Below, piece by piece: positions 1 to 64,000 of a DNA stretch of 64,000 nucleotides (position 1 is the stretch's first letter; each line of letters opens with the position of its first letter). Below the pieces are notes generated by a model that ran no database searches, was not told where the DNA came from, and saw only the letters and a program-made list of their open reading frames with translations. The DNA lies in the NCBI GenBank assembly GCA_963846425.1, contig CAWJVW010000005.1, positions 3,163,732 to 3,227,731 of the forward strand, read 5' to 3'. This DNA comes from an uncultured Acidobacteriota bacterium (GTDB lineage: Bacteria > Acidobacteriota > Vicinamibacteria > Vicinamibacterales > UBA2999). Position numbers and translations under genes: made by a program.

Positions 1-425
1 GTACGCTCCCGGGGTTTTCCGCGATTCTGAGAGTCGCGCCGGAGCGTCGGTTTGGCATAGCGATCCTGACGAATCTGGATAACGCACCGCTGCGGCGCAT
101 TGCACAGGTAGTGATGGCGAAGACGTTGGGGCTGCCAGATCTCACACCGGCCACGCGCACTGAGACTGCAGTGAGCGCTGAAGAGATCAGGCCGTTCGTG
201 GGCCGCTATGAAAACCGCGGCGCCGCAGAAATTACCGTTCGGGACGGCGCCGTCGTGCTGGTACTCGATGATGGCCCCCACTTCGCTGTGACCCGCATCG
301 GCGACAACCGTTACCTCGCGCGGCCAAAACCTGGCGCCCTTGGTCCTGAGTTCGTGTTACAGCCCGCGACCGACGGGTCGCCGGCATACTTGCATCTGGC
401 CCTGTGGGCCTACGTGCGCCGCTAG
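1..425 (+). CDS. Serine hydrolase / beta-lactamase-family protein, C-terminal part (5' end outside the window)
   Basis: Frame 3 is open from the window edge (TLPGFSAILRVAPERRFGIAILTNLDNAP...) and runs into the 111..425 ORF. The pattern resembles the C-terminal half of class-C-like serine hydrolases. Stop TAG at 423-425. Confidence 0.5.
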   Translation, partial: TLPGFSAILRVAPERRFGIAILTNLDNAPLRRIAQVVMAKTLGLPDLTPATRTETAVSAEEIRPFVGRYENRGAAEITVRDGAVVLVLDDGPHFAVTRIGDNRYLARPKPGALGPEFVLQPATDGSPAYLHLALWAYVRR

Positions 426-533
426 TTGCAGCCGCAAGAAAGACAGCCATCGGCCTCGTCCGGTTGACGCCTGATAGCGTTCTCCTTACTCTTGAGGGTC
501 CATTCGCTTTTCTTTTGGGGCGAGGAGCACCCA

Positions 534-695
534 ATGCACCGTCCGAGCGCACCAGAGTTCCTGCTGAAAGTCCTCGAAGCACTCGATGATCTCCCGCCGG
601 ATTTCGCCGCACGGCTGGCGGAGGTCCTGAAGGAATCGGACGCAGATCGGTCACAAGCGATCCGGAAGCTATTCGAGGATTTCGCACGTGAGTGA
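534..695 (+). CDS. Small acidic helical hypothetical protein (53 aa), translationally coupled to the downstream ATPase
   Basis: ATG 534 is preceded by GAGGAG (522-527). Stop TGA 693-695 overlaps the GTG start (688) of the next ORF. No domain recognised. Confidence 0.35.
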   Translation: MHRPSAPEFLLKVLEALDDLPPDFAARLAEVLKESDADRSQAIRKLFEDFARE

Positions 696-2983
696 AAAGA
701 TCCAACGTGTGGTGATGCAAGCCTTCCGCGGAGTCCCGGCGGAGATGACCGTGGATTTTGGCAAGGGCGAGAGCCTCGCGGTGTACGGAGACAATGGCAC
801 CGGAAAAAGCACGATCGCCGACGCTCTGGAATGGTACTTCACGGGCGAAATCGAGCTCCTGAGCCACGAAGGACGCCAGCATGCCGTTCGCTACGTGGGA
901 GATGACGACACCGGCGTCACTTCGGTCGAGGTCGTGACCAACGGCAAGCTCGGGGGAAAAGTTGTCTTCCCGGACGAGCGGAACGCCGAGGCCATCCAGG
1001 CGACTCGCCGCGAGACGTTCCTCCTTCGCGGGCGCACGCTGGCGGATTTCATCAACAAAACCAAGACGGAGAAGTGGAAGGCGCTGGTCGAGATTCTCGG
1101 ATTGGACGCCATTGAGAGCCTTCGCGAAGACCTTCAACGTGCCCGGAACGAGCTTCGCAAGGAGTACAAGGCTGCGGAGGAGCAAGTCCAAGCGTACCGT
1201 CGCGCCCTCGCGACCGCGGGCGAAGCGGTCACTCCCGAAACGGTTCTTACGAACCTTCAGCAGATCTGCGGATTGCTCAATGTCGACCCGCCCGAGTCTC
1301 TCGATCAGGTGGTCGAACCGTCCTGGCTTGCCAAAGCGGTCGGCGCCAGCGCTGCTGGCGCCGAGCCGTCCGAGCGCGAGAACCTGCTGACCGAAGTCAA
1401 AACCCTGACCACACCGGCCCTGGACACCAGCCTGCTCCAGGCGTGGAATGCTCTCATCTCATCGGAACGGGCACGGCTTCTGCCGCGAGCCTCGCTGGTC
1501 CGGGAAGCAAAACGCCTCCTCGACACTCAGTCGAGTGACGGATGCTGCCCGCTGTGCGGGCAATCGCTCGATGACAAGGAGCTGGCGCGGCGAATCGAGA
1601 GTGCGCTCGTCGACGTGATGGAGGCGTCTCGCGAGCTCGAGCGCCTTCGCGACCCGATTGTCGAGCGTGCAGAGGACCTCGCCGAGGCTCACGAGAAGCG
1701 TCTGTCGATTCACGATCGCGCGCGATCGATGGGCCTGGAATTGCCCGGCGTGCCCGCGCCTTCTGGCGCAGGACTCCACGCGAGTGTCGACGCACTCGCA
1801 CCCATCGATGCTGCCGCGATCACGCGCTATCTCACTGAACTCCGTAAGTGGGACCGCGCAGCGAGCAAAATGGGGCGCGCGTCTTCCCCTTCCGGACCCA
1901 GCGCCCGGGACACGCAGCTCGTGATGCTGGCGGGCATTTGCCAGCAGGTCAAGAGTTGGCGCGATGCGGAGCAGAACGCTGCCCGAGCGCTCCGGGCGCT
2001 GACGCTCGCCGACCGAGTGTTCGATGCATACCAGACGAAGCAGAAAGAAGACCTGACTGAGCTTCTGAAGCAGATAAGCCGCAGGGTCGCGCGAATTTAT
2101 GCCAAGCTCCATCCCGGCGAGGACCTCGCTGCGGTGAGCATCGAGCCGTGGACGGCGAAGGGCGTAGAGCTGGCCATCGAGTTCCACGGGTCGCGCCAAC
2201 GCCCGCCGCACGGCGTGCTCAGCGAGTCACACCTCAACTCGCTCGCGATAGCGCTCTTCCTGGCGATGGCGGAAGAATTCAATGAGCAGCTCGGCTTCCT
2301 CCTGCTCGACGACGTGATCAACAGCTTCGACATCGAACACCGCGGGCCGGCTCGCAGAGCTCCTGGCAGACGGCTTTTCCGATTGGCAGCTCATTGTCTT
2401 GACGCATGACCAGCTGTTCTTCGAGCACTTGAGCCGTCGCGCGCCGTCCTGGCGGAAACTCGAACTCACCTCATGGAGCCACGCAGCCGGGCCGCGCACG
2501 ACGCGGTACGAAACCTCCGGCATTCTTGCGGTCGCACGCGACCGGCTCCAGGCGGGAGACGTCCACGGTGCGGCCGCCAAGGCCCGTCGCGGACTGGAGG
2601 AACTGCTGCAGGAAGTCTGCGAAGCGCTGTGGGCGCCGCTTCCGTTTCGACGGGGCCAGGCGAATGACAAAAGAGAGATTGGCGAGCTGTTCAAGGGAGT
2701 CCGGCGCACGCTGAAGGAGCGGGCGAAGCCCCTGTTGGAGTCGATGGAGCCCTTACTCAAGAACCTGGAGGCGGACGTGGGAGCAACGTTGAACGTGGAA
2801 GTTCACGGAAGCCGCCGCCGAGCAGCCACGAGTGAAGTGGAGGCGACCCTGAAGCGCATCGAGGCTCTGGACCAACAGTGGTCATGCCCACAGTGCAGAA
2901 CGCGCGTCTGGCATCGAGGCAACCTGGAAGCCGCTCAGTGCAAATGCGGCCAGACCTCGTTCCCGCCAGTGCGGATCGCCTAG
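688..2983 (+). pseudogene. Rad50/SbcC/RloC-like ABC ATPase with coiled-coil CxxC zinc hook and C-terminal zinc ribbon; reading frame broken by a 1-nt indel near 2347
   Basis: Walker A GDNGTGKST. Long coiled coil containing CCPLCG. Signature-like LSESHLNSL. Walker B FLLLDDVINSFD in ORF 688..2409. The expected continuation RLAELLADGFSDWQLIVLTHDQLFFEH (H-loop), then ARRGLEE...LNVEVHGS and CPQC...CKCG, lies in the +1 frame (ORF 2399..2983). Confidence 0.6.
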
Positions 2984-2991
2984 GCTTGCGC

Positions 2992-5292
2992 ATGGTCACA
3001 GAGCGCGAGACCTTGACCGGTCGCCGACTCGGTCACTACCTCGTGCTGGACGAGATCGGCCGCGGCGGGATGGGAGTCGTGTACCTCGCAGAGGATACGA
3101 GGCTCAACCGGCGAGTCGCTCTCAAGCTTCTGCGTCCGGACATCGCCGAATCGGCCGATCGTCGCGCGCGGTTTCAGCAGGAGGCACGCGCCGCCGCCGC
3201 ACTCAATCATCCCAACATCGTGCACCTCTACTCGGTGGAGCAATTCGATGGCCTGCTGTTCATCACGATGGAGCTCGTCCAGGGCCGCAGCCTGCACAAG
3301 CTTCTAGATGCTGGTAATCCGCTCCCACTCCCAAGAACGCTGGCCTTCGCTGCTCAAATGACCGAGGGCCTGGCATGTGCGCATGCGGCCGGAATCCTGC
3401 ACCGGGATCTGAAACCCGGCAACGTCATGATTACCGACGACGACCGCGTCAAGATTCTCGATTTCGGATTGGCCAAGCTTCTGACGCCGGCCTCGGTGTC
3501 GGGTCCCGAGGCCGCGACGATGGCGGGAGTGGATTCCAGTTCGGGAATGACGTTTGGCACCGCTGGTTACATGTCTCCCGAACAGGCGCTTGGAAAGACG
3601 CTCGATCCACGGACGGACCTCTTCGCATTGGGAGTCGTACTTTTCGAGATGGCCACCGGCACAGCCCCGTTCGCGGGAGACACGCTGGCGGCGGTTTTCG
3701 ATCGACTCTTGAACGAACGGCCTCCCTCACCTCAAACACTGAATCCGGCCCTGCCCGCGTCCTTGGCAGCCATCATCGACAAATCGCTCGAGAAGGATCC
3801 GGATCGACGCTACGGGTCGGCAATCGAGCTTCTCCAGGATCTGAAACAAATCGATCCCTCGAGCACTGGTCGTCCGGCCCAATCGCCAGTTCCGGCCGAG
3901 GCGAGGATGCCGTCATCGATCGTCGTGCTTCCATTCGTCGACATGAGCCCGCAGAAGGATCAGGAGTACTTTTGTCACGGCGTCGCCGAAGAGATCATCA
4001 GCACCCTGACGACAGTGCCCGGCTTACGCGTCATCTCCCGCACGTCGGCGTTTGCCTTGCAAGGAAGCAATCTTGAAATCACTGAGATCGGGAGGAGATT
4101 GAAGGTTGGCACTGCTCTCGAGGGCAGCGTCCGCAAGGCAGGTGACCAGCTGCGTGTGACGGCGCAGCTCGTCAACGCCCAGGACGGCTATCAGCTCTGG
4201 TCCAAGCGCTTCGATTGTGAGCTGTCGGACGTCTTTGCGATTCAGGACGAAGTTGCCGCGACGATTGTCAACGAGCTTCGTAGCGGGCTCGCTGGCAAGC
4301 CCGCTGGGAAGCGAGCCCCATTGAACATGGCCGCGCACGACGCGTACCTGAAGGGGATGTACGCATTACACCAATGGACCGAGGTCTCGATGCAGCGCGC
4401 CATCGCCAGCTTTCAGGACGCGATCGCCCGAGATCCGGGCTTTGCCCCGGCGTACGCCGCGTTCGCAGAGGGTCACATCTGGCTCTACTCCGGACTGGGC
4501 ATCCTTTCGGCGGCCGAGACGATGCCCCAAGCCCGATGGGCAGTCGACAAGGCACTGGAGCTCGACCCGACTTTGGCGGATGCGTACACGTTGCGCGCCT
4601 TGATCGCAATGACCCACGACTGGGATCGGCATGGAACAGCGAAAGCCATCACCCGCAGCATCGAACTCGGTCCCGGGTCCGCCGCCGCGCATCTCCGGAA
4701 TGCATGGCGCCTCGCACTGCTCGAACGGCAACATCAGCAGGCCCTCGTGGAACTCGAGGAAGCCGAGCGGCTGGACCCCCTCGACTTTCAGCTGAAGACC
4801 TTGATTGGATACATCCACTACTTTCGACACGATCTCGATCGCGCCATCCATCAGTTCGAGCAGGTACTGGCGCTGGAACCGTCGTTCGCCTTTGCGCACT
4901 ATGCGCTCGGCGACGCGTGCACGCAGCGCGGGCAATACGACCGGGCATTTGCCGAGTTCGATACGGCGATCGAATTGGGCGGCCGAACCGTGAACCACAT
5001 CGGCGTGCTGGGCTATGCCTATGGGCGGTCGGGAAACCGCGATCGGGCCGAGGCGCTGCTACAGGAGCTCACGGCACGCGCATCGCAGGGATACGTTTCA
5101 GCGATATGGATCGCCATGATTCACCTTGGTCTGTCGGATCTCGAGAGCCTGTTCCACTGGCTTGACCGCGCCTTCGCCGAACGAGACGGCTCTTTGGTGT
5201 TGATCACGGCCGCTCTGGAGTTCGATCCCGTGCGTGAGGATCCTCGATTCAAGTCACTCCTGGGAAGGATGGGGCTTGGGCACTTGAGTTGA
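2992..5292 (+). CDS. Ser/Thr protein kinase with C-terminal TolB-N-like and TPR region
   Basis: GRGGMGVVY glycine loop, VALK, HRDLKPGN, DFG, SPEQ. The C-terminal half has TPR-like repeats. The ATG at 2992 is chosen because the longer ORF start (2878) overlaps the preceding gene. Confidence 0.9.
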   Translation: MVTERETLTGRRLGHYLVLDEIGRGGMGVVYLAEDTRLNRRVALKLLRPDIAESADRRARFQQEARAAAALNHPNIVHLYSVEQFDGLLFITMELVQGRSLHKLLDAGNPLPLPRTLAFAAQMTEGLACAHAAGILHRDLKPGNVMITDDDRVKILDFGLAKLLTPASVSGPEAATMAGVDSSSGMTFGTAGYMSPEQALGKTLDPRTDLFALGVVLFEMATGTAPFAGDTLAAVFDRLLNERPPSPQTLNPALPASLAAIIDKSLEKDPDRRYGSAIELLQDLKQIDPSSTGRPAQSPVPAEARMPSSIVVLPFVDMSPQKDQEYFCHGVAEEIISTLTTVPGLRVISRTSAFALQGSNLEITEIGRRLKVGTALEGSVRKAGDQLRVTAQLVNAQDGYQLWSKRFDCELSDVFAIQDEVAATIVNELRSGLAGKPAGKRAPLNMAAHDAYLKGMYALHQWTEVSMQRAIASFQDAIARDPGFAPAYAAFAEGHIWLYSGLGILSAAETMPQARWAVDKALELDPTLADAYTLRALIAMTHDWDRHGTAKAITRSIELGPGSAAAHLRNAWRLALLERQHQQALVELEEAERLDPLDFQLKTLIGYIHYFRHDLDRAIHQFEQVLALEPSFAFAHYALGDACTQRGQYDRAFAEFDTAIELGGRTVNHIGVLGYAYGRSGNRDRAEALLQELTARASQGYVSAIWIAMIHLGLSDLESLFHWLDRAFAERDGSLVLITAALEFDPVREDPRFKSLLGRMGLGHLS

Positions 5293-5296
5293 TCCG

Positions 5297-7279
5297 CTAA
5301 TCGAGCTTGCGCTGCGCGAATCGCGCGAGAATCATGGCCAGCGCGAGGAACAGCAGCCCGCCCAGAAGGTGTCCCATGACGTCTTCGCCATGCAGGAACG
5401 GCAAGGCATTGCCGACTGCCTGGAATGGCGCGATGGCCCCTGTGCCGACCAGGATGGCAAACAGGATCCCGGCTAGCGACCCGCCGGCGATCAGACCGGA
5501 GCTGAACAGCGTGCCCGAGCTGATATCGGAGTCCGATGTCACGCCGGTCTTACGCTCCACGAACCAGCGAACCATGCCGCCGACAAAAATGGGCGCCGTC
5601 GTTGCAATCGGCAAATAGGAACCGACGGCGAACGACAGCGATTGGATGCCGCAGAGTTCCAACGTGATCGCGATGAAGATGCCAACCAGCACCAGCCCCC
5701 ACGGCAGTTGCTGGTCGAGGAGCCCGCGGATGATCGTCGCCATCAGGGTCGCCTGAGGCGCCGCCGCCTGTTGCGAGCCGATGCCGAAGGTCTGGTGCAT
5801 ATAGAGCAACGTCCAGCCGATGACGAATGCTGATGTGATCACACCGATGGCGAGACCGAGTTGCTGGTAGAGCGGCGTCGCGCCGACGATGTACCCCGTC
5901 TTGAGATCCTGCGAGGTGTTGCCCGCGTTCGCGGCAGCGATGCAGATGATTGCGCCGACTGACAATGCGACCGGCGCGTAGATGCTGTCGTTCCATCCGA
6001 GACCGACGAAAATCACGCACGTGATGATGAGCGTCGCGATCGTCATGCCTGAAATGGGGTTCGAGGACGATCCGATCAGCCCGGTGATTCGTGACGACAC
6101 CGTGGCAAAGAAGAACCCGAAGAAAATGACCAAGACTGACACGACGAGGTTGCCCTGGGTCGGAAGGCCCGGCATCACTGCCAGGAAAATCGCGAGGGCG
6201 AGCGAGCCCGCGAGGACAACCGTCATCGGGATATCGCGCTCAGTGCGTAATTGACCGCCGGATGCTGCCGTGCCGAATCCCTTCAGCCCCTCACGCGCCG
6301 ACGACACGATCGTCGGCAGCGTTCGACCCAGCGTGATCAATCCTGCTGCGAGTACAGCGCCAGCGCCGATGTACCGGATGTACGCACTCCAGATTTGACC
6401 CGGGCTCATCTCGGCAATCAGGAACGGCTGGCCGGTCGCCGGGTTGAGCGCATTTGCCGGCGTGATGGGTGGAAATGGCGTCGGAATAGCCGAGCCCATG
6501 ATCGACATCAACGGCAGCAGCACCAGCCACGACAGCACACCACCGGCCACCATCGTCCCTGCGATCCGTGGGCCGATGACGTAGCCAACACCCATGTATT
6601 CGGGCGAGATGTCGATGTTGACCGTGGCGTTGGGAAACAAGCCGGTCCGCGCAAACGAATGCCCGACTTCTGTTCGAAACAGGTTGAAAATCCAGGAGAG
6701 AGACTTCCACAGCGCGCCGATGCCGAGTCCGCTGAACACGAGCGCCGCCAGTTTGCCGCCGCGTTCGCCTGCGACGAGCACCTCGGCACAGGCGGTTCCT
6801 TCGGGATAGGGCAGCACGCCATGTTCCTTCACGATGAGGGCACGGCGGAGCGGCACCATCATCAGCACCCCGAGAATGCCGCCGGCAAACGACAGCAGCA
6901 GGATTTGTGTGTAGTTGAAGTACGCCGGACCGTGCGGCACGAGGAAGATCAGCGCAGGAATCGTGAAGACGACGCCGCCGGCGACCGATTCACCCGCCGA
7001 CCCGATGGTTTGGACGATGTTGTTTTCGAGAATCGTCGATCCGCCGAGATGCTTGAGCACTGAGATCGCCAGAACGGCAATCGGAATGGAGGCCGACACG
7101 GTGAGCCCGGCGCGCAACCCGAGATACACCGTGGATGCGCCGAAGATCACGCCGAAGAGAATGCCGATCGCGATGGCTTTGGCAGTGAACTCGGCGGGCG
7201 AGTCAGAGGCGGCGACATACGGTCGAAATCCCCGGGCGTGCTCGACGGGCTGAGCCGTACGGGTCGTCGGAGTGGCCAT
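5297..7279 (-). CDS. OPT family oligopeptide transporter
   Basis: 660-aa polytopic membrane protein. The N-terminal [37 protein letters not shown] pattern is typical of OPT transporters. Confidence 0.85.
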
Positions 7280-7300
7280 GGGGCGGAATCATAACAGGAC

Positions 7301-7508
7301 GGGTGCGACAGGTGCGACGGGTGCGCTAGGTGCGATGGGTGCGGTGCGGTGCACGGGTGCACCGTGTACGGGTGCACAGGTGCACAGGTGCGGCGCAGAG
7401 GTGCGGTTGCGGGCGTGCGGGTGCGGTTGTCACAGGTACTGGCGGCGCCTGTCTCGCACCTGCACCGCACCTGTCGCACCGAGCGCACCTGTCGCACCCA
7501 GCGCACCC
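7301..7508. repeat. Inverted pair of degenerate 9-bp-period tandem arrays (GGTGCGNNN x13, then GCACCNNNN x7)
   Basis: GGTGC occurs on the plus strand at 7302, 7311, 7320, 7329, 7338 ... 7420. GCACC occurs at 7456 ... 7476, 7485, 7494, 7503. The block fills the divergent OPT/rex intergenic region. Confidence 0.9.
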
Positions 7509-7533
7509 GAAGTGATATCCTGTTTTCGGGCTT

Positions 7534-8199
7534 GTGAATTCACAGAACAAGCGGAAACCCAGCAACGAGCAAGTTTCCGAGCTCACGACCAACAGGCTCT
7601 CTGTTTACCTGCGCTGCCTGACGCAGCTCGAATCATCTGGCGTCGAAACCATCTCCTCGCAGGCGCTTGCCGAGCAATTCCATTTGAACGCCGCGCAGAT
7701 CCGCAAAGACCTCGCGTACTTCGGTGAGTTCGGCGTCCGCGGCGTCGGCTATTACGTCAAGGATCTCAAGCGGCATCTGCGACAGATTCTCGGACTCGAC
7801 CGCAAGCTCCGCGTGGCCGTCATGGGCGCAGGCAATCTCGGACAGGCGCTTGCCGACTACCCGGGATTTCGACGGGAGGGCTTCGAGATTGTGGCGCTCT
7901 TCGACGTGGCCGATAGCAAGATTGGCGACGAATCCCGGAGCGGCGTGCCAATTTTCGACATTCGCGAACTGAAGCGCCTCGTGCGTAAGGACCGGATCGA
8001 CATCGCCGTCATCGCGGTGCCGGCAGAGTCCGCACAGCCCGTGCTCGAACAGGTTGTCGGGGCCGGCATCAAGGCTATCCTGAACTTCTCGCCGGGCGCC
8101 TTGAAGGCACCACCCGGAGTGAAACTCAAGAGTGTGGACCTCACGGTCTCACTCGAAAGCCTGTCGTTTTATCTCGCGCAGGGCATCGACCCCGATTAG
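7534..8199 (+). CDS. rex: Redox-sensing transcriptional repressor Rex
   Basis: N-terminal winged helix (RLSVYLRCL...ISSQALAE), FGxxGVRGVGY, Rossmann [10 protein letters not shown]. Confidence 0.9.
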
Positions 8200-8251
8200 G
8201 ACGACGACTCAGGCCACAGGTCGAAGATCACGACAACGGACGCTTTCTCTT

Positions 8252-8812
8252 ATGCACCGACGTGTGAAACCGCCGCGCCTCAGCCACGTAGACGCCGATG
8301 GTCGAATCCAGATGGTGGACGTGGGCGCCAAGCCGGTCACCTCGCGCGAAGCGGTGGCTCGCGGCACGGTCAGCATGTCTGCCACCGCGCGGCGGCTCGT
8401 CCGATCCGGGCAAATCAAGAAAGGCGACCCCCTGCAGGCCGCACGGCTTGCCGGCATCATGGCCGCCAAGCGCACATCCGAGCTGATCCCGCTCTGTCAT
8501 CCGCTGCCATTGACTGTTGTCAACGTGGAGATAACCCCGACTCCTAGCGGCTATGCCCTAGAAGCCCGCGTCCGAACGTCCGCGCAGACCGGCGTGGAAA
8601 TGGAGGCGCTCACCGCGGTCGCGGTGGCGGCTCTCACGCTGTATGACATGGTGAAAGCGGTCGACAAGGGGATGGTGATCGGAGAGATGTGCCTTCTCGA
8701 GAAGCGGGGCGGCAAATCAGGTGAATATAGACGAACGAAGAACGAACAACGAGGAACGAAGAACGCAACGAAGAACCGGGAACGAGGAACGAAACGGAGA
8801 ACGAAACCGTGA
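8252..8812 (+). CDS. moaC: Cyclic pyranopterin monophosphate synthase MoaC, with a repeat-encoded C-terminal tail
   Basis: [47 protein letters not shown]. The last ~25 aa ([27 protein letters not shown]) are encoded by the left arm of the 8731-8904 repeat. Confidence 0.9.
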
Positions 8813-8904
8813 ACCGACGTTCGCCGTCGACCGTTGACCGTTCCGTTTTTTGTTGTCCGTTCCCCTGTTGCGTTCTTCGTTCTTGGTTTTTAGTTCTTAG
8901 TTCC
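8731..8904. repeat. Inverted pair of ~7-bp-period arrays (GAACGAA-like, then TTCGTTC-like)
   Basis: GAACG at 8733, 8740, 8754, 8761, 8780, 8787, 8799. CGTTC at 8818, 8839, 8858, 8871, 8878. GAACGAAGAACGCAAC is present in both arms in complementary orientation. Confidence 0.85.
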
Positions 8905-8906
8905 CC

Positions 8907-9890
8907 ATGAACGTTCTCGTCTCCATCCAGCAACCCGTGCGCGCCTGGCAGATTCCCGCCGAGGGTGTTGAGACACTGCGGGAGCGGTTTCCGGACGTCA
9001 ACTTCATTCACGCCACTGACGATCAAACACGCGCGAGCGGGCTCGAGGCTGCCGAGGTTGCTTTCACGTGGATCCTTTCGACAGCGGAGCTTGCGCGCGC
9101 ATCGCGCGTGCGCTGGGTTCACTCTTCAGCGGTTGCAGTCGAGACACTCTGTCTCCCCGAGCTTTTCGCGCGTCAGATCGTCGTTTCCAACTCGCGGGGT
9201 GTGCAGTCGGGCCCCATCGCGGAGCATGTGATGGCGGCCCTACTCGCGCTTGCGAAGCGATTGCCGTATGTGATCGATCGTCAGCGCGATCGGCAGTGGG
9301 CACAGAACGATTTCATTGGCGAACGGCTCCCGTGGCTGCTGCACGGCAAGACGCTGGGCTTGATTGGCGCGGGCACGATTGGCTCGGCAATCGCGCGGCT
9401 CGCGTCCGCCTTCGGCATGAAGGTGATCGCGCTGACGCGCCGCGCCGGACGCCCGAGGTCGGCGGACGTCGCCGAAATGCTGCCACCTGGAAGCCTCGAT
9501 CGTTTGCTCGCCGAGTCCGATGTTCTGGTGATCGCAGCGCCGCTCACACCCGAAACGCTCGACATGATTGGGGCCGCCCAACTTGCACGCATGAAGCGCG
9601 GGTCGGTGTTGATCAACGTCGGTCGCGCGCGAATCGTTGACCATCAGGCGCTTGCCAATGCGCTCCGCACCGGTCATCTCGGCGGCGCGTCGCTGGACGT
9701 CTTCCCACGCGAACCGCTGCCACCTGACGACCCGCTGTGGACGCTCCCCAATGTCATTCTCACGCCGCACACGTCGGGTTTCCGGCAGGGGCACTGGGAC
9801 GAGGTCATCGATTTGTTCAGCGAGAATTTGCGGCGCTACCGCCGCGGTGAACCGGTGCACTTTCGTGTCGAGCCAGAGTTGGGGTACTGA
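8907..9890 (+). CDS. D-isomer-specific 2-hydroxyacid dehydrogenase family protein
   Basis: NAD-binding GKTLGLIGAGTIGSAIA, DVLVIAAPLTPET, TPHTSG catalytic region. Confidence 0.85.
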   Translation: MNVLVSIQQPVRAWQIPAEGVETLRERFPDVNFIHATDDQTRASGLEAAEVAFTWILSTAELARASRVRWVHSSAVAVETLCLPELFARQIVVSNSRGVQSGPIAEHVMAALLALAKRLPYVIDRQRDRQWAQNDFIGERLPWLLHGKTLGLIGAGTIGSAIARLASAFGMKVIALTRRAGRPRSADVAEMLPPGSLDRLLAESDVLVIAAPLTPETLDMIGAAQLARMKRGSVLINVGRARIVDHQALANALRTGHLGGASLDVFPREPLPPDDPLWTLPNVILTPHTSGFRQGHWDEVIDLFSENLRRYRRGEPVHFRVEPELGY

Positions 9891-9892
9891 GT

Positions 9893-10006
9893 CGGTGGTT
9901 AAGGTGCCTGATGTGCCTAGAGTGCCTAGGGTGCCTCAAGTGCCTGACGTTCCACTAGTGCCGAAGCACGCTATGCACGCTAGGGACCCTAGGCACCATA
10001 GGCACC
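9893..10006. repeat. Inverted pair of 9-bp-period arrays (GTGCCTNNN x5, then AGGCAC x2)
   Basis: GTGCCT at 9903, 9912, 9921, 9930, 9939. AGGCAC at 9990, 9999. Same unit family as 47436-47489. Confidence 0.85.
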
Positions 10007-11154
10007 CTGATTACCGCCCGCAGCTTGATGGCCTGCGCGCGCTGGCCGTTGTCGCCGTCGCGTGGTCGCATTGGGAACGGGCGTATCAATTCGGGATCCC
10101 ATTCGGCGCCGGGGTCCACCTGTTTTACGCGCTCAGCGGGTTTCTCATCACAGGAATTCTGCTCGAAGTGCGGGCGCACGCGGATCGGATGAGCGCCGTT
10201 CGTGCGTTTTATGTGCGACGGGCGCTGCGGATCTTCCCCGCGTTTTACCTGACCCTCGCGCTGGCGTGGCTGGCGGATGTCACTCCAGTCCGTGAGACGT
10301 TGGCCTGGCACGTTGCTTACCTGTCGAACGTCCAGATCTTCCTGACGGAGACGTGGCCCGGATCAATTAGTCATCTCTGGTCGCTGGCGGTGGAAGAACA
10401 GTTCTACGTGATCTGGCCCTGGCTCATCGTGTTTGTGCCGCGTCGCTGGCTCGTGCCCGCTGTCGTTGTCGCGATCGTTTCCGCGCCCATGTTTCGATGG
10501 TGGTTGGCGACCGAGGGCTATCGCGAGACGCTGCTCGCCGTGTTGACACCAGGATGCCTGGATTCGCTGGGAGTGGGCGCGTTGGTGGCATTAATGGCGG
10601 GACCGAAGTCCCGCTCTACGAGCGACACGCACCGCGGGTCAACAGCCGACGGCCCACGGTCAGCGGTCGCCAACCACCAGTCTCCGGTCCGCCGTCTCCG
10701 GTCTCCCGTCGTCAGCCTTGGCGCCGCCGGATTCCTGACGGCGTTGCTGGTCGCTGAAGGTTCGGGGAGCCAACTGCCGCTCGGGCTTATCGCCCTCAAG
10801 CAGACTTTGCAGGCGATTGTTTTTGCGTGGCTGGTTTTCCGAGCGGCCGAAGGGTTTGGTGGCATCACCGGCCGCGTCTTGTCAGCCGGGCCTGTCGTCT
10901 ACATCGGCCGCATCAGTTACGGCATTTATCTCGCACACGGATTCGCCGGCGATCTCCTCGCCGGCGTCGGAATCAACAGCCGGGCGTTGCCTGAGCCGTG
11001 GCGTTTTATGATTCTGTCCGGTCTCACCGTGGGCCTTGCCGCCGTCTCGTGGCGCCTCGTGGAGAGTCCGATCAATGCGATGAAGGCACGGTTTCCGTAC
11101 ACGCGCGCTACTCGTTCTGCAGCGCCCGCACCGGGTCAATTCGCGACGCCGTAA
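9973..11154 (+). CDS. Acyltransferase family 3 (OafA-like) membrane protein
   Basis: LDGLRALAVVAVAWSHW start motif and a multi-TM body. The ATG at 9973 is the first start after the upstream gene and lies inside the repeat. The longer ORF start 9637 overlaps the dehydrogenase gene. Confidence 0.75.
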   Translation: MHARDPRHHRHPDYRPQLDGLRALAVVAVAWSHWERAYQFGIPFGAGVHLFYALSGFLITGILLEVRAHADRMSAVRAFYVRRALRIFPAFYLTLALAWLADVTPVRETLAWHVAYLSNVQIFLTETWPGSISHLWSLAVEEQFYVIWPWLIVFVPRRWLVPAVVVAIVSAPMFRWWLATEGYRETLLAVLTPGCLDSLGVGALVALMAGPKSRSTSDTHRGSTADGPRSAVANHQSPVRRLRSPVVSLGAAGFLTALLVAEGSGSQLPLGLIALKQTLQAIVFAWLVFRAAEGFGGITGRVLSAGPVVYIGRISYGIYLAHGFAGDLLAGVGINSRALPEPWRFMILSGLTVGLAAVSWRLVESPINAMKARFPYTRATRSAAPAPGQFATP

Positions 11155-13576
11155 TTGCGGGTACTAGATTCGCGAGCCCGGCGACCGCGAGCAACAACCC
11201 CGTCGCGGCGCCGTAAGCCAGCGCGTCCGCCCCGCCGACACCGTAGAGCAGAGATTCCAGTAAGCGGCCCAAGCCGGCCGATGCGACGGCTCCGAGCACA
11301 ATCCCGGTCAGGGCCAGGCGGCCGCCTTGCGCCAGGACCATTCGCAGCACTTGTCCCCGTTCGGCGCCGAGCGCCATCCGGATGCCTACCTCGCGCGTTC
11401 GTCGACTGACTGAGTACGCGACGACACCGTAGACGCCGACCGCGGCAAGCAACAACGCAAGCACGCCGAATGCGCCGAGCACCATGGCGCCGATGCGCGT
11501 GGGCGCCACGGTCGTCGCAGCCACATCCTCGGCCGGCACGTCCTCGGTGAACACGATGTCAGGCTCGAGCTTCCATAGCTGGTCTCGCAGCATTGGCAAT
11601 GCCGCCGAAGCAGGTGTGGCCGTGCGAACGATCAGGCCGATCGCCCGCGACCTTGCTTCTGGCAAATGGAGGTAGGGACGCGGCGCCTCGCCGACGGAGC
11701 GGACCTTGTGGTCGCGCGCGACGCCCACGATGACGAGTGGCTCCCGATCGCTCACATAGATCTGGCGACCTACCGCGGTGCCATCTGGCCAGAACAATTT
11801 CGCCATGGTTTCGTTGATGATGGCAACCTTGCGCGTGCCAGCCGTATCGTCCTGTGTGAACCGACGCCCCACCACGATAGGAATACCGACGACATCGAAG
11901 TAGTCAGCGCCAACTGCCACGGTATCGATTGGTGTGCCGTCATCATCCGGCGCGTGATGCCCCGGCACTCTGACGCCATCTATGTTGATGTCGGGCGCGA
12001 GAGGCAGCCGCGATGCCGTGGAAACAGCCGTCACGCCGGGAAGCGCGCGAAGTGCCTCCATTGCGCGATCCCGCAGTGCTGTTGCTCGATCCACGTCGTA
12101 CCCGTTCATTTGCAAGTTGAACGACAACGACGAGATGGGACGAGGGTCGTAGCCGAGGTCGGTATTCTGTGCCCGCACAAGGCCACGAGCGAGCAGCGCT
12201 CCCGCCACGAGCAGCACCAGCGACAAAGCGAGCTGCCCCACGACGAGCGCGTCTCGCACCGAGATGCGGCGTCGTCGAGCTGATTCCGCCGAGTCTTTGA
12301 GAGCCGGCACGAGATCAGGTTTCGAAGCTGTCCATGCTGGCGCCAACCCGAACAGCAAAGCCGTCGCGACCGACACGCTCGATGCAAACGTCAGCACCAT
12401 TTGGTCAATTGCAAAGTCGAACTCGATTGGCATCGGGAAAACGTTGCTTCCAACCCCCGACAACGCCCGCCCGGCCCACCACGCGATGAGCAAACCGATC
12501 GCGCCTCCGGCGACTGCGAGCAGCATGGATTCTGCAATCAGTTGCCTCACCAGGCGTCCGCGACTTGCGCCGATCGCTGCGCGGATGGCCAGCTCGCGCC
12601 GCCGCGCGGCACCACGCGCGAGGAGCATGCTCGCCACATTGCCGCACGCAATGAGCAGCACCAGGCCTACGGCGCCCAGCAGCGCGCCGCTGGCAGCACG
12701 AACATATCCATCCAGCATCGGATGAAAACGGATGTTAGCGGCGGGCAGGACACTGGCCGTAACCTTGTCATTGGTAATGGGGTGCTCGGTGGACAGGCGC
12801 CCAAAAATCGTCTCGACCTGAACGCGGGCGTCTTCGACCGTACGGCCTTCTGCCAACCGGCCCTTCAGGAAGAGCCAGCGCGTGCCGCGGCGAGTCAAAC
12901 GAGTCGTACCGGGGTCGTTGTCGGAGCTGGCCTGAACCCCGGAGAACTCCAGGCGCTCCACCATCGTCACTGGCACCCAGAACTCCGTCGGAATTCCCGG
13001 GAGTGTTCCTGTAAAGCCGGACGGCCCGACCCCCACGACCGTGTAGACGTGACCGGAGAGCCTCACTGTCTCGCCGATCACGGATGGACTGGCGCCAAAT
13101 TGTCGCTGCCAGAGCCCATGACCCAGGACCACTACCGACGCCGCATCCGGCCCGATGTCTTCACCCACTCGAAATCCGCGCCCCAGTGGTGGCCGGATGC
13201 CCAGCAGATCGAAGTAGTTGGCGCTCACCGCTTCGCCCGTGACCAGCCGGCCGCGATCGCGCGTCGACAGAATGCCGCGGACGTAGGCGTTCGCGGCGAC
13301 GCCGACCAGGGCGTCGGCCCCCGCGCGAATGTCGAGATAGTCCGGATACGACGTTGTCAGCTGAGGAAAGTCTTTGGTGAGGCCCGTGTAAATCTCGACC
13401 AGCCGGTCGGGTTCGGCGACCAGGCTGTCGCGAAGCAGTACGGCGTTCACGACGCTGAATAGGGCCGTGTTGAGGCCGATCCCCAGCGCCAGCGATCCGA
13501 TCGCAGCGGCGGCAAAGGCCGGACGGCGAAACAATTGGCGCGCCCCATGGCGCAGATCTCTCAGCAGTACGCTCAA
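11108..13576 (-). CDS. ADOP-family duplicated FtsX/MacB-like ABC permease
   Basis: 822 aa. N-terminus LRDLRHGARQLFRRPAFAAAAIGSLALGIG, with two MacB-periplasmic plus FtsX halves. Confidence 0.85.
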   Translation of the reverse strand: MSVLLRDLRHGARQLFRRPAFAAAAIGSLALGIGLNTALFSVVNAVLLRDSLVAEPDRLVEIYTGLTKDFPQLTTSYPDYLDIRAGADALVGVAANAYVRGILSTRDRGRLVTGEAVSANYFDLLGIRPPLGRGFRVGEDIGPDAASVVVLGHGLWQRQFGASPSVIGETVRLSGHVYTVVGVGPSGFTGTLPGIPTEFWVPVTMVERLEFSGVQASSDNDPGTTRLTRRGTRWLFLKGRLAEGRTVEDARVQVETIFGRLSTEHPITNDKVTASVLPAANIRFHPMLDGYVRAASGALLGAVGLVLLIACGNVASMLLARGAARRRELAIRAAIGASRGRLVRQLIAESMLLAVAGGAIGLLIAWWAGRALSGVGSNVFPMPIEFDFAIDQMVLTFASSVSVATALLFGLAPAWTASKPDLVPALKDSAESARRRRISVRDALVVGQLALSLVLLVAGALLARGLVRAQNTDLGYDPRPISSLSFNLQMNGYDVDRATALRDRAMEALRALPGVTAVSTASRLPLAPDINIDGVRVPGHHAPDDDGTPIDTVAVGADYFDVVGIPIVVGRRFTQDDTAGTRKVAIINETMAKLFWPDGTAVGRQIYVSDREPLVIVGVARDHKVRSVGEAPRPYLHLPEARSRAIGLIVRTATPASAALPMLRDQLWKLEPDIVFTEDVPAEDVAATTVAPTRIGAMVLGAFGVLALLLAAVGVYGVVAYSVSRRTREVGIRMALGAERGQVLRMVLAQGGRLALTGIVLGAVASAGLGRLLESLLYGVGGADALAYGAATGLLLAVAGLANLVPAITASRIDPVRALQNE

Positions 13577-13585
13577 ACGTGCCCC

Positions 13586-14461
13586 CTACCGGATACGGGG
13601 ATCTTGGGGGGGAGGTTCGATATGGATGACCGCATCCTTGACCTGTGGGAACCTCGCCATGATGCGATCCTTGACGATGTGAGAGACTCGATGCGCCTCG
13701 TCCAGGCGCATCCCCGGATTCATCCAGATGTGCAGATCGAGGAATACGTGGTCGGACGCCCCGCGTGAGCGGATCTTCTCGCATCCCAGCACCTCGGGGA
13801 CCGTTTGCACGACGTCGCGGATGTCATCGGCCGCGATCACGATTTCGTCAGCGAGAATGCGCAATGTGTCCTGAAAGATCTCCCAGCATGCGTAGCTAAT
13901 GAAGCCTGCGACGACCAGCGCTGCAATGGGGTCGAGCAGGGGAAACCCCAGGCGGATCCCCACGAGCGCAGCGATTACTGTTGCCGAGGTGAACAAATCG
14001 CTCTGCGTATGATGCGCATCGGCGAGCAGCACCTCGCTCGAAAGCCGATGACCCGCGCGGCGCTCGTAAACCACCACTCCGAGGTTCACGACGAATGTCG
14101 CCGCCATGATGATGAAGCTCAGGGCTTCCACTCGCGGTGACACGGGGGACCGAAACCGCTCGATCGCCCCCCAAAGCACCTGAACGAGCACCAGCAACAG
14201 AAACAGCACGATGGCGACAGATGCCATTGTTTCGAACTTGCGGTGGCCGTAAGGATGATCGGCGTCGGGCGGTTGCCGCGCGACTCGAACGCCAACCAGG
14301 GCGACGATATTCGAGGCGCCGTCGGTCAGCGAGTGAAACCCATCCGACAGTACGCTGACCGCGCCGGTGGCTGCGCCCAGCGCGATTTTGGCAAACGCGA
14401 CCAGCAGATTGAGAGCGAGGACGCGACCGAGAACACGGGAGACGTCGGCGTAGCGGTCCAA
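13586..14461 (-). CDS. Cation diffusion facilitator family transporter
   Basis: Six TM segments, HSLTDGASN and DAHHTQSDL metal-site motifs, C-terminal cytoplasmic domain. Confidence 0.85.
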   Translation of the reverse strand: MDRYADVSRVLGRVLALNLLVAFAKIALGAATGAVSVLSDGFHSLTDGASNIVALVGVRVARQPPDADHPYGHRKFETMASVAIVLFLLLVLVQVLWGAIERFRSPVSPRVEALSFIIMAATFVVNLGVVVYERRAGHRLSSEVLLADAHHTQSDLFTSATVIAALVGIRLGFPLLDPIAALVVAGFISYACWEIFQDTLRILADEIVIAADDIRDVVQTVPEVLGCEKIRSRGASDHVFLDLHIWMNPGMRLDEAHRVSHIVKDRIMARFPQVKDAVIHIEPPPQDPRIR

Positions 14462-14485
14462 GGCAGGTCAGTTTCCAGTGGCCGT

Positions 14486-14514
14486 CCGGGGACAGGTTTT
14501 AAACCTGTCCCCGG
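14486..14514 (-). terminator. Near-perfect 29-bp palindrome downstream of lepB (possible terminator or protein-binding site)
   Basis: CCGGGGACAGGTTT-T-AAACCTGTCCCCGG, flanked by GTTTCC...GGAAAC. It lies 18 nt after the lepB stop. No U-tract follows. Confidence 0.4.
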
Positions 14515-14531
14515 TGCCGGTGAGGAAACTT

Positions 14532-15164
14532 TCAGAACACCCTGCCGTTCGGCACTGGCCACCACCGCAGCTGCACCTTGCCGATGATGTACTTCTTGGG
14601 CACGAAGCCCCAGTGCCGGCTATCGGAGCTGTTGTTGCGATGGTCACCCATCACGAAGTAGTAGCCTTCAGGGATCACCTGTGGGCCCCAGTCGTCGTGG
14701 CTGCGATACTCGGGCGGCACGTAGTCGTCGCGCAGCGGCACGTCGTTGACGTAGACACGGCCGTCGACGATGCGCACGGTATCGCTTTCCTCGGCGATGA
14801 CCCGCTTGACGAACGACTTGTCGGGATTGAGCGGGTAGTACAGCATCACGATGTCGCTTCGCTGCGGATCTGCGATCCGGTAGGCAAGCTTGTTGACGAT
14901 CAGGCGATCCTGATCCGCCAGCGTTGGCGCCATGCTCTGGCCCTCGACACGCGCCACCTGGAAGCCAAAAGTGACGATCAAGGTGGCGTAAACAGCCGCC
15001 GACGCGAGTGTCTTGACCCACGCCACAAACTCGTCGCGCCACAGCTCGAGCCGACGAATGATGATAGACGACCGATCGTCGAGCTCCGCGCGGATTGCAG
15101 CGGCCTGAGGCGGCGGGAAGCCACGGTCCAGTGGTGACTGCGACGGCGGATCGAAGCTGACCAT
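14532..15164 (-). CDS. lepB: Signal peptidase I
   Basis: GQSMAPTL (Ser box), KRVIAE (Lys box), GDHRNNSSDSRHWG. The ATG at 15164 is chosen to avoid overlapping the upstream response-regulator gene. Confidence 0.9.
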   Translation of the reverse strand: MVSFDPPSQSPLDRGFPPPQAAAIRAELDDRSSIIIRRLELWRDEFVAWVKTLASAAVYATLIVTFGFQVARVEGQSMAPTLADQDRLIVNKLAYRIADPQRSDIVMLYYPLNPDKSFVKRVIAEESDTVRIVDGRVYVNDVPLRDDYVPPEYRSHDDWGPQVIPEGYYFVMGDHRNNSSDSRHWGFVPKKYIIGKVQLRWWPVPNGRVF

Positions 15165-15223
15165 GGAGTCGAAGCTCCGCTCGAAGCCAGGCAGCGATTG
15201 GGGCTGCTCGGAGCCGACCCCGC

Positions 15224-16000
15224 CTACAGTTTCAGGTACTCCCGTAACCGGCGGGTTTGCATGCGGCTCACTGGGATTTCCGTCGCCTTCGCGTCCTTCA
15301 TCCTGAGGATGTAGTTCCTGCTGAACCAAGGGACGATCTCCTTGATCTTATTGATGTTGACGAGGTGCGACCGGTGAACCCGCCAGAACACCTCGGGATC
15401 CAGCCGGGCCTGCAACTCGTCGAGAGTCCGATAGTTAGACGTTCCCGAGACCTGCCCTGTCACAATACTAATCGAATCTTCTGCGAGCGAGGCGTAGATG
15501 ATGTCCTCGGCCTGGACCAGGGCAATCCGGTCGGCCATTTTGACCGCAACCTGGTTTCGCCGGTCTTTCTGCCCCGACATCAGCCGTACCAGACGTTCGA
15601 GTTGGTCGCCCAGGGGCGGTCCCGCCCGTCGTCTCCGGACCCTCTGCACAGCCTGTTCCAACCGGCTGGGATCCACCGGTTTCAGGACGTAGTCCACCGC
15701 ATTTACCTCGAATGCCTCGACGGCCCGGTGGTCGAAGGCCGTGACGAAAACCACGGCCAGGTCGGTTCCGCTCTCGAGGACGCGCCGGGCGACCTCGAAG
15801 CCCGTCAGCCCGGGCATTTGGACGTCGAGAAACGCGACATCTGGTCCCACCCGCGTGATTTCCTCGAGGGCCTGGAGGCCGTCCACCGCCTGGGCGACGA
15901 CCTCGACCCCCTCGACTTTCCCTAGCAGAAAGCACAACTCCTCTCGCGCCAGCTGCTCATCGTCTGCCACCAGCGCCGTCAGAGATCCGTTGGTGATCAC
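15224..16000 (-). CDS. LytR/AlgR-family response regulator (REC + LytTR)
   Basis: ALVADDE, FLDVQMPGLTGFE, C-terminal LytTR (HRSHLVNINKI). GTG 16000 overlaps the kinase stop (GTGA). Confidence 0.85.
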   Translation of the reverse strand: MITNGSLTALVADDEQLAREELCFLLGKVEGVEVVAQAVDGLQALEEITRVGPDVAFLDVQMPGLTGFEVARRVLESGTDLAVVFVTAFDHRAVEAFEVNAVDYVLKPVDPSRLEQAVQRVRRRRAGPPLGDQLERLVRLMSGQKDRRNQVAVKMADRIALVQAEDIIYASLAEDSISIVTGQVSGTSNYRTLDELQARLDPEVFWRVHRSHLVNINKIKEIVPWFSRNYILRMKDAKATEIPVSRMQTRRLREYLKL

Positions 16001-17340
16001 GCGGAGGCTTGCTCCTCGGCGACCAGAATCGGGATCTCGAGGCGGGCGCACGCGCCCTCGCCCGGCGACCCGCGCAGCACGACGCGGCCTGTCGCACCGT
16101 AGATCACGCGAAGGCGCTCGTGGACGTTGCTCAGGCCAATCCCGCTCGACATGGCGGATTGCAGTCGTTCATCCGAAATCCCCAAGCCATCGTCTTCGAT
16201 GTCGAGAATCAGAAGTTCATTCTCGCGATGGCTGCGCAGCGTGATGTGTCCGACGCCGACCTTGCGCGTCAATCCATGTTTGATGGCGTTTTCGACCAAC
16301 GGCTGGAGAATCATGCTCGGGACGATGATGTCGAGTGTATCTGGTGCGATCTCCTTCTGCACTCCCAGGCGAGGACCAAAGCGGACGACTTCGATGTCGA
16401 GATACTCGTCAATCGAATCGAGCTCCTCGCGCAGGGTCACGAACTGCTCATGACTGCGAAGCAGCTTGCGGAGCAGTCCCGACAACTTCTGGATCACCGC
16501 TCGCGCCGTTTCGGGCTCCGAGCGAATGAGCGAGGAGACCGACGTCAGCGTGTTGAACAGAAAGTGCGGATTGATCTGACTCTTGAGCGCTTCGATCTTG
16601 GCGGCGAGCAGCAGCTTCTCCTGTTCCTGCAGACGATGCTCGATCCGTGCGTTGTTCCAGATCTTGATGGGGATCGACACCGTGAGCACGGTTGCAACGT
16701 ACACGACGACGGTGAGCCACGCGGACGGCGCCTCGAAATAAAATAGGCGCTGTTCGCCGAAACGCATGCCGACAGTTTGGCGGATGGCCTCGAGGCCGAT
16801 TGGAACGAACAGCAGCACGACCTGCCAGTCGATCGCGAGGTTGCGGACCATGCGCCACGCGTAGCGGGGCACGCTGAAAAACACGAATGGAGAAAAGTTC
16901 CAGATGTGTTCTTTCGGGCAGACTTCGCGCAGGCCGCCACCCGCAAAACCGCAGCCGACCGCAAACGGGATTGCCGCCCATTCGTTGGCGAACAGGGCCG
17001 GCAGGGCAATCGCTCCGCCCACGATTGCGCCCGTGTAGGGTCCGGCGATGAGCCCTGCGAGAAACGCGCCCTCGAGCATCAAGTCCGCCGCGTCGTAATT
17101 GAGTAACAGGCGCGAGACGACCCCGATGGCGAGTGGAAGGGTCAACCCAAGCGCGAAGGCCAGCCGGTCGGGCCAGTCGCGGCGTTCGAAAATGAGGATG
17201 TGGCGAAAGCGCCGGTAGCGCGCCAGCATCGTCGCCAGCGCGGCCATCACGGCCAGTTTCCCGACAAGCGTCGCGAGCAGGAACTGGTCGGCGGACAGGA
17301 GCCGAGCGTCTTGCGGCAAGGTCGGGTACAATTTAAACAT
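15997..17340 (-). CDS. LytS-type sensor histidine kinase
   Basis: Multi-TM 5TMR-LYT-like N-terminus, HFLFNTLTSV His-kinase box, DDGLGI / GIGLSNVHERL ATPase motifs. Confidence 0.85.
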   Translation of the reverse strand: MFKLYPTLPQDARLLSADQFLLATLVGKLAVMAALATMLARYRRFRHILIFERRDWPDRLAFALGLTLPLAIGVVSRLLLNYDAADLMLEGAFLAGLIAGPYTGAIVGGAIALPALFANEWAAIPFAVGCGFAGGGLREVCPKEHIWNFSPFVFFSVPRYAWRMVRNLAIDWQVVLLFVPIGLEAIRQTVGMRFGEQRLFYFEAPSAWLTVVVYVATVLTVSIPIKIWNNARIEHRLQEQEKLLLAAKIEALKSQINPHFLFNTLTSVSSLIRSEPETARAVIQKLSGLLRKLLRSHEQFVTLREELDSIDEYLDIEVVRFGPRLGVQKEIAPDTLDIIVPSMILQPLVENAIKHGLTRKVGVGHITLRSHRENELLILDIEDDGLGISDERLQSAMSSGIGLSNVHERLRVIYGATGRVVLRGSPGEGACARLEIPILVAEEQASA

Positions 17341-17764
17341 GATCCGGCCGCTCGTTGAGGGCTTTGCACTCACTTTCAAACATCTGTTCCGCAACCCGAT
17401 CACCGTCAACTATCCGGACCAGAAGGTCCCGATGTTCCCGAAGTACCGCGGCAAGCAAGTGTTGATGCGGGACGAAAACGGACTGGAAAAGTGCGTCGCC
17501 TGTGGCTTGTGCGCGGTGGCCTGCCCGGCAGACGCCATTTACCTGGAGGCTGCGGAGAACGACGGATCGGTCATGGCCGGGCCCCGATACGCGTCGGTCT
17601 ATCAGATCCACAAAACGCGGTGCATCTTCTGCGGCTACTGCGAAGAAGCGTGCCCGGTCTCGGCGATTTTCATGGGGAAGGACTACGAGCTGGCCGTCTA
17701 CAGCAAGGACGATTTCGTGTGGGACAAGTCAGAGCTGCTCGTGCCGCCGCCGTCCAGTAAGTAG
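17339..17764 (+). CDS. nuoI: NADH-quinone oxidoreductase subunit I (orphan, no other nuo genes nearby)
   Basis: VNYPDQK, two 4Fe-4S motifs CVACGLCAVACP and CIFCGYCEEACP, 141 aa. Confidence 0.85.
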   Translation: MIRPLVEGFALTFKHLFRNPITVNYPDQKVPMFPKYRGKQVLMRDENGLEKCVACGLCAVACPADAIYLEAAENDGSVMAGPRYASVYQIHKTRCIFCGYCEEACPVSAIFMGKDYELAVYSKDDFVWDKSELLVPPPSSK

Positions 17765-17787
17765 ATCAGCCGATTCTCTGAGTCTCT

Positions 17788-18489
17788 GTGCCTCTGAGGC
17801 CCGAACGTTTCGGTGTTCTCGGCGACATCCACGGCAACTTCGCCGCGCTCGACCGGATCATCGCGCGTCATCCTGAGATTCCTTTCTGGCTGTGTGTCGG
17901 CGATGTCGCAAGCGCGGACGGATCGTATCCGGAGCCTGCGGCACCGCTTTACTGGATCAAGGGCAACAACGAGTCTTTCGATCGCATCGAGGCGTTTCGC
18001 GTGGGGAGGGATGCGATCCCCCATCTGCACTACATTCCGAACGGTACGGTCGTGACTGTCGGAACGCTCAGCGTGGCCGGGCTAGGAGGAACGCACGCTC
18101 CGACGTGGTACGACACGCCAGTGGCGGCATTGCCTGTCCGGCCCAAGGACGATAAGCGTCGTCACTTCGTGCGCGAGGAGGTGGAGGCGTGCAAAGCCCT
18201 GGGTCGAGTTGACATCCTGCTCAGCCACGAAGCGCCCAAGCCGTTCTGGATCGATTTGCCGTCATCGACAGCGCCATCGAAGCGCTGGAGACGGGATGTA
18301 GGCAAAGTGCCGGTTGCGGAAGTGGCGGACGCGCTTCAACCTCGGCTGCACTTCTTCGGACATCACCACGTCCAGGCATCATTTACCCGCGTCGGAATTC
18401 CGACTGTTTGTGTCGATCGCGTCAATCGTTCCTTCCTGCTCGTGGACCGAGACACGTTCGTGTGGGAGGTCCACAGCACCCCCGTTTGA
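17788..18489 (+). CDS. Metallophosphoesterase
   Basis: LGDIHGN, GDV, GNNE, SHE, GHHH motif series. Confidence 0.8.
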   Translation: MPLRPERFGVLGDIHGNFAALDRIIARHPEIPFWLCVGDVASADGSYPEPAAPLYWIKGNNESFDRIEAFRVGRDAIPHLHYIPNGTVVTVGTLSVAGLGGTHAPTWYDTPVAALPVRPKDDKRRHFVREEVEACKALGRVDILLSHEAPKPFWIDLPSSTAPSKRWRRDVGKVPVAEVADALQPRLHFFGHHHVQASFTRVGIPTVCVDRVNRSFLLVDRDTFVWEVHSTPV

Positions 18490-18529
18490 CGCATGAAGTA
18501 CCATGAGGGGTTGACGTACCACCGCTGAG

Positions 18530-20389
18530 ATGCGCCAGTCCTCCTTCCTCGAAGAAATCGATCGCCGCGTCCTGGTCTGCGACGGCGCAATGGGCACCCA
18601 GCTTTACGCCAAGGGTGTGTTCATCAACCGCTGCTTCGAATCGCTGAACGTGACGCACGCGGAACTCGTGGGCAGCGTCCATGCCGAATACGTGCGGGCT
18701 GGCGCGGATGTCATCGAGACCAACACCTTTGGCGCCAATCGCATCAAGCTGCGAGCCTTTGGCCTGAGTGAGAAGGTCAAAGCGATCAATCTGGAGGGCG
18801 CACGCATCGCGCGCGCGGCGGCGGGCGATCGCGTCTATGTCGCAGGCGCAATCGGCCCGCTGGGTATCCGGGTCGAGCCGTGGGGCAAGACCGGCGTTGA
18901 CGAAGCCGAGGCGTATTTCACAGAGCAGGCCGAGGCGCTTGTCGAGGGCGGCGTCGATTTGTTCATCCTCGAAACATTTCGCGACCTCAATGAGATCGGG
19001 GCGGCGATTACAGCAGTACGCGGCGTGTGCAATCTGCCGATCGTTGCGCAGATGACGACTGAAGAGGACGGCAACAGCCTGGACGGTACCCCGCCCGAAC
19101 AGTTTGCGCCCGTGCTGCTCGAGCATGGCGCCGATGTTGTGGGCGTCAATTGCAGTGTCGGCCCTGCCCCAATGCTGGAATCGATCGAGCGTCTGGCGGC
19201 GGTGACCGATGCGCGTCTGTCGGCGCTGCCCAATGCTGGCAAGCCGCGCGACATCGAGGGCCGCAACATTTACTTGTGCTCGCCGGAGTACATGGCCTCC
19301 TACGCGCGCCGCTTCATCGCCAACGGCGTTCGGCTCGTCGGTGGGTGCTGCGGGACGACTCCTGAGCACATCCGCCAGATCAGCACGGCCGTAAAGCGCA
19401 TGGCCCCTGCGGCCAGGACTGCTGCCGGCACAACCGATACGCGGGCCGTGTCGGTTGCTGACGCAGCCTATGCCCAGAAGCCGGTCGCACGTGCCGCGAA
19501 ATCGCGGTTTGCGTCGGCGCTGGCGGGCGGTCGGTTCGTCATTGGCGTGGAGCTCGCGCCCCCGCGAGGGCTCGCGTGCGCGGAGGCGATTGAGGGGGCG
19601 AAGTCTCTCGCCGGACGCAACGTCGACGCGGTGACGATTCTTGACGGGCCGCGCACTGGCGCCCGCATGAGCGCGTTGTCGCTGGCCGTGCTGGTGCAAC
19701 AACAGGCCGGTGTCGAGACGCTGCTTCAGTATTCGTGCCGCGACAAGAATCTGCTGGGGATCCAGTCCGACCTGCTCGGCGCATACGCGATGGGGCTGCG
19801 CAATCTCCTAGGGATCACTGGCGACGTGCGAACACTGGGCGACATTCCCGATGCGACCGCGGTGTTCGACGTGGACTCAATTGGCCTCACCAACGTGCTC
19901 ACCAGGCTCAATCATGGGCTCGACGTTGGTGGACAGCCCATCGGGGCGCCCACGACATTCCATATCGGCGTGATGGTCAACCCGGCCGCCGACGATCTGG
20001 ATGCCGAGCTGCGCCGATTCGAATACAAAGTCGAGGCCGGCGCCGAATACGCCGTCACGCGTCCCGTCTTCGACGTCAAAGCGATGGAGCGTTTTCTCGA
20101 TCGCACTCGGGCCTTCCGCATCCCGATCCTGGCTGGCCTGTGGCCGTTCGAGAGCGTGCTCAACGCCGAGTTCATGGCGAACGAGGTGCCCGGTGTAACC
20201 GTGCCCGAGGCGCTGTTGCAACGTATGAAACTGACGGAAAGCGAGGAGGCTGCGGCTGAGGAGGGTATCGCGATCGCGCATGAGCTCGGCGTCGAACTTC
20301 GCCAAATGGTGCAAGGCCTGCACGTCTCCGCCCCATCCAGCCGACTCGACTTGGCGTTGAGGACGTTGGACGCACTTTCTGGCGCTTAA
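18530..20389 (+). CDS. Bifunctional homocysteine S-methyltransferase / methylenetetrahydrofolate reductase (YitJ-like)
   Basis: N-terminal Hcy-binding domain (LVCDGAMGTQL, IETNTFGAN, GGCCGTTPEHI) fused to a C-terminal MTHFR-like domain. Confidence 0.85.
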   Translation: MRQSSFLEEIDRRVLVCDGAMGTQLYAKGVFINRCFESLNVTHAELVGSVHAEYVRAGADVIETNTFGANRIKLRAFGLSEKVKAINLEGARIARAAAGDRVYVAGAIGPLGIRVEPWGKTGVDEAEAYFTEQAEALVEGGVDLFILETFRDLNEIGAAITAVRGVCNLPIVAQMTTEEDGNSLDGTPPEQFAPVLLEHGADVVGVNCSVGPAPMLESIERLAAVTDARLSALPNAGKPRDIEGRNIYLCSPEYMASYARRFIANGVRLVGGCCGTTPEHIRQISTAVKRMAPAARTAAGTTDTRAVSVADAAYAQKPVARAAKSRFASALAGGRFVIGVELAPPRGLACAEAIEGAKSLAGRNVDAVTILDGPRTGARMSALSLAVLVQQQAGVETLLQYSCRDKNLLGIQSDLLGAYAMGLRNLLGITGDVRTLGDIPDATAVFDVDSIGLTNVLTRLNHGLDVGGQPIGAPTTFHIGVMVNPAADDLDAELRRFEYKVEAGAEYAVTRPVFDVKAMERFLDRTRAFRIPILAGLWPFESVLNAEFMANEVPGVTVPEALLQRMKLTESEEAAAEEGIAIAHELGVELRQMVQGLHVSAPSSRLDLALRTLDALSGA

Positions 20390-20575
20390 AGGATCAGGTG
20401 GCGGGCGCACGAGCTCGAGGCCTCAGGATCGACGATGTCGGTCTAATACGCTGGCCCTGAAACCTGGGGCCCGTTACACATCTGATATAGTGCCGTCCGG
20501 CTTCACGTCGATTACGCCGCAGGGCACCGTTGCAAGAGCCAAAAGGCACACTGAATCGAAGCGGAGGTAGCTCAG

Positions 20576-21265
20576 ATGGCGCTATTCGACAACGAACGGG
20601 ACGAAACTCTCAGCGGTGACGCGGCCACGCGGGCGCTGTCAGTCACAGTTGTCGAAAACCACTTCGTCGAGCGCGTCTACGAAAAACTCGCCAACGTCTA
20701 CGACCTCGTCTTCGGCCCCACTCTTCACCCGGGCCGCCTTGAGGCCCTCAAGAAAATGAACATCCAGGGCGGCGACGCCGTGCTGGAGGTTGGTGTCGGC
20801 ACGGGGATCAATCTTTCGCTGTACCCGTCGAGTGGGGCGATTACCGGCATCGATTTGTCGACGCCGATGCTGGACAAAGCTCGCGAGCGAATTTTCCGAA
20901 AGGGCCTGCGCAACTGCCGCGTCACGGAGATGGATGCTGCCGCGATGTCGTTCCCCGACGAGTCTTTCGACATCGTCTACGCGCCCTATCTCATTAGCGT
21001 CGTCCCGGACCCCGTCAAGGTCGCGCAAGAGATGCGCCGTGTCTGTCGTCGCGGCGGCCGCATAGTCATCCTGAATCATTTCAAGAGCCAGAACCCGATA
21101 CTGTCGCGGTTCGATACGGCAATCTCTCCCCTTACCGTGCACATTGGCTTCAAAACTGATCTCGACCTCAACGCCTTCCTCACTCAGGCCGACCTGACGC
21201 CGATCTCGATCGAGAAGGTCAACATCTTCAAGATGTGGACGCTCGTGACGTGCGTCAAAGAGTAG
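20576..21265 (+). CDS. Class I SAM-dependent methyltransferase
   Basis: Motif I VLEVGVGTGINL and post-I GIDLS, ~229 aa. Substrate unknown. Confidence 0.75.
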   Translation: MALFDNERDETLSGDAATRALSVTVVENHFVERVYEKLANVYDLVFGPTLHPGRLEALKKMNIQGGDAVLEVGVGTGINLSLYPSSGAITGIDLSTPMLDKARERIFRKGLRNCRVTEMDAAAMSFPDESFDIVYAPYLISVVPDPVKVAQEMRRVCRRGGRIVILNHFKSQNPILSRFDTAISPLTVHIGFKTDLDLNAFLTQADLTPISIEKVNIFKMWTLVTCVKE

Positions 21266-21316
21266 GACTCGGCGGTTTCACCGCCTCGTAAGACTCGCTC
21301 GCTTTGCTCGCTCGTC
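21265..21316. mobile_element. Miniature copy of the GGACTCG...CGAGTCC palindromic element
   Basis: GGACTCGGCGGTTTCACCGCC...GCTCGCTCGTCC starts on the G of the TAG stop. Its ends resemble the elements at 32818 and 36230. Confidence 0.45.
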
Positions 21317-21318
21317 CG

Positions 21319-21819
21319 TTAAACCTTCCGGACCCGGTCCATTTGCTCCAACGTCTCAGGCGGCAGCTTGATGAACAACGCCTCCCCTTCCGCATAAGCC
21401 TTACCATCGTCGTCGGTCAGCCGCGAGCGGATGAACATTTTGCGACGTTCGATGTTCTCAATCCACGACTCGACGCGGCCAACGAATCCGACTGGTGTCA
21501 TGTGCAGGTAGTTGATCGTGATGCGCGCACCGACGACGGGGTGACCGTTCATCCAGCAGACCGCGCCCATGGCTTCATCGAGAACGGCGGCGATGGCGCC
21601 GCCATGGACCGAATCCGGTGGCCCCTCGCTCCCTGGTCCAAAGGCGACGCGCGCGTGCAAATGGTCGCTCGGCGGCGCGCGGAAATACTGCACTCGTGTC
21701 CGATCCGCTGCGGCTGTGCCTGAAACGAATGACCCCGCTGCCGGTGTCGACAGAAATGGCTGCACCGGCTGCCAGCCGTCCACGGGCTGTCGAAAACGTT
21801 CCGAATCGTCAGGAACCAA
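21319..21819 (-). CDS. PaaI-family hotdog thioesterase
   Basis: VHGGAIAAVLDEAMG motif, ~166 aa. Confidence 0.75.
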   Translation of the reverse strand: MVPDDSERFRQPVDGWQPVQPFLSTPAAGSFVSGTAAADRTRVQYFRAPPSDHLHARVAFGPGSEGPPDSVHGGAIAAVLDEAMGAVCWMNGHPVVGARITINYLHMTPVGFVGRVESWIENIERRKMFIRSRLTDDDGKAYAEGEALFIKLPPETLEQMDRVRKV

Positions 21820-23089
21820 ACGGATCCTCCAGTGAGCGGCTCTGTGGCGTCATGAGTTCGGCGCCGGAGTCGGTGATGATCATGTCGTCTTCGAGCCGCA
21901 CCCCGAACTCGCCGCGGATGTAGATGCCGGGTTCGTCGCTGAAAGTCATGCCGGGGGCGAGCGGAAGCTTGTTGCCGCGGACAAGATACGGCCACTCGTG
22001 GCCGTCCATGCCCATACCGTGCCCGACACGGTGCGTGAAGAACTTGTAATCAGGACCATAGCCCGCGTCGACGATGACCTTGCGCGCTGCGGCGTCAACG
22101 GCTTCGCAGGGGACACCGGGCCGGGCCGCCTTCAGTGCTGCCGTCTGCGCGGCAAGCTCGATGTCGAACACCGATTTCATCTTGTCGGCGGCTCTGCCGA
22201 GAACGAACGTGCGGCTGATGTCGGACGCATATCCCTCGGCGCTGCACCCCCCGTCGATCAGCAGGATTGTCCCTTGGCGAATGATTTGGGGCGCAATCGA
22301 TCCGTGAGGCAGGGCCGAATACTCGCCAACCTGCACACCGGCGCCGCCCGTGAAGCCGAGCCGCTGATGCGCCAGTGCGACGAGACCAGCAAAGTCATCC
22401 TGCGTCATCCCTTCCTTCATCGCCTTGTATGCCGCCTCGTACGCCTTCAGCGTGACTTGCGACGCCAGACGCATGAGTTCCAGTTCGTGCGCATCCTTCA
22501 CCGTGCGGCAGCCCGCCGTCACCGGCGTGCCGCTCACGATCTTCAGTGCAGGCGCCGCCTGTGTGACGCCGTCGCTGAACACGTGCCGCACCGTCTCTTC
22601 GATTCCAATGCGTCCCGCTGCGATACCGCGATCGCGTAGGCCTTGGCCGACGCGTTCGTACGGACTCTCGTGCTCCTCCCAGGTCCGCACGTCCGCCTTG
22701 GCGCCGACCGGTCCATTGGCAATCTGCTCGCGTGCGCGGTCCTCTTCGAATGCGGGGCAGACAAAAAACGGCTCGCCTCGGGACGGCAGGATCATCGCAA
22801 AGAGACGCTCGCTGAGTCCCCACCGAATGCCACTGAAATACACGAGCGACGTGCCGCCCGTGAGCAGGACCGCATCGATCCTGTGTTCGCTCATCAGCCG
22901 CCGTGCTTTGTCGATGCGCCCCCGGCGCTCGACCGCTGTGATTGGCTTCGCGAGGTGACGCATCGACTGGAGGGTCGCCAGCGACGGGGGCAGTGCCGCT
23001 TCCTGTGCCTCGACTCCTGGGAGGGCCGTCAGACCCAGCGCGCCAGCGGCAACAGATCCGCTTTTCAGGAACGTTCGACGTTTCATCAT
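21809..23089 (-). CDS. M24-family Xaa-Pro aminopeptidase/dipeptidase with Tat signal
   Basis: KRRTFLKSG twin-arginine signal, creatinase-like N-domain, HRVGHGMGMDGHE and E..E metal ligands. Confidence 0.85.
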   Translation of the reverse strand: MMKRRTFLKSGSVAAGALGLTALPGVEAQEAALPPSLATLQSMRHLAKPITAVERRGRIDKARRLMSEHRIDAVLLTGGTSLVYFSGIRWGLSERLFAMILPSRGEPFFVCPAFEEDRAREQIANGPVGAKADVRTWEEHESPYERVGQGLRDRGIAAGRIGIEETVRHVFSDGVTQAAPALKIVSGTPVTAGCRTVKDAHELELMRLASQVTLKAYEAAYKAMKEGMTQDDFAGLVALAHQRLGFTGGAGVQVGEYSALPHGSIAPQIIRQGTILLIDGGCSAEGYASDISRTFVLGRAADKMKSVFDIELAAQTAALKAARPGVPCEAVDAAARKVIVDAGYGPDYKFFTHRVGHGMGMDGHEWPYLVRGNKLPLAPGMTFSDEPGIYIRGEFGVRLEDDMIITDSGAELMTPQSRSLEDPFGS

Positions 23090-23183
23090 CAGGCCATCAT
23101 AAACGGTCGATGAGCCGACTTGCTCGCGGTCAGCACATTAGATGGGAGCGGTTTAATCAGGCTCTGCGACCCAGGAGGTAGCT

Positions 23184-23738
23184 GTGGCTCGTCTCATTTT
23201 CCGCAGATGGGTGGTGGTAATCGGCGTCGCAGTCCTTGGAATATCCGAGGCATCGGCTCAGGCACCCGCAGCGTCGTTCGAACAATTGAGGAGCTGCCTC
23301 ACTCCTGGTGATTTGGTGTTCCTCACCGACGCCGAGCGACGGGTGAGCAAGGGCACGCTCGTAGAGTTATCGGGAACTTCGCTTCGCCTGTTGGTCGACG
23401 GGATGCCTCGTGACTTCGTCGAGGCCGACGTCAGCGAGATCGATCGCCAATCGTCAGACTCGGTGCTCAATGGCCTCTTGCTGGGAGCGGCCGTTGGGGG
23501 TGCGATCTTTCTGAAGTACTACTCCGAGAATGCGCTATGCCAGGCGAACTGTCAGTTTGTCTCCGGTGCTCTCAGCTTGATCGCGATCGGCGGCGCTGTC
23601 GGGGCAGGAATCGACGCATTGGTCGCTCAAAGGAAACCTGTATTCAGGCTTGGATCGCGTACCAGGCCTGGCGCGGCCCGCCAATTCGGTTTGTGGTTTT
23701 ATCCCCAGGGTGCCTTGGGACTCCAGTTCAGTTTCTAG
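23184..23738 (+). CDS. Hypothetical secreted/membrane protein
   Basis: Signal peptide VVIGVAVLGISEASAQ and a Gly-rich hydrophobic C-terminal half. No domain recognised. Confidence 0.5.
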   Translation: MARLIFRRWVVVIGVAVLGISEASAQAPAASFEQLRSCLTPGDLVFLTDAERRVSKGTLVELSGTSLRLLVDGMPRDFVEADVSEIDRQSSDSVLNGLLLGAAVGGAIFLKYYSENALCQANCQFVSGALSLIAIGGAVGAGIDALVAQRKPVFRLGSRTRPGAARQFGLWFYPQGALGLQFSF

Positions 23739-23743
23739 CGCGG

Positions 23744-24889
23744 TTAATCTTGCATCATTGCAAGCAGAAGTCTTGACGCGATGTCAGCGCCGTTCACGGC
23801 CGGGTCCTCAGGCGGGCGTGGTTGCGCAAGCAACGCGTCGAGGTAAGGCGTCCAGTTGCCGGCAAAGAGATCGGAATGATCAATGTATGCGGTGCGCAGA
23901 AACCGCGGCATCTCGGCAACCAAAACGTCATATTCGATAAAGTGTCCGCGTGACGTGTGCAGCAGCGCCGTGTCGTTGGCAAGGCATTCGGCGATGATTC
24001 CGTAGCCAGGCTTAGTGACGACCACTTCGACGCTGCGAACGATGTCCTCGTAGCGAAAACCTGCCGTATACATGGCGGGCTCGTCGAGTGGAATGGGTGA
24101 GGGATTCGACAATTGTTCCGCCGTCATCATCAGGTTGGCCGGTACAAGCGCCACAAAACCGTCGAGTTGTCCCAGTCGATCGAGGTCGAGACGCTCGAGG
24201 CCATAGCCGCCAAAAGAGACGAGCACGAGTCGCTTGTCCAGCGGAAAGCCCATCGCCGTTCGCGTCTCCAGCGGATCGCGTGCTGACCGTCGCGCAATGA
24301 ACGGAACGTCGACAACCCGGGGGAACGCCGCGAATCCGCCGTGCATCGGCAGACGCAGTGCGAGATCGGCTCGCGCATACGCGTTTCCGATCGCGCGGAC
24401 GACCTCGTCCGTGTCTGGGTACGCCGCGTAGATCCAGTCCCACGTGAAGTTTCCCAGAGCAATCGCGGGCACGCCGGCGGTGGCGGCGGCCGCAACGCCG
24501 AGCGGTGGAATATCGGCGACAACGATCGAGGCACGCACGTCGTTCAAAAAGGCGACTTCATGGGTCACTCGCGTGTCAAACGTGCGCATGAAATCGGAGG
24601 CGCGGTCGACCGTTTGTCCAACGTTTAGATGGAGGCTGTCGATCTGGACGACGCCGGTGTCGGTTTCGATGGGGTGATACTCGATTGGCTGCGAGCTCCG
24701 CACAGTTAGATCGAACAGCCACTTGGGCGCCATCGTCCGGACGATGATGCGGAGATCCGGGTCATGCGCGAGAAGCGCATTGATGACTTCGACGCTGCGG
24801 GAGGCGTGACCGAACCCATGGCCGGAAATGTAGAAAACGAGGGTTCTCTTCGAGGGTTCCTTCCGGGATTTCCCGACAAGAGTTCCCAT
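23744..24889 (-). CDS. Putative GT-B fold glycosyltransferase (GT1/GT28-like)
   Basis: N-terminal FYISGHGFGHASRS motif, ~380 aa two-lobed protein. Assignment is from memory of the family. Confidence 0.5.
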   Translation of the reverse strand: MGTLVGKSRKEPSKRTLVFYISGHGFGHASRSVEVINALLAHDPDLRIIVRTMAPKWLFDLTVRSSQPIEYHPIETDTGVVQIDSLHLNVGQTVDRASDFMRTFDTRVTHEVAFLNDVRASIVVADIPPLGVAAAATAGVPAIALGNFTWDWIYAAYPDTDEVVRAIGNAYARADLALRLPMHGGFAAFPRVVDVPFIARRSARDPLETRTAMGFPLDKRLVLVSFGGYGLERLDLDRLGQLDGFVALVPANLMMTAEQLSNPSPIPLDEPAMYTAGFRYEDIVRSVEVVVTKPGYGIIAECLANDTALLHTSRGHFIEYDVLVAEMPRFLRTAYIDHSDLFAGNWTPYLDALLAQPRPPEDPAVNGADIASRLLLAMMQD

Positions 24890-24952
24890 GGGTTCTTTGC
24901 TGGGGTTCTTTGCTTGGTTCCTTTACTGAAGCTCCCTACCGAGGTTCTTTTA
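24842..24952. repeat. Direct degenerate GGTTCYTT repeats
   Basis: GGTTC at 24842, ~24856, 24891, 24904, 24916, 24943. The block spans the glycosyltransferase start, the 46-bp spacer and the lon stop. Confidence 0.6.
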
Positions 24953-27356
24953 CAAGAGTTTCGGAGAAAGGTTCCGATGCCGCGGCGGGTGTGGATGGGG
25001 TGGCGGTTGATGGTGCGGCCGACGGCTGCTCATGCGCCGGGAGCGCAATCTTCAGAACCTCTTCGAGAGTCGCGACGGGCACGAAGCGCATATCCTTCCG
25101 GATTTCTTCCGGCAACTCCTTGAGATCGGGCTCATTGAGAGCGGGCAGGATGAACGTGTGCAGGCCGAAGCGTTTGGCCGCGAGCGCCTTCTCGCGAATG
25201 CCCCCGACCGGCAGCACCAGACCACTCAGCGTAATCTCCCCGGTCATCGCCACATCCTGATTGACCGGCGTGCCTCGGGCAGCTGACAAGATCGCGGTGG
25301 CCATCGTGACGCCGGCCGAGGGTCCGTCCTTTGGAATTGCCCCGGCGGGGACGTGGATGTGCAAATCCTTCTGTTCCAGAAAATTCGGCTCGACGCCGAG
25401 CTCACGCGCGTTCGCGCGGATGTGACTGACGGCCGCGCGCGCCGACTCCTGCATCACCTCGCCCAATTGTCCCGTGAGGATGAACTGTCCACGGCCGCCG
25501 GGCAGCAGGCTCGCTTCGATGAAGAGGACGTCACCGCCCGTTTCCGTCCAGGCGACCCCAGTTGCCACACCGGGCCGCGATGTGCGAAACGCAACCTCGC
25601 GCTTGAATCGTGCGGGCCCCAGATATGTTTCCAGCTCGCTCGCTTCGACCGCGCTGACGACCGGCTCAGTGCCCATCGCGACGCTCGCGGCAATCTTTCG
25701 CGCGATTGTTCCAATCAACCGTTCCAGATTGCGGACGCCGGCCTCGCGCGTGTACTCGCTGATCACAGCTCGCAGCGCGGCTTCGGAGAAGCTCACCGCG
25801 TCAAGGGCAAGCCCATGCTCCGAGAGCTGTCGCGGGATGAGGAATCGATTCGCGATGTTCACCTTTTCGTCTTCGGTGTAGCCCGAGAGCCAGACGATCT
25901 CCATGCGGTCACGCAGCGCGGGATGCACCGGACCAATCTGATTGGCCGTCGCGATGAACAGCACCTTCGACAGATCGATTGGGACCTCCATGTAGTGATC
26001 ACGGAAGCTGTTGTTCTGCGCCGGATCCAGCACCTCGAGCAGCGCCGCCGCCGGGTCGCCCTGATAACCGACCGCGACCTTGTCGAGCTCGTCGAGCATG
26101 AAGACGGGATTCGCCGACCCCGCCTGCTTGAGCGCTTGCGCAATCCGCCCGGGCATCGATCCGATGTAGGTGCGGCGGTGCCCGCGGATCTCGGCTTCGT
26201 CGCGCACGCCGCCCAGCGAAATGCGAACGAACTTGCGTTGCATCGCGCGCGCAATCGACTGGCCGAGCGACGTCTTGCCCACTCCAGGCGGCCCAATGAA
26301 GCAGAGAATGGGCCCTTTCATGTCGCCTTTGAGCTTCCGCACCGCGAGGTACTCGACGATGCGCTCCTTGACCTTGTCGAGATCGTAATGATCCTCGTCG
26401 AGCACGCGGCGCGCCTCGACCGGGTCCAGGCGATCCTCGGTCACCGTTTCCCAGGGAAGCTCGAGAATCCAGTCGATGTACGTCCGGATCATCTGGTACT
26501 CAGGAGACGCCGGTCCCATGCGAGCCAGACGATCCAGCTCGCGGTTGGCAGCCGTCCGCACGTGCTCGGGCAGCGATGCCGCGGCCACACGCGCACGGAG
26601 ATCCTTGATCTCGTCGCCTTCACCTTCGCCAAGCTCCTCCTGAATCGCCTTCATTTGCTGGCGCAGGTAGTACTGCTTCTGCGCATCGGTCATCTCCTGC
26701 TGCGCCTGCGATTCGATCTTCCCCTTGAGCTCCAGGACGGAAACTTCACGCGTCAGCAACGAATGCACCAGCTCGAGCTTTTTCGGCAAGGGATCGGTTT
26801 CGAGCAGCTGTTGTTTTTCCTCCGCCTTGAGATCGAGCATGGTGCCGAGCAGGTACGACAGGCGCATGGGGTCGTCAATACCAGCCACCAGCTGCCGCAC
26901 CTCGGGCGCCAGCCCCGACGTAAGTGAGAGGGCACGATCGACGAGTTCCTGAATGCGACGAACGTACGCATCGACTTCGACACCCTCGTCTACTTGCTCA
27001 GGTGACAAAGTCAGCTGCGCGCGGAGCATCCCCGATTCAATCGATATTTTCGTTGCACGCGCTCTGGCCATCCCTTCGACGATGATGTTCAACCCTTGGG
27101 GGCCGCGTGCCATCTGCCGCACGATGCCAATCGTCCCAACGTCGTACATCTCCGTGACGTTCGGTTCTTCCTCATCGCCTTTCTGAAGCAGGAGCAGAAT
27201 GAGCCTGTCGCCCGCCAGCGCGGCATTGACCGCCTCAACAGACATGGGACGGTTGACCGCCAGCGGTTGCAGCGTCAGCGGGAACGCGACGGTGCGCCGG
27301 AGCGGGAGAACGGGCAATTCAGAAGGGAAGACAGCTGGTGGGGTAGGTTCGGCCAT
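24936..27356 (-). CDS. lon: ATP-dependent Lon protease
   Basis: LON N-domain, Walker A GPPGVGKTS, catalytic PKDGPSAGV, 806 aa. Confidence 0.95.
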   Translation of the reverse strand: MAEPTPPAVFPSELPVLPLRRTVAFPLTLQPLAVNRPMSVEAVNAALAGDRLILLLLQKGDEEEPNVTEMYDVGTIGIVRQMARGPQGLNIIVEGMARARATKISIESGMLRAQLTLSPEQVDEGVEVDAYVRRIQELVDRALSLTSGLAPEVRQLVAGIDDPMRLSYLLGTMLDLKAEEKQQLLETDPLPKKLELVHSLLTREVSVLELKGKIESQAQQEMTDAQKQYYLRQQMKAIQEELGEGEGDEIKDLRARVAAASLPEHVRTAANRELDRLARMGPASPEYQMIRTYIDWILELPWETVTEDRLDPVEARRVLDEDHYDLDKVKERIVEYLAVRKLKGDMKGPILCFIGPPGVGKTSLGQSIARAMQRKFVRISLGGVRDEAEIRGHRRTYIGSMPGRIAQALKQAGSANPVFMLDELDKVAVGYQGDPAAALLEVLDPAQNNSFRDHYMEVPIDLSKVLFIATANQIGPVHPALRDRMEIVWLSGYTEDEKVNIANRFLIPRQLSEHGLALDAVSFSEAALRAVISEYTREAGVRNLERLIGTIARKIAASVAMGTEPVVSAVEASELETYLGPARFKREVAFRTSRPGVATGVAWTETGGDVLFIEASLLPGGRGQFILTGQLGEVMQESARAAVSHIRANARELGVEPNFLEQKDLHIHVPAGAIPKDGPSAGVTMATAILSAARGTPVNQDVAMTGEITLSGLVLPVGGIREKALAAKRFGLHTFILPALNEPDLKELPEEIRKDMRFVPVATLEEVLKIALPAHEQPSAAPSTATPSTPAAASEPFSETLVKEPR

Positions 27357-27472
27357 CGCGCGATTCTTGGTTGATCATACGTCGGGTCGCAACTACCATC
27401 GGCTCAGGTTGAATTGTAGGGTGGTTGTTTGTCTTAGTCCCGCTAGCACGCGGGCAGAGAGAGGGGCGGGCC

Positions 27473-30314
27473 ATGAGGGCAGTGTTCCATCGGATCTGTC
27501 TTGTGTTGTTGGTTTCGGGGTTGGTTACGTCGACGGCGTGGGCGCAGCAGACCGGCACGCTAGCGGGCGTCGTGCGTGACGCTCAGGGTGCAGTGCTCCC
27601 CGGTGTCACCGTCACGGCCTCAAGTCCGGCGCTCATTGGAGGTGCGCGCACCACCGTAACCGGTGAGGCGGGAGCGTACCAGATTACGACTCTTCCCCCA
27701 GGCGCGTACGTCATCACCTACGAGCTGGCCGGATTCGCGCCGCTCAAACGAGAGGGTATCGAGTTGCAGGTCGCACGAAGCACGCGACTCGACGTCGAGC
27801 TCACCCTCGGCACGGTCCAGGAGACCATCACCGTGAGCGGAGATTCGCCCATGGTCGACGTCGGCTCCACCGTGACGCAGACCAACATCACGAAGGAGAT
27901 CTACGACACGATCCCGACGGGCCGCAACCCGTGGGTCATGGCGGGTCTGGTGCCTGGCGTGGTGACCGGGCGGCTCGATGTCGGCGGTACCGAGGGCATG
28001 CAGCAGTACAACCTCGAAGCGTTCGGATCCGCCGACAGCCAGAAGTCGTTCTCTATCGACGGCCTGAAGACCAACTGGGGCGGCGGGCGCTGGCGGCTCG
28101 ACGATGCAGTACTACGGCTTCGAGATGTACGACGAGTACAACATGCAGACGGCGTCAGGTACCGCGGAGAGTGATGTCAGCGGCGTCTACATGAACATGG
28201 TGACGAAGTCTGGTGGCAACCGCTTCAGCAGCGATCACAACTTCTATTTCATGAACGACGCGCTGCAGGGCGACAACGTGGACGATGACCTTCGGACGAG
28301 GCTTGGCCTCCAGCCTGGCCAGCAAACGGGCGCCGCGGGTAACCCCGTCGACATCTCCTACGACTGGAGCTCCACGCTCGGCGGCCCAATCAAGAGAGAT
28401 CGTGCATGGTTCTTTACGGCACTGAGACGCTGGCGGCTCGACCAGTTTCAGATTGGCGCGCTCAATGCGGATGGTTCACAGGCGATCGACGACAACCGCA
28501 TCGAGAATTACATGGGTAAGGTGACCGCGCAGCTTGCCACGAACAGCCGTGCGTCGTTCTTATTCAATCGAAACCTGAAATACCGATTTCACCGCCGCGA
28601 CGCTCCGTATCTGTTCGTCGAAGACCGCGCGACCGTGTTGCAGGATCAGCCGGCACAGAATTATGTGGCTCAGCTGAACCACGTGATCGGCGGAAAGGCC
28701 GTCCTCGACGCGCGCGTCGGACGGATGTGGGGTGTGTTTCCCACCCGATATCAACAGGAGGTAGGGCCAGACGATATCGCCGTCCGGGATTCAGTCCGCA
28801 ATACCCGTATCAACGCCGCAGAAGTGCAATCGCTGAATCCGAATCACCGATATCAGGCGAACGCTGCGCTCAGCTACTTCGCCGACAAGCTTGGCATCGG
28901 AGCGCATGATTTCAAGGTCGGTACACAACTCTCGTGGGAGCGGATGGCGTACGATCGCGTGCGCAACGGTGACATTCTCCTCGAACTCGTCGATGGCGTG
29001 GCGACCCGTGCGTTCTTGTCCAACACTCCCATCAACTCCGATCACCGTCTCGAAACGTGGGCGGTCTTTGCACAGGATCGATGGACGGTCGGCCGCGCAA
29101 CGATCAACCTCGGTGTTCGGATGGACGGCGTCAAGGCGTATCTGCCCGAGCAGTCAAGCCCCGCAGGCACGTGGGTTGGCGAACGCAGTTTCCCAGAACG
29201 CGACGTGTTCGAATTCTCCGCAAACGTCGCCCCGCGACTCGGGATCACCTATGACCTGTTGGGCAACGGTCGCACCGCACTCAAGGCGTACTTTGGCCGC
29301 TTCTACAACCAGTTCGGATCGGAGCTCGCCGAGGCTTCGAACCCGAATGGGGCCGTGTTGCCCGGAATACAGGTGCCTTGGAACGATTCAAACAGCAACC
29401 TCCGTGCAGATCCTGGCGAGCTGAATCTGTCGACGTTTACAGGATTCCAAGCAGGGCTCTTTCCTCCGATTGATCCGGACGCGGGAAGGCCGTATAGCGA
29501 CGAAATCAACGTCGGCGTCGATCATCAGCTTCTGCCGAACTTCGCGGTAGGAGTCAGCTATCATCGTCGGCAACATCGCGACGGTTTGACCATTCTCGAT
29601 CGCGCCAGACCAGCGAGTGCATACACGCCAGTCACCAGACCGTACACGGATCATGGTGCGGCGCAAACAATAACCGTCTACAATCTCGATCCGTCGCTCG
29701 TGACGCGCCGCGATCGCATCATCACGAACGTGGATGGTCTCCGAAGCGACTACGACGGCGTTATCTTCAGCGTGAACAAGCGCCTGTCCAACCGCTGGCA
29801 GATGCTCGCGGGCCTGACGATTCAGAACCATCAGGGCTTCCCGCACGACGGCACCTTCACCAACACTACCAACCTGACGGACTTCAATAACCCGAACTAC
29901 GTACTGAATCGCGATGATTCGGCAGTCTTGACCGATGTTCCGTGGGGGTTCGGGCTGTCGGGCAGCTATCAGCTGCCGTACGGAATCGTGTTTTCGGGTA
30001 AATACACCGCCGGCGCCGGCGGCCCGTTGACGCGTACGCTCGTTGTCAGCAACCTGACGCAGGGTAGTGAAACTGTGTGGGTGCAGCCTCGCGGCGTTGA
30101 CCGCGTCGAGGTCGTCAACAAATTCGTGGACGTGCGCTTTGCCAAACGCCTCACGGTTGGCGCAGCCCGCCTCGAGGGAACGCTGGACGTCTTCAACATG
30201 ATGAACGCGAATCATGTGACCGGGCAGATCGAAGCCGTCGGCACCACGACCGGTCGCCCGAATCGTATTCTGACCCCACGGATCGTCCGATTCGGCATAA
30301 CGGCTCGGTTCTAG
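27473..30314 (+). pseudogene. TonB-dependent receptor with carboxypeptidase-regulatory-like N-domain; frame broken near 28079-28090
   Basis: Signal peptide + GTLAGVVRDAQGAVLPGVTVTA...YQITTLPPGAY (CarboxypepD_reg) in ORF 27425..28174. The expected continuation ...WGGG/AGAGGSTMQYYGFEMYDEYNMQT and the beta-barrel ending ARF lie in ORF 28104..30314, one frame over. Confidence 0.8.
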
Positions 30315-30315
30315 T

Positions 30316-30408
30316 TGGGGCAGGAAGGGCGGGTGGGGCCGGTAGGGCAGGTGAGTGCGGTCGGAGTACAATTCCGGCAGCTTACCTGCCACACCAGCCC
30401 AACCACCT
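30316..30408. repeat. G-rich array followed by its C-rich complement (imperfect hairpin)
   Basis: GGTGGGGCCGGTAGGGCAGGTGAGTGCGGTCGG pairs with CCGGCAGCTTACCTGCCACACCAGCCCAACCACC. It fills the whole spacer between the stop at 30314 and the ATG at 30409. Confidence 0.75.
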
Positions 30409-30873
30409 ATGTCACTAGACGAACGCGCGTTCTTCTCCGACAAAAACGAAACACGGCCGGCACGCTACACGTGCACGCGATGTCAACGCACCAACGAATA
30501 CAACGTGCGGTGGGTGCGACGCGTGAAGAAAGATCGCCTGCCGCCAGGCGCAGACGAGCGCGACCGCGCGAAGTTTGCCAAGCTCCGTGATCATCTCATC
30601 CGTGTGGATGACGAGGTCGTCTGCAAGACGTGCGGGAAGAAGTTCGAGATCCCGTCACTGCACTCGCTGTTGTTCGTCGATCAGCTGGAAGGGTTGCCGC
30701 GCGATGTGGAAGAAGAGGAGGGCGGGACTTCAGTCCCGCCAGATGCCGACCGTGATAGTTCCGCTACCAAAGGCCCGGAACGACGCGCCAGCGAACAGCC
30801 TGCTGATAGGCGCGGTACTGATCGCCGTGGGCCGCGACGAGTGACCTCTCCTCCCAGGGGATGGCGAGGATGA
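30409..30873 (+). CDS. Zinc-ribbon hypothetical protein
   Basis: CTRC...CKTC pairs. ATG 30409 sits immediately after the repeat. The low-complexity tail overlaps the convergent gene by ~110 nt, so the true 3' end is uncertain. Confidence 0.45.
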   Translation: MSLDERAFFSDKNETRPARYTCTRCQRTNEYNVRWVRRVKKDRLPPGADERDRAKFAKLRDHLIRVDDEVVCKTCGKKFEIPSLHSLLFVDQLEGLPRDVEEEEGGTSVPPDADRDSSATKGPERRASEQPADRRGTDRRGPRRVTSPPRGWRG

Positions 30874-31450
30874 GATACGCGGAGCTGATCGACGCAAACA
30901 GCAGGCGATTTGCCGTCATCGTCGGCGCACCAAACACCATCAATATCCATCCGAGATAAATCGGGTGACGGATCACACGAAATGGTCCGACGACGCGTAG
31001 GGCATCGGATGATGGATGGGCCGTTGCCTGACGGATGCCGGCAAGCTCGAGCGGATCGATGACCCCCGCACCACGCATGGTCAGCAGACCGCCGGCCGCC
31101 TGGAGACCGTAAAGGACAACGCGCCAGATACCATCCACTGAGTACATGACGCCCGGGACCGGCTGCCACAGCACGCACACACCCACCAGCAGCGCGCTGG
31201 CGAACCATACATAGACGGTTCGCTCGATGGCGGGAGGCAGCAGGTCGATCAGACGTTGTTTGATGCCCGCGCGAGCAAATACGGAATGATGGAGCGCGAA
31301 TGCGGTGAAGAGCCCGGCGTCGATGAGTGCGTTTCGGACGACGTGGGAGGCGTCTCCGGCTGGGGAACTCAGGACGAGGCTGTAGAAATAGACCAGATAG
31401 GCGAGCGATGCCACGAAGGCGATACCGCCGAGCCACCGAATCGCCTGCAC
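30764..31450 (-). CDS. ICMT/PEMT-family membrane methyltransferase
   Basis: GPFRVIRHPIYLGWILMVFG and PWEERSLVAAHGDQY motifs, multi-TM. Confidence 0.75.
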   Translation of the reverse strand: MQAIRWLGGIAFVASLAYLVYFYSLVLSSPAGDASHVVRNALIDAGLFTAFALHHSVFARAGIKQRLIDLLPPAIERTVYVWFASALLVGVCVLWQPVPGVMYSVDGIWRVVLYGLQAAGGLLTMRGAGVIDPLELAGIRQATAHPSSDALRVVGPFRVIRHPIYLGWILMVFGAPTMTANRLLFASISSAYLILAIPWEERSLVAAHGDQYRAYQQAVRWRVVPGLW

Positions 31451-31478
31451 GGGCCAATAATATAGAAGGGGACGGGGG

Positions 31479-31552
31479 CTGGTGATCTGGTGATCTGATG
31501 ATCTGGTGATCTAGTGATCTAGTGATCTCGTGATCGGTGATTGGGTGTTGGT
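31479..31552. repeat. Direct 8-bp-period array GGTGATCT (7 exact-period units + degenerate tail), each unit carrying GATC
   Basis: TGATC at 31483, 31491, 31499, 31507, 31515, 31523, 31531. It lies in the divergent spacer between the methyltransferase and the ketosynthase. Confidence 0.9.
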
Positions 31553-31578
31553 ATTGACTGCGCCAGGGCGGAGGGACC

Positions 31579-32817
31579 TTGAAGGTCGCGATAACGGGGA
31601 TCGGGGTGGTCTCGACGTTTGGTCTCGGCCGCGAGACGTACTGGGAGCACCTTCGCCGGGGCGTGAGCGGCACGCGTGCGATTACCGAGTTCGACGCGAC
31701 GACCTATCCCTGCCAGGTCGCGGCAGCGGTGCCACCGCTGGCGCCGGAGTTGATCCCGCACGGCAACGGGAATGGGCACGCGGATCCCAAGCGCTACTCT
31801 CGCGCCGCACTGTTCGGCGTGCTCGCTGCACGCGAAGCATGGAGTGATGCCGGGCTCACCGAGTCCGAGCCCAACGCGGGCGTGATAATCGGCACCGGCG
31901 GCGGTGGCATCGACATCGGCGAACGTCAGTATCGCGACTTCTTCACCAACGGCGGCAAACACGTCACGCCGTACGCCATCGCGCTTGGCATTTGCGGCAT
32001 GGTGTCGAGCGAGATTTCGATCGCACTCGGACTGCACGGCATCAGCCACGTCCTGTCAACAGGCTGCACGAGCTCGACCGATGCGATCGGCTACGCCGCG
32101 ATGTTGCTGCGTGGCGGCGAGGCCGACGTGCTGCTATCCGGTGGCACCGATGGCTGCGTTCTTCCCGGCATGATTTTCGGGTTTTCGAGGATGCGCGCCG
32201 TCTCTACCCACTATAACGAGCGTCCAGAGACCGCGTCGCGGCCGTTCGATCGCGGGAGAGACGGGTTCGTGCTGGGAGAAGGCGCGTGGATGCTGACGCT
32301 CGAGCGCGCCGATCGCGCGCGCGCCCGCGGCGCACGCATTTACGCGACCATCGATGGCTATGCCAGCACCTGCGACGCCTATCATCGTGTGCAAATGGAT
32401 CCCGACGGGGCGCAGATCATGCGGTGCATGACCCAGTGCATCGAACGATCCGGCCGAGCGCTCGACGAGATCGGCTATGTCAACTACCACGGCACCTCGA
32501 CTCAGTTGAACGATGCGGTCGAGGCGAAGTGCACGCGCGCCGTCTTCGGCGCGCTGGCCGATCGTGTGCCCGGGTCGTCAATCAAGTCGATGATTGGTCA
32601 TCCGCAAGGAGCGAGCGGCGCCGCAGGTGTGGTGGCCACGGCGTTGGCCCTCTCGCGTGGATTCCTGCCCCCGACGATCAATCTGACCCATCAGGATCCG
32701 CAGTGTGATTTGGATTTCGTCCCCAACGAGGGGCGTCACGCACGGCCGGCGGCGGCGTTGTGCAACTGTCTGGGGTTTGGGTCGAAGAACTCGGCGCTGG
32801 TGCTGGGAGCCGTATAG
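31579..32817 (+). CDS. Beta-ketoacyl synthase (FabF/FabB-like, Cys-His-His)
   Basis: TTG start with GGAGGG upstream. GCTSSTDAIG (Cys), CDAYH, YHGTSTQLND, GHPQGASG. No ACP or other fab genes adjacent. Confidence 0.85.
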   Translation: MKVAITGIGVVSTFGLGRETYWEHLRRGVSGTRAITEFDATTYPCQVAAAVPPLAPELIPHGNGNGHADPKRYSRAALFGVLAAREAWSDAGLTESEPNAGVIIGTGGGGIDIGERQYRDFFTNGGKHVTPYAIALGICGMVSSEISIALGLHGISHVLSTGCTSSTDAIGYAAMLLRGGEADVLLSGGTDGCVLPGMIFGFSRMRAVSTHYNERPETASRPFDRGRDGFVLGEGAWMLTLERADRARARGARIYATIDGYASTCDAYHRVQMDPDGAQIMRCMTQCIERSGRALDEIGYVNYHGTSTQLNDAVEAKCTRAVFGALADRVPGSSIKSMIGHPQGASGAAGVVATALALSRGFLPPTINLTHQDPQCDLDFVPNEGRHARPAAALCNCLGFGSKNSALVLGAV

Positions 32818-33063
32818 GACGCGGCCGGTGCGACTTCGGCCGAGCGGGACGCGCATCGCGTCGCAGGCACACTCGCGCGCAGGACGCCCGTCGCTTCGCT
32901 CGGGCGCGGGATCTCGGCGGCTTCGCGCCTCGAGTTAGGAACCAAACGCTCGCACGGGTTTGCGTCGCCGAACGGCGGCGCTCCGGCACGCGAACGAAGT
33001 GAGCGTGTCCTGCGCGAAAGCGATGCGACGGGCGTCCTGCGAGCGAGCGAAGCGAGCGAGTCG
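32818..33063. mobile_element. ~245-bp GC-rich palindromic (MITE-like) element, copy A
   Basis: Internal 15-bp perfect inverted repeat: CAGGACGCCCGTCGC (32880-32894) and GCGACGGGCGTCCTG (33025-33039). The core 32967-33016 is the reverse complement of 36285-36334 (48/50). Confidence 0.7.
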
Positions 33064-33065
33064 TT

Positions 33066-34253
33066 GTGAATGATGTCATCGTCGTGGGTGCCGGCCCGGC
33101 CGGCTCGTTGGCCGCGTTGATTCTGGCGCGCGCGGGAGTACGCGTGCGCGTCTTCGACCGCGCACGGTTTCCGCGCACGAAGCTGTGTGGCGACACGCTC
33201 AATCCGGGGGCGTTAGGTTTGCTCGCTGCATATGTGCCGATCGAGCAACTGCTGAAGCGTTCACTTCGGCTGGACGGCATGGTCCTGACCGGGCCTGGGG
33301 GAGTCGCTGTACGCGGCCGCTATCAAACCGGGCTCGAGGGCCGCGCGATCCCGCGAGCAACTCTCGATGTGATGGTGGTACAGCACGCCGTTGGTGCGGG
33401 TGTGCAGTTTGATGACGGCGTATCGGTCTTCGGTCCGATCCGTGATGCGCATGGGCATGTGATCGGTGTGTCAGTCAAAGGCGCGAACGGCCACACGCAC
33501 GAACATCGCGCCCGCATCGTGATTGCTGCTGACGGTCGCGAGTCGCGCCTCGCCCGAGCGCTCAACCTGCTGCACCACCCAATGCAACCGCGCAGGTGGG
33601 CGATTGGCGGTTACTTTGATGGCGTGGACGACCTGACCAGCGCTGGCGAAATGCACATTCGGCGTGGGCATTACATTGGCGTCGCGCCGATGCCTGACGG
33701 GCTCTCGAACGTGTGCCTGGTCGTGCCCCACCAGGCTGGCGATCGCGCGTGGCCCGATCCCGCTTGTGCGTTGACCGCATCCTTGACGGGAGATGCGCAA
33801 CTGGCGCCGCGCTTTGTCCGGGCACGACTGGTCTCGCGTCCCCAGGTCCTCGGCCCGATGGCAGTCGATGCCACGGCGGCGGGGGTCCCGGGATTACTGC
33901 TTGCCGGCGACGCGGCCGGCTTCATCGACCCGATGACCGGCGATGGGCTTCGGTTTGCGTTCGCGGGGGCCGCGCTCGCAGCTGGTATCGCCGTCGACGT
34001 GCTGGCGGGTCGTCTCGACATCGAAGCTGCGCCAGCGCGACTGGCTGCCGACCGTCGTCAGATGTTTCGCGCCAAATGGCGATTCAATCGGACACTGCGC
34101 GCGTTGGTGGCATCAGCGCCTGCCGTAGGGGCCGCCGCGGTTGGCGCCCGCTTGCTGCCATCGGCGTTCGCAGCCATCATCCGCTACGCAGGGGACTGCA
34201 ACGCTGCGGTGCCGGCAGGTGCCGCGGGTGCCGCAAGTGCCGAAGGTCATTAG
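33066..34253 (+). CDS. FAD-dependent oxidoreductase, geranylgeranyl-reductase-like
   Basis: VIVVGAGPAGS dinucleotide motif, LLAGDAAGFIDPMTGDG. The C-terminal AAVPAGAAGAASAEGH is encoded by a 9-bp repeat. Confidence 0.8.
   Translation: MNDVIVVGAGPAGSLAALILARAGVRVRVFDRARFPRTKLCGDTLNPGALGLLAAYVPIEQLLKRSLRLDGMVLTGPGGVAVRGRYQTGLEGRAIPRATLDVMVVQHAVGAGVQFDDGVSVFGPIRDAHGHVIGVSVKGANGHTHEHRARIVIAADGRESRLARALNLLHHPMQPRRWAIGGYFDGVDDLTSAGEMHIRRGHYIGVAPMPDGLSNVCLVVPHQAGDRAWPDPACALTASLTGDAQLAPRFVRARLVSRPQVLGPMAVDATAAGVPGLLLAGDAAGFIDPMTGDGLRFAFAGAALAAGIAVDVLAGRLDIEAAPARLAADRRQMFRAKWRFNRTLRALVASAPAVGAAAVGARLLPSAFAAIIRYAGDCNAAVPAGAAGAASAEGH
34209..34245. repeat. Direct 9-bp-period GTGCCGNNN repeats inside the 3' end of the oxidoreductase gene
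   Basis: GTGCCG at 34209, 34219, 34228, 34237. Confidence 0.7.
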
Positions 34254-34291
34254 GCTGAACTCTCGACGATTCACGTCAACGCTTCCATACC

Positions 34292-34801
34292 GTGGCCCCG
34301 ACGATTGCCTTCCTCGCGCTGTTAGCCGTGTTGCTGGTGATGATCGGCGAAGCCGTGCTCTCCGCCTATAACGAGCGCATGCTCCGAAGACGCGGCGCGG
34401 TCGAGCCACCCGGCGACGTGTTCGCCACGATGCGGTGGGCTTACCCGGCATGCTTTGTCGCCATGGCGATCGAAGGCGCGATGGCTGGCCCGGCCAGCCG
34501 TGATGCGCTTGCCGCTGGGCTCGCGATCTTCGGGTTTGCCAAGGCGTTGAAGATGTGGGCCATCAGCACGCTCGGCGTCCGTTGGACGTTTCGCGTGCTC
34601 GTGCTCCCGGGCACGCCGCTCATCACGCGCGGTCCATATGCCTGGATGCGGCATCCGAACTACGTCGCGGTCCTGGGTGAGATCGCAGGGGTTGCGTTGA
34701 TTGTGTGGGCACCGCTTACCGGCGTGCTCTCGCTTGCCGGCTTTGGCGTCTTGCTGTACCGGCGCATCGCTGTCGAAGATCGCGCGCTCGGGAGACAATA
34801 G
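34292..34801 (+). CDS. Isoprenylcysteine carboxyl methyltransferase (ICMT) family protein
   Basis: GPYAWMRHPNYVAVLGE motif, 5 TM, 169 aa. Confidence 0.8.
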   Translation: MAPTIAFLALLAVLLVMIGEAVLSAYNERMLRRRGAVEPPGDVFATMRWAYPACFVAMAIEGAMAGPASRDALAAGLAIFGFAKALKMWAISTLGVRWTFRVLVLPGTPLITRGPYAWMRHPNYVAVLGEIAGVALIVWAPLTGVLSLAGFGVLLYRRIAVEDRALGRQ

Positions 34802-34808
34802 GGCGCAC

Positions 34809-36230
34809 ATGCCCCTCGCCTCGCGTCCGGAGCGTTTCCCGTGGTGGCTCCGCACCCTCGACATCCTTACGGTTGTGTCGCTTCTCGTATCGCTGAACGT
34901 GTTCCTGACAGGCGGCTTTCGCGAATGGACGCCGTTTGGTCGCTTTTCGATGACCTCGTGGGTCAGGCCACTCCTTATCGCCGCGGTCGTCTTGCTTGTG
35001 CGCCATGCGCTGCGTCCACGACCGGTGCTGCCGATACAGATTGTCCGCAGCGTGCGCGATTGGTGGCGCGTTTCCGAGGCGCGGATCATCTGGCCGCTCG
35101 CGGTTGCCACGCGCGTAGGAATTCTGGTCGTCGGGTTCCTCGCGGTGGTGCTGATTGGATACCCGCCGAAGGCGCCCCCATGGGACGTCTATGGTGACGA
35201 CTTGATGGATTTGCCGGCGCGGTGGGATACGGGGTGGTACCTCATGGTGGCAATCGACGGCTACCAGTGGCGACCGTCGCAGGGAAATCGGCAACAGAAC
35301 ATTGCCTTCTTTCCTGTCTATCCAATGGCAATGCGCTATACGGCGTTGCTGGCAGGGCGGCAAACCATGTGGGTGGGCGTGTTGATTTCCCTGGTCGCGT
35401 TTTTCTTTGCCTCGATCTATCTGTTCAGGCTAGCGCGACAATTCATTGGTGATGAGGCGGCTGTCATGAGCGTCGCGCTTCTGGCCTCGTATCCGTTTGC
35501 CCTCTTCTTCAGCGCCGCGTACACAGAATCTTTGTTTCTGCTCACAGTGGTGGCGGCGTGTTACCACTTCGAGCGTGACGAGCTCTGGCAGGCCGCGATG
35601 TGGGGGCTCATCGCTGGTTTGACCAGACCGAACGGGTGCCTGCTGTCGATCGTGCTCGGATTGATCGCTCTGCGCCCGCTCTTTGTGCATGGCTGGCGTC
35701 CGGTGGTGCCTCCCCCGACAGGCTGGCCACGACTGGCCGACCGCATTGCCACCGCGGCTGCACCAGGGATTGGGATGTTGATCTATTCGACGTACATCTT
35801 TTTTCTGACCGGCAACCCGTTGCAATGGGCGGAGCAAAACGCAGCGTGGGGTCGTGTCTATCGCAGCCTCGATGCGTTGGTGACGGACCGTATTCATTGG
35901 ATCAGCGAGAGCGGTTTTTACGACTACGCCTCGAACCGGACGCTCGACATGCTGCAGGCGATGGCAGTGATCTTTGTGCTCGTGAGCGTGTGGCCCGTCT
36001 TCCGCCGCTTCGGCCTTGCGTATGCCGCAATGATTCTCGTCAACGTGTTGCCGCCGCTTGCGATGGGCGGGCTGCTCTCCATGGGCCGCGTCACGTCGGT
36101 GTTGTTCCCAACGTTTTTGTGGTTGGCGGTCGCCATTCCACAGACGCACCGCTTCGCCTGGATTGCTGCGTTCGCAATGATGCAGGCGGTGTGCGCGATT
36201 CTGTTCTTCACCTGGCGACCGTTGTATTAG
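34809..36230 (+). CDS. PIG-V/mannosyltransferase-like polytopic membrane glycosyltransferase
   Basis: WDTGWYLMVAIDGYQW...NIAFFPVYP motif and >10 TM. The ATG at 34809 is chosen over the overlapping longer ORF start. Confidence 0.6.
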   Translation: MPLASRPERFPWWLRTLDILTVVSLLVSLNVFLTGGFREWTPFGRFSMTSWVRPLLIAAVVLLVRHALRPRPVLPIQIVRSVRDWWRVSEARIIWPLAVATRVGILVVGFLAVVLIGYPPKAPPWDVYGDDLMDLPARWDTGWYLMVAIDGYQWRPSQGNRQQNIAFFPVYPMAMRYTALLAGRQTMWVGVLISLVAFFFASIYLFRLARQFIGDEAAVMSVALLASYPFALFFSAAYTESLFLLTVVAACYHFERDELWQAAMWGLIAGLTRPNGCLLSIVLGLIALRPLFVHGWRPVVPPPTGWPRLADRIATAAAPGIGMLIYSTYIFFLTGNPLQWAEQNAAWGRVYRSLDALVTDRIHWISESGFYDYASNRTLDMLQAMAVIFVLVSVWPVFRRFGLAYAAMILVNVLPPLAMGGLLSMGRVTSVLFPTFLWLAVAIPQTHRFAWIAAFAMMQAVCAILFFTWRPLY

Positions 36231-36468
36231 GACTCGCGGCCTGACGGCCGCAAGCAGGACGCGCTTGCTCGCTCCGCTCGCTCGCGCGCAGGACACGCTC
36301 ACTTCGTTCGCGTGCGGGAGCGCCGCCGTCCGGCGGCACCCAACAGTCTTCGATAGTTTCCGTAGCGAGGCGCGAAGCCGCTGAGCTCTTGGCAGCGATA
36401 GGCGTCCCGCGCGCGGCGAGCGTGAGCGAGCGACGCGCGTCCTGCTCGCCGCCAACGGCGGCGAGTCC
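36230..36468. mobile_element. ~240-bp GC-rich palindromic (MITE-like) element, copy B (inverted relative to copy A)
   Basis: Terminal inverted repeats GGACTCGCGGCC ... GGCGGCGAGTCC. The core 36285-36334 matches the reverse complement of 32967-33016. Second shared block GAGGCGCGAAGCCGC at 36367-36385. Confidence 0.7.
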
Positions 36469-36527
36469 TTCAGCGCCCGCGCGACGTCTTACCGGCAGGC
36501 GGGCGTACCGCTATACTGGCTTCGTTC

Positions 36528-39083
36528 ATGTTCCCACCGCGTGATCGCGACTCTCGTGGTTCGCTGATGCTGTGGCCCTGGCAGCGGCTCGGCTGGATCT
36601 GCGCGGGGTTCGCGGTCGTGCTGGCTGCCCTGTTTACCCTTGCCGCACAGCCGTCCGCCAATCAAACCGTCAGTTCTGCGCGTGCGGCCGCCGAAAAGGC
36701 ATTCCGGGCCGGGCGTTATGACGAAGTCGAGACGCTGACGCAAAACGCTGGGACCGACGACGTGCTCGTCACACTGCGTGCAAGAGCACTCGTCGCGCGC
36801 GGGGAGTACTCGAAAGCGGAGAGCGTGCTGACCTCGCCGGCAGCCGCTGCGCCGGCGAGCGACGCTGCGCTCGAGCTCGGCTTGCTGCAATGGTACTTGG
36901 GTCGCCGTAGCGAAGCGCGGCGGACGCTGCAGTTGCTTCTGTTGGCTGATGCACGATCGGCGACGGCCCGCGACTACGCGCGGGCGGCGCGGGCTGCGCG
37001 CGCGCTGGGCCAATTCGAGGATGCAAACGGTTATTTCCGCGAAGCGATCGCCCAGGCCCCGAACGACGCCGTCATCAACACAGAGTGGGGCGAGTTGTTT
37101 CTCGAAAAACACAACCGCCAGGACGCCGCAAAGTCGTTTCAGGCGGCACTCAAGGCGGAACCTGACTACGCACCGGCGCAGCGCGGCCTGGCGCGCGCCG
37201 TGGCCGATGAGAATCCCCCGGCAGCGATGCGGTATGCGCGGCGCGCGCTGGAGCTGAACCCCTCGGACGCCTCGGCATACTTGTTTCTCGCCGAGCTGGC
37301 AATCGACGAAGACAAGAAGGATCTTGCGCGCGAGGCCATTGCCAAGGCACAGGCGATCAACCCGAATAGCCTAGAGGCCTTCGCGCTGACCGCGGCCATA
37401 GATTTCATCGAAGGAAGGGACGTAGAGTACAAGGCGGCGGTTGCCTCCGCGCTCAAGATCAATCCGCTGTACGGCGAGGCGCATCGCGTCGTCGCGGCAA
37501 TTACGGCGCACTACTATCGTTTCGACGAAGCCGCCGAGCAGGTGCGCCGCGGCATCGCGATCGATCGGGAGAACGCACGCGCACACGCCGATCTGGGCGC
37601 ACATCTGATGCGCACGGGTGATGAACGCAACGCTCGACGCGCCCTCGAGATGGCGTTTCGCGCCGATCCCTACGACACCATCACGTTCAACCTGCTGGCA
37701 CTGCTCGACACGCTGGATGGCTTTCAAACCATTCAGGAGGGCGAGCTGACGATCAAGTTGCACGCCGATGAAGTAGCTGTCATGCGCGAGTACGTCCCGA
37801 CGCTGGCGCGCGAAGCGCTGGCGTCGCTCAGCAAACGTTGGGAATTCACGCCAAAGGGCCCCATCCTCATCGAAGTCTTTCCGAAGCACGACGACTTCGC
37901 GGTCCGGACGCTCGGCCTGCCCGGTATGATCGGCGCGCTTGGCGCCTGTTTTGGCCGCGTTGTCACGATGGACTCACCCAAGGCGCGTCCACCAGGTGAT
38001 TTCAACTGGGGCGCCACGCTCTGGCACGAGATGGCGCACGTCATCACCCTGCAGTTGTCGAATCAGCGTTTGCCACGCTGGCTGAGTGAAGGCATCTCCG
38101 TCTTCGAAGAAAAACGCGCGCGGCCCGAATGGGGACGCGAAATGGAAGTGGCGTTCGCACGCGCGCTCGAGGCCGGCGAAACGTTGAAGCTCAGAGATCT
38201 CAACGCGGGATTTCAGAACCCGCAAACCATCTCGATGGCGTACTACGAAGCTTCTCTGCTCGTCGAACACATCGTGCAGAAACACGGCGAGCCGTCCCTC
38301 AGGGCGCTGGTTCAATCATTTGCAACCGGTGTCGACACGGAAGGGGCGATCAAGAAAGTGCTGTCGAGCGATATCGATGCACTGCAAGGCACCTTTGACG
38401 CCTTCCTCGGCGAGCGTTTCGGGGCGCTCCGACGAGCGCTGGCGATACCCGAAGGATTTACGCCGGATCAGCCGCTGGAGAAGCTGAATGCGGCCGCAGC
38501 TGCCAACCCCGATAGTTTCGCAGTCCAGATGGCCCTTGGGCGAGCCCTCCGCGCCACCGACCCTCCGGGCGCAATCGCGGCGTACGAACGGGCGGCGAAG
38601 CTGGTGCCGATGATTACTGGCGCCGAAAGCCCGTATATGCAGGTAGTGGAGGTTGCCATGGCGGGTGGCGACAAGGCGAAGGCGGCTGACGCGCTTGATG
38701 CGATGACGGCTCAGGACCACACGGCCGTCGATGCCGCTCGACAATTGGTGGGTCTCCTCGATCCGCAGAAGGACAAAGAGAGATTGCGCATCGCACTGCA
38801 GCGAGTCGTTGCCGTCGATCCGTTCGACTCGGCGTCCCACACGACCCTGGGGCGCATGGCTCTTGGATCCAATCAGGCGGTTGAGGCGGTACGCGCCTTC
38901 CGCGTAGCGCTTGCCGCGGGCCCGCTCGACCGCGCGTCGGCACACGCAGATTTGGCGGAGGGGTTGTTCCAGAACGGCAACCACGGCGATGCCAAGCGCG
39001 AGGCGCTGGCCGCGCTCGAAATCGCGCCGACTTACGAACGTGCCCAGGCGTTGTTGTTGAAGTTGATAGACGGTCCACGATAG
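36528..39083 (+). CDS. TPR-repeat protein with peptidase-MA-like HExxH domain
   Basis: N-terminal signal/TM, multiple TPRs, WHEMAHV ... WLSEGISVFEE zinc-metalloprotease-like motif. Confidence 0.7.
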   Translation: MFPPRDRDSRGSLMLWPWQRLGWICAGFAVVLAALFTLAAQPSANQTVSSARAAAEKAFRAGRYDEVETLTQNAGTDDVLVTLRARALVARGEYSKAESVLTSPAAAAPASDAALELGLLQWYLGRRSEARRTLQLLLLADARSATARDYARAARAARALGQFEDANGYFREAIAQAPNDAVINTEWGELFLEKHNRQDAAKSFQAALKAEPDYAPAQRGLARAVADENPPAAMRYARRALELNPSDASAYLFLAELAIDEDKKDLAREAIAKAQAINPNSLEAFALTAAIDFIEGRDVEYKAAVASALKINPLYGEAHRVVAAITAHYYRFDEAAEQVRRGIAIDRENARAHADLGAHLMRTGDERNARRALEMAFRADPYDTITFNLLALLDTLDGFQTIQEGELTIKLHADEVAVMREYVPTLAREALASLSKRWEFTPKGPILIEVFPKHDDFAVRTLGLPGMIGALGACFGRVVTMDSPKARPPGDFNWGATLWHEMAHVITLQLSNQRLPRWLSEGISVFEEKRARPEWGREMEVAFARALEAGETLKLRDLNAGFQNPQTISMAYYEASLLVEHIVQKHGEPSLRALVQSFATGVDTEGAIKKVLSSDIDALQGTFDAFLGERFGALRRALAIPEGFTPDQPLEKLNAAAAANPDSFAVQMALGRALRATDPPGAIAAYERAAKLVPMITGAESPYMQVVEVAMAGGDKAKAADALDAMTAQDHTAVDAARQLVGLLDPQKDKERLRIALQRVVAVDPFDSASHTTLGRMALGSNQAVEAVRAFRVALAAGPLDRASAHADLAEGLFQNGNHGDAKREALAALEIAPTYERAQALLLKLIDGPR

Positions 39084-39090
39084 GACGCCG

Positions 39091-39945
39091 ATGGCTGAGG
39101 CCAGAGAGCAGACGACGCGCACACAGGATCTCCTCGACGGGTATCGACTGCGTCGTGCTGGCGGCATTGCCCTGATTGCGGGCGCTCTTCTCGCTCTCGG
39201 CCCCACGTTGGCGTCGCTCGCCGTGGCGCAGATGGCGGTCACTGTCGATGAGCGCTTCGCGGGCCTCCAGTGGACCTTCGCGCGCATCAAATACAACTCG
39301 TATTCGGGCGACGCGCGGACGAATCTCCGGATCGGCTATTGGGAAGAACCGTGGGCCATTGACGCCCCCGCCGCAGAGCAGAATCTCACTCGCCGAATTC
39401 GCAGCGTCACGTCCATCACGGTCACCGAACCGGTCGTTATCACGCTGGACGACGAGAAGATCTGGCAGTACCCCTGGCTCTACATCGTCGAGCCCAGCAA
39501 TTTGGTGCTCAGCGAAAAGGACGCGGCCACGCTGCGCGAGTTCCTGCTGCGGGGCGGCACGCTGATGCTGGACGACTTTCACGGCCCCTACGAATGGGAT
39601 CTGACGGTGCGCCAGATGCAGGCCGTGTTTCCGGATCGCGAGATCGTCGAGATCGAGCCCCCGCATCCCGTTTACACATGCTTCTACAAGATTGACAAGT
39701 ATCCCCAGGTCCCAGGGCTCGGATCCTTTTTCTCGGGGCGTACGTGGGAAAAAGGCGGGTTCGTTCCGCATCTGCGCGGCATCATGGACGATGCCGGTCG
39801 CCCCATGGTGCTGATCAACTGGAACACCGACATGGGTGACGGTGTGGAGTGGTCGAACGCCGAAGACTACCCGGGCTACATCAAATGGACCGCGCAGGCC
39901 TATCAGATGATGATCAACGAGGTCATCTACTCGCTGACGCATTGA
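39091..39945 (+). CDS. DUF4159 domain protein
   Basis: LREFLLRGGTLMLDDFHG...VLINWNTDMGDGWE-like pattern, remembered from DUF4159 proteins that accompany MoxR/DUF58 clusters. Confidence 0.6.
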   Translation: MAEAREQTTRTQDLLDGYRLRRAGGIALIAGALLALGPTLASLAVAQMAVTVDERFAGLQWTFARIKYNSYSGDARTNLRIGYWEEPWAIDAPAAEQNLTRRIRSVTSITVTEPVVITLDDEKIWQYPWLYIVEPSNLVLSEKDAATLREFLLRGGTLMLDDFHGPYEWDLTVRQMQAVFPDREIVEIEPPHPVYTCFYKIDKYPQVPGLGSFFSGRTWEKGGFVPHLRGIMDDAGRPMVLINWNTDMGDGVEWSNAEDYPGYIKWTAQAYQMMINEVIYSLTH

Positions 39946-39950
39946 CGTGC

Positions 39951-40955
<1,005 letters not shown>

Positions 40956-40962
40956 TTTTTCG

Positions 40963-41862
40963 ATGCCGTCCGATACTCGCTCCACATTTCTTGCCCCAGC
41001 GACTCTTGCGCGTCTCGGCAGCCTCGAGCTCAAAGCGCGGACAATTGTCGAAGGGTTCCTCACTGGCTTGCACCGCAGCCCCTTCAAGGGTTTCAGCGTC
41101 GAGTTCGCGGAGTATCGCCAATACCTGCCTGGCGACGACCTGGCGACGCTCGACTGGAAGGTGTACGGCCGAACCGACAAACACTTCATCAAAAAGTTCG
41201 AAGAGGAAACAAACCTCGATTGCCACATCCTGCTGGATGTCAGCGCGTCGATGGGCTTTGGGTCCGGCGCGCTGACCAAGCTCCAGTACGGTTCGTATCT
41301 TGCCGCGGCGCTCGCGTATCTAATGAACAGGCAACGCGATGCCGCCGGGTTGATTACCTTTGATGACAAGATCGTGACGATGGTGAGGCCCAGCGCACGA
41401 AGCGGGCATCTCACCTCGCTGCTGGTCACGCTGGAAAAAGTGAAGCTCGGCTCGCGGACCGACGTCGCCAAGCCGCTTCGCGATCTGGCCGAAGCGATTC
41501 GCAAGCGAGGATTGGTCGTCCTGATTTCCGACTTGCTCGACGAGGTCGATCGTGTTCTCGACGGGCTCAAACACTTCCGGTATCGGGGTACCGAGGTGAT
41601 TGTGTTTCATGTTCTCGATCCCGCGGAGCTCGGGTTTCCATTCGAGCAAGCGGCACGGTTTCGCGACATGGAGACGTCCGAGGAGGTCGTGGCGGTGCCT
41701 GGAGTGGTTCGCGAGCAATATCTTCAGGCGATCGGCGACTTACAGGAGCGGTATAAACGCGAACTGCAGCTTGCCGGCATCGATTACGCAATGCTCGAGA
41801 CGTCCGTGCCGCTGGAGTCGGCGCTGATGTCTTATCTATTGGCACGACGAAGAGCGTACTAA
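40963..41862 (+). CDS. DUF58 (vWA-like) protein
   Basis: GLHRSPFKGFSVEFAEYRQYLPGDD motif, canonical partner of MoxR. Confidence 0.85.
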   Translation: MPSDTRSTFLAPATLARLGSLELKARTIVEGFLTGLHRSPFKGFSVEFAEYRQYLPGDDLATLDWKVYGRTDKHFIKKFEEETNLDCHILLDVSASMGFGSGALTKLQYGSYLAAALAYLMNRQRDAAGLITFDDKIVTMVRPSARSGHLTSLLVTLEKVKLGSRTDVAKPLRDLAEAIRKRGLVVLISDLLDEVDRVLDGLKHFRYRGTEVIVFHVLDPAELGFPFEQAARFRDMETSEEVVAVPGVVREQYLQAIGDLQERYKRELQLAGIDYAMLETSVPLESALMSYLLARRRAY

Positions 41863-41896
41863 ACCGGAGACCGGTGACCGGCGACCGGAGACCAGG
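41863..41896. repeat. Direct 7-bp-period repeats CCGGNGA x4
   Basis: CCGG at 41864, 41871, 41878, 41885. It starts the base after the TAA stop and fills the 39-nt spacer. Confidence 0.8.
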
Positions 41897-41901
41897 AACT
41901 C

Positions 41902-43791
41902 ATGTTCGGCTTGTCCTTCCTATATCCGCTGTTTCTTGTGGGGGCAGCGGCGGTGGCGATTCCGATTGCGCTTCACCTCTTTCGGCGCAAAACGGAAATC
42001 GTTGTGGATTTCCCGGCCGTGCGGCTGTTGCACAAGTCGCCGGTCGAGTATCAGCGACGCCGTCGTCTCCGTGAACTGATCCTGCTGGCGCTGCGCGTCA
42101 GCGCGCTTGCTCTGCTGGCTTTTGCCTTCGCGCGCCCCTACTTCGATCGCGCGACTGCGTCCCTTCCTGCCCCGGTCACGGTCGTGGCTCTCGATACCTC
42201 ACTGAGTCTCTCGGCCCCAGGCCAGTTCGACAAGGCAAAGCAGGCTGCGCGGCATGCGGTCGAGAACGCAGGGGCCACGTCGACTGTTGCGTTTGTCACG
42301 TTTGCGGATTCAGCGTCGCTCGTCGTCCCAGCTACGACCGATCGCGGCGGCGTCATCTCGGCGATTGATGCGGCGACGGTAACCGCGGGCGGGACACGGT
42401 TTCGTACCGCTCTTGCTCGTGCGGCGGAAGCCATTGCTGGCGGGCAAGGCCGCATCATCGTCGTGACGGACCTGCAGCAGGCAGGTTGGGATGCCGGCGA
42501 TGAGGGCGCCGTGGCAGATGGCATCGAGGTCGATGTAATCGAGATTGCCCCGCCCGCGGGGAACATTGCGGTGACGGCGGCGGGCCGTGATGGTCGAGGC
42601 GTGATTGCCGGTGTTCACAACTTCGGTTCGCAATCTGTGCGGGTGCCGGTGCGTCTTCGCGTTGATGACAAAGATCTGACGTCGCAAACCGTGGAAATTG
42701 GCCCGCAGGCCGCTGCGGAGGTTTCACTACAGGCGACTCTGCCAGCACGCGGAAGCGCCGCGGTCATCGTTGACGATCCCGGCGGATATCTGGCGGACAA
42801 CGTGCGGCACCTCGTATTGGATCCTCCAGGAGCCGTCCCGGTTTTGGTGATCACCGCGGAGCCCCCGGGATCCTCTAACGCCGGCATCTATGTCGAGCGG
42901 GCCCTTGGTGTGGCTGACCAAGGGCGTGCCTTCAGGGCAGACGTGATAGACGGCCGCGCGTTTTCCGCGCTGCCCGGCGGACTGGAGGCCCCCCGCCTCA
43001 AGAGCGCCGGAGCGCTGATCCTGTTGGGTACGACCACGCTCGACCGGACCGGCCGTCAAATGATTGCCGGTTACCTTTCCGCAGGCGGGCGAGCGCTGGT
43101 GTCGCTGGGGCCAGATCTTGACCTCGACACGCTTGCCGATACCGTCGGCACGCCCGTGGACGTTCCCGATACGGGCGCCGATACACCTCAAAAGACGGTG
43201 ACGCTGGTTGCCGTTGATGGGCGTCACCCGATTTTTCGTCCCTTTCTCAATCCGACCGGCGCCTTGGGGGACGTCTATGTGGAGCAGTACCGGCGTCTAA
43301 ATGATCAGAGTGGCCGGACCGTGCTGGCTCGCTTCTCCGGCGCTGGCAATGCGCTGACCGAGCAGACGGTTGGCCGCGGACGACTGCTGCTGTTCGCATC
43401 CGATCTCGACAACCGATGGAACCGCTTTCCGCTGAATCCGGCGTTTGTGCCATGGGCGGTTGAAACCGCCCGGTATCTGACGCAGGGCCGCGAGCAGCGC
43501 CAGAATTTCACGTTGCCGGATCTGCCGGCGGGAGCGAAGCCGATGCCCGGCGTTTACCAGGCGGGCGATCGGCGCGTGGCTGTGAATATCGACGTGCGTG
43601 AGTCAAATCCGGCTCACACGTCCGTCGAACAGTTCAAGGGCGCTATTCTGCGGCTCAATCAGGTGGCTGATGTGCGCGCGCAGACTGAGGCGCGGCAGCA
43701 GGAGGAGCGCCAGCGACTGTGGCAACTCGGGCTGACCGTCATGTTTTTGGCGCTTGCGGGCGAGGGGCTTATCGGGAGAAAAGCGGCCTAA
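41902..43791 (+). CDS. BatA-like protein (N-terminal double-TM domain + vWA-like region)
   Basis: FLYPLFLVGAAAVAIPIALHLFRR...LRELILLALR N-terminal aerotolerance-regulator-type motif, C-terminal TM. Confidence 0.7.
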   Translation: MFGLSFLYPLFLVGAAAVAIPIALHLFRRKTEIVVDFPAVRLLHKSPVEYQRRRRLRELILLALRVSALALLAFAFARPYFDRATASLPAPVTVVALDTSLSLSAPGQFDKAKQAARHAVENAGATSTVAFVTFADSASLVVPATTDRGGVISAIDAATVTAGGTRFRTALARAAEAIAGGQGRIIVVTDLQQAGWDAGDEGAVADGIEVDVIEIAPPAGNIAVTAAGRDGRGVIAGVHNFGSQSVRVPVRLRVDDKDLTSQTVEIGPQAAAEVSLQATLPARGSAAVIVDDPGGYLADNVRHLVLDPPGAVPVLVITAEPPGSSNAGIYVERALGVADQGRAFRADVIDGRAFSALPGGLEAPRLKSAGALILLGTTTLDRTGRQMIAGYLSAGGRALVSLGPDLDLDTLADTVGTPVDVPDTGADTPQKTVTLVAVDGRHPIFRPFLNPTGALGDVYVEQYRRLNDQSGRTVLARFSGAGNALTEQTVGRGRLLLFASDLDNRWNRFPLNPAFVPWAVETARYLTQGREQRQNFTLPDLPAGAKPMPGVYQAGDRRVAVNIDVRESNPAHTSVEQFKGAILRLNQVADVRAQTEARQQEERQRLWQLGLTVMFLALAGEGLIGRKAA

Positions 43792-43886
43792 GATCATTTA
43801 ATTGGAAGAATAGCAGCCTAAGATCGTTGACGTGACGGGCCCTGCGAAGGGCGTAGGATATGCATCACGGGGGAAGAGGCAGGGAG

Positions 43887-46800
43887 ATGAGCGAGCGACC
43901 CCTAGAGCTCCAGGCGATTCTCACTGATGTCAGACGGCGCTGGACCCAGCGCTCGCTGCTGCGTGCCTGGGCGTTTGGCGCGGCGGTCGCCGCCACCGTC
44001 GTCTTGGTTGGCCTGGTAGCTGTCCTGCTCCTCGCCAGCGATGGCCTTCCCCTTGTTTTTACTGCCGCTGTCGTCCTGCTCACCGCATTTCTTGGCCTTG
44101 GTTGGGCTCTGTGGCCGTGCCGCGTCAAGCCGACGGACCGGCAGATCGCACGTCTCATCGAAGAACGCAGCCCGGACTTGGACGATGTCGTAGTTACCGC
44201 CGTTGATTACGCCGTTCGTCCCGATGCGTCGCCGCGAATGATTGTTGCGCTGGCGTCCGACGCCGCGCGTGTTCTCAGCGGCCTCAACGTCGATGCCGTG
44301 GTTTCGCGCGAGTCGCTCCGGCAGGCGGCTTTTCGTGCTGCAGCCGCGACTGCCGCGCTTGCGATTGTCGTCGCATTGTTCACGCCGGCCTTCTCACGTG
44401 CCACCAATGTGGCGTCGGCTTACCTATTCCCTGCGCGTCTCAATGTCCAGGTAATGCCCGGCACAACGAAGGTGCGCGCGGGCCAGCCGTTGACAATCAC
44501 AGCACGTATCGGAGGTCTGGTCGGCGAGCTCGTTCCGAGTTTGACGGTTGCGGTTGGGGCCGACGCACGCACCATTCGGATGCTGCCAACGGCCGAACCC
44601 GGTACTTTTGCCGTCACGATTGACAACGTCGCAGCGTCCTTCGCCTACAACGTCAGCGCGGGCAGCGCGCGATCCAGCGACTATGTGGTGACCGTCATTC
44701 GTCCGGCTCGCGTGGAGCGAATCGATCTGCACTACGACTTTCCGCGCGGTCTAGGCCTCGAGCCGAGGACCGACGAAGACAGCGGCGACATCTATGGCCC
44801 CGCGGGCACCAAGGTCCGGCTGACGGTTGTTACTGACAAGCCGATCGCGCAGGGCTCTTTGCTGTTGGGTGACGGAACGAAGATCGACCTTGATGGCCAG
44901 TCGCAGTCGCTCGCTGGAGCACTGACGATAGAAGAGGACGGGTCGTATCGCGTCGCTCTCCAGGACCAGGATGGGCTGGAGAGTCCTGGCGACACTGAGT
45001 ACTTCATTCGAACGCTCGACGATCGGCCGCCCGACGTACGGATCCTGCGCCCAGCCAGCGACAAACAGGTCACGGCCCTCGAAGAAGTGCTCATCGAGGC
45101 CCGTGCCGATGATGATTACGGCATCTCGTCGTTCGATCTGGTGTTCCAGACACCATCAGGCAAGCAACGCATTGTCCCGCTTCGTGGTGTGCAGGGGGGT
45201 CTGACCGCCGCCGGCTTGCACACGCTGTTCATCGAGGATCTTGGCGTGCAGCCCGGTGACTTCGTGACCTACTACGCGCGAGCCAGGGACGTGAACCGCG
45301 GACGACGCTCCACCGAAGCGCGCAGCGACATCTTTTTTCTCGAGGTGAAGCCTTTCGAAGAAGAGTTCGTTGCGGCGCAGAGTCAGGCAATGGGTCAGGG
45401 CGCGGGCATGCAAGGTGGTGGCCTCGAAGGCCTTGCCCAGGCGCAAAAAGACATCATTGTTGCGACGTGGAAACTTGATGCCCGAGCACGGCGGGCGCGA
45501 GACTCCGGCTCCCAGCAGGACATCAAGGTCATTTCGAAGGCACAGTCCGATTTGCGCGGGCGCGCTGAAAAGGCCAGCGCCCAATTCTCCAGGCTTGGCA
45601 CCGATGCACGTCGGCGACGGAGCGCGCAAGGCCCGCCGCCCGGGGATGATCCCATCGGCCGTGCCATCGAGGCCATGGGCCGCGCGGTCAACGAGCTGGA
45701 CAAGCTCGACACCACGAGCGCATTGCCGCACGAAATGGAATCGCTCAATCAGTTGCTCAAAGCGGAAGCCGAAAACAAGCGGCGACAGGTGACGCGGCAG
45801 CAGCAAGCGGGCGGCGGCGGCGGCATGAATCGGCCCGAAGCGGACCTGTCAAGCCTCTTCGATCAGGAACTTCGACGCCGGCAGGAGACCAACTACGAGA
45901 CACCCAACTCCACGGAGGAACGGGAAGAGACGACGCAGGATGATCCGCTCGAACGGATTCGCGAGCTCGCCCGTCGTCAGGATGCGCTCAATCGCCAGCA
46001 GCGTGATCTGGCGAGGAGCCGCGAGCAGATGGATGAAGCCGAGCTGAAGCGTCAGCTCGAGCGGCTGACACGTGAGCAGAACGAGCTGCGGCAACAGGCG
46101 GAACAACTTGGTCAGCGCCTGCAACAACAAGGCTCGCGCGAGTCAGAGGGCGGACAATCGGGCGGGCAATCGGGCGGGCAATTGCGCGACATTTCGGAGG
46201 ATATGCGCAGCGCGGCGACCGGCATGCGACGCCAGGATTCCACGCAGGCATCGGAGAGCGGCAATCGCGCGTCACAACGTCTCCGTGATCTCGAAAAGCA
46301 GATGCAGGCCTCGCGACCCGACGATCGCCGTCGTGCGCTGGGCGATCTGCAGCTCGAGACTCGCCAACTCGCTGATTCGCAGCGGCGCCTCGCAAATGAG
46401 GCAAGTCGCACCGCGAATGGCAAACCTGGAGACGATGCTCGTCGCCGGCTCGCGGGTGATCAGGAGCGTCTTGCGGAACGAGCCGCGCGATTGCAGGATC
46501 ATGTGAACCGGCTCGCTCGCAGCGGGCAAGGTGACGCGCGAGAAAAGACCGCGACCACCGAAGCGGCCCGCGAGATCGATCGTCAGAAACTCGCGGAACG
46601 AATGCGCGAATCGGCGGAATCGCTGCGCAAGCCATCGGAGGACGGGCAACCGCAGGAGTCGACGCCAGACGCCTCACGTCAGGCGGCGCGCCAAGGAGAA
46701 GACCTTGCGCGCGCCCTCGATCGCATTGCCGATCGCCTCGGCGCCGCGAGCGGCAGGCAGGATGCAGACTCCCGACGTCTCTCCGATAACCTGTCGAAGA

Positions 46801-47435
46801 CGCAGGACCTGCGAGACAAGATGGCCGGGCTGGAGCGGTCGATTGAGGAGTTGCAGCGCGAGGCGCAGCAGGGCCAGCAAAAGCCGGGGCAGAATCAAGC
46901 GGACCAAAATGCCGATGGCCGCCAATCAGGTCAAGGCCAGGATCAGCAGGCCCCGCGACAGGGGCCACAGCAAGGAGGGCAGCAGTCCTCGCAAGGCCAG
47001 GGCAATCAGCCATCAGCCGACGGGCGTGAGGGCGCCAGCGGTCAGCAGGGAAGCGGCACCGGCGGCAACGGAGGCAGGCTCCAGCAGTTACAGCGCGAAG
47101 TGAACGAACGAGCGCGCGATGTAGAGCGTCTTGCGGGAGAACTACGCCGGGAAAATCCGGGCATGCAGGGTCCCAACGACGACGAAGGATGGTGGCGCAG
47201 CACGTCCGCTCCGGGAACCGAAGCTTTCAAACAGGACTTTGCACGGTGGGAATCGTTGAAGAACAACCTGCTGATCGCGCTGGAAAATGTCGAGTCCAAG
47301 GTGTCGGGCGAGTTGCGTGCGCATGAAAACAAGCAGCGCTTCAACGCGGGCGGTCACCAGGGCGTCGGCGACGCCTACCGCGATCTAGTGGACAAGTACT
47401 ATCGATCTCTTGCCACGCCTCGAAAGCCTCAGTAG
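43887..47435 (+). CDS. DUF4175-like large membrane-anchored coiled-coil protein with Q/R/E/G-rich low-complexity C-terminus
   Basis: Two N-terminal TMs, a beta-rich middle, then ~450 aa of charged/Q-rich coiled coil, including 3 x 12-bp repeats (GGQS GGQS GGQL) at 46149-46184. Confidence 0.6.
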   Translation: MSERPLELQAILTDVRRRWTQRSLLRAWAFGAAVAATVVLVGLVAVLLLASDGLPLVFTAAVVLLTAFLGLGWALWPCRVKPTDRQIARLIEERSPDLDDVVVTAVDYAVRPDASPRMIVALASDAARVLSGLNVDAVVSRESLRQAAFRAAAATAALAIVVALFTPAFSRATNVASAYLFPARLNVQVMPGTTKVRAGQPLTITARIGGLVGELVPSLTVAVGADARTIRMLPTAEPGTFAVTIDNVAASFAYNVSAGSARSSDYVVTVIRPARVERIDLHYDFPRGLGLEPRTDEDSGDIYGPAGTKVRLTVVTDKPIAQGSLLLGDGTKIDLDGQSQSLAGALTIEEDGSYRVALQDQDGLESPGDTEYFIRTLDDRPPDVRILRPASDKQVTALEEVLIEARADDDYGISSFDLVFQTPSGKQRIVPLRGVQGGLTAAGLHTLFIEDLGVQPGDFVTYYARARDVNRGRRSTEARSDIFFLEVKPFEEEFVAAQSQAMGQGAGMQGGGLEGLAQAQKDIIVATWKLDARARRARDSGSQQDIKVISKAQSDLRGRAEKASAQFSRLGTDARRRRSAQGPPPGDDPIGRAIEAMGRAVNELDKLDTTSALPHEMESLNQLLKAEAENKRRQVTRQQQAGGGGGMNRPEADLSSLFDQELRRRQETNYETPNSTEEREETTQDDPLERIRELARRQDALNRQQRDLARSREQMDEAELKRQLERLTREQNELRQQAEQLGQRLQQQGSRESEGGQSGGQSGGQLRDISEDMRSAATGMRRQDSTQASESGNRASQRLRDLEKQMQASRPDDRRRALGDLQLETRQLADSQRRLANEASRTANGKPGDDARRRLAGDQERLAERAARLQDHVNRLARSGQGDAREKTATTEAAREIDRQKLAERMRESAESLRKPSEDGQPQESTPDASRQAARQGEDLARALDRIADRLGAASGRQDADSRRLSDNLSKTQDLRDKMAGLERSIEELQREAQQGQQKPGQNQADQNADGRQSGQGQDQQAPRQGPQQGGQQSSQGQGNQPSADGREGASGQQGSGTGGNGGRLQQLQREVNERARDVERLAGELRRENPGMQGPNDDEGWWRSTSAPGTEAFKQDFARWESLKNNLLIALENVESKVSGELRAHENKQRFNAGGHQGVGDAYRDLVDKYYRSLATPRKPQ

Positions 47436-47489
47436 GGTGCCTGCGGTGCCTAGGGTAATGTACTAGGCACGTTAGGCACCTTAGGCACC
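47436..47489. repeat. Compact hairpin built from 9-bp-period GTGCCTNNN / NNNAGGCAC units
   Basis: GTGCCT at 47437, 47446. AGGCAC at 47465, 47474, 47483. It starts the base after the TAG stop. Confidence 0.85.
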
Positions 47490-47495
47490 TTCCCT

Positions 47496-49708
47496 ATGCG
47501 TTTCGCAACAGCACTTCCATGGTGGGGGTACGTCACGGCGTTTGCCTTGGCGCTCGCGTTCGCATGGCTCACGTACGCGCGCGTTGCGGTTCTGTTGACC
47601 CGTCCCCAACGTGCGGTGCTCACCGCCCTTCGTGCCGTCACTTTGGTACTCCTCGTGTTTTTCCTGCTTCGTCCGGTCACATTCGTACGGGCGACCGGCG
47701 CCCGTGACAGCACGGTCGCGATCCTCGTCGATGTCTCCCGCAGCATGCGACTGGCAGACGTGGGCGCGCCGCGCATCGATCGCGCACGGACACTCGCGGA
47801 AAACCTGCGGACCGAGATCGGCGCTGATTTTCGGTACCTGAGCTCTTGTCGTTCGGCGAAGCCCTCTCCCGGGTCGATGCCACGCAGTTGACAGCACACG
47901 CTCGGCGCAGCGATCTCAGTGGCGCATTGACCGCGCTGGCCGATCGCTACCGCGGCCAGCGTCTCGCCGGCGTCGTGGTGCTCTCGGATGGTGGTGACAC
48001 GGCCTCGGAGGAAGCGGGGTCCACGCAGAAGCTGGACGTCCCGGTGTTCACCGTCGGTGTCGGCAACACATCGATTGCGCGCGACCGGGAGGTCATCAAT
48101 CTCACGGCCGGCGAACCCATTCTGTCGGAGTCCTCCGTTGACCTCAGCGTGTCCGTGACGAGCACAGGATTTGGCAACGCGCCCCTGGCGCTGCGCCTGA
48201 CGGCAAACGGCCGTCCAGTCGAGACACGGAATCTCACGCCACCCGACGACGGCATTCCGATGCACGAAGTGTTCACGGTCTCGCCCTCCACAGACGGACC
48301 GACGGTGTATGCGATTGAGATCCCCGCGGATGCGAGCGAGATCGCCGCCGAAAACAACCGCCGCAGCGTGGTCGTACCACAACAAGGCCGGCGGCGTCGG
48401 CTGCTGCTCGTCGAGGGGGCCCCAGGATTCGAGCACACGTTCCTCAAGCGTGCACTCGCACGCGATCGCTCCCTTGAAGTGGATTCTGTCGTTCGCAAAG
48501 GCCAGAACGACGAGGGACGTGACACGTTTTTCATCCAGGCGGCGGCGGGCCGCTCGGCAGCGCTGGCGGCCGGCTATCCGGCCAAGCGCGCGGACCTGTT
48601 TGCGTACGACGCGGTGATCTTCGGCAACATCGAAGGCGACTTCTTCAGCCGCGATCAACTCGGTATGACGACCGATTTCGTGGGCGCGCGCGGTGGTGGC
48701 CTGCTGGTTCTAGGCGCCCGTTCGTTCGAGCGGGCAGGTCTGGTCGGGACGCCCCTCGAAGAAGTCCTGCCGCTCGATTTGACGGACCGGCGCGGTGCAC
48801 CAACCATGACACTCGCAAGCGGGTCGCCTGCGGCCAATGCCCTGACGCTCACCCCCGATGGCGCCGCGCATCCCGCAACGCGGATCGCGGTGAATGTGGA
48901 TGAAAGTCGGAAACGCTGGAGCCAGCTCCCGCCGCTGGCTGCCGTAGCGGCCGCCGGATCTCCACGGCCCGGCGCGCAAGTGCTTGCCGTCAGTAACTAT
49001 GGCGGCCAGTTGCGGCCACTGCTCGCGACACAGCGCTACGGGTTGGGACGCGCGATGATTTTTGCAGGTGAAGCCTCGTGGCGCTGGCGCATGATGTTGC
49101 CGGCCAACGACACGACTCACGAGCTCGTCTGGCGTCAACTGGCGCGGTGGCTTGCCGCCGGCGCGGCGGAACGGATTGAGATTCCGCCGACCTCAGTCGG
49201 TCTTCCGGGCACCAACGAAACTGTCAGCGTGCTGGTGAGAGATGAAGAGTTCAAGCCGATCGGCAATGCCGAGGTCAGCATCCGCGTCACTGAGCCAGGG
49301 GGACAGGAGCGCTCGATTCCCGCCGCGCTGGCCAATCCCGGTGAGGGCCGTTACACGGCGTCCGTCCGATTCGACCAGACCGGCGTCTACATGATTGCGG
49401 CTGATGTGCGACGCGGATCGCAGGCGCTCGGATCCACGTCCCGGCCGACGCTCGTCGGTGGATCCGATGTGGAGCTCAGCGAACCGCGGCTCAACGAAGC
49501 CGTGCTTCGACGAATTGCCGAAACCACGGGCGGGCAGTACCTGCCCGCGTCCGAGGCCTCGTCGCTGGCCGGCTTGCTGCGAAAGAGCGAAGTCGGCAAC
49601 CCGCCGACCGAGATGCGTGATCTTTGGCACAACGCCTGGACGCTCATCCTCATCGTCGGGTTGCTCGCGGCGGAATGGATGGCCCGACGCCGCGTTGGCC
49701 TGGCTTGA
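47496..49708 (+). pseudogene. Membrane protein with N-terminal double-TM/vWA-like part and glutamine-amidotransferase-like (DUF1355-type) domain; frame broken near 47828-47836
   Basis: ORF 47496..47891 ends ...ENLRTEIGADFR. The continuation (V)PELLSFGEALSRVDATQL...VVVLSDGGDT is in ORF 47846..49708, frame -1. C-terminal TM. Confidence 0.6.
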
Positions 49709-49748
49709 ATCGAGAACAACGTCCATCGCTGGTGCTAAGGTAGTGAGA

Positions 49749-50702
49749 ATGCGCGTCGTCCTGCTGGTTGTGTTGGCGCTGGGCTTTGCCGCCGAAGCGC
49801 GAGCTGAAGAGCGTTGGGCCTTGATCCTTTCGGGGGCGTCGGGTGGGGCGAAGTATGCCGAGCAGATGCGCGACTGGCGCACGGCGTTGAATTCCGCTTT
49901 GGTGGATCGCTATGGCTTCTCGGCGGACAAAATCCGCGTTTTCGTCGACGAAACCATCAAGAGCGGGGAACAGGGCACCTCGGCCAATGTGCGAACCGCG
50001 ATCAGCGGAATCCGCCAGCAGATGACCCGCGACGACCTGCTGCTCCTCATCCTTTTGGGTCACGGCACTTCTGACGGGGACACTGCAAAGTTCAATCTGG
50101 TGGGTCCCGATCTCACGGCGCCCGAATGGGCCGTGCTCCTCAAGGGCTTGCCAGGCCGTCTCGTGGTCGTCAATACGACGGAGGCGAGCTTTCCTTTTCT
50201 CGAACGGCTCGCGGGCCCGAATCGTATCGTGATCACAGCGACTGATTCTGCGGCACAAAAGTACGCGACGGTGTTTCCCGACTACTTCGCGAAGGCAATG
50301 CGCGAAGCCTCGAGCGATCTGGACAAGAACGGACGCACATCGATCTTCGAGGTGTTTGCGGCGACCAGTGCCGCCGTGAAACAGCATTACGAGCAGCGGG
50401 GCCAACTCACAACCGAGCGCGCGGTCTTCGACGATAACGGCGATGGCGTCGGCCGCGAGTCCGAGGCCCCGGGGCCGGATGGGGCGCTCGCCCGCCTCCT
50501 CTATCTCGATGCCGAAACACCAGCCGCTGCAAACAATCCAGAGCTTGCTGCGCTGATCCGTCGCCGTCGCGAGCTCGAAGCCGAGGCCGAAGCACTCAAG
50601 TTGAAGAAGGGCGTCATGCCCGGCCCGGCCTGGGAGGCCGAGTACGAGAAGTTGATGATCGAGCTGGCGAAAGTCTCGCGCGACATCCGCGCCCGTTCCT
50701 AG
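49749..50702 (+). CDS. Secreted caspase/legumain (C13)-like fold protein
   Basis: Signal peptide, LLILLGHG His-Gly dyad, then VVVNTTEAS about 41 residues later where C13 peptidases have EAC. C-terminal coiled coil. Confidence 0.45.
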   Translation: MRVVLLVVLALGFAAEARAEERWALILSGASGGAKYAEQMRDWRTALNSALVDRYGFSADKIRVFVDETIKSGEQGTSANVRTAISGIRQQMTRDDLLLLILLGHGTSDGDTAKFNLVGPDLTAPEWAVLLKGLPGRLVVVNTTEASFPFLERLAGPNRIVITATDSAAQKYATVFPDYFAKAMREASSDLDKNGRTSIFEVFAATSAAVKQHYEQRGQLTTERAVFDDNGDGVGRESEAPGPDGALARLLYLDAETPAAANNPELAALIRRRRELEAEAEALKLKKGVMPGPAWEAEYEKLMIELAKVSRDIRARS

Positions 50703-50705
50703 CAA

Positions 50706-51248
50706 TCAGGAATCACGCCACTCGACCCGCGTGCGTTCCGCACGGCGCAGGATGAGGCAGAGCATTGCTCCGGTTCCAAATCCAGTGGCGTGGGCGGCGA
50801 GGCCGGGGGTGATATCGGACAGCTGCGGGTCAATGCTGGTTGCCGCCAGGATCAGCAGGTGCAGAAGAAACCAGGCACCGAGAAAAAATGCAGCGGGCAG
50901 CTCGTGAAGAGTCAGGGGAAGTGGAAAGAACAGTAGGATGCGTGATCGCGGATAGAGCAAAAAATACGCGCCCAAGACGCCGCTGACGGCCCCACTCGCG
51001 CCAATCAGTGTGTGTGTCAGGTCCGGGTCGAACACCGCCTGCATCACCGCCCCGGACATGCCGCTCAAACCGTAGAGAACGACGAATCGTAATCGTCCGG
51101 TCTGATCCTCCACATTGTCGCCAAAGAGCCATAGAAATAACACGTTGAGGAAGAACGGCAGCGCGCCTGCGTGGAAAAACAGCGGCGAGATCAAGATTGC
51201 GACACCGGACGGGAGAGGGACCGCCAGCCAGTGGAGCAGAAAGGCCAC
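50706..51248 (-). CDS. Rhomboid family intramembrane serine protease (5' end uncertain)
   Basis: FFHAGxxHxxxN, GASGAVSGVLGAY Ser motif, downstream His. The only canonical start (GTG 51248) falls in the middle of predicted TM1. Confidence 0.8.
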   Translation of the reverse strand: MAFLLHWLAVPLPSGVAILISPLFFHAGALPFFLNVLFLWLFGDNVEDQTGRLRFVVLYGLSGMSGAVMQAVFDPDLTHTLIGASGAVSGVLGAYFLLYPRSRILLFFPLPLTLHELPAAFFLGAWFLLHLLILAATSIDPQLSDITPGLAAHATGFGTGAMLCLILRRAERTRVEWRDS

Positions 51249-51318
51249 TGCATTGACGGCAATAAGCCCGAGGGTCGCGATCGGGATCGATCGAGTGGGG
51301 ATGACGTCTTGTACGGGT

Positions 51319-51408
51319 ATCAGGCTTCAGGCCCCAGGGATCAGAATTTTAGTATTCTGCACCTTCGTTCCCTGCCTGGGCCCTGGGCCCTGATCCCTGG
51401 GGCCTGAT
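51319..51408. repeat. Inverted pair of 7-bp-period arrays (CAGGSNN x4, then CCTGNNN x5)
   Basis: CAGG at 51321, 51328, 51335, (51342). CCTG at 51375, 51382, 51389, 51396, 51403. ATCAGGCCCCAGGGATCAG and CTGATCCCTGGGGCCTGAT are complementary. Confidence 0.85.
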
Positions 51409-51693
51409 ATGAAATGTCGTAACTGCGGAACCGAGATAGCCGAAAAAGCCCTGATTTGCTACCGATGTGGCACCGCGACCAGCGAGCCGCGCATTGCACC
51501 GCCTGCTGCGAAGCCGGTTCGGGGGCCGCTACCGCTGATCATGGCGATTCTGGTCATCATTGTCGCCGCTGTCGTCACGCTGCCCCAACTCCCGCCTGGC
51601 GAGAGCAGGCTAGCCGGTTGGGCGGCCCTGGTCGTCGTGACGCTGCTGGCAGTCTGGGTTCTGCGCCCGACCCCCAGGCGGAAGCGCCGATGA
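51409..51693 (+). CDS. Zinc-ribbon membrane protein
   Basis: MKCRNCG...CYRCG followed by two TM helices, 94 aa. Confidence 0.6.
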   Translation: MKCRNCGTEIAEKALICYRCGTATSEPRIAPPAAKPVRGPLPLIMAILVIIVAAVVTLPQLPPGESRLAGWAALVVVTLLAVWVLRPTPRRKRR

Positions 51694-51746
51694 GGTCTGC
51701 GTTATGATGCGTATGGATCCCGGAGGGGGTCCACCCCCGCTGACGA

Positions 51747-53360
51747 ATGTTAGGAGCACGCCTCGAAGTCAACGACGGGCTGGGTAGCCGCGTCATTCCG
51801 ATCGACAAGCCGGTTCTCGCCATCGGCCGTCGTGGTGAGAACGACCTTCGTCTATCTGGCAGTGACGTCTCGCGTGACCACGCGGAGATCGCTGCGGCCG
51901 ACGGCACTTACATCATTCGGGACAAAGGATCGCGCTACGGCACGTTCGTCAACGGCGAACAGGTTGCCGAGCGTGCGCTCCGCCATGGCGATCGGCTGCA
52001 GTTTGGTCGCGCGTCGGGGACCGATGTTGTTTTTCTAACCGAAGACGGGTCTGCCGCACCGCTCTCATCCGAGCGGCATCACCAGACAGCGGTCGGCGAC
52101 ATTCGGCAGCTTGCGACACTGCTGGAGGGGCTGCGGGCGCTCGGTTCTGGCCGCGTACTCGACGAGGTCCTGGCGTTGGTCCTCGACTCGGCCATCGAGG
52201 TCACGGGCGCGGAACGCGGCTTCGTCATGCTCGCGATCGAGGGGACGAACCTCGAAATGAAGCTGGCCCGCGCACGCGGAAAGATCACGCTGCCAGGAAA
52301 TCGATTTGATACCAGCCGGAAGATTCCTGAAGAGGTGTACGCGACTGGGGAGCCAAAGATCGTAGCCGACCTGCTCGACGGCGACTTGGCGAACGTGCAC
52401 ATGGGCACCGTGGCGTTGGGAATCCGCCACGTCTTGTGCGTGCCGCTGCGCCTCGTGCGCTATCTCGACAAGGCGGATCTGCCGAGCGAAACGAAAACGA
52501 CTGGCGTCCTGTATCTCGACAGCCGGGAAAAGGGTTCGCTGCTGTCGGCCAATACGCGGTCCTCGCTGGACATGCTTGCGAGTGAAGCCGGCGTGGCGAT
52601 CGAGAACGCGCGTCTCTATCGACAGACACTCGAACAGGCCCGGATCGAGCACGAGCTTCGGATCGCGGCGGAAATCCAGCGCGCCCTGCTACCCCCCGGC
52701 CGCCATGCAGGCGCGTTCTATGAGTCCATGAGCGCGTCGTTGCCCTCACGGTCGATCGGCGGAGATTTTTACGACTTCACGGATCGGCCGGACGGCAGTT
52801 TCGGCTTTGCGGTGGGCGACGTTTCCGGCAAGGGTCCGGCGGCCGCTCTTCTCACGGCCAAGATTCAGGGCCTCTTCAGCGCGCAGTTCGACGAAGCATC
52901 GCCAGCGCACACGATTCGCACGGTAAACAAGGGCCTCACACGCAGAGCCGTCGAGGCCAAGTACGCCACTGTGTTTCACGGCACGCTCAGTCCGACGGGC
53001 GTCCTGACCTACTGCAACGCCGGCCACAATCCGCCGCTGCTCTTCGGAACCGCCGGCCTGCGACGCCTGGAATCAGGCAGCATGCCGGTCGGATTCTTCG
53101 GCCACGCGCCATACACGGATCAAACCGAGCAGCTTCAACCTGGCGATGTGCTGATCGTCTACACCGACGGCGTCACCGAGGCGCTCGACGTCGACGGTCA
53201 AGAGTTTGGCGAGGAGCGGCTCGTCGATATCCTCACGCAGCGGCACACCGACGAAGCGACTGCCATCCTCGACGCGATCGTCGAAGGCGTGAAGACGTTT
53301 GCGCGCGGCGCGGCGCAGCATGACGATGTGACGGCGATGGTGGTGAAGTTCACGGGATGA
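51747..53360 (+). CDS. FHA-GAF-PP2C (SpoIIE-type) phosphatase
   Basis: FHA (IGRRGENDLRL...SRDHAEI...GSRYGTFVNG), a central GAF-like region, C-terminal PP2C (GGDFYDF, GDVSGKG, YTDGVTEA, DDVT). Confidence 0.85.
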   Translation: MLGARLEVNDGLGSRVIPIDKPVLAIGRRGENDLRLSGSDVSRDHAEIAAADGTYIIRDKGSRYGTFVNGEQVAERALRHGDRLQFGRASGTDVVFLTEDGSAAPLSSERHHQTAVGDIRQLATLLEGLRALGSGRVLDEVLALVLDSAIEVTGAERGFVMLAIEGTNLEMKLARARGKITLPGNRFDTSRKIPEEVYATGEPKIVADLLDGDLANVHMGTVALGIRHVLCVPLRLVRYLDKADLPSETKTTGVLYLDSREKGSLLSANTRSSLDMLASEAGVAIENARLYRQTLEQARIEHELRIAAEIQRALLPPGRHAGAFYESMSASLPSRSIGGDFYDFTDRPDGSFGFAVGDVSGKGPAAALLTAKIQGLFSAQFDEASPAHTIRTVNKGLTRRAVEAKYATVFHGTLSPTGVLTYCNAGHNPPLLFGTAGLRRLESGSMPVGFFGHAPYTDQTEQLQPGDVLIVYTDGVTEALDVDGQEFGEERLVDILTQRHTDEATAILDAIVEGVKTFARGAAQHDDVTAMVVKFTG

Positions 53361-53665
53361 GACACCGCCGCCTGGCCATTGCCCTCTGGATCACCTTCGC
53401 GTTCGTCACCTGGAATGTCGTCTTCGACCGCGGCGTCGCGGATGCCGCGGTCGAGTTGTCGCGCGATCAGATCGTGCGCTATCAGCAGGGTGCGCCGGTC
53501 GGCTCCATAGACATCCGGTTCCGTCCGCGCGTGAGGCAGGCCGCCGTAACCGCTACGCTCTACTCGGGTGTCGTCCTGCTGTGCGGTGTGGGAGCCCTGA
53601 TGCTCGCGGATCGCCGAGTCGCGGGACTGAAGTCCCGCGATCTCCATCCCCCCGCGCCTCGATGA
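53357..53665 (+). CDS. Small membrane hypothetical protein
   Basis: ATGA overlaps at both ends (with the phosphatase stop and the next gene's start). Two hydrophobic helices. Confidence 0.45.
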   Translation: MRHRRLAIALWITFAFVTWNVVFDRGVADAAVELSRDQIVRYQQGAPVGSIDIRFRPRVRQAAVTATLYSGVVLLCGVGALMLADRRVAGLKSRDLHPPAPR

Positions 53666-54873
53666 ATCCCCATCTGATCTACGACTGGAACAAGGTTGGA
53701 GCCGCCGCACCTCCGCCGCTGGTCATGCTGGACGACGAGACGCTGCGCGACGGATTGCAATCACCGTCAGTGCGCGCGCCGACCATCGATCAGAAGATTC
53801 GAATTCTGCATTTGATTGACTCGCTGGGCATCGACACCGCGGACATCGGCCTTCCGGGCGCGGGGCCGCACGTGGTGCGCGACGTCGAGCAGCTGGCCCG
53901 CGAGATTGCCAGCGCCCGCCTGAACGTGCGCGCCAATTGCGCGGCGCGCACGCACATCGACGACATCAGACCGATCGTCGAGGTCGTGCAGCGCACTGGC
54001 GTTCCGATCGAGTGCTGCACTTTCATCGGGTCCTCGCCGATCCGCCAGTACACAGAAGGCTGGACGCTCGAGTGGCTCCTCAGGTGCACGGAGGAAGCGA
54101 TCACGTTTGCCGTGGGGCAGGGCCTCGACGTGACTTATGTCACCGAGGACACGACCAGGGCCGACCCTGACACCCTGCGGGCGATTTATCGGTGCGCCAT
54201 TCGCGCGGGCGCCAGGCGGATCTGCGTTGCGGACACGGTGGGTCACGCAACCCCTATCGGCGCGGCGGCTGTCGTGCGCTTCGTGAGTCAAGTCATCCGC
54301 GACACCGGCGCTGAGGTCGGCATCGACTGGCACGGTCATCGAGATCGCGATCTGGCCGTCGTGAACAGCATTGCCGCGCTCGACGCAGGGGCCACGCGTC
54401 TGCACGGCGCAGCGCTCGGGATCGGCGAGCGCGTCGGCAACACACCGATGGACCTGCTGCTCGTCAATCTGGTACTGATGGGATACATCACTCGCGATTT
54501 GCGCCTCCTGAACGAATACTGCAAAACGGTGGCGGAGTCGTGTGCGGTGACGATTCCTGACAACTACCCGGTCATCGGACGTGACGCCTTTCGAACGGCG
54601 ACTGGTGTCCACGCCGCGGCGGTCGTGAAGGCATGGAAAAAAGGGGATCGGGAGCTGATGGATGCGGTGTACTCCGCCATCCCCGCCAGCTTGATTGGAC
54701 GTGAGCAGGAAATCGACGTCGGGCCCATGTCCGGCAAGTCGAACGTGATCTTCTGGCTCGAGAAGCGCGGCATCACACCCACTGACGTGATCGTCGATCG
54801 CGTCTTCCGTCGGGCGAAGGCGTCAGCGACCGTGCTGACGGAAGAAGAGATCCTCGCCGCTGTCTATCAGTAA
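53662..54873 (+). CDS. HMGL-like 2-isopropylmalate/homocitrate synthase family protein
   Basis: DETLRDGLQS, VADTVGHATP, HGHRDRDLAVVNS, ERVGNTPMD. Confidence 0.8.
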   Translation: MNPHLIYDWNKVGAAAPPPLVMLDDETLRDGLQSPSVRAPTIDQKIRILHLIDSLGIDTADIGLPGAGPHVVRDVEQLAREIASARLNVRANCAARTHIDDIRPIVEVVQRTGVPIECCTFIGSSPIRQYTEGWTLEWLLRCTEEAITFAVGQGLDVTYVTEDTTRADPDTLRAIYRCAIRAGARRICVADTVGHATPIGAAAVVRFVSQVIRDTGAEVGIDWHGHRDRDLAVVNSIAALDAGATRLHGAALGIGERVGNTPMDLLLVNLVLMGYITRDLRLLNEYCKTVAESCAVTIPDNYPVIGRDAFRTATGVHAAAVVKAWKKGDRELMDAVYSAIPASLIGREQEIDVGPMSGKSNVIFWLEKRGITPTDVIVDRVFRRAKASATVLTEEEILAAVYQ

Positions 54874-54927
54874 CGGACGTTGCGCGGAAGCGCGGAATCA
54901 CGGAACCAACAAAGGACAGTCGCGTGA

Positions 54928-55858
54928 TTACTGATCAGCCAATCGCTGCTCGATATCCGGCAGCGCCGCCAGCACCACTTCCCCCACGATCTGCAGGCTC
55001 CCGGCGCTGACGTTCTCCAGTGTGTCGGCCGCGGTGTGCCAGGCTGGGTAGTCGAGGTCGATGATATCGACGGCCGGGACGCCCGCCTTGAGGAAGGGCA
55101 CATGATCGTCTTCGACCGGGGTGCTCTCCATCACGAAATGTGCTTGATGTCCAAGGCGTCGCGCGGCGTTCCAGATGATGTCCGTGAGCCACGGGGTCGA
55201 TTGTGACTCGCGGCGGATGTTGAGGTCCTTGTCTCCGATCATGTCGAGCAGGATCAGTGCCTTGATGGATGACAGCGTATTCGCGGCGCGGCCCGCCTGC
55301 ACGTAATGGCGGCTGCCATAAGTCGAGTCCGTTGCGCTCCATTCGACGACCGCTTCCTCTCCGTCGAAGAACAGCAGCTCGATGGTGAACGGTCGCGGCC
55401 GGTCCTTGAGGACTCGGGCGAGTTCCAGAAGTGCGGCGGTACTCGATCCGCTATCGCTGGCGCCGACGAATCGAAAGTCGCGGAACAGCTTCGTATCGAA
55501 ATGGCTGGAAAGGATGATTCGTTCTGGCTTGGAACCAGGCAGGGTCGCGACCACGTTGGCCATCGCGACCGTGCCCAGCGGATGTACGGGCTTCGAAAGG
55601 CTGCTCGGTGGCGTTGATCCCCATGGCCGCGAGCGTCGAGATGATGTATTGCCGCGTCTTCACGTTTGCCGGTGTGCCCGACACGCGAGGCCCGATCTCC
55701 ACGAGATTGCGCATGTGCGCGTGTGCGCGTTGGCTGTCGAAACCGCTGGGCGGAGATTGCGTGGCTGCTGCGCAGGCCCACGAACCAAGAACAGCGACAG
55801 GCAGAAGGCAGAAGGCAAAAGGCAAAAGGCAAAACGGAAATCGTGCGCTACTCGACAT
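54928..55858 (-). pseudogene. M28-family aminopeptidase; frame broken near 55580-55585
   Basis: N-terminal part (signal peptide, RAHAHMRNLVEIGPRVSGTPA...EQPFEART) is in ORF 55451..55858. The continuation PLGTVAMANVVATLPG...SHFD...DSGSSTAALLE...FFDGEE...DDHVPF is in ORF 54928..55563, offset by one nucleotide. Confidence 0.75.
55800..55834. repeat. Direct 7-bp repeats GGCARAA x5 inside the signal-peptide coding region of the M28 gene
   Basis: GGCAGAA GGCAGAA GGCAAAA GGCAAAA GGCAAAA. On the coding strand this gives the 7-aa-period FPFCLLP FAFCLLP. Confidence 0.9.
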
Positions 55859-55896
55859 GTTCTCCTACGGGTGCGGGGCCGGTTCCTGGTCCCTGA

Positions 55897-57183
55897 TCAT
55901 GGGCGCTTGTCCATCGGGACATAATCACGCTTCGCCGAGCCCACGTAAATCTGCTTGGGCCGCGCAATCTTCTGCTCCGAATCGAGCAACATCTCTTCCC
56001 ACTGCGCAACCCACCCGACCGTGCGGGCGATGGCAAACAGGACGGCAAACATATCCACTGGGAACCCCATCGCCTGATAGATCAACCCGGAATAGAAATC
56101 GACATTCGGATACAGCTTGCGGCTGATGAAGTACTCGTCTTCGAGCGCGATACGTTCGAGCTCGAGCGCAATGTCGAGGAGCGGGTTCTTGCCGGTGACG
56201 TCGAAGACTTCGTAAGCGGTCTTCTTGATGATCTTCGCGCGAGGATCATAAGACTTGTAGACGCGGTGGCCAAAGCCCATCAACCGGCCGTCGCCACCCT
56301 TGACGCGCTTGATGAACGCGGGAATGTTGCTCGTGGAGCCAATCTCCTCCAACATCCGCAGCACGGCCTCGTTCGCTCCGCCGTGAAGCGGGCCATAGAG
56401 CGCAGCGGCCGCGCCGGCCAGCGCGGAATACGGATCGACGTGTGAACTGCCGATGTTGCGCATCGTACTGGTCGAGCAATTCTGCTCGTGATCCGCGTGC
56501 AGGATGAACAACACGTCGAGCGCACGTTCGAGCGCCGGGTCTGGCGAGTACTTCACTTCAGTCATCTTGAACAGCATGTTCAGGAAGTTGCCCGTGAAGC
56601 TGAGGTCGTTGTCCGGATAGACGTAGGGACGCCCGATGCTGTGCCGATAGGCGTATGCCGCAATCGTGGGGACCTTGGCGATCAGGCGATGGATTTGTCG
56701 CTTGCGGGACCGCTCATCGAAGATTTGTTTGCCGTCGGGGTAGAAGGTCGACAGCGCGGCGACCGTGCTCACGAAGACGCCCATCGGGTGGGCGTCGTAC
56801 GTATAGCCCTCCATGAACTTCTTGATGTTCTCGTGCACCATCGTGTGCATCGTGATGTCGTGGGTCCATGTGGCCAGCTGCGTCTTCGAGGGGAGCTCGC
56901 CGAACAGGATCAGGTAGGCCGTCTCGAGGTGCGTACTGGCTTCGGCCAACTGCTCGATCGGATACCCGCGATAGAGCAGAATTCCTTCGTCGCCGTCGAT
57001 GAAAGTAATGCGGCTCCGGCACGCAGCCGTGTTCATGAACGCCGGGTCGTAGGTCGCAAGGCCGAGATCGTTTGGACCGGTCTTGATCTGCTTGAGGTCG
57101 GTCGCGCGAATGGTGCCGTCGGTGATTGGCAGCTCGTATTGCTTCCCTGTCCGGTTGTCGGTAATCGTCAGCGTGTCAGCCAT
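55897..57183 (-). CDS. gltA: Citrate synthase
   Basis: MADTLTITDNRTGKQYELP start, HADHEQNCSTS, GPLHGGANE, GFGHRVYK. Confidence 0.95.
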   Translation of the reverse strand: MADTLTITDNRTGKQYELPITDGTIRATDLKQIKTGPNDLGLATYDPAFMNTAACRSRITFIDGDEGILLYRGYPIEQLAEASTHLETAYLILFGELPSKTQLATWTHDITMHTMVHENIKKFMEGYTYDAHPMGVFVSTVAALSTFYPDGKQIFDERSRKRQIHRLIAKVPTIAAYAYRHSIGRPYVYPDNDLSFTGNFLNMLFKMTEVKYSPDPALERALDVLFILHADHEQNCSTSTMRNIGSSHVDPYSALAGAAAALYGPLHGGANEAVLRMLEEIGSTSNIPAFIKRVKGGDGRLMGFGHRVYKSYDPRAKIIKKTAYEVFDVTGKNPLLDIALELERIALEDEYFISRKLYPNVDFYSGLIYQAMGFPVDMFAVLFAIARTVGWVAQWEEMLLDSEQKIARPKQIYVGSAKRDYVPMDKRP

Positions 57184-57361
57184 CGTCCTCGCCGTCGGCG
57201 TCCTGAGATTGTGGGGATGTCGTGGATGGAGTTTCCACACGATAGGCTCCATCAGCCCACCGCGCCTGATCCTGCGTCTGGCACCGCTGACTGCAGAACG
57301 GACGCCAGCGCGGGTCGACCGGGCGCGTGCGGCACGAAACGCACATTCGCGGCCGATCCAT
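57176..57361 (-). CDS. yacG: DNA gyrase inhibitor YacG (zinc-finger protein)
   Basis: CVSC...RPFCSQRCQTQDQARWADGAYRV matches the YacG CxxC...RPFCSxRC...W pattern. The 3' end overlaps the gltA start by 8 nt. Confidence 0.65.
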   Translation of the reverse strand: MDRPRMCVSCRTRPVDPRWRPFCSQRCQTQDQARWADGAYRVETPSTTSPQSQDADGEDDG

Positions 57362-57413
57362 CTAAATGATTGTAGTCCACCTCCCAGGGTAGAGGTGCGT
57401 AGCCGCCTCCGGC

Positions 57414-58115
57414 TCAGGGATGATCAGCACTGTGATGTCGGACGTCGCGGGCCGAGACCATGAAGATCACGTCTTCAGCGACGTTGGTGGCGTGGTCACC
57501 AATTCGCTCCAAATGCCGTGAAATCAGTATCAGATCGAGCGCCGGCTCGATGGTTTCCGGCTCAGACAGCATGTAGGTGAGCAGTTCGCGAAAAATCTGC
57601 GTCTTCAGGCCGTCCAGCGTATCGTCCTGGCCGATGACATCTTCGGCCATCACGACCTCGCGTCGGACGAAGGCGTCGAGTGAATCGCGCAGCATGGCCT
57701 GCGCGATTTCGGCCATGCGTGGAATGTCAATCAGCGGTTTGACTGGAGGATGCTGCAAGTATCGCTTGGTGGCCTCGGCGATATTGACGGCCAGGTCCCC
57801 CACTCGTTCGAGATCGGTGTTGATTTTGACCGCGGCGACGATGGCTCGCAGGTCAGCCGCCATGGGCTGATGCAGCGCCAGAAGCTTGAAGCAGCGGTCG
57901 TCGATCTCGATGTGGAGCTCGTTAATCGGCTCGTCGCCGATGAGGACGTGCTCGACCAGCGCGGAGTCCCGGCTCACGAGGCTGCGCACGGCTTCGCGCA
58001 CCCGTTCCTCGGCGAGTCCGCCCATGGCCAGCAGGCGCTCCTGCAGCGACTCGAGCTCTTCTTGAAAGTGTCTGGTAACGCGCTCCACGAACATTCCTCC
58101 GCTGTCAGTTTTCAA
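57414..58115 (-). CDS. phoU: Phosphate signalling complex protein PhoU
   Basis: Two PhoU repeats (DLERVGDLAVNIAE, HLERIGDHATNVAE). The longest ORF starts at TTG 58115; an alternative ATG lies at 58094. Confidence 0.9.
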   Translation of the reverse strand: MKTDSGGMFVERVTRHFQEELESLQERLLAMGGLAEERVREAVRSLVSRDSALVEHVLIGDEPINELHIEIDDRCFKLLALHQPMAADLRAIVAAVKINTDLERVGDLAVNIAEATKRYLQHPPVKPLIDIPRMAEIAQAMLRDSLDAFVRREVVMAEDVIGQDDTLDGLKTQIFRELLTYMLSEPETIEPALDLILISRHLERIGDHATNVAEDVIFMVSARDVRHHSADHP

Positions 58116-58145
58116 CTAAACACTGACTCCTTCATCGTCTGGGAT

Positions 58146-58979
58146 CTATCCACACCGTCCCGTCACATAGTCCTCTGTCAGCTTCTCCGCCGGCGCCGTG
58201 AACAGCTTGTCGGTCCGGTCGAACTCAATCAGCCGCCCAAGCCAGAAGAACGCCGTGTAGTCGGAGACGCGTGCCGCCTGCTGCATATTGTGTGTCACGA
58301 TGATGATCGTGTAGTTCTTCTTCAGGTCGTAAATCAGTTCTTCGATGCGCTGAGTCGCGATGGGGTCCAGCGCCGAAGCGGGCTCGTCCATCAGCAGGAC
58401 TTCGGGGCGAATCGCCAGTGCGCGCGCGATGCAGAGCCGCTGCTGCTGACCACCGGACAGCGCCAGCGCGGAGTCGTGCATTCGGTCCTTCACTTCTTCC
58501 CAGATCGCGGCTGAACGAAGGCTTTCCTCGACGCGATCTACAAGCTCCGACTTGGATCGGGCCAGGTTGTTGACACGAAGCCCGTACGCAACGTTTTCGA
58601 AGATCGATTTCGGGAAGGGGTTTGACTTCTGGAACACCATCCCGACGCGACGCCGGAGTTGCACGACGTCCACGCCAGGTCTGTAAATGTCCTGGCCGTC
58701 GATCTGAACAGCGCCCTCCACGCGAGTGCCCGGAATGATGTCGTTCATCCGGTTGAGCGTTCGCAGGAAGGTGCTCTTGCCGCAACCGGAGGGCCCGATG
58801 AAGGCGGTGACGAGGTTCGACTGCATGCAAATCGTAATGGCCTCGAGCGCCCGCTTTTCGCCGTAGTAGAAGTTGAGGTCTTTGACGTCGATCTTCGTCG
58901 GGCGCTCCGCGGCGGGGGGCTGCCCACCGCGAACCACCGGAGTGGCCAATGGGATTTGGCCGCGTGTGACGGCGTTCAC
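58146..58979 (-). CDS. pstB: Phosphate ABC transporter ATP-binding protein PstB
   Basis: [29 protein letters not shown]. Confidence 0.95.
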
Positions 58980-59902
58980 AATCGCACCTTCCGTTGATAC
59001 CGGTCGCGGAGAATGATGGCCGTCGCGTTCATGATCAAGAGTAACCCGAGTAGCACGATGATGCCCGCAGCGGCATTACTCTGGAAGTCGGCCTGTGGCC
59101 GCGAGACCCAGTTGAAGATCTGAATCGGCAGCACCGTAAACGCGGACCAGATGCCGTCAGGTGCAAAGGGCACATACGTGAGCGCGCCGATAGTAATCAG
59201 CGGGGCGGTCTCACCAATGGCCCGTGACAACGACAGGATGAGTCCAGTGAGTATTCCGGGCAGAGCCATCGGCAGCACCTGATGCCAGATCGTCTGCCAC
59301 TTGGTCGCGCCCAACGCGTACGACCCCTCCCGGATGGTCCCCGGCACCGTGCGCAGCGCCTCGCGCGTGGAGAGAATGACCACGGGCAACGCGAGCAGCG
59401 CAAGCGTCGATGCCCCGGCCAGCACGCTGCGCTCCATCGCGAGCGCGCGGACAAACAGGCCCAGACCGAGGAGTCCGTAAATGATCGACGGCACCGCGGC
59501 GAGGTTGGCGATGTTGATCTCAATCAGCCGTGCCAGCCGGCTGCGCGTGCCGTACTCTTCGAGGTAAATCGCTGCGGCCACACCGATCGGCAGCGCGAGC
59601 GCGCCGGTCAGCGCGATCACGAATACGCTGCCAGCCAGCGCGTGGTAGATCCCGGCGCTCGATGCGCGCCGCGACGCCATGCTGGTCATGAACTGCCAAT
59701 TCAGGCGGCCCAGGCCGTCGGACAACACGTCATAGATCAGGACTCCCAGCGCGGCGAGCGCCAGCAGCAACACGACGAGCGCCACCGCCTGAAACGCGAG
59801 GTCCATCGCATGCCGGCGGCGAGTCCCGACGTCGGCTGTCCGAAACGTTGCAGCCGTTGCCTCCACTAGGCGTACTCCTCGCGGAAACGTTCCCGAAGCC
59901 AC
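58976..59902 (-). CDS. pstA: Phosphate ABC transporter permease PstA
   Basis: EAA-loop permease following pstC. The start is uncertain; an alternative ATG at 59806 would remove the overlap with pstC. Confidence 0.85.
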
Positions 59903-60747
59903 GTGCTGGCAAGATTCAGCGAAAACGTCATGAGAAACAACAGCATCCCGACGGCGAAGATCGTCCGGTACTCCAGTGTGCCCTGCGGCGTGTCGCCGAG
60001 ACTGACCTGCACGATGTAGGCTGTCATGGTTTCAATGGGGACGAGCGGACTGCTAGTCAGCCTTGGCTGCTGGCCGGCGGCAATTGCGACGATCATCGTT
60101 TCGCCGATCGCGCGTGACACCGCCAGAATCGACGCCGCCGTGATGCCGGAAAACGCAGCTGGGACCACGACGTTGAGCGAGGTCTGCATCCGCGTGGCGC
60201 CCAGCGCATAGGCGCCTTCACGCAGCCCTTGCGGCACCGCGCGCATGGCATCTTCAGCGAGCGAGGAGACCAGCGGCAGGATCATGATCCCCATCACGAT
60301 GCCTGGACTGAGCGCATTGAACCCAGCGAGGCCTGGAATGAATCGCTGGAGCAGGGGTGTCACGAACATCAGGGCGAAGTACCCGTAGACGACTGTCGGC
60401 ACGCCCGCGAGGATCTCGAGCACCGGCTTGACGACCCGCCTGACCGGGCTTGGTGCGTATTCACTCAGGTAAATTGCGCTGAGCAGCCCCATCGGCAACG
60501 CGACGACCATGGCGATGGATGACACGAGCATCGTGCCTGCCACGAGCGGTAGAACACCGAATTGCTTGTTGGCAAAGAGCGGGGTCCATTCCGTGCCGAA
60601 CAGGAAGTCCAGAACGGGCACCTCGCGCAGAAACCCGATGGTTTCAATGGCGAGGACGATGATGATCCCGGCAGTCGTAAAGACGGAGAGCACCGCACAC
60701 GCCAACAGCACGCACTCAATCGCCCATTCGATGGTCCGGCTTCTCAT
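59866..60747 (-). CDS. pstC: Phosphate ABC transporter permease PstC
   Basis: Six-TM permease with the [18 protein letters not shown] motif, positioned between pstS and pstA. Confidence 0.9.
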
Positions 60748-60771
60748 GTGCGCGTGGCTCGTCGCCGGGCC

Positions 60772-61806
60772 CTATTGGCGCTCTTTCGCGAGGAGCTGTT
60801 CGATCGTGACGCCAACCTGCGACCCGCCCTCGCCGAAGATGGTGCCGAGGCGCCGCGCCTTGAAGTGTTCCGCGACCAGCGGATAGCCCTCGCCTCCGAG
60901 TTCGACGTACCCGACCTCTTGAGCGAGGCCGCCGACTTTGGCGATGTAGAAGTCGACAAACTGTTGGACCTCTGGCCGAGCCAGAGACTTCTCTGCCACG
61001 TAAATGAAGAGTGGCCTGGCCAGTGGCTGATAGGTACCCGTCCGAATCGTCTCGAAATTCGGAGCAATCGGCCCGTCGCCGTTGTCCGCCTTTTTGTCGT
61101 CGACGGGGATGAGCTTCAGGCGCGCCTTGTTCTCGTTGTAGTACGCGAACGGCAGAAAGCCGAGGGCGAGCTCATCTCCAGCCACGCCCTGCACCAGGAC
61201 GTTGTCGTCCTCGCTCGACGTGAAGTCACCGCGGCTCGCGCCCTCCTTGCCGACGATCGCCTCCGTGAAATAGTCGTACGTCCCGGAATCGACGCCGGCG
61301 CCAAAGAGATGGATTTCGCGGTCTGGCCAACCCGGCCGCACTTGCGTCCAGCGGAGGATCTTGCCTTGTGCTTCGGGCGCCCAGATGGTCTTCAGTTCGG
61401 CCACCGTGATCTCGTTGATCCATGTCGCCTTGGGATGCACCACGATGGCCATCCCGTCATAGGCAACCGGCAGCTCGATGAAATTGATGCCTGCCGTCTT
61501 GCACGCGGCAAGTTCGGCGGGGCGAATCGGCCGTGACGCATCGCTGACGTCCGTCTCGCCGCGACAGAATTTCTGAAAGCCGCCACCGGTTCCGGATTGA
61601 CCGACCGTAACTCGGTGACCGGTTTCCTTGCCAAATTCTTCAGCAACAGCCTCGCTGAGCACGAACACCGTGCTCGAGCCGTCGACTTTGATGTCAGACG
61701 GGGCCGGCGTCCCTGGCTGGTTCGAAGATCCGCCTCCGCCACACGCGGCGACGAAGGACACGACCACAGCCAGCGAACCAAGACGACGAAGGTGTAACAC
61801 ACGCAT
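60772..61806 (-). CDS. pstS: Phosphate-binding protein PstS (lipoprotein-type signal)
   Basis: Signal + Cys (VVSFVAACGG), GSSTV, SGTGGGF, ASRP motifs. Confidence 0.9.
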   Translation of the reverse strand: MRVLHLRRLGSLAVVVSFVAACGGGGSSNQPGTPAPSDIKVDGSSTVFVLSEAVAEEFGKETGHRVTVGQSGTGGGFQKFCRGETDVSDASRPIRPAELAACKTAGINFIELPVAYDGMAIVVHPKATWINEITVAELKTIWAPEAQGKILRWTQVRPGWPDREIHLFGAGVDSGTYDYFTEAIVGKEGASRGDFTSSEDDNVLVQGVAGDELALGFLPFAYYNENKARLKLIPVDDKKADNGDGPIAPNFETIRTGTYQPLARPLFIYVAEKSLARPEVQQFVDFYIAKVGGLAQEVGYVELGGEGYPLVAEHFKARRLGTIFGEGGSQVGVTIEQLLAKERQ

Positions 61807-61850
61807 GTCCTCAACCGTAGCGGACAGCGATTTCGGAGCAGTTTCGGGGT

Positions 61851-61867
61851 TGTAAATTCGATGTAAC
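61851..61867 (-). promoter_or_regulatory. Candidate Pho box (direct hexamer repeat with 11-bp period) upstream of pstS
   Basis: The minus strand reads GTTACA-TCGAA-TTTACA, 45-61 nt upstream of the pstS start. This resembles TT(A/T/C)ACA-N5 direct repeats bound by PhoP/PhoB-type regulators. Confidence 0.3.
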
Positions 61868-61880
61868 GGGTGAGTGCCGA

Positions 61881-63527
61881 CTAGTGCACGACGGGCGCCG
61901 CGGCTCTGGTACTCCCGCGCTTCGATGGCACTGGCCGACGAGGCCTCACTTTTCGCGTGCGCGCGACGGACTTCGCCGTGGCGTCGGGCTCTCGCAAGTG
62001 ATGCGCGATGATTTTGGCCGATCGCTCGAGCGCTTCCTCGAGAATCGGCAACTGTTTATTGGCGGCCCAGACCTCGAGCTCGGCGTCGCCTACCGCGAAG
62101 ACATCGAGTCGAATGACGCCCGCGCGCTCGCGGGCCTCGACATTGCGGACGACGCCATTGCGGCTGCGATCCAGTGTCTCCGCGAGCCGGAGGAAGACGG
62201 ACAAGGTGCGAACCGTTCGGCGCAATTCTCGCGACAAGTCGCCGTAGCCTTCGTGCCCGCGCCGGGGCATTCCCCGGCGATGATAGCGGGCGAGCAGGGC
62301 CATGACCTCGATCTCTTCCGGCTCGAAACCGCGAAGATCCCCGTTCTTGATCAGATAGTACGAATGTCGATGGTGACGCTCGTAGCTGATGTGATTGCCA
62401 ATGTCGTGGAGCAGCGCTGCAAAGTCCAGCCACTCCCGCTCACGCGCGCCGAGGGCATGGATGCTCACCGTGTCGTCAAAAAGCGCCAGCGCCAGCTTGG
62501 ACACTCGCTTGGAATGTTCGGCTTCCCAGTTGCATCGTTCGGCAAGCTCGATCGCCGAACGTCGGCGGACGTCCGGATAACGATCGACGCGTGCGATGTC
62601 CGAGCGGTGCCGCCGGATGTAGTCGAGGACCAGCCCTTCGCGCAGGGCGAGATCGCACAGCGTGATCTCCTCCGCGTTCAACTTGCGCAGGAGCGTGTCG
62701 AGAAGAATGCCGCCGGCAACGGTCAGGTCGGCGCGACGAGGATCCAGGCCGGGCAGATGAAGCCGTTCCTCGAGATCCAGCTCGGTGACCACTTTCCGAA
62801 GTCGCCGAATGCTCTTCGCCGAGACGCGAAGATTGCGCGTTTCGGGCGGCACGGTGCCGCGATCGATTGCCGTCGCCACGGTGCCGATCGACAGGATCGT
62901 ACCCGACGTGCCAATGACCCGATCGAACCCTGCGGCAACGATGTGGCGGACGTAACGATCGACCTGGTCGCCAATGTGCTTGACCAGCTTGCGTTCGTCG
63001 CGCCTACTCAGCGGATCGGACTTGACGAACCGCTCCGTGAGGCGGATGACGCCGATCTTGAAGCTACGGGCGAACTGCACCTGGTGTCCGCTCCCCCGCG
63101 TGATCTCCACGCTCCCACCGCCGATGTCGATGACGACGGTCGTCTTGGGCGTGTCGACTCCATAAACGGCTGCGATGTGGATGAGGCGCGCCTCTTCGGT
63201 TCCGGTAATGATTCGTGGCCGTATGCCCGTCGTGCGCTCAATCGCGGCCAGAAACTCGCCGCCGTTTTCGGCCTCGCGCGTCGCGCTGGTGGCTGCCGCG
63301 AGAATCTCGTCAACCTGGTGGGATCGAGCCAGCCGCTCGAACTTCGACAGCGCCTGCAGCGCCGAGGTCATCACCTCCTGGGTGAGCTTTTTCCCGTCGA
63401 GGCCGCCCGCGCCGAGCCGGACCATTTCCTTCTCACGATCGATAACTTCAAAGGAAAAATCGGGGCGCACGCGTACCACGATCATGTGAACGGAGTTGGT
63501 GCCGATGTCGATCGCCGCGAGACGCAT
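61881..63527 (-). CDS. ppx: Ppx/GppA-family exopolyphosphatase with C-terminal HD domain
   Basis: AAIDIGTNSVHM, DIGGGSVE, HD domain (LLHDIGNHI). Confidence 0.9.
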   Translation of the reverse strand: MRLAAIDIGTNSVHMIVVRVRPDFSFEVIDREKEMVRLGAGGLDGKKLTQEVMTSALQALSKFERLARSHQVDEILAAATSATREAENGGEFLAAIERTTGIRPRIITGTEEARLIHIAAVYGVDTPKTTVVIDIGGGSVEITRGSGHQVQFARSFKIGVIRLTERFVKSDPLSRRDERKLVKHIGDQVDRYVRHIVAAGFDRVIGTSGTILSIGTVATAIDRGTVPPETRNLRVSAKSIRRLRKVVTELDLEERLHLPGLDPRRADLTVAGGILLDTLLRKLNAEEITLCDLALREGLVLDYIRRHRSDIARVDRYPDVRRRSAIELAERCNWEAEHSKRVSKLALALFDDTVSIHALGAREREWLDFAALLHDIGNHISYERHHRHSYYLIKNGDLRGFEPEEIEVMALLARYHRRGMPRRGHEGYGDLSRELRRTVRTLSVFLRLAETLDRSRNGVVRNVEARERAGVIRLDVFAVGDAELEVWAANKQLPILEEALERSAKIIAHHLREPDATAKSVARTRKVRPRRPVPSKRGSTRAAAPVVH

Positions 63528-63571
63528 GGGGAGTGATCGGTATAATTGGGCCGCGAGCGCTCGATACTAGC

Positions 63572-64000
63572 ATGGACAATCGGACTGCCCTCCTCGTGCT
63601 GCTCAGTCAGCGACTGACCAACTTGGTTGACGCCATGCCTGCGGCGCAGGCCGGCGACATCCGATCGGTCCACCAGGCGCGCGTCGCAACACGGCGTCTT
63701 CGCGAAGCGCTCCCGGTGCTCAGCGCCTCGGTGAGCACTCGATCACTCGGTCGCGTTCGCCGACAGGTGCGACGGATGACGCGTGCGTTGGGGCCGGTGC
63801 GGGAACTGGATGTGGCGCTGCACCATCTCGACGAGCTCGCGGAAAAAAAAATCGTGTCGCCGCGCGCCATCGGGCGCGTACGTCAGGCCGTGGCGCAAGA
63901 GCGCCTGAAGCGGCGGCGCGACATGCTTGCCGCCATCACGCCTGGCAAGGTCGAAAAGCTGCGGCAGCGTTTGGGAGCGGTGGGCACCGAGGCTGACGGG
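63572..64000 (+). CDS. CHAD domain protein (3' end outside the window)
   Basis: ATG 63572, open to the window edge. VHQARVATRRLREALPVL and RQVRRMTRALGPVRELDV are typical CHAD helices. Not in the ORF track because no stop is reached. Confidence 0.7.
   Translation, partial: MDNRTALLVLLSQRLTNLVDAMPAAQAGDIRSVHQARVATRRLREALPVLSASVSTRSLGRVRRQVRRMTRALGPVRELDVALHHLDELAEKKIVSPRAIGRVRQAVAQERLKRRRDMLAAITPGKVEKLRQRLGAVGTEADG

Follow-up and report, generated by a model that had tools for sequence, protein, structure and literature searches.

Complementary Arrays of Short Tandem Units in Vicinamibacterales Spacers: Probable Palindromic Minisatellites at Gene Boundaries

The OPT-rex Spacer

The window analyzed here, a 64-kb stretch of DNA from an uncultured member of the Vicinamibacterales, contains between its divergent OPT transporter and rex genes a spacer occupied by a short-unit tandem array and a second array of complementary units (positions 7301–7508; Table 1). 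On the plus strand the pentamer GGTGC occurs 13 times (at 7302, 7311, 7320, 7329, 7338, 7343, 7348, 7356, 7371, 7379, 7387, 7400, and 7420), the first five copies being spaced by 9 nt, and GCACC occurs 7 times (at 7456, 7462, 7467, 7476, 7485, 7494, and 7503). These counts agree with the original prediction, which had assigned a 9-nt spacing to the last four GCACC copies; in fact the last five have it. The pentamer is found 215 times on the two strands of the whole window, a density that gives an expectation of about 0.7 in 206 nt. TRF reports arrays at 7298–7406 and 7466–7508 with periods of 9 and 18. In the left arm, the outer five units repeat at exactly 9 nt and combine into a higher-order unit of 18 nt; the units further in are irregular, with local GTGCAC palindromes among them.

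As had been proposed, the two arrays can pair as a long hairpin. The top inverted repeat joins 7291–7347 to 7462–7518 (57 nt, 81% complementarity), and the minimum free energy (MFE) of the RNA from 7280 to 7533 is -173.7 kcal/mol as compared with -121.4 for dinucleotide shuffles (z = -10.6). The predicted stem takes in 7 nt of unique flanking sequence on each side (AACAGGA and TCCTGTT). The unit variants of the two arms stand in mirror order, that of the right arm mirroring the outer portion of the left arm. When the right-arm units are shuffled, the MFE is -158.8 ± 5.8 and 1.3% of the shuffles reach the observed value; when the left-arm units are shuffled, it is -153.8 ± 4.9 and 0 of 300 do.

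The array fits exactly between two -10-like boxes, conserved in about 30 species, that are putative promoter elements of OPT and rex. The usual spacer in relatives is 49–76 nt long, and the boxes adjoin both start codons. Because the array pair lies upstream of both boxes, transcripts probably do not include its hairpin, and its structure probably matters only as cruciform-prone DNA that has no dedicated function. The closest Rex loci are all from Vicinamibacterales or Acidobacteriota metagenome-assembled genomes (MAGs), and a 30-mer of the rex promoter, identical in the window and in the related contigs L002 and L003, had 0 matches in a metagenome scan.

Table 1. Features of the OPT-rex spacer and of the other arrays in the window
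Feature	Positions	Strand	Remarks
-10-like box TATGAT, conserved	7287–7296	-	About 8 nt upstream of OPT ATG (7279); left bound of array
Whole predicted stem, OPT-rex spacer	7293–7523	.	From folding
Left arm, OPT-rex spacer	7302–7424	+	13 GGTGC-core units
Non-repeat central spacer, OPT-rex spacer	7425–7455	.	Loop of the hairpin/cruciform
Right arm, OPT-rex spacer	7456–7507	+	7 GCACC units, complement of GGTGC
Extended -10-like box TGATATCCT, conserved	7511–7521	+	Upstream of rex GTG (7534); right bound of array
GAACGAA / TTCGTTC hairpin	8733–8903	.	Spacer from moaC to 2-hydroxyacid dehydrogenase gene; z = -7.7
GTGCCT-NNN / NNN-AGGCAC hairpin	9894–10015	.	Begins 3 nt past dehydrogenase stop codon; z = -5.4
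GGTTCYTT-type direct array, period 13	24838–24920	.	Spans glycosyltransferase gene start; no complementary arm
G-rich 9-mer array and partly complementary arm	30319–30413	.	Convergent spacer; z = -4.6
GGTGATCT x8 direct array	31479–31552	+	Between divergent genes; no complementary arm
GGTGCCGNN x4 direct array	34208–34247	+	C-terminal tail of ORF 33066–34253
ACCGGAG x4.4 direct array	41863–41896	+	Fills 39-nt DUF58-BatA spacer
GGTGCCTNN / NNAGGCACC hairpin	47434–47491	.	Begins 1 nt past stop codon of 43887–47435; z = -3.8
CAGGSNN hairpin	51327–51407	.	Divergent spacer; ends at ATG (51409) of zinc-ribbon protein gene; z = -3.5
AGGCAAA x5 direct array	55799–55834	+	63 nt downstream of citrate synthase stop codon (- strand)

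Other Arrays in the Window

The original prediction extended this design, an array plus its complement with a unit peculiar to each locus, to other spacers of the window. The design does recur, and true hairpins of this kind are present at 6 of the 11 loci, the OPT-rex spacer included, with fold z-scores of -3.5 to -10.6. The other five are direct arrays that have no complementary arm and z-scores of about 0, and one of these lies in coding sequence. If a strong array is defined as three or more copies of a unit of period 5–12, the window has 9 as compared with 0.07 per dinucleotide shuffle, an excess over shuffled sequence that bears out the prediction, and a 50-kb Escherichia coli control has 0. 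The segment 10680–10710 is a weak repeat (14 nt, 2.2 copies) within an acyltransferase ORF.

The close fit of several arrays to gene boundaries was read correctly: those at 9893, 30316, 41863, and 47436 begin 1–3 nt past a stop codon, and one ends at a start codon (51408). The only G-rich array in the window (30316–30353) begins 2 nt past the stop codon of 28104–30314. At moaC and at ORF 33066–34253 an array has overrun the stop codon, and the left arm of the 8733–8903 hairpin codes for the final ~27 amino acids of the MoaC ORF. A GGTGC-core motif is common to four loci only (7301, 9893, 34208, and 47436); in arrays of this type the 5–6-nt core is near-invariant, and the 0–10-nt spacers between cores differ in almost every unit. 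No dispersed consensus and no dispersed copies of any array were found in the window.

A genuine dispersed palindromic element is present elsewhere in the window, at 32818–33065 and 36231–36527. The genes at 51409–51693 and 51747–53360 encode a zinc-ribbon protein and an FHA-GAF-SpoIIE phosphatase, and their designation as groES and groEL is incorrect. Exact-protein look-ups with the array-adjoining zinc-ribbon and ICMT genes returned either the source contig or a record that has no DNA, and nothing else.

Survey of the Order

The survey comprised 948 kb from the window and 80 species (81 genomes), and the gene calls behind its statistics are those of a crude home-made caller. It contained 75 arrays of period 7, 22 of period 8, and 20 of period 9. 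As compared with an intergenic baseline of 11% in the 948 kb, 56 of the 75 period-7 arrays and 20 of the 22 period-8 arrays are fully intergenic (76 of 97, about 80%). Pairing was scored where two or more consecutive reverse-complement units lay within 300 nt. By this measure 44–48 of the 94 non-coding arrays are paired with a complementary array, as compared with 0–6 in reverse-only and complement-only controls. The combination of an array and a complementary array is a trait of the whole order Vicinamibacterales, an order of soil Acidobacteria.

About 70 distinct units are represented among the 94 arrays. The proposal of a repeat family with a type locus at 7301–7508 is not supported: the loci share no sequence, and almost every one has its own unit. 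Mirror order is significant for long arrays only. In the related contig L004, the array at 8192–8405 has an MFE of -134.5 as compared with -109.5 ± 5.9 after unit shuffling (0 of 200 shuffles reach the observed value), and the order at 9893–10010 in the window is not significant by unit-shuffle folding. A gradient from regular outer to degenerate inner units was not significant among 44 arms (p = 0.20); therefore this pattern, visible at the OPT-rex spacer, at 8733–8903, and at 8170–8360 of contig L007, is not claimed as general. Within-unit clustering of variation was significant in only three of the eight testable fixed-period arrays.

Turnover between Relatives

Comparison of orthologous spacers shows the turnover of units that the original prediction had raised. 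Arrays are sporadically distributed at the moaC-to-dehydrogenase spacer, where they occur in 13 of 48 species and have at least 10 different units; the array-free spacers have a median length of 44 nt. In the window, the spacer at 9893–10006 contains a symmetric 90-nt block, whereas L002, which is 95% identical, has only GGTGCC/TAGGCACC at this position; L007 has 11 + 12 units, and contig L008 keeps only three right-arm units. The orthologous OPT-rex spacer has a single AAGGTGCC/GGCACCTT-type palindrome in L007 and L008 and up to 5 units in L004 and L005.

L007 and L008 carry the loop and inner units of a hairpin with the unit AGTTACA in opposite orientations. The alignment scores 29 as the reverse complement and -7 in the forward direction, a blastn match of 86.6% over 119 nt lies on the minus strand, and the flanks are 95% identical and collinear. 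This inversion was spotted by eye and then confirmed. An all-against-all blastn screen missed it; of the six candidates that the screen returned, five cluster at about 3700–3900, and all six are probably self-complementary segments. The AGTTACA unit is present at two loci in L008 (235–349 and 11603–11725), and the loops and flanks of loci that have the same unit are unrelated.

Relationship to Known Repeat Classes

REPs are copies of one 20–40-nt consensus that are mobilized by the RAYT transposase. The arrays resemble the REP/BIME elements of enterobacteria and pseudomonads in being intergenic and palindromic and frequently located in 3' UTRs or intercistronic regions, and if transcribed they would likewise act as stem-loops, but REP/BIME elements are not tandem arrays of a locus-specific 7–9-mer, and no 20–40-nt palindromic consensus is shared among the loci. 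None of the 26 array-flanking window ORFs scanned against Pfam had a transposase match. In CRISPR loci, repeats of 23–50 nt alternate with unique spacers of similar length, and cas genes are usually nearby; here the units are 5–9 nt, the gaps are 0–15 nt, and the flanking genes are OPT and rex. A MITE or Correia-like assignment conflicts with the unrelated loops and flanks of same-unit loci and with the lack of dispersed array copies in the window. Intrinsic terminators do not fit either: no T-run follows the right arm at any of the arrays, and a terminator scan of 5000–12000 gave 4 sites as compared with 5.0 expected, none of them at arrays. The spacers occupied are biased toward convergent ones, yet the 7301–7508 and 51327–51407 arrays lie between divergent genes. 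It is correct, as the original prediction had it, that the arrays are not confined to one kind of spacer: they occupy co-directional, convergent, and divergent spacers, and they have no classical U-tract. Across the whole window no Rfam 15 model matched at its gathering threshold, and a tRNA scan found nothing.

It had also been suggested that the arrays belong to no named class. This is correct with respect to CRISPR, REP/BIME, and Correia elements, but the arrays fit the known class of bacterial minisatellites designated LSSR(5-11), for long simple-sequence repeats, and have a precedent in Xanthomonas (PMC4679880, PMC4692102). The LSSR(5-11) of Mrazek, Guo and Shah (2007), as summarized in PMC4679880, are head-to-tail arrays of 5–11-nt units in which heptamers dominate; they are typical of environmental bacteria with large genomes and are attributed to polymerase slippage and a general expansion tendency, with no specific function. 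The present arrays have head-to-tail units in this size range and are longer than chance (from TRF, the shuffles, and the E. coli control), are mostly non-coding with heptamers commonest (survey counts), and are polymorphic in copy number among close relatives (the window, L002, and L003; the OPT-rex spacers of L004, L005, L007, and L008). The class as summarized there consists by definition of direct repeats only, and systematic complementary pairing and Acidobacteriota fall outside that description (PMC4679880).

The closest precedent is found in Xanthomonas campestris and Xanthomonas axonopodis pv. citri, whose GGGAATC heptamer arrays form inverted pairs. These tandem heptamers are 89–93% intergenic, and 70–75 of about 185 arrays (~40%) are convergent pairs capable of forming a stem-loop or cruciform; they lie very near the stop codon upstream or extend over it, seldom occur between divergent genes, and keep their position but differ in length between related species (Rehm et al. 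2015, PMC4692102). Convergent complementary arrays lie similarly close together in Vicinamibacterales. In Xanthomonas, however, there is essentially one dominant G-rich unit with G-quadruplex potential, whereas in Vicinamibacterales nearly all loci differ in their unit (about 70 types), the units are mostly not G-rich, and periods of 8 and 9 occur alongside 7. Mirror-ordered variants, arm loss, and loop inversion are found in Vicinamibacterales and are not described for Xanthomonas. The cyanobacterial STRR heptamers and the TAACTGA repeats of Beggiatoaceae (169 direct sets and one indirect, just upstream of start codons; MacGregor 2015, PMC4679880) are likewise intergenic tandem heptamers of variable copy number but use few fixed units per genome. 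A search of the accessible literature found no description of such repeats for Acidobacteriota.

Discussion

The segment 7301–7508 is probably a palindromic minisatellite, that is, a short-unit tandem array followed by a mirror-ordered array of its complement. We consider it likely that such arrays of 7–9-nt units, heptamers being commonest, are a habit of Vicinamibacterales that fills non-coding spacers, about half of the arrays being paired with their complement. Because the loci share no sequence, about 70 units are found in 94 arrays, and a dispersed consensus is lacking, the arrays appear to arise locally rather than to spread as copies. The mechanism that we favor is expansion of local seed hairpins by slippage combined with an exchange between the arms, at the level of DNA, that keeps them complementary.

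In this mechanism the seed would be a small pre-existing hairpin, at the 3' ends of genes usually one of the terminator type without a U-tract, in which a 7–9-nt arm sequence is duplicated by replication slippage. The single palindromes in the OPT-rex spacers of L007 and L008 and the strong structure of array-free convergent spacers speak for such seeds. By recombination within the molecule, or by template switching across the quasi-palindrome, the arms would then exchange information, and as a result expansions, deletions, and unit variants would be mirrored. The symmetric 90-nt block, the loss of one arm, and the inverted loop seen among close relatives speak for such dynamics at the DNA level. 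Growth would halt only at constrained sequence such as -10 boxes and start codons, and stop codons could be overrun. In template-switch mutagenesis at quasi-palindromes, associated with Ripley and the Lovett laboratory, an imperfect palindrome reportedly has one arm rewritten from its partner, and in plastid genomes small hairpin-flanked inversions flip a loop between inverted arms. Both are established processes at the level of DNA and resemble the behavior suggested by the mirrored variants and by the L007/L008 loop inversion, but they are described for single short palindromes and not for arrays of tandem units. Rather than serving as a dedicated device, the arrays are probably a by-product of the replication and recombination of DNA. 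Those that are transcribed may, with stems of 20–100 bp, act as U-less terminators, 3'-end-protecting hairpins, or RNase III substrates, and any terminator or RNase III role is putative and secondary.

Some observations are at odds with origin by slippage and arm exchange. Whole-unit duplication and uniform point mutation do not predict an invariant GGTGC core between variable spacers, and the AAGGTGCC-type motifs that recur in several non-orthologous spacers of several species hint at a sequence-specific component. A more specific form of the idea, which we regard as possible but rather unlikely, is that a lineage-specific, hairpin-templated repeat expansion, perhaps dependent on a factor, continuously builds long palindromic minisatellites at gene boundaries out of small seed hairpins. 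Hypervariable spacers around a conserved core (e.g. GGTGC) would remain as its trace, and the minisatellites would serve both as the bidirectional terminators or RNase III sites of the order and as segments that recombination can invert or delete. If true, structured intergenic elements would be born de novo through a mechanism distinct from the generic slippage of other bacteria.

A further alternative, also on the unlikely side, is that the arrays are selected RNA structures, i.e. U-tract-less (I-shaped) bidirectional terminators, 3'-exonuclease blocks, or RNase III sites between cistrons, and that the tandem texture reflects stem lengthening through compensatory duplications. The stems are highly stable (z = -3.5 to -10.6), many arrays start 1–3 nt past a stop codon, and classical terminators with a hairpin and U-tract are no commoner than chance between 5000 and 12000. 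Paired arrays are commonest in convergent spacers (12 of 103), less common in co-directional ones (14 of 281), and rarest in divergent ones (3 of 114), a bias equally expected under terminator selection of hairpins. Array-free 3' spacers of Vicinamibacterales also have strong hairpins, 47% of array-free convergent spacers having z < -2 as compared with 9% of divergent ones. However, a strand asymmetry that would be a sign of selection on RNA is lacking: among 17 co-directional spacers the MFE was lower for the sense RNA in 8 and for the antisense RNA in 9, with 129 and 119 G-U pairs, respectively. In addition, just 13 of 48 species have arrays at the moaC-to-dehydrogenase spacer, a complementary arm is missing from half of the arrays, the stems are much longer than termination requires, and the 7301–7508 and 51327–51407 arrays are in divergent spacers, the former probably being untranscribed as a hairpin.

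For the GGTGC-core loci alone, the arrays could be binding sites for a factor that reads GGTGC/GCACC, serving as a multi-site operator, sponge, or nucleoid-organizing element within the region that controls rex and OPT. The nearly invariant 5–6-nt core between spacers that vary in length and sequence would suit such a role, as would the presence of the core at four loci of the 64-kb window and at several loci of other species, the 3–4.5-fold enrichment of AAGGTGCC and AGGTGCCT in intergenic DNA, and the location at 7301–7508 in a divergent promoter region. We consider it improbable, since the distance between cores ranges from 5 to 20 nt without helical phasing, other units (about 70 types) are used by most arrays of the order, copy number varies from 1+1 to 11+12 at one orthologous spacer of close relatives, and the OPT-rex spacer of most relatives is array-free. 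We also know of no candidate protein for the GGTGC arrays.

Insertion of non-autonomous mobile elements (MITE, REP, or Correia-like) with internal tandem repeats is very improbable. The intergenic location and palindromic overall shape, the identical AGTTACA units at two L008 loci, and the real dispersed palindromic element in the window are what such elements might produce. Nearly every locus has a different unit, however, same-unit loci have unrelated loops and flanks, there are no common terminal inverted repeats or target duplications and no dispersed consensus in the window, and orthologous positions in different species retain the unit core despite changes in copy number. An artefact of long-read metagenome assembly is scarcely credible, because, although the window is drawn from a 3.3-Mb metagenome contig and the short-read contigs L002 and L003 begin, broken, within the right arm at 7301–7508, these independent assemblies reproduce that arm and the 8733–8903 hairpin, equivalent hairpins are found in MEGAHIT and SPAdes MAGs, and the identical design is seen in dozens of MAGs from various projects and assemblers.

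The Vicinamibacterales are abundant soil Acidobacteriota with almost no genetics. If origin by slippage and arm exchange is correct, about one-fifth of the non-coding DNA of the window (~1 kb of 4.7 kb) would consist of self-generated palindromic minisatellites. Short-read assemblies break at the arrays, and gene callers are misled by them: among the gene calls of the window, two ORFs have array-encoded tails and one called start codon is inside a hairpin. They would also serve as hypervariable markers for resolving strains. The inverted arrays of Xanthomonas have so far been unexplained, and their generalization here to arbitrary units, in place of a single G-rich one, argues against the G-quadruplex as the common cause of inverted arrays. 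The range from 1+1 to 11+12 units at one spacer would provide a natural series in which the birth, symmetry, inversion, and loss of hairpins can be followed.

Structure of the Type Locus and Other Arrays

Reading of the sequence and a pentamer search confirmed the copy numbers, positions, and left-arm spacing that the original prediction had given for the GGTGC and GCACC arrays between the divergent OPT transporter and rex genes. The regular spacing of the right arm also holds but extends over the last five copies rather than the last four. The GGTGC pentamer occurs 215 times on both strands of the 64 kb, so that ~0.7 would be expected in the type-locus stretch (7301–7508). TRF reports arrays at 7298–7406 and 7466–7508 with periods of 9 and 18, and the longest inverted repeat comprises 57 nt with 81% complementarity. 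When folded as a single strand, 7280–7533 gives one long hairpin at −173.7 kcal/mol, as compared with −121.4 for dinucleotide shuffles (z = −10.6). When the units of one arm are put in shuffled order, the energy rises, to −158.8 ± 5.8 for the right arm (observed value reached by 1.3% of shuffles) and −153.8 ± 4.9 for the left arm (reached by 0 of 300). The arms are therefore more than two arrays with a common consensus; their unit variants are mirrored.

The same design had been claimed for 10 or more other loci. This stands for five further true hairpins; five loci are direct arrays that lack a partner arm, and one is weak and coding. The window contains nine strong arrays versus 0.07 per dinucleotide shuffle, and none was found in 50 kb of an E. 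coli control. As had been proposed, several arrays begin 1–3 nt past a stop codon or finish at a start codon, which is apparent on reading the sequence, and two even overrun the stop: the MoaC ORF has a tail of 27 residues encoded by GAACGAA units (8714–8812), and the tail of ORF 33066–34253 is AVPAGAAGAASAEGH, encoded by GGTGCCGNN units (34208–34253). The public gene call for an acyltransferase begins at 9973, within a hairpin arm.

Arrays in the window and examples of paired arrays on contigs of relatives (handles beginning with L)
Feature	Location	Strand	Description
GGTGC array, type locus, left arm	7302–7424	+	13 copies, first five spaced exactly 9 nt
GCACC (complement) array, type locus, right arm	7456–7507		7 copies, last five spaced 9 nt
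Array-plus-complement hairpin	8733–8903		z −7.7
Array-plus-complement hairpin	9894–10015		z −5.4
Array-plus-complement hairpin	30319–30413		z −4.6
Array-plus-complement hairpin	47434–47491		z −3.8
Array-plus-complement hairpin	51327–51407		z −3.5
Direct array without complementary arm	24838–24920		z about 0
Direct array without complementary arm	31479–31552		z about 0
Direct array without complementary arm	34208–34247		z about 0
Direct array without complementary arm	41863–41896		z about 0
Direct array without complementary arm	55799–55834		z about 0
Weak array	10680–10710		within coding region
Paired array	L083		AAATCCC x5 with GGGATTT x5
Paired array	L015		AGGCCAAG with CTTGGCCT
Paired array	L009		AGTTCAA with TTGAACT

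Two separate features of the window were also observed. An element of ~190–250 nt is present in two copies of opposite orientation (32818–33065 and 36231–36527; also 21292–21314), which match at 74% over 185 nt. Both copies are themselves long imperfect palindromes (RNA MFE −150 and −184). The element carries GCGAGCGAAGCGAGCG-type motifs, and the pair flanks a three-gene block (33066–36230) of an FAD monooxygenase, an ICMT methyltransferase, and a PMT_2-like protein. Unlike the tandem arrays, this element appears to be genuinely dispersed and MITE- or REP-like. Overlapping ORFs in different frames encode a CarboxypepD_reg domain (27425–28174) and an outer-membrane beta-barrel (28104–30314), and may together represent a single frameshifted TonB-receptor-like gene, the frameshift being either real or a long-read error.

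Distribution in Vicinamibacterales

The Rex protein is encoded on two independent short-read contigs with DNA 95–97% identical to the window, and a Rex scan with one genome per species gave 80 loci, every one of them in a Vicinamibacterales or Acidobacteriota MAG. In the 948 kb comprising the window and these loci, with gene calls from a simple caller based on the codon usage of the window, TRF found 75 arrays of period 7, the most frequent, 22 of period 8, and 20 of period 9. Fully intergenic arrays account for 76 of the 97 with period 7 or 8, versus 11% intergenic sequence. Among 94 non-coding arrays, 44–48 have a run of two or more reverse-complement units no farther than 300 nt away, as compared with 0–6 in reverse-only and complement-only controls. 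The repeats had been taken for a recurrent family; the design is indeed real and recurrent but, with ~70 distinct units among the 94 arrays, there is no sequence family. Clean pairs are found in both long-read and short-read MAGs, which rules out an assembly artefact, and the array-plus-complement design is therefore a trait of the whole order.

The placement of the window in this group fits an 822-residue permease (11108–13576, minus strand) with two MacB_PCD plus FtsX modules, a duplicated orphan-permease architecture typical of Acidobacteria. The records of several MAGs (L018, L019, L024, L031, L037, L044, L048, L050, and L058) bear the name "cyanobacterium," "Acidimicrobiia," or "Bifidobacteriaceae" in the title. 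The Rex proteins of these MAGs are 83–88% identical to that of the window and the rex-moaC neighborhood is as in Vicinamibacterales; these labels are probably wrong.

Turnover of Arrays between Relatives

In orthologous spacers, copy number shifts quickly, often in both arms together. In the spacer that follows the dehydrogenase gene, it ranges from 1+1 to 11+12. GTGCC-type units number 7+5 there in the window, whereas L002, a close short-read contig, has GGTGCC|TAGGCACC alone, a symmetric difference of 90 nt; the relatives L004 and L007 have about 10+10 and 11+12. In L008, three right-arm units are all that is left of the array, which shows that unpaired arrays can derive from paired ones. 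Adjoining this GTGCC hairpin is a 1.2-kb indel (L007 8161–9428, L008 8160–8210) with the 7-nt microhomology GCTACTC common to its end points; the acyltransferase gene is gone in L008, and the entire left arm lies within the missing interval.

The OPT-rex spacer is 49–76 nt without an array in most of the ~30 species with OPT adjacent to rex. It contains one AAGGTGCC/GGCACCTT-type palindrome in L007 and L008, up to five units in L004 and L005, and 13+7 in the window. In the short-read MAG L048, a run of N at ~5820–5930 inside a GGGGAGGTKC array in this spacer could be a repeat-caused scaffold gap or a masked stretch.

Between L007 and L008, the loop and inner units of an AGTTACA hairpin are inverted, whereas the flanks are collinear and 95% identical. 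Alignment scores are 29 for the reverse complement and −7 for the forward orientation, a blastn match on the minus strand covers 119 nt at 86.6%, and the variant AGTTGCA unit has changed arms, from right to left. This inversion provides direct evidence of recombination between the two arms at the DNA level.

Origin of the Arrays

The arrays are locus-specific and sporadic in phylogenetic occurrence, with mirror-ordered arms, symmetric indels, arm loss, and loop inversion, and they reach functional boundaries and sometimes cross them. Paired arrays occupy 12 of 103 convergent, 14 of 281 co-directional, and 3 of 114 divergent spacers. Array-free spacers in this order have z < −2 in 47% of convergent but 9% of divergent cases; hairpins at gene 3′ ends are thus usual in this order and could plausibly seed arrays. 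Template switching is a process of quasi-palindrome mutagenesis. We propose that (i) a small hairpin would seed the array, (ii) a 7–9-nt hairpin arm would be duplicated through replication slippage, and (iii) arm-to-arm exchange, by recombination or template switching, would preserve complementarity. For repeats of this class, Mrazek et al. had put forward heptamer slippage (summarized in PMC4679880).

Simple unit slippage fails to explain the GGTGC-type arrays (7301–7508, 9893–10006, 34208–34247, and 47436–47491 in the window; L004 8192–8405; L007 8170–8360), in which a core of 5–6 nt is almost invariant and the inter-core spacers of 0–10 nt vary in sequence and length at nearly every unit. 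Template-switch correction limited to paired cores may account for the invariant core; in the 9893 array, the inter-core spacers of the two arms are mutually non-complementary. Alternatively, a factor may recognize the core. The intergenic share is 35% for AAGGTGCC and 50% for AGGTGCCT, versus a baseline of 11%, and intergenic DNA across the order is enriched 3–4.5-fold in AAGGTGCC-type motifs. Within-unit clustering of variation reached significance in only 3 of the 8 arrays that allowed the test and is not a general feature.

Comparison with Known Repeats

The arrays were compared with CRISPR, REP/BIME, MITE, and classical terminators and belong to none of these. The exclusion of CRISPR and REP/BIME in the original prediction thus stands, but the view that no named class applies does not. 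Among described repeats, the arrays most closely resemble the GGGAATC heptamer repeat of Xanthomonas, which is 89–93% intergenic, has 70–75 of about 185 arrays in convergent pairs, lies near or over stop codons, is rare between divergent genes, and differs in array length between species (PMC4692102). The broader class to which the arrays belong is LSSR(5–11), with heptamers predominant (PMC4679880). In contrast to GGGAATC, the arrays described here are in a different phylum, change unit at almost every locus, also have periods of 8 and 9, and have documented arm dynamics. Full-text literature searches returned no description of such repeats in Acidobacteria or Vicinamibacterales.

Position and Functional Implications

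A −10-like box, TATCAT, lies 7–8 nt before the OPT ATG (window 7279–7300) and is kept in about 30 species with adjacent OPT and rex; an extended −10-like box, TGnTATTCT, lies ~12–20 nt before the rex GTG (window 7508–7536) and is seen throughout the rex loci (L004–L083). No Shine-Dalgarno-like sequence is apparent. These features point to mRNAs with no leader or a very short one and to back-to-back promoters in a spacer of ~50 nt. Because the type locus fits exactly between the two conserved boxes, it probably lies upstream of the transcription start of either gene.

Four findings count against any required role at the RNA level. (i) The 17 co-directional spacers have no strand bias in folding (lower MFE for sense in 8, antisense in 9) and no asymmetry of G-U pairs (129 and 119). 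(ii) Of 48 species, only 13 have an array in the orthologous moaC-to-dehydrogenase spacer, and these arrays use 10 or more different units; array-free versions of the spacer have a median of 44 nt. (iii) Half of all arrays lack a complementary arm. (iv) The type locus has the probable upstream position described. No T-run follows any hairpin in the window, and Rfam gave 0 matches over its whole length. Where stems of 20–100 bp are transcribed, RNA polymerase pausing or termination, a block to 3′ exonucleases, and cutting by RNase III would be expected because of the established properties of long double-stranded RNA.
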